Shown: in pieces, positions 1 through 36,745 of the stretch | How the letters are laid out: each line of letters begins with the position of its first letter | Position numbering within the stretch: position 1 is the first letter of the stretch | Source: Catajapyx aquilonaris | Taxonomy: Eukaryota | Length of the DNA stretch: 36,745 nucleotides | Assembly: GCA_000934665.2 (NCBI GenBank) | Contig: JYFJ02003875.1 | Location: 1-36,745, forward strand | Reading direction: 5' to 3' | The notes under the pieces: model-generated | Database searches by the model: none | What the model saw: only the letters and a program-made list of their open reading frames with translations | Told to the model about the DNA's origin: nothing | Position numbers and translations under genes: made by a program

Positions 1-68
1 GGGGTTGCCGGTTACTTGGCTATTATAAAAGGGGGTTGCGACTCGAGAAAGGTTGGTGACGACCACTG
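1..68. mobile_element. Right end of a hAT/Charlie-like MITE, truncated by the window edge
   Basis: Ends ...AAGGTTGG..ACCACTG|TTCTAG, resembling the CAGTGGTT..CAAC terminus seen complete at 31187-31393. Confidence 0.4.
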
Positions 69-252
69 TTCTAGAGAATGTGTGTAAAAGTAGCCAAATA
101 AGTTTATCTTCATCCAACTCAGGTGTGATTTTATCAAAATGTTTCTCGTATGCAGTTTGGGTTAGATTTTAGAAGTTTCGTAAGTTTAGTCTTTTTAGGT
201 TTGAGCTTTGATACAATATCAGTGCAACACTAAAGGTCTTAACAATTTTCAG

Positions 253-3200
253 GACAAGAATCAGAAACTCCTAAAGAATCTATGACAGATCTTTCAAGTG
301 AGGATCCCTACCAAAGAGAGCCTGTAAAACGTAATCGAAGAGACCTGGCTAAGAAGAAAAGTACACCAGCAAAGAAATTGACAGCATCTAAGGCAGATCA
401 TGCAGTCAAAAAGGAAGCCAATACGCAAGAAGATGAAGCAGCAGAAGAAGCATTGCCCACCATCATGCCTAGAGCACGTTCCCCATCACTGACTGATTCA
501 TATTATTCTGAAGATGAAAATGGGGAAGGTGCAGATCTGGAGTATCATGAAGATGTCGATGAGGAATATTTAGAAGTATGTTCAGTGTCACGCAAGAGAA
601 ATGACCATTTGTCATTGTTCCTATGTCACAGATGTCAACAGACATTTACATTCAGAGGTGAATTTGAAAGACATTACATAAGTGCCCATGAAGCGCCTCC
701 CACTTTCCAGTGTGGATTGTGTGAGAAACTATTTTCACAGTTCAATGCATACAAATCTCATCGATATCGCCATCGCATGGAGGGAAAGTTTAAGTATGTC
801 TTGTTACCAGTAAAATATTCATTAAAGTAGATCCACACATCATTTACGCATATATTTTTTAGGTGTCAAGATTGCCCGAAGGCATTTAACACAAATGCAT
901 TGCTGCAAGTTCACATGCAATCCCGCCATTCTGCAGGGATGCAATACGTGTGTGAGAAGTGTGGGAAGTCTTTTCGTACGAAGTCTGGATTTAAATGCCA
1001 TGAAGCCAAGCATGAGGGGAGCTCAGTTGGTGTACAATTTGCCTGTGAAGTGTGTGGGAAAATGTAAGTAACCCAAATTGGTTTTTCTTCTAGGTTATGG
1101 ACTAGTACTGATGAAATGGTTATGAAATAGCATAACACAAGTAATTCATCTATTCATTTATCATCAGTACTTGTTTTGGTCCACATTCTTTCACTTTGTC
1201 TGCTTGTACACCTATCTGCACAGGGTAGTGCCAAAGGTGTTAATTTCCTCTTGGGTCTGCGTTTCTTGAGATATGCTACTGGGAAATATGTTACTCAAGT
1301 AGATTTTGGCAATTTCTAATCCTTATAGTATAAACGAGAGTGGATGTACTGTACTATTAACCGCAAAGGTAATGTCGCGACTGTTTATATGTGATGCCCG
1401 AGATCGGTTGGTAATTCTGGGCGCTGTCAGGTTACAGATATATTGATTTGGCGATGTTCCGGAATCCACAACACTGGTCACCGGTCGTCCCCACGGTCCG
1501 GGTCACAGTTTGAGAGCTCTGCTACTTATTCGTGCAACTTATTTCTGCTCTGCACTGTAAAGTCTGCGTAATTTATAAAACAGAACCTACTTTTATCAGC
1601 AATTAAATCCACACTGCAATAAAATAATACTGTATAAGGTCTCGAACTCTCGATTGACAGGCAGGCAGTCATCAACAACACTGCAGTCATCAACTAGTTT
1701 TTTATAGACCTAAATAACTTCACATTTTGCGCCACACATTAGCAAATTACATGATGAATTTTAATGAAACGTCTAGTAGTTAACCAAAATACTGTATTAT
1801 AGGGGACAAGCAGGGACCAAGCCTAACATGTGGACTGTGACGTAGCAGTTTTGCTTGCTAAGTTATAAATTTTTCGGCAATTTTGGAAATTTTTAGGCAA
1901 CGGAATTCTGCCAAATGCACCCCTGGAACCTTCGACTCTTCCTTTTTCTATGGAAATGCGCTTCACACAACAATAGGAGTAAACAGTGTTCTATTATCAT
2001 TGCCCTCATGCAACAATAGGAGTGTTTACTCCTATTGTTGCATGAGGGCATTTCCTTGGAAACAGGAAGAGCGGAAGGTTCCAGAGGTACATTCGGCAGA
2101 TTTCCGTCGACTGTAGCTTCAGGTGAACCTAATACGTCACAGTCAGGTTAGGGTTCCCCCTATCAGGTTAGTATAGCCTTCTTACGAACGGGCTCCCAAG
2201 GCTCCCCAAAAGGATATTTGATAGCATTATCTCTCCACTTTCAATCACTTCTGCGTACGTTGACTGACACCACGTTCAACATAATTATGTAGGCTACCCG
2301 ACACTATACACACGGGTTTGCTGCTATAAATTAATAAATAACATATTTTAAAAATCTACATATGTAAGACAAAGTTTCTTTGCTTTTTTGTTTGCCCATG
2401 GCATCGGGATTTTGTTGGTATGATTACCATGAAAGCAAGCCGTGCAAAGAACGGGCTCCGCTGCTAGTTCTTTATAAAGTTATTGGCATGTTTGGGTTAT
2501 CCATAAGTGATGGGGTCATCTTCATGCATGTCAACTCCCAACCTTTTCTGCATAAGTTGCTTGGCATGCAGAATGATGCATCACCAGTGTGGGAGGGCAA
2601 TTCAAAACTTATAAAGCACCATAATGAAGCTGAATTCACCAAAGGCAATTAGGACAATTTTGTCTTATAAATTTACAAGAAGGCTAAATCTGAGAGAAAG
2701 AGCACACCTTTGGCGCCACCTTGTGGAGAGGACTGTAGGAGGAATATTTCCTAGTTAGATTTGATAAAGAGAGCTGGTTATTTTTGTAAAAGTCTTACAA
2801 TTCAACTAGAGTGAGATAGATCTCTGATCCTGTCTTATTATTCCCTCAGCCTGCACACACATTCTGGGTTCCGGGCACATTCTCTGGTGCACACGCATGG
2901 CAAGCGCTTCATGTGTGATGTGTGTGGTAAGTGCTTCACCCAGAAGGTGAACCTGCAGCAGCATCAGAAGTCCCATAATGGAGACAAGCCCCACACCTGC
3001 GAAAAGTGTGGCAAAGGCTTTGCTGAGAAGGTCCACCTGCAGAGGCACTATGGTAGCCACTCTGAAGTGCGTTCTTTTGTTTGTACAATCTGCCAAAAGA
3101 CTTACAAAACTGAGAGCACCCTCAGAATTCACATCAAAACCCACACACATCCAACAGAGAGGCCTTGCATCTGCAATTTCTGTGGGAAGGGCTTCCTCAG

Positions 3201-3630
3201 CAACCATAAGAGAAAGGTAACTTTGCTTGAAACATCATCTCTAATCGACATATGAAAACATCACTGTTTTTATTGACTAATTTCACAGTAACAGTCATTT
3301 CTTTTGGGAATTGTGTACAGATGGCAGCATTTCATATGATTACCATGTGGCTCCATCTTTGAATACATTTTGTAGAAATATGGCACCTTCAAATGTGAAT
3401 TTAAGCACTAATGTACTCACAATCCCCAGCAACATGAGAACACCCACACCGGTGAGCGGCCCTATGCTTGCAAATACTGTGACAAGACATTCACCAATTA
3501 CCCCAATTACCTGAAGCATACAAGACGAAGACATCTCCCAAAGGAATCGTCTGCTAAGGGGGCAGAATTTATTGCCACAAAGATGGAGATAGATGACCCC
3601 AGTGAGTTGCAAGCAGAAGAAAGTGGATAA
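253..3630 (+). CDS. C2H2 zinc-finger protein, 3' part with 10 tandem fingers after an acidic linker; N-terminus lies upstream of the window
   Basis: Exons 253-793, 863-1063, 2850-3216 and 3430-3630 join in frame across GT-AG introns; three fingers are completed only by splicing (GKFK|CQDC, CEVCGKI|LHTHSGFRAHSLVH, NHKRK|QHENTHTGERPY); stop TAA 3628-3630; AATAAA near 3883. Confidence 0.92.
1219..2725. mobile_element. Degenerate DNA-transposon relic bounded by ~22-bp terminal inverted repeats, in an intron of the zinc-finger gene
   Basis: CACAGGGTAGTGCCAAAGGTGT (1219-1240) is an imperfect inverted match to ACACCTTTGGCGCCACCTTGTG (2704-2725); no clear target-site duplication. Confidence 0.45.
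1896..2113. mobile_element. Palindromic MITE containing a perfect 23-bp hairpin
   Basis: About 1900-1985 pairs with about 2023-2107; perfect stem TGCCCTCATGCAACAATAGGAGT (2001-2023)/GTTT/ACTCCTATTGTTGCATGAGGGCA (2028-2050); right end CTG|TA. Confidence 0.7.
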
Positions 3631-5639
3631 GATATGACCCTGTGAAATGAATTTCAATCCATCAGCCAGAGGCATTATATCAGTTCAGTGTGTTCCAGGT
3701 ATTGGGGGTCCTTTTCATAATAACTGCAAATTTATCCCAAAGTTGTTATTTTTCTTTAGCTATTTTCACCCCAATTGAGGTGTCCCATTACGAAGTGTCA
3801 GCTGTTATATTGAATAGCACCTGGGAATAATGGGCACTTTGAACAGGTACAAAAATAACCACTTTGAGTGAAATTTGTTATAAATAAATAAATCCAAATA
3901 CTTGGAACACACACTGTCCACACTCGAGCCCCAATTAAGTGTTTCATCTGGACATGACTGAAAGCTGTAGAATCACTATGAAAGTGAAGGAATCAAATCT
4001 AATGTTACATCAATGCAATGATGTAATGTTCTGGTGTTCAACTATCAGCATATTTTTCAAATGTTCATTTTCTGATTTAAAATGGTTTATTCGGGTATTT
4101 ATTCTTTGAATGGTATACACGATAATAATTAGACTTCAAGGTGGGAGTACAGTATATACAGAGGAGCTGAATGGGAAGCAAAATAAAAAAGTGGCAACCA
4201 AGTAATGGTATTGGGTCTGGGAAGAACGGCATATCATGTGCATCGCTAGCGAGGTGCTTCAGAATATGTGGAAGGAAATCATGCATAAACAAGTCTTTGA
4301 TTTTTCGAAAACTATTAGTATTATTATTTTGTTGATGTTAGGCCAGTGCTAACCCTAGCGTAGGTACAGGTTTGCTTATTGGCCTAGACCTCCCATTGGC
4401 TTGATCCTCAGGGTGCGGATTTTCATCTTTGTTTTAGCTTTGCAGAACTAGGAAAACCAAACTGGAAGTGTAAGCACATCAGAGAAGCTACTTTTTTGAT
4501 ATATAAATCTTTGGCAATTTGCCTGAATTATTTTGTAAACTTTAGTATAATGTATTGATATTGAATTACACGTCATTATGATAAAAATATAATGGTGATA
4601 TTTGCCAGTGCCATGTATTGGTCTTACTACTAGTAATTATTGCATACGCTCTAATTGTCATTACAATGTTACGAGTACATTGATTGCATACATGGGGACA
4701 TGCAGTGTGTGTGGGTGGTTGGAGGCCCATCCGTCTTCTTTTCCAACAAGATACAGTATTTCAATTTTTTTGTCATTTATAGGTCGAAATCAGTATGCAA
4801 TTTTTGTGCATTATTAGGTAACAGAGATTTTGACCGACACACACAAAGTGATTTACATGGCGAGGTTCACACCACATTCACCTGATTGTTGGACTATTCA
4901 ATGTATTACATTTTATGACCTTGTCGAGAGAGTACCTGTCAAGTGGACATGGCAAGGAGTTCAGATGTTGCTGGTGTCACCATTGAAAAGGCTAATTTGA
5001 TTTTCAGGTCAGAGATGTGATATTTTTGTCTGCATGTGCATTACTGTATAATGCACGTGCAGCATGAGCTCTGAGGGTTTAAAAATTGGCATTGTAACCC
5101 CGAGAAATGTTTCAGTGATGGAAAATTACTTCACAATAAAAAACTACCAACCAGTTATTGGACATGTAAGCTTAATTGTTCATATTTTACTGTTTCAGTC
5201 AGTTTGTAATGAATTGTACTGCATTTTCCAATAACCAGAATATTTTTCTTACTTTAGTATTATCACATTGCATTGATGCTGAATGATGTTATTATTTTGT
5301 GCATTCTAAAATCAAAACCACATTCTTCAACTGGACAATTAATATTGACTAGGAGATAATATGCATGCGCTAAAGACGTCAAATTCATACACTATCCTAC
5401 TGTGCTATGTTGCACCCAGCCCACTGCAACTCCTACAATACGGTAGCATACTTACAGTGTCTCTGCCACCCTGGATTTGGTGCTGGCATTGCTCATTGGG
5501 GCAGCGGGTTGCTGGCACATTCAGGAGGTTGGCAGGCCAATCTGCGGACAGGGACTGAGGGTGTGTTCCTTGTGAGCATTGATGGTTTGGGTTGGTTCAG
5601 AAGGGATCTGCCCGAGTGAACCTGGCAACCCACTGGCCC

Positions 5640-6390
5640 CAGTGAGTACCTCAATATAATGCTCCTACATATAACACTATCCTGGTTGTAACACCCTTTC
5701 TTCCTAGTCCCTTGATCAGCCCCATGCGGGGCAATGACGATTTTTCTCACTTATAACACTTTCCCACTAATACTGCTCCAGCTGTGTCCCTGGTCCCCAG
5801 AGAAACTCATCCCACAAAATATAACGTCAAAGACAGGACCAAATTCGGGATGTGCATCATTACCTGGACGTCATGGACAGCTGAGCAGCCAAAAGCAAAT
5901 GATTTGGGTGCACTGCACTGAATCATCTGAGCTTTGGAGGACATGGATCCCAAGATAATCTAAAATTGCTTCAGAAACTCAGCACTAGGAAATCATGCGA
6001 CTGCTGTCTCCCAGGAGTACCCATGTGACATTCTCCTTGTTGAGGATAAGGGAGTGTTGCAGGAGCGCACTAGGGTTGCATTTCGTAACTTGTTGGCTGT
6101 TGATGATGATCTTGTGACCACAGAACTGCAGTTGAAATGGAATCTCATTGCTAACCACAATAGGAGAAAATAAGGAAACACGAATGAAAATGAAGAGGAG
6201 GAAGTGGAGGATGATGACAATGGCAATGAATATGACTAGCCATCTTCTCTGCTATCAAGGGCTGCTGCTCTGGATGCTCTGTCCACCATCTGAGCTCTCC
6301 AATTCTATGCCTGTCCACATACAGGTGGCTGTTGCTGCAGGGGGTGACATCACTCAATATCTATTGTGTTTGGACATTTGTGACATTTGA
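5640..6390 (+). mobile_element. Decayed Tigger/pogo-family element with a transposase C-terminal remnant
   Basis: Left end CAGTGAGTACCTCAATATAA resembles pogo/Tigger termini; stop-ridden translation DLGALH*II*ALEDMDPKII*NCFRN ... AVDDDLVTTELQ ... EEEVEDDD ... SRAAALDALSTI matches the TIGD/pogo C-terminal pattern (AW..v....I.NCFrk; D+DL.T). Confidence 0.65.
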
Positions 6391-6917
6391 AAATAAATAC
6401 TTTATTATGAAAGTTATCTGACTTATCTCCAGCAAGCCAGTGAGGGATGTTCCCTCTGATACAGATGTGATCCAACTCTTTTGGTACTCAGGGTAACTGA
6501 TCCTGTACTTCTACAGGAATGGATTTGCAAAGGGGATTGGAATAACTTACATTCCATAGTTATTTGTATCACTTTTCTTTCCTATTTTCATGTCCATTTG
6601 TATTCAAGTACTGACATTTTTGTATTCCACCATTATTTTAAAAACCCATGCCTCATTATTTTCAGCTGGGGATAGTAAGAGTTATAAACTGATTAAATAA
6701 AAATGAATTATTTTTCCATCTTTTATGGACGGGGATGACATGCGCAACATACATATGTACAAATGAATGAAAAATAAACTTATCTATCTAATTTTCAGCA
6801 AAAAACTTTTGGCAGTTCTCATGTACATCTGAACTTGTCATAACACACTTGTGCAAATCCCACACATGCAGAAAAACCAGGTAGGACCATTCCACCACAA
6901 GATTTGTTCAAATTGGA

Positions 6918-7042
6918 ACACGACTGGACATAATAGCAGTCCCTTGGAAATTTTCCAGCAGGGGCAGTGCGAGTGGCGATCTCCACATGCGCCGGCCAAG
7001 TTGGAAAATTTCCAAGGGACTGCTATTATGTCCAGCCATGTA
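6918..7042. mobile_element. Small MITE with perfect 34-bp inverted arms
   Basis: CTGGACATAATAGCAGTCCCTTGGAAATTTTCCA (6924-6957) is the exact reverse complement of 7002-7035, with a 44-bp spacer. Confidence 0.7.
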
Positions 7043-8107
7043 CAAGATATTGCCTATGTAAAGACATGGCACAATTTTCCAATTTCTTTTTGATGGGAGC
7101 TGGAAGGTTCAGGGGGAAATACAATACATAAGACTTGCTTGCTACTCAAAGATCTTAGCATATATTTTTCCTTGATCCAGATATATAGTTATTTTTGTAA
7201 GCCAGTAGTCGACTCTCAGTCTGTGTCAGTCAGAGCATCAGGCAAATCATGGCAGCAGTCGAGGTGTTGTTTTTAAGAATGTATGATCAGTAATCTCTAG
7301 GGCACCTACATTGATCAATTTACTAAATTTTGGTGTGATTTGTGTTGTAAAGGTCCAATGAGTTCACTGGAAATTTACAGATGACTAGCCTCCAATGTGA
7401 ACATGCAGTCTCCTTAGTCAAAATGCTACTGCATATTTGCATTAGATCAGAGACATGAGTGGTTTTCCTGTGAACCTGTCAATTCCTTCATTTATTATCT
7501 ATTATTATTATTTATTCATCTTTATCTTTCTGGCCATAACAATACATAGGTTTTTAATGATCACATAACCTGAGCTTAATAGACAAGACAATATATCGAA
7601 GTACAAATACTAACTTTAAACTGTCAATTTCAAATAGAGGATATGGAAGTATCCCAGGACAATAATTTCTGAATATGGGACATTGACGATACTCCAATAT
7701 TTGACCATGACATCATTTCAGAATGCGACTACCTCTTGACACATTATGATGACAATGGAGCCTGGTGCTTAGAACACAATATTGCAGTTTTTAAACCAAA
7801 TAAACGACTTTAGGCCCTGATGTTCTTTCACTTAATTGAAAAACCCAGAGGCAGAATGGTCCAGATGTTACCTGTTTAATGGCACAGTTGTCAAAATCAT
7901 TAATAATAATACTAATGTGAGAATTAATCTAGATATGCCTATTTCCATGGTGTGGATCTTCCCTTGGATTTATTCCCATCCATTAAGAAACCCTCCAACA
8001 AATCCTTTAGTTGTTGAGATTCAGACTCGGAGGTTGATGACTGAAACAAAGATATTGGAAGAGTAAATAATTATGACTGTACACAGAATAAGATCATAAT
8101 TACTTAC

Positions 8108-11100
8108 ACCTTGTTGGCACTGGCTGCTGCTCTCTTTGCTATGTTGTGAAACAGGCCTTCCAGTGAATGTTCTCTGCACAACTTTCGGTTTACCTTTGGA
8201 CAACTTCTTGATTGAGCTGTTCTTCGGTGGTTGATGAAGAAGCTGAAAATTTTCATCTCATGAAGCAACCATACAATATTTTAAAATACCCTTCATCACC
8301 TCCACATGCACACACACTCCACATTGAGGCTTTTACCTAACCTAGAAAGTGAAAGGAAAAGAGCAGGAGATTTCAGGCAGGTTCCAGAAGGCTTCAATCC
8401 TTCCTTTATTGACTGGTCTAACAATGCCCAGCCCTACCCCAAATATTTTTGCCAACATCTTTGAATAGGCCTAGAGTCTCAAAACTGCCAGAAGTAGTAA
8501 GATTTGGTCTCATTAGATCTCAAAGTGGGGTTTAAACTCAGGTTCAAAAGCTCTTCTTTGGAATCCAAATAATATTTACAAGCAGAGTAGTGAACTTGGC
8601 AACCCCTCTGGTATAATTACCTCCATTAACTGAATGTACCTGCTAGTGAGTCATAAATTTCTTGACTTGGGTACACTTAGACTTTGCTTTATGCTGCTAT
8701 TTTAAAGGACGATATGCACAATTAACTACGTACCTGCTTGATATGTTTAACCAGCATATCTTCTATTCCTGTGTCGATGGACCCATTAGCTAGCTTCTGA
8801 ACTGTTGATTCTTCTTTGACAGAACTAGTTTCACTTTCGTCAGAGAGAACCCCATTGGCAACAACCTTGGGCCTGGTGCCATTCTCTTGAGGGGATGTGC
8901 TGATCAATCGCTCCCTAGTAATTGCACTTGCCTTCTTCTGGTTAGGCTTTCCCTGTGGTGAAGGTGATGAAGGAGTAGGAGGCAAGGTGCTAACTGGCCC
9001 TACACAAGATGGTGTGCTGTGGAAAACATATCCATCCTTGGGTGGCTGAGAGTATGGGTGTGTCGGTGGGCTAAGAGAGTGGGAGGGCACGCCCAAAGAC
9101 AGGCTAGGAGGAACCCAGTTGCTGTATGACACTACGGGTGGCTGCTTGTTCAGCCTTCCTTCAGAGTTCGTGTCAGAAGAAGGCGTGGCCCTGCGTTCAC
9201 CCGGATGAAGCTGCTGCATGGTTTGGTTCAAGTGATCTAGAATTGCCTCCTGAAATTGCTGAGAAGGGCATGTGTGCCTGGCCTTAAAGGCAGCAACCCA
9301 GGATATCACTTGCTCTAAGTTGTGCACCATGAAATCACGATGCCTCCTGTGGTTTTCACTCTCCAACTTATACTGCTGCTCCAGAGACTCGAAGTCAGAC
9401 AGACTCCTACAAACGTGAGACGACTGAGTAAAATATTCATGGTGGCACAAAAAATGTTATATTCGTATCAAACGGAATTGTAAAAAACTATTACTTGTAG
9501 AAAATCAAGTGCAAAGTCACACTGCGAGAGCACAGTTCAATGCAACAGTTTAACCATATTTTAAGCTCACATGGCAACTTGTCTAGGGCTGATGGCAGGT
9601 TTACTGTATATCTGCTAAGACAAAATTGAGGCAGTCTCTCATGTCACTCACTTGGCCCTGAATTCCTTCAGATTCTGCTCATATTTCTCTTGCAGCCTGG
9701 ATACGCTGGCCCTGTGGTGCTCCTGCATCCTGTTCCGCTCCTGGTCCAGCTCCCCAACCTTCTCTGAAACTATCCTCTCGACCTGTTGCTGGTAGAATTT
9801 GTGGATCTCCTCCCTGGCTGCTTCAACCTTTTCCTCACACTGCTTCAGGCCCTCCTTCCACCTTCCCTCTTTGCTTTTGACCTCTTTCAGCTCAGCCTGG
9901 GCACCCTTCAGCTGGGAATCCAACATTTCAGCTCTCTTTGTTTCTTGCTGCAACCTGTTCTCCAGGTGCTCTTTCTCCTGGGCTAACTGCAAAAGTGTAA
10001 TAAGCAATATTAGATCATGTAGCAGCGTGTACTAACTGCCCTTTTAAATTCAAAAGGTGATGAAGGTAATGAAGTCATAGATTGTTTTCTCTGGCAACCA
10101 TACAACTACAAGGGTTGATTCAAACGTCATGGCGTGTATTTTTGTATTCAAAAACAGTGACACATACAGAGATGACCTTTGCTGAGTTTTGAAGATCTGG
10201 CGATTACAATTTGATCTGGCATATAGATGTCGCCCATATCGCAAGGGGTCGGAAAACAAAAGGGGATCGTGACCCCCTCACCGCACCATCACCCTAAGAC
10301 GGCCTGGGCCTGACGCGCCTGGAGCTGTTGGGACGCTGCATGCGGGACACTCGGAGATGGACAACACTGGAGCTTGCTTTTGAGTGTGGGACAAGTCAGA
10401 GCACTATGACCGGAGCCATGTGTCATCCATTGCCACAGACAGGTTTAAAAAACCATCCCCCTGACCCCTCAATGCGATCGAGTTCCAAGCGAGGGCAAAA
10501 TGGCGGGACTTTGGCACCTCAAAGAGATGGCAAGGAACCCGTGAGGATGCCAACTTCCTGAGACCATTCAGTCTTTCAGATTCCTAAGCATAGTTCTCTG
10601 ACTTGTCCCACACTCAAAATCAAGCTCCAGTGTTGTCCATCGCCGAGTGTCCAGCATGCAACATCCAACAGCTCCAAGCGCGTCAGGCTCGGGGCTTCGT
10701 AGGGCGATGGTGCGGTGTCACATTCTCCCTTTGTTCCCCCACCCCCCTCACGATATGGGCGACATCTGTATGCCAGATAAAATTATAATCACCAGATCTT
10801 CAAAACTCAGCAAAGGACATCTCTGTTTATATTACCGTTTTTGAATTTAAAAATACGCGCCATGACTTATGAATCAACCCTCGTACAATGGGAATGAACG
10901 GGAATGTCTCCCATCACTTTGGCTGTGAGAGTAGCTAGCACATCACAATACTATGAAATCAAAGAACATTTTTGATATCAGCTTTCTAAATGCACCCATC
11001 GCCTTACCTTTCCAGTTGCATCCTCTAAGGTAAGTCGCTGTTCCTCAGTGAGTCTGACCTGCTCCAACCTTCTCTCCACTTCCAGAGTGGCCTCCTTCCG

Positions 11101-12459
11101 CTTGGCAGCTATCCTGTTGTTTTCTTCAAGAAGCTTGGCAGAATGTTCCTCTGCCTTTTGCAACTGCCCTTGAAGCTGGGTCACTTCTGCTCTGTGTGCC
11201 TCTGCTGCAATGGCCTTCTCCTTCTCTGCTCGCTCCAATTTTGTCTTGAACACCTCTGCCAAGTCGAGTGCCTTTGACAGTTCCTGCTCATACTGCTGTA
11301 CACGTTTTTTGTGTTCCTTTAATTCAATCCCAAGTTCTTGCTTCTCCTTACGGCAGCTGTCAAGGTCTCGCTTCAATTCCAACTCAGTCCGGCGGCGCTC
11401 CTCGATACCATGCTGGTTGGCATGCTCTGACTCACGTAGAGCTGCAGTTTTGTGGCGGTCAACCTCAACTGCTACTGCAACCTTTTCTTTCTCCTCCAGG
11501 AGGTGGATCTGCAATTGTTGGATCATCCTCTCGCACAACTGGCGACGGCATTGCTCCTCTGCTAGCTTTTTACCAAGGCGCTGTGGTTCTTGCGACTGTT
11601 GATCACCCCATAATTCTCCCAGGTTTACATGATCTGCAGGCCATGACGACACATCATCAACATGGACATGCCTCGTTTGTGGACGCAAGAATTGTGGTAT
11701 TCCTGAACCTAGTGCAAACTCCACCTTCTTTTTGGGTCGTACATCAACCCCCGCAGCATCTGAGGTGCCGGAAACAGCATTTCCAGGTCCAGACTTTGCA
11801 GTGTTTGGGCTTCGCGGTCCAAATGCGTCATTTGGGTGCGAGCCATGAATGCTCTCAACATTGTTTAATGTGTCATCTTCACTGTGGTCCCCAATGGGAG
11901 TCACCTTCTTAACAACGCATGGCTCCTCCACTACAGCCTTCTGTGGTGAGTCACTCCATAGATTGTCTAGACTTCGCTGAATATCTCTCTCTGTCTGCAG
12001 CTTTGTCTGCTGTATCTCTTCCCACAGGCGCCGCAACTCTTGATAGTTGACTAGGGAGAATCCACCAGGTGTCTGACTTCCAATGCCCTCACTTAAGCTT
12101 CGCCAAGTTTCATCGCCCTGCCGCCAGTTGTCAGGACTTCCCTTCTTAGGATCACCAGCACCATCTCTAAAATCAAAATTGTATCTGGGAGGTATGGTAG
12201 TGCCTAGGTCACCATCCTGGAAAGTCAGCCTCTTTCGAGCCGAGTCAGACTTGCTGGGTGAGTTCGGAAGAGATGAAACACGTGGAAACCGACGCCCAGC
12301 AAAGGGGACATTGGAGGGGCGGACCACCACATTAGGAGAGGAGGAAGCACTGATGGACGATACATCAGTTATATTGAGGGCCAGATCTATGTCAAGGGCT
12401 GAGTCGGCCAGATCAGATGTAGATGGAAATGTGAGGTCTGTGTTGGTAGAGCGCTCCAT
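8108..12459 (-). CDS. CNTROB: Centrobin-like centriolar coiled-coil protein; terminal exon(s) uncertain
   Basis: Exons 12459-11008, 9986-9652, 9406-8734 and 8242-8108 are in frame with GT-AG boundaries; EEQCRRQLCERMIQQLQIHLLEEKEKVAVAVEVDRHK...YEQELSKAL matches my recollection of human centrobin EHTRRKHCERHIQSLQTRVLELQQQLAVAVAADRKK...LEQSLSEAM; possible last exon 5620-5493. Confidence 0.8.
10109..10883 (+). mobile_element. Internally deleted mariner-derived element with ~150-bp TIRs, in a CNTROB intron
   Basis: TA|CAAGGGTTGATTCA ... TGAATCAACCCTCG|TA; inverted similarity about 10109-10266 vs 10725-10883; internal remnant RRWTTLELAFECGTSQST resembles the second mariner HTH. Confidence 0.8.
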
Positions 12460-12941
12460 CCGGAACCACTAGGATGATGATGCATTGTCTGAAATAGGGA
12501 TGTCACAATCATTCTATGGCATAATAAAAGGTATTACAGATAATTGGCAAGTACAGTTCTCATGCAATGAAACACAAAAGGTCTATCTTATAAAATGCAT
12601 GTAATGGCTCATTGAGTATTTTCTCTCATACACGTTAGTGCACAAAATATCTTTCAGAACCAGATTGCATATTCCAAGGCACTGCAATAATCAAAAAAAA
12701 AATTTGTCAAAAAGAAACTATGCATGGTTCATAATAAAATCTGAGTTCATAACAATCCTGTAAAACTATGGTTTAGCTGTGCTGATAGTGATCTGCAACT
12801 GCAAATGATACTTATTTTGCCAAGTCCCACTGCAGTTACAAAAGCAATGTTTTACCCCAAAATAAAAAATAAGTCACAATAAGGAATTCCTCATAATCTG
12901 CCTAAGGAGGGTCTTTACCCCATGAACACCAATGTCCTCAT

Positions 12942-14039
12942 TTAAGCCCATAACACACCTTTGAAGCCTTCCTTTTTAAATGCACAAATAACAGCTTCAA
13001 GTATGCCCAGTTTCACCCTCCTATGCTGCACACTAGTCCACCTGCAGCTTTCAGCTGCCCTCTCCAAACACTTGTGCAAATCTTGACTTATCAACAACAC
13101 CATACGTGCACCCAGCTTTCCAACTCGATCCATTTCTTGCACAACAAGTGGAATTAATTCTCTCACACTCTCTACCGTTCCATATTTGAGCCCAAATGGC
13201 AGATCACACAGCACAACATTGATGCAACAATCTTCAAGTGGCAGACACTGTGCATCGCCTTGTAACAAGGCAACATTTTTTGTCTCTGCATAAGCTACAT
13301 TTTCAGCAGCCTTCTCTAACTGGGATGCATCAATATCAATGGCAATTGAGAAAGATGGTTTGTCTCGCAGAGCCTCAATAATGATGGTGGCAGCCCCACA
13401 CATAGGATCCAACACAGTGTCACCTGGGGATATGCCGCCCCACATGGCCATTGCCCGGCAAACGGTGGATCTCAGGTTCGTGTGGAGCAAGTACACACGT
13501 TCCGAGATTGGCTGCACAGAAACAGGCAACCCAATGGTTATACCATCATTGTTTAGTTGCACGTAAATTTCAACCAGAGGTGCTCGCAAATCCACATCCC
13601 ACTTCATGACGGATTTGACCTCATGTGACAGCAACCTCGCCACATCCACCGGTTTGAAAGTCCTCTTAAAGCCTCCACCCACTTTGGCACTGACTCTAAA
13701 AGTAATTGTCATTTTGGCTTTCTTAGCCTCCTTACGCCAACCTTGGAAATCAACCCATTTTTGGAAAGGCTCACTCCAGGTGGGCACCGACTCTGCAAAG
13801 AGCGTGGCCAACCTGGCAGCCTCGGAGCGCTGCCAGGTGACATCCAGCCGTGGCTTGTGCTCCAGCATGGCAAAGAGGCGCTCTGCCGTCCCAATCAGCA
13901 GCAACCTCTCTGGGTCCAGCTGGGACTGAAAGAAGACCTTTCCCTGGACCACCTGCGTAACCAGGCATCCCATCGCTACTAGCTCATCCCTACAGAACGG
14001 CTCCAGACCCGAGCCAACAGTGCAGAAGAAGCTCCACAT
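12942..14039 (-). CDS. THUMPD2: THUMP domain-containing protein 2 (U6 snRNA m2G methyltransferase family), intronless 365-aa CDS
   Basis: First ATG at 14039 gives MWSFFCTVGSGLEPF...GKVFF (human FFCTAGRGLEPF...GKVFF); THUMP segment TFRVSAK; SAM motif VLDPMCGAATIIIEA; motif IV CDLPFG. Confidence 0.9.
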   Translation of the reverse strand: MWSFFCTVGSGLEPFCRDELVAMGCLVTQVVQGKVFFQSQLDPERLLLIGTAERLFAMLEHKPRLDVTWQRSEAARLATLFAESVPTWSEPFQKWVDFQGWRKEAKKAKMTITFRVSAKVGGGFKRTFKPVDVARLLSHEVKSVMKWDVDLRAPLVEIYVQLNNDGITIGLPVSVQPISERVYLLHTNLRSTVCRAMAMWGGISPGDTVLDPMCGAATIIIEALRDKPSFSIAIDIDASQLEKAAENVAYAETKNVALLQGDAQCLPLEDCCINVVLCDLPFGLKYGTVESVRELIPLVVQEMDRVGKLGARMVLLISQDLHKCLERAAESCRWTSVQHRRVKLGILEAVICAFKKEGFKGVLWA

Positions 14040-14205
14040 CTCTCGAGTGCCGTGCTGTGAATCCCACGCAGCCAGTTGTGTGGTCACTGTGAGCAAGTTC
14101 GTTAACCTGGATTTTAAAATCTGCTCCTTCCACCGCAGGCCACCGCGCAACTGTCGACAACTCGAGGGAGGGATTGTCCTCGGTCCATTCCCCAGCGTAA
14201 CCTAC

Positions 14206-14583
14206 CTGTTGCGGCAGTCCCACCAGTCCGGTCCAGCCCTGCAGACTTTAACTGTCCTCTGCACCTTTCAAAATGATCATTTTCTCTAACGAGTGTGTGT
14301 GTGTGTGTGTGTGTGGGAGGGAAAGGAGGGGGAGGAGGAGGAGGAGGGAAGAGAAACGTTGCTTTACCAACTCGGCCGCCTGTTTGGTCGGTGGCGCTGC
14401 AGGTCTACAGAATTTCCGAACGCTTGGAAGGGAAAGTGACGTCACTCGCTTAGGTCTTCTGGTCTGCTCTTCACATCTTCTGTACGCACCCCACACACAC
14501 ACTGAGGAAAACGTGTAGGTAGTGTACGGTCCAAGGTGGTACGGTCTAACGTGCTTCTCCTAATACACCGGCCTTATTTTCAG
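14206..14583. promoter_or_regulatory. Bidirectional promoter and leader-exon region between THUMPD2/CNTROB (-) and COA1 (+)
   Basis: CpG-rich interval between divergent ATGs 560 bp apart; perfect CRE palindrome AG-TGACGTCA-CT at 14435-14446; minus-strand donor CAG|GTAGGT at 14205; plus-strand donor GTAGGT near 14515 and acceptor TTATTTTCAG ending 14583. Confidence 0.65.
14293..14315 (+). repeat. (GT)11 microsatellite
   Basis: Read directly from the sequence. Confidence 0.95.
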
Positions 14584-14598
14584 GTGAACCAACCATAA

Positions 14599-15039
14599 AT
14601 GGCAACGAATCTGACGTTGGCGAAAGTGGCTGCTGTTGGGGGCTTCCTGACTGTGAGTGCTGGTATGCTGTTCCGGTGGGAGATACAGCGGAAAGTGAGG
14701 AAGGCTGAGTTTTACCAGCGCTCCATAACCATGCTGAACAACCATGCGGGTGCGATGGATCTCCTAGGACCGCCTGTGATGGCGGGGAATGTGGACTTGG
14801 GGGATACGGGGAAGAACTTTTGTGATGCGCATCAAGCGCAGTTTGAGGTTCCTGTTAGAGGGAAGAAAGAGACTGGGAAGCTCTATCTGTGGGCTGAGAG
14901 GCCTGATGTGAAGCGGGGTTGGGAGATCAGCAGGCTGGAGTTAAGTCTCAACAAGGATGAAAGCAGGAGGCTGGTGTTGCACAGAGGGGCGACAGACGAT
15001 GCCAGGCAAAGTGAAGAAATGTTCTCAATGAATAGTTGA
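14599..15039 (+). CDS. COA1: Cytochrome c oxidase assembly factor 1 homolog (Coa1 family), single coding exon, 146 aa
   Basis: N-terminal TM segment followed by FYQRSITMLNNHAGAMDLLGPPV...AQFEVPVRGKKETGKLYLWA...WEISRLEL, the Coa1-family pattern; A at -3 of the ATG; splice acceptor 15 nt upstream. Confidence 0.85.
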   Translation: MATNLTLAKVAAVGGFLTVSAGMLFRWEIQRKVRKAEFYQRSITMLNNHAGAMDLLGPPVMAGNVDLGDTGKNFCDAHQAQFEVPVRGKKETGKLYLWAERPDVKRGWEISRLELSLNKDESRRLVLHRGATDDARQSEEMFSMNS

Positions 15040-16671
15040 AAACTCTTCAGCTCTACTGCGTAATTTTTTAATGTAGTGACACTCATCAAGGTTGTTTCAC
15101 ACTGTTACTATTATTACATTAGGAAGCCAATGTGAACAGGTCACAGGTGGAGTCACAGGGTCATATTCCTGAGACCAACATATGAGTTTTCTGCCCTTTA
15201 CTTGCATCCTGCAAAAGTGTGACATGTCCCTGATATGTAAATAAGTAAATTGTGTGCATTTGACCTATAATCTGTTAATCCATTTTGTGAACTGGATATG
15301 CAGACTCAAGCAGGCTCTTTGTGCGTGAGGAAATACCAAAAGTTATACCACTCCATTTTGACCAACATTTGATATTTGATATTGACTTTTTGTACAATGG
15401 CGTACCACTGACACATGTAGCAGAGGATTGAAATCTTCATGATAATTTGTCACAACAGGTGGGACATTTGGTTGCTGGTAAATTGATTGACGTTACAAGA
15501 GTACATAATTAATAATGTAATTTGTTTTAGTGCCTGTATATGCAGTTTATTCATAAGCTAGAAAAGTTATATCGGCAAGGAATGTTTGGCTTGAATAAAT
15601 CAGTGAGAGTGTAATGATATAACTTGTGCAAATGATTTTGCTACGCATTTATGATAGTGTCTGTGTTTTCTAAGCCTGAAAATGTTTTGTATGAAAATGA
15701 TTATACTAACAAAATATAACTCTGCTGTTGCATTTTGTAGGTCAAGGTCAAATCATAATTGGATATGATTTGTGCAGTACTATGATCCATCAAGACATGG
15801 TGTAAAACAAATATGGCGTGCAGCAAGCAGGATATACCACACATGAATTTGGTTTCTTGTAAATCCAGTGTTGCTATTACAACAATGCATAATAATTAAC
15901 ATTGCGTTTGAGGCGAGGTAATAGAGATCCTGTTATTACAGTACAGTGCAAGGTAGCCTGCAATACTACACAGTGCACATACTCAACCATAGTGTAAGTG
16001 TTCACCTGTGAGATCCAGCACATAGGTACAGTACCAGTAACCTGAATATTTTTTTATACTGCAAATGTGCTCAGACCAAGCCTGTGGATTTTGAGGGACA
16101 AATAGCAGGGATGGCGGGCTCATTCAAATGTGAGCGGTTCAGATACCTCAACTTGAATGAGGCGGTACAGTTATTTCAAAAATATTTGAAACGAGCTTGG
16201 TAATAACAAGGTCTCATCGCGCACAATCCAGTGCGGGGACTGCTAACATTAGTTGTACTCTAGTACAGCATAGGCAACCATCGGAAAAATTTGTAGTGTA
16301 TCGTGTGCTGCTAGTGATAGATGAAACAGGATGAAATACTGCGACGTCACATCTTTGGGCGTCTTTGGGTATTGAACCGCTGGATGAACACCTTATTTCC
16401 AACCGTGCAGTTATGACAGTCTGTACCGCAAAAGAGAATGGATGTGCATTTCGTTGTGTCGAGTAGTTGTCCAACTCCCCAATCAATCGGGCTGATGCGC
16501 TGATCCGCAGCGAGGTGCATTTCTGGTCGACTTGGTGGTAGACGAACTGCCAGCCGCGGAGAACTGCACGGGGGCCAGTTGAAGACCCGCCTTGGCAGGT
16601 GGGCAGCATCATCAGTGGATCCAGTCTGAGACTCTGAGCCCAAAGCAGGGCAGGGCGCCAACCGCATCGCG

Positions 16672-17721
16672 ATGACGGTCCACAACATGTACCTGTTCGA
16701 CCGAAACGGCACCCTCCTCTACTACACAGAGTGGAACAGGAGGAAGCAGTCTGGCATCACCAAGGACGAGGTGCGTGAGTCTCACTGGATATATTGGGTC
16801 TTGACATGATCACTCACAGTTATTGATGTGGTCATCCTGCCCGTGGGCCCGGGCGCTTCAAAAATAGGATTCCCAAAATTGTATACCATCGCAATAAAGG
16901 TCTGGCAGAAGACCCTAGCTCTGGGGTTAGCCGAATACCCAATCAATTATTATTGATGTGGTTGTCACAGCACTGGTCCCACACGCAACAAATTTCCAGT
17001 GGCACTGCTGGAAACAAGCTACAACTACTCATGACGCGCCTCACGCACTGTGGAGAACATGTCTTTGTCCAGCAAAGCATGAACCGGAGACGGCATGGAC
17101 CTTGGTGCTAGAGACAGACCCCCTCTAATTATAACTTGAACCATGAAACATGCACTATTCCAGAACTTAATGTCCTGGTCTGGAGATGAGTCAACAGTGG
17201 CCCATAAAGTATGCATATCTCGTTCTTTTTCTAGGAGGCTAAGCTGATGTATGGGATGCTATTCTCAATCAAGTCCTTCGTGAGTAAAATATCACCAGTG
17301 GATGTAAAGGAAGGATTTCAGTGCTACAAGACAAACAAGTACAAGTTGAACTTCTTTGAGACACCCTCAGGCCTCAAATTTGTCCTGAACACAGATCTGA
17401 GTGCACCTGCTGTCCGAGAATTGCTGAAGGAGGTCTACTCCAAGGTGAGAGGTCACATGTTGTATTGAACTGCATGCCAACACTATAAAATAAGCGAACG
17501 TGGGATCAATCCCTACATGTAGGAAGCAATACCCAAATTTTTCATGACATTACCATGTGTTACTGCAGAGCCAATATATGTTACTCTTTCAGATATATGT
17601 GGAATACGTGGTAAAGAGTCCGCTGTGGCAACCTGGAGAACCAATTGCAAGTGAGCTTTTCAAGTGCAAATTGGATGAACTCATACAGCAGTCAGCTGCT
17701 TTCACATCAAGGAACATCTGA
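16672..17721 (+). CDS. TRAPPC1: Trafficking protein particle complex subunit 1 (Bet5), 145 aa
   Basis: Exons 16672-16770, 17235-17444 and 17593-17721; [23 protein letters not shown]...[22 protein letters not shown]...[15 protein letters not shown]...[14 protein letters not shown] introns; ATTAAA and AATAAA downstream. Confidence 0.96.
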
Positions 17722-18379
17722 ATTATTAAATGGTGCAAAGTAATTAATGTACTATAAAAGTATGTACAAAATAAATTAATCACATATTGAATTTTATTTT
17801 GTAGTGAATCTATATGTTACTCGCTTCATGAACCCTGGCCTCCAGTCAGGTATAAAGGCCAAAACACAAAAAGATTTTGCGGCAGAGTCAAGCAGCAAAC
17901 GCCTGCCCCGCCAATTATTATTAATTATTGGCAATAATAAATATAAATAATAAATATGCCGCAACGCGCGCCGTTTGCCGCGCGTTTTTTTTTTTTTTTT
18001 TTTTTTTTTTTTGAGAATGGCAGTTGGAGTCAACTTGCAGTGTTGTGAAACTCCTGAAGGAGGTCACAGTTCAGTTTCAAGCTATTAGATGACCACAGAG
18101 GAATGGGTCGGAGGGAGGACACCCTTTGGAGGTTTATGATGCAGTTTCTTCCCAGAAAAGCAGGCTCTAGAGTCAGGTGTAAGCGTGTAACCCCACACTT
18201 GTTAATCATTACCTATGATATATGGATTGAACTTGACCCTGGAATAAACTCTGACTTATGCTTTACATGGCTACTCCCATGACTTGTGCAGTCATTTTGT
18301 ACACAGACCATCTAGGTCTTCATGACAGTGTGAGGGTCTTCACACTACTGGTATACATATACATGTAATTAATTAATAA

Positions 18380-19678
18380 TACATATTTCTCGACGTATAT
18401 CTGTCTGTCTGTCTTTTGTGACCTCATCAGATCCATACGGAGGCCTCCACATATGCCCCAGGGGTATCACTAGGGGTAGTTTTTTACTGGGAAGGTTCTT
18501 AGCACATTGGACTTGACCTCCGAGGTCATCCTTGGCCACAGGAGGCGAAAAGAACTTTGGATGTTGGCGCCGTTCTAATAATCCGCATATTGGTACATAA
18601 ACAAGTTGCCATGGAAATGGTCCTTCCTTCTCTCAAGGCCCTAGGGGTCACATCCACTTTGGTCACATCACCCTCTCCTCATGCCGCCACCACCAGGCCT
18701 TTGCATATACGGTATTCTTCGTCCGCCAAAAAAGGCCTCGTCCGTCTCCCCCTTCCCACACACTCCTCCATCCGCCCGCCTCTCCTGTTCCATGCTTGGT
18801 GCACCAGGAGGAACTGGTAAAACACTTGTGACTAATCTGTTGTTGGCGAAAGTTCATCAGGATCAACAAATTGCACTTGAGGTTGCCTCTTCTGGCATAG
18901 CAACTATACTCTTTTGCCTGGTGGGAGGACTGCCCATGCAGCGTTCAAGCTTCCTCTTAATTTAGCTACACAGGAAAATGCAAGGTGCAACATCAGCAAG
19001 GGTACCGGGGTGGCACAACTTTTGAGTCAGTGCAGGTTAATTGTTTGGGATGAGTGCACCATGTCCCACAAAGCAGCTTTTGAAGCTCTGGACATCCAGG
19101 ATATCCGGGAATGCAAAACGATTATGGGTGGAGTAACTTTGGTTTTGGCTGGGAACTTCAGACAGACATTGCCTGTTGTTCCACGAGGCACACGAGCTGA
19201 TGAGATAAAAGCTTGCCTAAAGTCTTCTTATCTCTGGACTCATGTTAGAAAATTCAATCTCTCTACGAACATGAGGGCCTATCTGCTTGGTGACTACTAC
19301 TCAGAGGAATTTGCATGCGACCTGTTATTAGGAAATGGCCAATTTAGAACCGATGCCCTATAGGAAATGTTGACATGGGATTGATCGGTACGAAGATGTC
19401 CTCTGTCGATGAATTAAAATTTAAGGTCTTTCCCAATCTTTGCCTCAACTACCAGAGACACAGTTGGTTGTGTGAGAGAGCAATATTAGCTCCGAAAAAC
19501 AACACCGTCAATCTCATCAACGCACAACTCCTCAACCAACTACCTGGTCCTTCCCACTGTTCTGTGGACACAGTCCCAGACGAAGCCCAGGTTATGGTGT
19601 ATTGCAAAGGTCCGAATCAATGAGTCACTCCTATGGAAAAGTATTCCATAACCCGAGCAACGCTGGGTATCCTGCTAG
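18380..19678 (+). mobile_element. Non-autonomous Helitron carrying frameshifted Pif1-helicase fragments
   Basis: Walker A GAPGGTGKT, ASSGIA, GGRTAH..FKLP, WDECTM, GNFRQTLPV, LSTNMR and ERAILAPKN spread over three broken ORFs; 3' hairpin ACCCGAGCAACGCTGGGT followed by CTAG|T (19651-19679); 5' (TCTG)n tract; 5' boundary approximate. Confidence 0.9.
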
Positions 19679-20382
19679 TGTAAAATATTTCAAGCAAAAC
19701 TCAGCCTTGTTCAACCAGGCCATAGCCCGAAACAATGTTGTTTCCTTACTAGCCCAGAAATAGTGGACCATTGTAGTGTAGCTGAAATAACCTCCCACGT
19801 GCGTGATTTGAGCCTGAAACACTAAGAGAGTAAAAAGAAACCCTTGCGCACACAGGTCACGCTTTATTACAATGAAAAGTATCTTCAACTTTCACAACAT
19901 TAACAATGAATATTCTCATATTCTACAAAAAGCATATGACTTGAAGTGATTAACAAAATAATTAGATGACATAACATCTTATTAAATTTGCCATTATTAG
20001 TTTCATTGCCACTAACCTAAATTGTGAAATTATGTCATGCCTTCATACCAGTTAACATAAGAAATATGTATCCTGTATGGTAAATGTCATTAATTATAAG
20101 GGCATTTTAAATGCAATTGTTCAGCTATCATTTATTAATAACTCTGCATCAAGTCAAACTTGCCTCTCACATTCTCAAATTCATCACAAATCCTTTACAG
20201 CAGCAAATAGGTAGTGAAGACTTTTTAAAACATATCAACCATATTTGCAAATATAACACTATGTACACCATATCTTATACACACAGCTTTCTCTCATTCT
20301 CATCATAAATAATTATTTATAACAAAATAATATGTTTCTATCACTGGCTGGGCCCAATGGTTAATTAACTTTCTTACTCTTC

Positions 20383-23300
20383 TCACGCCATAGCAGAGGC
20401 TGGCAAAGAACTGTGCTTGGGTTTGACCTTGTTGAGAAACACTTTTATGCACCCATTGAAATCAGCGCTCACTATGACGTATCCGGAGCACCCAGAAGTC
20501 TGTGGTGGGAGGAGGGGATCTTCTGTCTTCTGCCTCTCACGCTCAACCTGCTTTATCACCAGGTCAGGATTTGGAGCAAACACTGCGCAGGTCACTAAAG
20601 CATTGTGAGCTGTGGGAAAATCCAATTATCATTATGAAGCGCAATCAATAAGCAACCACATTTCATTACTTTGAAATCAATGAATTTAAGTGAAAGTGCC
20701 GAAACTTGGACACATGAATAAACTCCAGAGCTCATAATATTTAATTTACGCTACCCTCTTCTTATGGCACTATTGATAAGTCTGGAAGTATTCCTTGTAA
20801 CACCTAAATGACTGGTATCTGAATAGAAGAGCACCAGTCTCAACTGGGAACAATTATTATTACACTTGCTAGGCCCAGACTTTTGCACCTTTTAAGTACT
20901 TGTAATATTCTCCTTACAAACCATATAATCTTTATTTGTTCTTTAAATGCTTGGTTAATAAGCCAATTTTTTAAACCTCATCCTATAAATATTCACATGA
21001 TGGTAGGCTACTCATACAGTATTAATAATTATGGTGTGACATCTCACCTTTAATCCCTTCCCAATAGTCGTTCCGGTCACGTCTTGCTGAGCTGAACTTA
21101 GCGTAGTCATGGTGTGTCCGCCATATGTATATGCACTGATTCTCTGACCCACTGATTATGTACTTGCCATCATGACTGCCAAAAATAAAATAAACTATTA
21201 ACTCTCTCAACAACTAAAAGTATGGTCAAAAGGAATAAATAATCCTTTTGAAATATATATCACACTCACACAACTTTCAAAAAGTCGTCAGACCAATTTG
21301 ATTTCTCACAACCACGCCTCAAGAAGAACCCCCAACAAAACCCGCATGAACATGAAAATCACTGAAATTCTTTCTGCAAGAGCAAGTCCTCAGCCTGACT
21401 TTCGGACTGAACTTGGGACCTCAGGGGTGGGAGATTTTGGCTATGTTGTGATATGATATGCACACAGCTGCCTTAAAAGACAACGTCAAAAATGACCCTC
21501 TAAAAATCCCAGATGTGTGAAGTCAAATTTGGTCTTAAGACTTTTTGTTTTTGTAATTCATGGATCAACTTCAAGGCAAAGAGGGTGAAGTTCCTACCTG
21601 AAGCTTGCACGTATTTGACTGCTGACGTTAGAACATCCTTTATACTTGCAAGAGAGGTTGAGGTCTCTCAGATCATACAGCCTGATGCGGCTGTCATTGG
21701 AAGTGACTAGCACCTTGTCCTCCCCTGGCATTGGTTCAATGCCGCTGATTTTTCTGCCCTTGGCATTTTTACCTCTGGTGGAGCGTACATGGATTTGTGT
21801 GTGGTACTTCAGCTGATCAGTGTTGTAAAACAGGCACCGTCCATCATACGAACCCACCACTGCAAACTTCCCATTCTGTGAGGACAACATAATGGTAATA
21901 CTTGAATTAGACGTGTCATAGACTTGCTGGACTTATCATATAGGACTATAGGTGAACAATTAATACAGCTAACATATGCCTCAAAAGAGCACAGTATGTC
22001 CAAATACAATGACTACAAGAATAACACCTGCAGAGGCTAATACGACACTGCCTACCCACAACTTCTAACCACACACACCATTATGTCTACAAATGGTCCA
22101 ACTTTTCCAGAAACTTCATTTTCATGTCTATCATCAAGTTACTACTGACTTCACCCCAGTTTCAAGATGCATTACAAGACTGCATTCTTAATAAAAGAAA
22201 TACATAGTTGACTAATGCTCAAGTAAATGCTGCTGCTTCTTGGCCACTAAGAATACTATTTATCATAACAACAACATATAATTATGCTAAAGTGGTGGCA
22301 GTTCTCTCAAAGGAACTATGAATAGAATGATATCATGTATTCATCAGCAACTCATGCAGTGCCTTAGGATTGCTCAGCATGAGCCATTCAGTGAAATATG
22401 CAATTAGCATACATCATTACTTCAATGGCATCTAAATAACCAAAGTTGTAACCAACGTAATTATCATTTGTTTCGCCACATAAGATAACCAGAATCTGTA
22501 CAAGAGAATGTAATTGCCTGGCAAAAGTTAGCAGCTGTGATCAGCTTGCTCTGTCCATCGAGTTCATTCCAGAGGGCCACTTTCTTATCAGGGATGTTCC
22601 AAAGGCGCAGCTTCCCATCCAGGGAGCCACTCAAAAAATAGCGATCATCCTGAAAAAAATGTACATGTAGTATTCTAGGGATATGAACTCAATGCTACTA
22701 CACGGGGCGGACACCATGTGTAACTTGAGGCCTAAATATCAGCTACATACCCTTGGATGAAATGCAATGGCAGTCACAAAGTCAATGTGTTGGAAACAGC
22801 ATAGGCACTCCTTCCTTGAAATGTGCCACAGGCGCACAGTCTTGTCCATGGATGAAGACAAAATGAAGTAGTTCTGCAATATATAAATCCACCAGTCATC
22901 TAGCTTCATCCAACAAGACATTTTGAAGTCCATGCCCCCACACAGAAGTACTCCACTATACATTATTCTTTTGACTCAGATCTTTCACGTTCAGAAGGTT
23001 CCATTGTGAGTTTAACTTTTCAGTCTGGTATTATTAGAAATAACTTCCACTAGAAACTATCATGCAACACAATAAAAGTAATCCTTAGGATGCTATTTAT
23101 ACTGGAAAAAAATGAATGACTTTGACAATATGTTACCTTTGACCAGGAAACATCAAGTAGATCTGATGTATGTCCAGAATATATGCAGAATGGCTTTGGC
23201 ATGAAAGGAGCAATGGCATCCTGCTCTCCCCCATCCTGCTCTGCACTCCCACCAGCCGCAGCTGCTGCTGCTGCATGGGCCATCAGAAGCGCATCATCTG

Positions 23301-26300
23301 TTGACTGCTGTGACACAAGCGACTCTTGGGAGGGGGTAGGAGATACTTTCTCTGCGTTGTACTTGGTGCGCATGTCTTGGAAGTACGTGTAGGCATCTCT
23401 GAGGACCCAAATCCTTAGAAGACGATCCTGTCCAGCAGTTGCTAATAGACGGCCACAAGCAGAGAACTTCATGCACCAGATAGGACTAGAATGCTCTCCA
23501 CTCAAATCCTGAATGAACTGCAGGGTATCAAATTCATAAGGACCTTTGTGGCTGCTTGATGCTTTCACCTGGAATAAAGAAGAAAATGCCTGCATTGATA
23601 ACACCCACCACAAAAAATTGATGCTAAAAGTCAATTTCTGAATATTCACTTTCTTGAAGAAATTGCATGGGGTAAAGGTGATTACATGAAATGAACAATG
23701 TTAAAAACTGCCTGAAAAAAATTAATCTGGCGTAGTGTTATGGTCAGCCTCGACAATAATCTGACCAGTACCCAAGTGCACACTCTCCCCATAGCTTAAA
23801 TCTCTCTTAGTACAGAAAAATATTTAGGAACTGTTTCAGAGATCCCTGCCCAAATACACTGAAATTATTACCCCATAAATAAAATTTGCCTTCAATGGAA
23901 ATACTAAATGTGCTTTGTGTCTTTTTCTTACAAAGGATTTAGAAAGTGGAAAAGGGCATGAATGTGAGTTCCTAGTAGAAGATAACTGGATGGAATTTCA
24001 CATATCTGGGCTCAAACAATGTCAAGGTGGAGAAGTGGGGTAGGGAGGGTACAATTCTGAAAACTCCAGGATGCCTTAATTAGTAACAAATGAAGATGTT
24101 ACAAGGTGCAGTCATTAAGTTCGAAGCCCGAATTAAATCTCGGCTCCCATTTAACATAGCACGGCCAAATATTTATGGCACGTCGAGAGACTCTTTAGGG
24201 TGCAGAGGAAAAAAAAAAGAGGGCGCTGGCTCATATTCGATAATAATATAATTCATACCCCGTTATCAGCCATCGGCTTTTTAGGGGGGCAGTTTGTTTT
24301 GCCTGGAACTCTACGCTTTTCATTTTACTGTGCTCTTTGGGATAGGATAGGGACGGAAGGAAGCAGCTGTGGCCTATTAATTACGGAAGCAACTCCGGAA
24401 TTTCCCTGGAAGGACCGTGGGAAACCACAGAAAACGACGGTCAGAGTTGCCGGCCCCGGGATTCGAACCCAGGACCTCCTGATTAGCAGTCGGGACGCTT
24501 TATCCACTATGCCAACCTGCTTCGGTCATATTCGATAATAGTTCTGGTCGTTTTCCCGAGAGGGCGCGCGGGAGTTCGGCGATGAGAATAAATAACACAA
24601 AATGGCGCCTGAGCGGAGGTTTGAGGAGCAACGCAACTCAATCAAATTTTGTGTGCTGCTGGGCCATACTCCCCAGGAAACACTGGGCATGTTGAGAAAG
24701 GCATACGGCAGATGTGCTGCTCTCTCATGGCCGGCTGTAAAAAAGTGGCATCGGCGTCTCGACTAGTGATGGGCCGCCCGCTGCGAGGATTGTCTGATGT
24801 GGTCTCTCGGCCCTCCCGGAAACGCCGATGCCACTTTTTTACAGCCGGCCATGAGAGAGCAGCACATTTGCCGTACACCTTCCTCAACATGCCCAGTGTT
24901 TCCTGGGGAGTATGGCCCAGCAACACACAAAATTTAATTGAGTTGCGTTACTCCTCAAACCTCTGCTCAGGCACCATTTTGTGTTATTTATTCTCATCGC
25001 CGAACTCCCGTGCGCCCTCTCGGGAAAACGACCAGAACTATTATCGAATATGAGCCAGCGCCCTCTTTTTTTTTCCTCTGCACCCTAAAGAGTCTCTCGA
25101 TGTGCCATAAATATTTGGCCATGCTATGTTAAATGGGAGCCGAGATTTAATTTGGGCTTCGAACTTAATGACTGCACCTTGTATTTGGGATTCCCATTTC
25201 TTCCTACAGTTGCTTTGATTCACATATTCAAAGATGGTACTAAGCACTTGAAGTTTAGCACATGTCAGATTTCTAAACCTAGGTGAACCATGCAGATTTT
25301 CTATAATTCGATAAATCTTCAGAATGACAATGTCTTTCTCTGAGTCAAGGCCATCTCAGCAGTTGTACAATGGTGTGCAGTGTCCAATTCACAAATGCAA
25401 CTGTGTCAGAGTTACGGCGACCCAGCCATAAAGGCCCCACGCCAATCACAAATGCAACTGCAAACACAGGTCCAATCTCCATTCCCATTTTGCCACTCAA
25501 GCCAAATGCAGTGTCTCCAAATAGTGCCATTTAGTCAATGGACATAGATTCATTGATGAAAATGATTGTCTTGGGGTTCCCTATCTCCCATTAAAATTGG
25601 TATACACAGATTTTAAACACCCTGCATACCTTAAGGTAATGTTCAGTGCCTGGATTGTCATCAGCAATATCAAGTCCCTCATCCTTATGTCTGGCATGTG
25701 ATACTTCTTGAGCTATAGATTTGGCCTTATCCATCGTCTTCTTCATTGTGACCCCAAGGAAACGTTTCAGTTGTGACCTACTCAGGGGAAGAAATGTTTT
25801 TGTCAGTTATTGGTTGACTCAGAAGTTTAAGTTCCCCATTACTTACGTCTTCTTCTTAACCCCATTCCCATCTGTTTCTGTCGTATTTGTGGCCACTTTC
25901 TTAAGGTCCACACTCTCCTCATCAGATTCCTTCTCCTTATCGAGACTAGAATTGCTGTGAAGAAACAAATAAATCCACTTTATGCAATTTAGTAAACAAT
26001 ACAATGGAACTACAATGGAAGAATGGACAACTCCATTCACTGTCTATACTCCCATTCTCCAATCTTGTTTGCAAGTCATGGAAATCACTTGTGTAATGAA
26101 TTTTCATGTTTTCCCTACCTGCCTGATGATCTTCTGCATGCGTGCATGGAAAAGATGCGGTCCAAGTATGGAGAAAAGACAAAGAAATGTTCTCTACTAT
26201 ACATTAATTAACAATATGGGAAATGTGCCTTTTCGTAGTTTCAACCAGTGTGGAAAGAAATTGTCACAAATGTCACTTCTGACATGCAGTTATTAAACAC

Positions 26301-29300
26301 ACCTTATATATTCAGAGGTGAGCCTCATGATGTGTAGTGAAAGTGGGTTGATGCATTTGGGCAGCTTATCTTCTGCTATGCTGAGTGGGACTCTCTCACC
26401 CGTGTCCAGGTTGAGCACAGTCACTTGCTCCAAGATTTCCTGGAAAAAACACCAACACACTTTTAGCTGGAAAATGCTGGAAATTGTAACAATTTATGTC
26501 AGCCTTGAGCAACCCTTTAAGTTATAGTGTATGACTAGTAAATCACCTGGCTACTAAAAAGACATGCAGTTACAAAAAAACTGGCTGTAAGTCTAGTCAC
26601 ACCTAGTGACATCACCCGAATTCTTAATCTATTGCGTGCAGTCAATAAATAACATGCCATATTTATTATGGGAAAACTATGGGGCAGATAATAACGCTGA
26701 TTGGCAGGAATAACCTTCCAACCTCAAAGAAAATTATGTGCATGCGCATTTTCAGCTAGAGTGAGCAGGCGTCGCATCACGTGATCAAAAAGGAAGCGAT
26801 CCACCGAAATAAAAAATGGGCTGAAGGCTATATCAATATAAAATTTAACTTTTTTCAAAAGTATTGCCCATGATGATTTAGACATTTATTGCACTGAGAC
26901 ACTACGCATACAAAGGCTTGCTTATAGAAGTCCTTGGGTTGTTCCTGGAACCATATCCGCAACCCCTCGTCCACATCATCGTCCGTCTGGAATCCGCCTC
27001 TGCGCAAAGCTTTCTTCAGTTCACCAAAAACCTGAAAGTCACAGGGGAACAGGTCGGTACTGTAGTGGGGGAATGGCAGAGGACTTCCACTTTAATTTAT
27101 GCACAAGATCATTGATGAAATTTGCTGTATGTGGGTGGGAATTATCACTATGGCATTCTCGCATGCAAATATTGCGCTTGGACAGCACTTTCGGCGGGTC
27201 ATTTCCTTTTTGATCACGTGATGCGACGCCTGCTCCCTCTAGCCGCGCATGAGCATAATTTTCTTTCAGGTTTGAAGGTTACTCTTGCCAATGAGTGCTA
27301 TTGCCTGTCCCCTAGGATTTTTACAATAAATACAGCTCGTTTTTTATTGGCTGCACTAATACAATGAGAAGTTCTGATCATTTAGAGAATTGAGAGCTGA
27401 ATGAGGTTCATGCAATATGTAAACCACTACACAGAAGATTTGTTTACTGCCTCTCCTTACTAGATCAGTAAGTTCCTTCCCTGAGTCGGTTCTGGTCCGC
27501 ACCACCATGTTGAATGCTTGCATCATGTCTTCCTGTGTCATGGATTGTGCCAAGGACTGGACGGTCAACCGGTTTGCACTTCCACTTGGGCTCGCCTTCT
27601 TGCTGCTACTTTCTGGCTGATTATTCAACAGGGTCACAGGTGCTAAGCCTAAGGACCCACTCTGGCTTGATGATGGGGACGGACTTGGCTCCTGGCTACT
27701 GGAAGGTTGAGATTCCTCTGATGCTTTCTCAGCCTCCACTGCTGCTGTTGAGCAACCTTCCGCTTTGGTCTTGTCTTCATCCTATGAATTGAAATTTAAT
27801 TAGCATGATATAATTAGTCCAAACTCAACATCTTCAAGCGTGAGACCCTGTGCTTAGTAGAAAACCTATGGTTGTGATGATGCTTACCATATTCACCTTA
27901 CACTACAAAAATGATGTGTTGGAAATAAACTAACCTGTGGTTTGACCACATACTGTCCTTTTGTAGCCAGACGGATGTCAAGGGAATGCTCAAACTCGCG
28001 CGCAAGTGACTCAATGGTGCTGGCAGGACTAGGCAGTTCAGGGGCGGAGTCATCTGCCTCTTTGACCTCACTGACCTGGAACATGTTTGTTAGTATTATG
28101 TGTATGCTATTAACATATGCATGCTTGCATGTAACAGTGAAACTTCTTGTTCCTGATTGCAAGTTGGGGACGGATTCAAAAATATATAACAAAACTGGAC
28201 AGTGTTATGCAATAATGATTCAACTCCCATGAGAACAGTTTTGAGAAAAAGGGCTTTGAAGGTCATACCTGTGAAATTAATTCAGTGTTCTTTTCGGTCA
28301 TTCATGGCAGAAGTATGCAGATTTCACCACCTTGATTTTAACTGAATGAAGTACAATGTTACTGGGCTTAACTAAATTTTGACATTTTTGTGGGTTGACA
28401 CATTATTGCATAACATCGTCTAACTGAAATGTATATTTTTAAGGAGGCAAATTCTCTAAGTTCACTTGCTGCCCCTGCAGTTGCCAATTTTCATAACGAC
28501 AGGATACACATCCAGTTAGTAACCATACGATCAATGCAGAGTGCCACTGTTAATCATGATTAAATTTGATCCACTATTACATTTAATTCATACAGTTCCC
28601 TTTGTAGTAAGACTGCAAAAAAAAATTCAGGCAGAGTCAGCCAGAAAACTTTAAATTCCAAGAACAAAATTTCAGTCACTGTTCCACTTTCAGTTATGTG
28701 GCCTCTACTAGCAAGCCCTAAAAGTGTTGAAAATGGCCCATTTTATGTCCTGGATGAAGGTCAATCAGGTGACGATTCACAGAACCTCCACTACATTAAT
28801 CCTGCAGGTTGCAACTAAAAATCAACACTTCAGTTTTCATAAAGGTTAAGAGCGTTCCCACAAAAAATTAATTTACAGTTTGAGAGCAAGAGAAAATTCC
28901 TTATGGATGAATCTGGGACGTTAAGCTACATGCAATATCAAGCAACTCCTGCACCTTGTAGTTTCACAAGTATCACACTGGTATAAAAACCCTCATTTTG
29001 TACAAGCTATACCATCACCAAAAGCCTAAAGCTATACTGTCATAAAGTACAAAGCAATAAATATTGGCCTTTCTTCCCAATCAAAATACAGAAAAGAGTA
29101 AACACAGGCAGTAAAACGTTGTTGCATACAAAGTACCCACATGCCACCAGAACAAAGACCAACTAAAGCAGTGTAATCACAGCAGGCCATGATGCTTAAC
29201 AGGCACAAGGCAGTCATCACAACTACTGACCACTTGGCCGGTTGTCTTGCCCTTAGCCTTTCTTTTCCTTCGAGGTGGCGCCACAGGTACCTTCAAATCT

Positions 29301-32300
29301 CCTGGTGCCTCCAGTCCCTTGGCCTTTGTACTAGCAACCACATCTGGCTCCTGAATAACATCACCCGTATCCTCCTCTTCCTCATCCTCCTCTGCTAATG
29401 ACTTTGTTTCGGTAGTGCAGATGGCCTTTGGCTGTTCGGCCTCTCCACCAATAGGCACTGTATCTAAGAAAAGGGTATTGCTTCATATAGCCATGTCTCT
29501 TCAGGGTGGTCCAGTGATTTCCTCAAAAACCATTTATTTATCAAAACTTCTCACCTGTGGCTTTGGAAATTTTATCTTCTTTCATGGCCATGCTAGTTGA
29601 GCAACCAGGATCAGAGTGCAGGCGAGAACTCCCTCCTGTGGAGCCATCCACCCCTCCAAGTATCCTCCCAACTCTTCCTAGAGATATGGTGCTCTGCAGG
29701 CTGAGAGCATCATGCTCAACTATTCTAAATGGGTGGGAGGGCCTGGAGGCTGCAAAAACTCCATCTACTGATGATGTCTGGCTGTCTGGTGGTGACGGGA
29801 GAGCCCCTTCCTCCTCCTCTGTCTGCATTCGACGACGAAGTTCCTCCATGCGACGTTTTCGTTTTTCCAGTTCAGCAAGCTTCCCTTCTGATTGCTAAGT
29901 TGCAAAGATTGTGGAGTACATCAGGAAGGTGAAATTAAAATTTTTTGAAAGAAGAACTTCGTACAGCATGAAACAGGAGCTGTCATTTCTGCAGGTACAG
30001 CAATTGCTTCACCCATACAAATTTATAACCCTCCCACACCCCCTACCCCCACAGACACATGCACACAGATCTTACATTCAAGACAAAATTTCGAAAACCT
30101 GCGGTCTCCATAATACTCTCTCTCAATATGTTGCTGACTCTCAATGAACCCAGTGCATAACTTGTCAATGAACCCGGTGTATAATTTAGCAGACAATGTA
30201 TTTTCCCAGATTTTGACTGGTAACTCTGAGTTTACCTTCTGATACTGAATTAATTGATATTAGGGAGGTTGGCCCAGCATTGCCTTTCAACCTCCAAGGA
30301 TAGGGAAGGAAGGAAGCGGTTGTGGGCTATTATACGGAAGCAACCCCGGAATTATCCTAGAAAGATCGTGGAAAACCACTGAAAACCACAGTCAGGGTTG
30401 CCGGCCCGGGATTTGAACCCAGGACCTCCCGAGTAGCAGTCGGACGCCTCATCCACCATGCCAACCTGCTTCGGTTACCTTCTGATACTATGACAACTTT
30501 TCAATCAGTGCAGTGTACCTTGACTAGAACTTACACTAGTTATGTGGACTCAATATTTTATCTTATCACAAACACATTATTACGTTTATTATTGAAACAG
30601 TGAGAATGAGCCCTATGCTGATTGTGTAATGTTATTGATGAAAACAGGTCAACTAGCACACTATCGGAGTCACAGTGTGCTTAAAATGAAATCACCATCC
30701 TTATCTCATTAGTCAGCTGAATTGAACACAATGTGATAGATTATCCTAGTGTCTGCATTCTGTATGCTCTTTATAACAATACTATTTAAAAAAATAATTA
30801 CCCTGCGATAGGGCGGAGCCCTTTTAGGGGGGAAGCGGAGGTTCCCAAGGGAGGGCACTGTAATTATAGTCATTCCTGACATTCGGAAATACACCAGACC
30901 TTTTCTCCTGGCCCTGGGCAGAGTAGGGAGTGCAATTCTGCCCCGGCATGTCGGGTGAAAAGCGGAAAAAGACCCGGCCAAGCAGAGGTGACGGGTACGG
31001 GATTCGAACCCCGGCCTCCCGCTTGGCTGGCCAGTGGCGTAACAACCAGACCACCATGCCTCCCTCTTTATAACGATACTAACCCACAGCAGCTCCACAC
31101 TAACATGCTAGTCAAAAAAATCATTTTCACATGGACACATTTTTCATTATAAGGTGGTTCATCAAGGACGGTAACAGTCCTTATAGCAGTGGTTTCCAAC
31201 ATTTTGCCAGCTGTGACCCCCTAAACATGTTTCCATTAATGTGCGACCCCCCCCCCCTTCTCCCCTCCCACAACTGCCCCCTTTCCAGAAAACATACTCT
31301 CTGTAAGGCTGCAAAAATGGTTCAATAGACATGGAAACTGCAAAAAAAAAAAGTTTAACCAAGGCTCATGACCCCCCGCGTTGGAAACCACTGCCTCATA
31401 GGTATTCTGCCTGTAAGCTGTTTTCCAGCTAAGAGAAATATTAGGTAATTTTAATAGTTGCAAGTAACTGCTCTTCAATCTCATGTTGTCGAAAATGACA
31501 AATATGATATCCATATATGGACATGTTCTATGTTTACTTGAATCAAGGCAACAGGTCTGGCAACTTACACTCTGGCACTTGTCATCCCCATCACTTCCTC
31601 CTCTTTCTCCAGCAGCTTCCTCAGCCTGGACCACCTCAGAAACTGCCTCTCCATCATGAAGCTCCACTTTCACAACTGGAATTTCCAACAAATGCTCCTG
31701 TGACACCTTTCCTGACAAACTGGATGGCTTAGCATCAGGTACTGAATCCTGACCTAGCTCCTGTGATGTTTCTGAGGTAACTGCTGCTACAGCCTTCACC
31801 TCTTCCTTGTCCCTGTGTTTCCTGTTCAAGTGCAGAAACACATAATTATTGATCATGTTTTCAAAACATATCAAAGACAACTACAATAATAATTAATTTA
31901 TGTGAAATGACGCATACCGAATATTCCACCATTTCCTCATGCACCATTTAATAACCACACTTTGTTGCATAAAGAAAGCATGTCAAAGCTGAATAATAGT
32001 ATGTCAATAATGTAAGCTGAGTCTTGGTTTTATCAAGTTGACCAAAATGTTAGTAAGTGTAAAGAGCTCTTTCAGGTGCCTTTCAACATCGGGAATTCAT
32101 ATGTGTCTAGTTTACTAAGACCAAGTTAACATCAACGATCACATGTATGGACACAAATGTTAATTTCTTGTAACCTTACACCACTGAATCAATAACAATG
32201 CATTTTCATAAGGCACATAACAGCCCAACGTGTTAAAAAGTATTTCAATTAACTGCAGTCATATGTTTCAATTGTCATATGCTCTAATGCAATCTATACA

Positions 32301-32585
32301 ACCTGAAGGCAACATAATGTTCAATTTAAAACCACTGTTACTATTTTCTTCGCGATAGTTCTTCTGTAAACTACACCTGAACAACCTGACTGGCACTTGA
32401 TCAATTCCACATTGCTGTTACCGCAACTAACCCAGCTTCTTCCTTAGCCTACATGTATCTGTGTTGGCTCATCCGAGCCATACTCTAAATGAGATTAACC
32501 TAGGGCCTCTGTTGGGAGTGACATCCTCTGCGTCGTAAAACTCCTCCGAGTCGCTGCCACCACTGCTGCCGACGGAGGCGGACAT
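20383..32585 (-). CDS. WDR44: WD repeat-containing protein 44 (rabphilin-11/RAB11BP), about 1028 aa
   Basis: 15 in-frame exons: 32585-32500, 31821-31569, 29894-29555, 29463-29231, 28075-27935, 27781-27461, 26439-26303, 25954-25847, 25777-25630, 23568-23137, 22873-22751, 22649-22518, 21875-21598, 21175-21048, 20609-20383 (3087 nt); N-terminal FFAT-like [41 protein letters not shown]40 repeats [11 protein letters not shown] and [21 protein letters not shown]. Confidence 0.96.
24102..25181. mobile_element. Mariner-derived foldback element made of two inverted transposase 5' ends (~360-bp arms)
   Basis: TA|CAAGGTGCAGTCATTAAG ... CTTAATGACTGCACCTTG|TA; left arm 24102-24245 plus 24541-24757, right arm 24822-25181; both arms encode the N-terminal mariner HTH ([36 protein letters not shown]...VKKWHRR from 24602 on +; from 24977 on -, continuing [17 protein letters not shown]). 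Confidence 0.92.
24246..24525 (-). mobile_element. tRNA-derived SINE (family A) inserted into the foldback mariner
   Basis: Pol III A box TGGCATAGTGG and B box GGTTCGAATCC on -; exact 15-bp TSD TCATATTCGATAATA at 24231-24245 and 24526-24540. Confidence 0.92.
26680..27312 (-). mobile_element. Internally deleted mariner element with ~130-bp TIRs that retains the transposase C-terminus
   Basis: TA-flanked inverted ends (about 26680-26810 vs 27189-27312); minus-strand remnant [53 protein letters not shown]...[11 protein letters not shown] matches the mariner YSPDL region. Confidence 0.85.
30247..30474 (-). mobile_element. tRNA-derived SINE (family A, different 3' tail)
   Basis: Same head CCGAAGCAGGTTGGCAT.GTGGAT...GGTTC.AATCCCGGG and body as 24246-24525; exact 15-bp TSD TTACCTTCTGATACT at 30232-30246 and 30475-30489. 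Confidence 0.92.
30784..31063 (-). mobile_element. tRNA-derived SINE (family B)
   Basis: A-box-like TGGTGGTCTGGTTG and B box GGTTCGAATCCC on -; 17-bp TSD CTCTTTATAAC(A/G)ATACT at 30767-30783 and 31064-31080. Confidence 0.85.
31187..31393. mobile_element. hAT/Charlie-type MITE
   Basis: TIRs CAGTGGTTTCCAAC / GTTGGAAACCACTG; 8-bp TSD CCTTATAG / CCTCATAG (one mismatch). Confidence 0.85.
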
Positions 32586-33592
32586 GACTGGCCTGGGGTG
32601 GGGCCGCTGCGGTCAGCCGGATGTGGGGAGGCGGCGTGTCGCAGCGGAGGGCGCAGGGCGGGACGGTGGCGCAACCAGGGCGGACCGCGGCCTTCGATGC
32701 AGCCTCTCGCAGTCTACGGCAGACGACGGCCAGGGGCGGCCATCTTTGCCTCTTACCCAAGAGCGGGGGCGGGGAGGAGGGGAAGGCGCCGGCCAATCAG
32801 GACAAGCCGAACTCACCCTCAGACCGGGAAAACAAAAAATAGCTCCAGAGACATCGCGGCTGTTCCGACGAAGAAAATCGGCGGCAGCACTACGTCCAGG
32901 GGCCCAGGGCACAGTCCAGGGACTGTCCACTTGCAAGTTTCGTGGATTGGAATGCAAAGAGAATAGTTTGCAGACTCCTTGGCATTAAAAGTAACCCGCT
33001 CCGGACCCACTAGGCGTTCGAACTAGCTGCAGTGAAATAGCAGCTACAGCATCGCCGCTAATATTCGTATTTTATCCAGTGCGGTTGTCAACCCTGACAA
33101 AACAAAAACATCGAAGGAAGTACAGCTTGGCAACGCAGTTCCACTGGGTAAGGAAGCATGTGACGGAGAGAGATGGGCGCTTTAATTTAAAAAAGAAGAT
33201 GTGAAGAGGGAATGTCATCGTGCTCGGCATCCCTGGCGCCATCTGCGAGAAGAGATCATCGCCCAACTACCGCCGCCGCCTCCCCCTCGCCTCCCCACCA
33301 CCACCACCGCATCTCCTTCCCTCCTCCTGCTCCTCGCCCTCCCTGCGCCTCCCCGTCTTCATCCTCCGCCGGCCGCCTTCTTTCCATCCCCACCCCTCTC
33401 TCCACCAGCCTCCCTCCTCTCCCTCCTGCTCCTCCGCCTCCCCCCGCCTCATCCCGATTGGTCCTTCGGCGTCAACCGGCGCTCCCTCCCAACCCCTCTC
33501 CCCATCTCCCCTTCTCATCCCCCCCTCCCTTCCCCCACCCTTGTGCCGGCGCAAGGGACGACGGGAAAGCCGTCCAGGCCAGCAAAGGCAAG
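32586..33592. promoter_or_regulatory. CpG-rich bidirectional promoter and 5' UTRs of WDR44 (-) and FMR1 (+)
   Basis: Divergent ATGs about 1 kb apart; GC box GGGGCGGGG 32766-32774; CCAAT box GGCCAATCAG 32791-32800; high CpG density. Confidence 0.7.
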
Positions 33593-33643
33593 ATGGAGGA
33601 CCTGGCAGTGGAAGTGTGCGGCGACAACGGGGCCTACTACAAG
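33593..33643 (+). CDS. FMR1: Fragile X messenger ribonucleoprotein (FMR1/FXR) coding exon 1; the gene continues beyond the window
   Basis: AAG-ATG-G context; MEDLAVEVCGDNGAYYK matches the FMR1 N-terminus (human MEELVVEVRGSNGAFYK, also a 51-nt first coding exon); followed by a GC donor AAG|GCAAGG. Confidence 0.88.
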
Positions 33644-33885
33644 GCAAGGCTTAGGGCGGGGGCACCCACCCCGGCATGGCACGGGGGCGGGCCAGGGGCA
33701 GAGGGACCCGCTGGGGCGGGCCCGCCTCGGGTGCACTCGAGGGGGGAAAGAAGGAGGGGGGCGCTTGCCCGGCATGCATGCACCGGTTGCGGGGAAGGAG
33801 GGAGGGAGAGGGAGGGGCTGCCCGCCCGGTGAAGGGAGAGGAAAGGGACAAGAGAAGAAGAAGAAGGGAGGGGGAGGGATGGATG

Positions 33886-33909
33886 GAGAGAGAGAGAGAG
33901 AGAGAGAGA
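33886..33909 (+). repeat. (GA)12 microsatellite within a purine-rich tract
   Basis: Read directly from the sequence. Confidence 0.95.
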
Positions 33910-34541
33910 AAAAAAGAGAGGAGGGCGGAAAAAAGAATGATGGCAGAGAAGGAATGCGAGGGTGTGGAAGGCGTGCATGTCCGAGGGGTACTTGGAAAGG
34001 CCGGGAACCGAGTCCCGGGGCGGCCCGCGGGCTGGCAGAACGTAACTCCTTCAATGGAGCAATAAGTTACTTGGAGGGAGGGAGGGAAGTGAGGGGCACT
34101 GCACCAACTCTGGGTCACTGGCCATTGCATTCCACACACTCGGATGAACTACTTTGTTGCTGTATTGTTGTGCTTTTGAAATTCATGGGGAGAGAAACCA
34201 TGGGAAATTTGTTGCTCAAAGGGGGAGATTCACAGGCCAAGTTCCCAATGACAAGTTGTAGGTGATCAGTAGGAATGAAAATCATGATAAGGTGTGCGTT
34301 GGCTAGACTCGTTCGACTTCCACATTTAGGGTGGGGAGGGGGAGTCTGAGACAGTCATGTGCTGAAGCAGCATCAAATTTGTGTTGTCTAAAATATCACT
34401 AGCTAGTAGCTACGCCACAGTGGCATGTGTGGAATTTATCTTGTCAGATATGATACTGCTGCATTCTTGAGCTGCTTTGTAGAACAGTAGTGTGGCCTTG
34501 CTGTCATGTTGGCTCCTTCATGACCACTAAGAATGATATAA

Positions 34542-34926
34542 GAGGTGTAGTGGGAAAAGGTGATAACCCACGAAAGTGTAAATTTTCAGGAGAGCTAATT
34601 GAAGTTTGCATTCTCTTAACAAATCATAGGGAATGTGGGGTTTGATCTAGTCCGTGTGGCTGTCTCGTGCATGAAACGTGAACTTGGAGTAGACCAGACT
34701 GTTTGCCATGTCTTTTACATCCAGTAGTTGCTAGGTGTTTAAGGCCCCTAGTCTAGTGACCCAGGGTAAGCTATCCCGGGGGCAATCACCATGGCAGCAT
34801 ATGTAAAAGGATAGCAGTAAACAACCAGTTACCCCAGGGGGTAAGCTACCCCGGGTCACCAGACTATATACCTAAGTCAAAAGTGACAAAAATTACGATT
34901 GTTATCACCTTTTCCCACCACACCCC
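34542..34926. mobile_element. Nested MITE-like inverted-repeat elements in FMR1 intron 1
   Basis: Outer IR GGTGTAGTGGGAAAAGGTGATAAC (about 34544-34567) / GTTATCACCTTTTCCCACCACACC (34901-34924); inner IR TAGTCTAGTGACCCAGGGTA (from 34749) / TACCCCGGGTCACCAGACTA (to 34866). Confidence 0.6.
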
Positions 34927-35204
34927 TCATATGAATGGGGTACAAGTGAGAGATGTATATGTATCACTTTGTATGCTAATAGTTTATACTTGATGCTAAT
35001 GCTGCCATTTAGAGGATAATCTCAATGAATTTCGTCTCAAAAATGTGTGAAAGCTGGTAAACACCATAACACTACACACCCCAAGTACAGCATAAGTGAA
35101 ACTTGTTCCAGGAATTAGATAATAGCCAGGGGGTTCATTCTGGGATCCAGTTGGGGGTATTGGAATTCTATCAATTGTATTGTGTAAAATGACATTGAAT
35201 CAAT

Positions 35205-35450
35205 GAGGGTGATCAAATGAAGACAGGAAAAGTGAACCAATTAGTTTATTCACCACCAATTTGGGATGCTGCTTGAGAGGGACAGTTAAGCATTCAGATG
35301 GGGCCCCACTGTTCTAGCAAATTTCTGATAGGACAGTTGCACAGTAACGGTGCAAAGATTGTGGCACAAGTGTGTGAATTGTGTTGGGTGGAAAGAAGGT
35401 GACAAAAATTTAATACCGCAGGTCATGCACATTTTTCATGCACCCCTCTG
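35205..35450 (+). mobile_element. Highly decayed mariner-like remnant
   Basis: GAGGGTGATCAAATGAA-like left end, TTCATGCACCCCTC right end, and RLWHKCVNCVG resembling the mariner C-terminal RW.KC+ motif. Confidence 0.35.
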
Positions 35451-36745
35451 CCCATGCACCCCACCCAGAATTAGTGAACAGGGTGTAACACCGAAGAAGG
35501 AATTATGTAATGCAAAGAATCTCAACACCTGGATAGTGTGACCTGATTGGGTGTAAAATATGTTTTGGTACGTAATGGTTAGTGGGTTTTTGAGCCTGAG
35601 CTGCTATAACCTAGCAGTTACATTGCAGCAGTATTTATTACCTGCTGAAGGGAGATAGAAAATAAATACTGATATTTTGAGAAAATTACCTGATAAGCAT
35701 GGGTATCCATTATCAAATATCAAGGGTTTCAACCCCAAAATCACTTTGGACGTAAACATCAGCTGATTTGAGGACAGCCCAATGTTCCAATCATTGCTGG
35801 AATTGAAAGGGAGTAAAGACACAAGACAGTCTTGCTGTTGAATGCAGTGTGGCAGCTTGCTTGTGATACATCCTCGATCCTTGATGGTAATGTGACAAGA
35901 AGCTGACTGGAGCATGACAAGTCCATGAAATATGTAAGATTAATTAAATAACACCTGGCCTCAGCACAGTTCACCTTCTGTCCATGGCCAATTGCTTGAT
36001 CTGCCTAACATTGTTACCACTGGAAGGTTAGCGGAAGAGTATGCCTTGCCATTGACACTATTGAACCCTCACCAGCTGGGGTCACGGCCTTCATTTTATT
36101 CTCCTGTCAATTTGCATTGCTCTTTCAGTCCATTGAATTCAAGTGGTTGAAATTCCTTGAAATTTGATAGTCCATAAGGACTGTTTCATGGCTTGGGGGG
36201 GTGCTTTCTGGCCCAGGAAGAGAAGCTGACCTGCAAGGTGCAACATACTTGCCTCCCCTTATTTTTTATTATTCCCTCTTAGCTCACATCGAATGTTACC
36301 TCTCACCTCTCAGGCAGAATACAGGTACAATATATACACTAGCTTATACCAAGTGAAGTCCACTAAAACGTAATGACTGCCAATTGATGATGACAGCAGC
36401 CTTACTTCGTAAAACAGTAGACTCTTGATATAACGGACTTTAAGGGACAGCATAAATAAGTCTGACACTGATAATAATTATAATTATTGGTGGTTAGTGC
36501 ACCGCCCATTGATGGGCATCTGGCACGGTACCTTTATTTGCTTTTAGGTGTACCGCTACATTTTTGGTCCTATTCCGTAGCGCCCTGGTACCCCGAGTGA
36601 TAGGGGATGACAGGAGGGGATGTGCAAAGTGCAAGTGCAATATCTCAATAGTGGTACATTTTGTGAACTCCCCCGGGTGGATTAGTCTGTCGGAAATTCC
36701 ACCCGAGACGAAGCCAGAGACGACCCAACTCTGCACAAGATGAAG

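Follow-up and report, generated by a model that had tools for sequence, protein, structure and literature searches.

The cholinergic locus of Ixodes scapularis offers one model of same-strand nesting. An 82-bp exon 1 is common to both of its genes, and the exon carrying the VAChT open reading frame (ORF) lies inside ChAT intron 1, according to the tick study (PMC7524744). In FlyBase, 130 D. melanogaster genes carry a flag for a shared promoter with 5′ non-coding exons in common, Ip259/RpS27A among them (PMC4528330). Human THUMPD2 is the U6 snRNA m2G72 methyltransferase, and acts with TRMT112 (PMC11014329, PMC13109388, PMC10415138).

Here we describe a locus of Catajapyx aquilonaris that belongs to this known kind of arrangement, the cholinergic-locus type and the shared-promoter/5′-exon genes of FlyBase. 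It lies on contig JYFJ02003875.1, of which the window is the whole stretch analysed (36,745 nucleotides), and it places a THUMPD2-family gene (the THUMP gene) within a centrobin-like host. As described for Ixodes, one gene's whole ORF forms a single exon within intron 1 of its same-strand partner, and splicing carries a short non-coding exon 1 (82 bp in Ixodes, at least 68 nt here) past the nested gene to the next exon of the host (PMC7524744). RT-PCR showed the tick exon joined to both genes, whereas here the join to the host alone is seen (PMC7524744). The locus resembles the FlyBase genes in that two unrelated coding genes on one strand have a single promoter region, a first exon that is non-coding and coding sequences (CDSs) that do not overlap; if the THUMP gene has its own start it is instead an ordinary nested gene, which FlyBase leaves unflagged (PMC4528330).

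The host gene and its divergent neighbour

The features of the locus are as follows, with the evidence for each in brackets.

7094 to 9986, minus strand: exons 3-6 of the centrobin-like gene, at 9986-9652, 9406-8734, 8242-8108 and 8040-7094 (four CT..AC joints)
11008 to 12488, minus strand: exon 2 of the centrobin-like gene, start codon 12459-12457 (contig joints and the bee centrobin match)
12489 to 12941, minus strand: AT-rich spacer of 453 nt, from the THUMP stop to the centrobin acceptor (hexamer scan, G+C)
12489 to 14205, minus strand: intron 1, a 5′-UTR intron of 1,717 nt with GT..AG ends, containing the entire THUMP gene (joint 12488/14206)
12942 to 14039, minus strand: intronless ORF of 365 codons with stop TAA, a putative THUMPD2-family RNA (guanine-N2) methyltransferase, P0001 (ORF, Pfam, HMMER, tree, model)
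14106 to 14108, minus strand: candidate acceptor ...AAAATCCAG, AG at 14108-14107, with an exon from 14106 if used (sequence, uORF analysis)
14206 to 14273, minus strand: non-coding leader exon of the centrobin-like gene, at least 68 nt (X1 contig joined to 12488)
14274 to 14483, no strand: divergent promoter interval between the two leaders (which end at 14273 and 14484)
14484 to 15579, plus strand: COA1-like gene, with a leader exon to 14518, a 65-nt 5′-UTR intron at 14519-14583 and the CDS at 14599-15039 (contigs)

Transcript evidence comes from the contigs of a single run, X1, whose library type is not on record; the listing holds 8 joints and 8 of 50 contig pieces, and leader extents are minimum values, as contigs cannot show a transcription start. 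One X1 contig (486 nt, depth 7.7) places 68 nt on 14206-14273 and 418 nt on 12071-12488. The joint from 14206 to 12488 skips 1,717 nt, and its plus-strand ends CT..AC read as GT..AG in minus-strand orientation. With just 3 letters fitting both sides of the joint, a de Bruijn mis-join is unlikely. The 68-nt leader is unique in the window (49/49 20-mers occur once) and has no ATG inside. GT..AG ends on the gene's own strand were found at 6 of the 8 joints listed, and X1 probably behaves as RNA, since introns are uncovered except for the repeat-rich part of intron 2. The THUMP gene is complete within the first intron of the centrobin-like gene, and the two form a same-strand nested pair; the junction is seen in one contig of one run.

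The preliminary description of this DNA had placed THUMPD2 in intron 1 of CNTROB, and the joint 12488/14206 together with the ORF at 12942-14039, both on the minus strand, bears this out. All the sites that it named were recovered on the minus strand at its positions. The acceptor TCCCTATTTCAG has its AG at 12490-12489, the exon beginning at 12488, and an in-frame TAG (12471-12469) precedes the ATG at 12459. The donor AACAG/GTAGGT (slash at the splice site) has its GT at 14205-14204, and a weak candidate donor GGG/GTAAAG lies in the spacer with GT at 12918-12917. The description had also argued that centrobin needs a non-coding leader exon, and had named the junction 14206 to 12488 as one to look for; both were found, the leader lying upstream of the intronless THUMP ORF and joined to 12488 in one spliced X1 contig with canonical ends. 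The joints 14206 to 14106 and 12919 to 12488 are absent among the 8 listed for X1.

The spliced CDS of the host comprises 898 codons to a stop codon at 7941-7939, with the frame open and GT/AG at all sites, and an out-of-frame 32-codon upstream ORF (uORF) from 12485 overlaps its start codon. The name CNTROB is upheld by a bee protein named centrobin, the only match among 8000 long candidates scored (E 5.9e-11); pairwise BLASTP against it gave 3e-20, with 32% identity over 186 residues of the coiled-coil core. The protein matched no Pfam family, a search among proteins of similar length returned two matches, both unnamed, and a feature search with the centrobin exon was non-specific (recognition 1618, below the 2300 mark), returning only generic coiled-coil centrosome proteins.

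The centrobin-like leader starts at a divergent promoter common to the COA1-like gene. The product of the latter matches Pfam Coa1 at 1.5e-12, its joint is at 14516/14582 (cut +2, GT..AG), its contigs extend to 15579, and its nearest COA1 clusters are arthropod, which is a lead only. The promoter interval holds a (GGA)n/(CA)n microsatellite at 14283-14356 (repeat masked) and a TGACGTCA palindrome at 14437-14444, and its CpG o/e is 0.69-0.74 versus 0.45 in the window. Rfam gave just two weak tRNA-like matches, both outside the locus.

The nested THUMPD2-family gene

On sequence and structure modelling, the reading of the nested ORF as an intact, putative THUMPD2-family enzyme holds. The Pfam search returned UPF0020 at 7.3e-23, THUMP at 20.6 bits (cut-off 20.6) and RlmL_1st at 26 bits, just below its cut-off of 27. 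Across 40 aligned sequences D211, P212, C214 and G215 are nearly invariant, and D279, P281, F282 and G283 invariant. We take DPMCG at 211-215 to be motif I, and D-x-P-F-G (D279/P281-F282-G283) to be catalytic motif IV, of a class I SAM methyltransferase. The structure model is full-length, with a pLDDT of 93.8, and its superpositions with TrmN and Trm14 span 365-394 columns at TM 0.77-0.84; an N-terminal ferredoxin-like and THUMP RNA-binding module is present, on the evidence of Pfam THUMP at its cut-off and the full-length superposition. The protein shares its full-length fold with these bacterial/archaeal m2G6 tRNA methyltransferases (PDB 3tma, 3tm5; Foldseek E 6.7e-27 and 7.3e-26), but sequence identity to them is just 19-23%, and animal THUMPD2 proteins are much closer.

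A HMMER search with the ORF protein gave 2233 matches, the best at 44% identity. Among the best 20 representatives 16 are named, most as THUMPD2, THUMPD2-like or with generic names ("hypothetical protein", "THUMP domain-containing protein", "RlmK/L-like methyltransferase"), and one ostracod entry is TRMT11 according to UniRef. In the sequence searches, arthropods, a nemertean, an annelid, a hemichordate and a sponge all yielded genes of the THUMPD2 type. One 111-aa fragment found elsewhere is ~60% identical (60-62%); it has the short linker too, and its start lies a few residues further upstream. Two metagenome scans gave 31 and 127 pattern matches, none of them confirmed, and no relative.

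Like human THUMPD2, the protein combines a THUMP module with a Rossmann methyltransferase bearing DPMCG and D-x-PFG, and its best named relatives are THUMPD2 or THUMPD2-like. It differs from vertebrate THUMPD2 in its 365 residues, in having no long linker and in its 28-37% identity to the aligned vertebrate sequences. In the tree its neighbours are arthropod sequences, and it lies outside the vertebrate THUMPD2 clade on a long branch (1.65); the tree has 27 chosen rows and none for THUMPD3 or TRMT11, so that the setting apart from those families comes from best matches only. Of the THUMPD2 label given earlier, family membership stands on the best named relatives, and the vertebrate framing is doubtful, given the arthropod grouping, the bee centrobin and the arthropod COA1 leads. 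A vertebrate retrocopy of THUMPD2 was considered and dropped, as the tree groups the protein with arthropods and both the host and COA1 give arthropod leads. A PDB search with a WD40 exon was uninformative on lineage.

The ORF could still be an unexpressed or decaying copy, for instance an old retrocopy in the intron, in which case only the host would matter. It is intronless beside neighbours with introns of 65-1,717 nt, and the long tree branch also fits such a copy. Yet a frame of 365 codons has stayed open, which under equal codon use has a chance of (61/64)^365, or ~2.5e-8, the family-invariant residues are retained, and the protein models confidently. No poly(A) remnant follows the stop, and grouping with arthropod orthologues is unlike a copy of a vertebrate gene. 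We consider decay very unlikely. The intact ORF, the kept motifs, the confident model matching TrmN and Trm14, and the ~60% identical fragment all argue for a functional nested gene.

Transcription of the nested pair

Tentatively, and at a little under an even chance, we favour expression of the nested pair from one divergent promoter region, with the THUMP mRNA starting with the centrobin leader and with two mutually exclusive transcript fates. Centrobin-like transcription begins beside the COA1-like gene, which runs the opposite way, and splicing takes the short leader (at least 14273-14206) over 1,717 nt to the acceptor at 12489. The THUMP mRNA would begin where the centrobin leader begins, at one start site or start-site cluster. 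Where the donor at 14205 is joined to 12489, the THUMP gene would be lost with the intron, leaving centrobin mRNA. Where this splice is absent, the THUMP ORF would be the first long ORF of a shorter mRNA ending in the AT-rich spacer, with a leader that stays unspliced or is spliced to an acceptor close by, such as 14107. By analogy, this two-fate logic is that of the cholinergic locus ChAT/VAChT.

A shared start is suggested, indirectly, by the position of the THUMP ATG, just 166 nt beyond the donor, and by a G+C- and CpG-enriched block that spans the COA1-like gene, the leader and the THUMP ORF. The motif TCAKTY, which we take to be an Inr motif, had two matches on the minus strand of 13900-14600, one at 14271-14276 (TCATTT, Inr-like) at the leader end and the other inside the THUMP ORF; between the donor and the THUMP ATG there is none on that strand. 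The A of TCATTT (14276-14271) lies one base before the end of the X1 contig, a coincidence noticed after the fact. Many promoters lack TCAKTY.

The same 166 nt bear on another reading, a possible though somewhat doubtful one, in which the nested gene is independent, with its own start between the donor at 14205 and the ATG at 14039, its own 3′ end in the spacer and only a chromatin neighbourhood in common with its host. This interval (14040-14205) is promoter-like, with raised CpG and 56% G+C versus 34% in the flank 12489-12941, and same-strand intron-nested genes are, by the FlyBase account, common enough to be left unflagged (PMC4528330). However, it is short, lies directly behind an active leader exon and in the path of transcription from the host promoter, and has no minus-strand TCAKTY. 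A start downstream of ~14186 would escape a 24-codon uORF, which weighs on the shared leader, as an unspliced THUMP 5′ UTR would bear it in good context. Use of the 14107 acceptor would remove this uORF, but the tract of that candidate acceptor is purine-rich.

Also against the shared leader, the X1 contigs listed hold no THUMP transcript, 5′ end, 3′ end or leader-to-14106 junction. No X1 contig except the bridging one covers 12489-14205; such contigs cannot prove absence and are silent on THUMP expression. ChAT and VAChT, moreover, act in one pathway, unlike centrobin and THUMPD2-type products, which have no known functional link; our literature search found no paper naming both centrobin and THUMPD2.

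The spacer, where the shorter mRNA should end, has no canonical poly(A) hexamer, nominally a point against the shared leader but an uninformative one. The hexamer scan of the minus strand found 0 AATAAA or ATTAAA in the 453 nt, with AATAAG at 12816. The preliminary description was right about the absence but not about its value as an argument: base composition predicts 0.72 hexamers, and chance gives none in ~49% of cases, so that the poly(A)-signal argument is uninformative. Nor can hexamer usage be calibrated at this locus, because AATAAA and ATTAAA are also missing from the 400 nt upstream of the host's own 3′ end, at contig end 7094.

The missing hexamer had also pointed to a dicistronic or intron-retaining mRNA, in which intron 1 is kept and THUMP and centrobin are the 5′ and 3′ cistrons. 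For D. melanogaster, such transcripts are described as atypical yet common (PMC4528330). At this locus the lack of a hexamer between the two ORFs is expected by chance about half the time (~49%), and the acceptor at 12489 is in demonstrable use, splicing out the THUMP ORF. The centrobin start is already behind an overlapping uORF. Nonsense-mediated decay acts on stops upstream of exon junctions, and would normally be set off by the stop at 12942, which has four exon junctions downstream of it. We regard a dicistronic message as very improbable.

Splicing feedback and meaning of the arrangement

A feedback loop through U6 is speculation that draws on vertebrate data. In vertebrates, the THUMPD2-type enzyme modifies the catalytic centre of U6 and favours efficient splicing. 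The locus could conceivably act as a homeostat: THUMP mRNA would come only from transcripts with intron 1 unspliced, and more enzyme would mean more intron-1 removal and less of its own mRNA. We think this highly improbable; if true, it would be a built-in control of spliceosome activity that also gates centrobin output.

The analysis provides a correct model of three adjacent genes at a locus that automatic annotation could get wrong, by placing the start of centrobin in exon 2, overlooking the leader, or fusing or losing the intronless methyltransferase. The locus also adds a case to the same-strand nested and shared-promoter pairs, one in which the nested gene encodes a putative spliceosome-modifying enzyme.

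Splice junctions at the centrobin-like gene

Run X1 is a single public sequencing run of unrecorded library type, kept as contigs, which were placed on positions 7000–17000. Eight joints were recovered there, six of them with GT..AG ends as read along their own gene. The other two lie in a repeat-rich intron stretch, one joining opposite strands (10160/10849) and one being a GC..GG skip (10240/10361). Apart from that stretch the introns carry no X1 contig cover, and the five minus-strand exons, whose splice sites are consensus-like, join into one frame that stays open for 898 codons; for these reasons we infer that X1 is RNA-derived. This repeat-rich stretch, which is one portion of centrobin intron 2 (10116–10849), has two oppositely oriented arms. 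It attracts many diverged X1 contigs, among which loose ends and the opposite-strand joint occur, and probably consists of two short interspersed elements.

Sites and joints at the locus
14039–12942, minus: nested ORF, 365 codons, uninterrupted, stop TAA (ORF reading)
14205–14204, minus: GT of the leader donor AACAG|GTAGGT, 166 nt upstream of the nested ATG (sequence)
14108–14107, minus: AG of a purine-rich candidate acceptor before the THUMP ATG (sequence)
12918–12917, minus: GT of a candidate donor in the spacer (sequence)
12490–12489, minus: AG acceptor of the large centrobin coding exon (sequence)
12471–12469, minus: in-frame TAG ahead of the centrobin ATG at 12459 (sequence)
14206/12488, 11008/9986, 9651/9405 (cut +1), 8734/8242 and 8108/8040, minus: GT..AG joints (X1 contigs)
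14516/14582 (cut +2), plus: GT..AG joint (X1 contigs)

An intronless ORF of the THUMPD2 family lies wholly inside the 5′-UTR intron of the centrobin-like gene, on the same strand, as seen in one contig of one run. This 486-nt contig (depth 7.7) skips 1,717 nt, with 68 nt matching 14206–14273 and 418 nt matching 12071–12488. With just three ambiguous letters at the joint and a leader sequence that is single-copy in the window, an assembly artefact is unlikely. The preliminary description, made from sequence, had argued that the centrobin coding exon needs a non-coding leader and had predicted this very junction; both leader and junction are present in X1 exactly as proposed, and each site that it had placed, acceptors and donors included, agrees to the base. 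It had also pointed to a missing poly(A) signal between the two genes. A hexamer scan of the spacer (12489–12941; 34% G+C), the 453 nt separating the nested ORF from the centrobin acceptor, indeed found neither AATAAA nor ATTAAA, but base composition predicts only 0.72 such hexamers there and chance alone yields none in ~49% of cases, so the absence is given little weight.

Just inside centrobin exon 2, a 32-codon upstream ORF (12387–12485, minus; ATG 12485, A at −3) ends at 12389–12387 and overlaps the main ATG at 12459 out of frame. Centrobin translation should be damped or regulated by it, to judge from this layout.

The nested enzyme, its host and their neighbours

The product of the nested ORF (P0001) matches the Pfam methyltransferase domain UPF0020 at 7.3e-23 and the THUMP domain exactly at the cut-off. 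An exhaustive HMMER search returned 2,233 relatives at E ≤ 0.001, with a best identity of 44%. Among the top 20 representatives 16 are named, mostly THUMPD2, THUMPD2-like or generically, and the named relatives come from cockroach, stick insect, ostracod, sponge, nemertean, annelid, hemichordate, fishes, frogs and lampreys. In a maximum-likelihood tree of 27 chosen rows, with THUMPD3 and TRMT11 rows left out, P0001 sits on a long branch (1.65) in a clade (support 98/96) with ostracod, damselfly, cockroach, stick insect and three unnamed sequences, outside the vertebrate clade (12 rows, 100/99). It is probably the THUMPD2 orthologue of its lineage on these comparisons; grouping as it does with arthropod rows, it appears not to be a vertebrate retrocopy. 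Motif I DPMCG (211–215) and the catalytic D279, P281, F282 and G283 are kept across 40 aligned sequences, and the confident AlphaFold model (pLDDT 93.8, pTM 0.91) superposes along its whole length on TrmN and Trm14 (TM 0.77–0.84). P0001 thus looks like a working enzyme in sequence and predicted fold. A 111-residue fragment from another source, 60–62% identical to its N-terminus and sharing the same short linker, begins only a few residues before the chosen ATG and thereby supports it. THUMPD2-type proteins also occur in insects, sponge, nemertean, hemichordate and annelid (P0023, P0024, P0027, P0028, P0035, P0036), and going by such matches the distribution is wider than the vertebrate-only one given in the available text of PMC11014329.

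The host protein matched no Pfam family. Its single match among long proteins is a bee protein named centrobin (5.9e-11; 3e-20 by pairwise BLASTP, with 32% identity over 186 residues), which lends the centrobin label moderate support. Vertebrate symbols (THUMPD2, centrobin) should be taken here as family names.

Other features of the window
243–3630, plus: multi-exon C2H2 zinc-finger gene, convergent with the 3′ end of the centrobin-like gene
18500–19760, plus: PIF1-like helicase split over several frames (Pfam 2e-38); looks like a decayed Helitron-type element
21594–31880, minus: multi-exon WD40-repeat gene, head to head with the fragile-X exon
24642–24947, minus: fragment with a Mos1-type (mariner) transposase HTH domain (Pfam 5.7e-06)
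24448–24520 and 30398–30470, minus: weak matches to a tRNA model, scoring 32 and 31 bits against a gathering score of 29, both adjoining similar translated stretches; may be tRNA-derived repeat heads, not tRNA genes
33600–33660, plus: first coding exon of a fragile-X (FMR1-family) gene (Tudor_FRX1 profile residues 1–15, 5.7e-05, below cut-off), within a 62% G+C island

Transcription start and expression of the nested gene

Upstream of the centrobin leader, a COA1-like gene runs divergently, the two leaders being at most ~210 nt apart. Its closest COA1 clusters are arthropod, which is a lead only; taken with the CpG depletion of the window, they indicate an animal source, probably an arthropod. 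The span 14274–14583 is laid out as a divergent promoter common to both genes.

Features of the divergent region
14283–14356: (GGA)n/(CA)n microsatellite between the two leaders
14437: perfect TGACGTCA palindrome in the same interval
14484 (at least) to 15039, plus: COA1-like gene with leader, 65-nt 5′-UTR intron (14519–14583) and CDS 14599–15039 (X1 contigs; Pfam Coa1 1.5e-12)

The CpG observed/expected ratio is 0.65–0.74 over 13900–14800 against 0.45 for the CpG-depleted window. The end of the centrobin contig, at 14273, falls one base past the A of TCATTT (14276–14271). TCAKTY is the initiator consensus, and its sole other minus-strand match in 13900–14600 is inside the nested ORF. As contigs cannot prove starts and the coincidence was spotted post hoc, this is only a hint of a centrobin start nearby.

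X1 has no contigs over the nested gene and so carries no information on its expression. That the two genes share a start has, in our estimate, slightly less than an even chance, because the nested ATG follows the donor of an active leader by just 166 nt and the promoter-like block runs without a break. The primary transcript would then give centrobin mRNA when spliced from 14205 to 12489, and THUMP mRNA when this splice is not made. With the leader left unspliced, the mRNA would gain a 24-codon upstream ORF; splicing to the 14107 acceptor would take this ORF out. A separate THUMP start would have to fit within those same 166 nt between donor and ATG, and we regard it as a plausible but lesser candidate. 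The dicistronic unit offered by the preliminary description, or an intron-retaining mRNA, is improbable, since in such an mRNA a stop codon would lie upstream of four exon junctions. A silent ORF is about as improbable and fits poorly with the conservation of P0001 described above.

Known arrangements and meaning

The nesting and the centrobin leader are shown, and the arrangement is already known in kind, the THUMP/centrobin pair being a further case. The cholinergic locus of Ixodes has the same architecture, with the VAChT ORF exon inside the first ChAT intron; there, the 82-bp exon 1 is shared by both genes (as excerpted from PMC7524744). The available text of PMC4528330 counts 130 D. melanogaster genes with a common promoter and 5′ non-coding exons in FlyBase, and states that FlyBase puts no unusual-gene flag on same-strand nested genes. 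A literature search found no co-mention of centrobin and THUMPD2. The speculative feedback on splicing raised in the preliminary description draws on work in humans, where THUMPD2 forms U6 m2G72 and favours efficient splicing; the same source, in its available portion, reports no U6 m2G in Drosophila, and U6 is therefore only a putative substrate in this lineage (PMC11014329). The interest of the locus would grow if the enzyme's mRNA does depend on the host intron staying unspliced.
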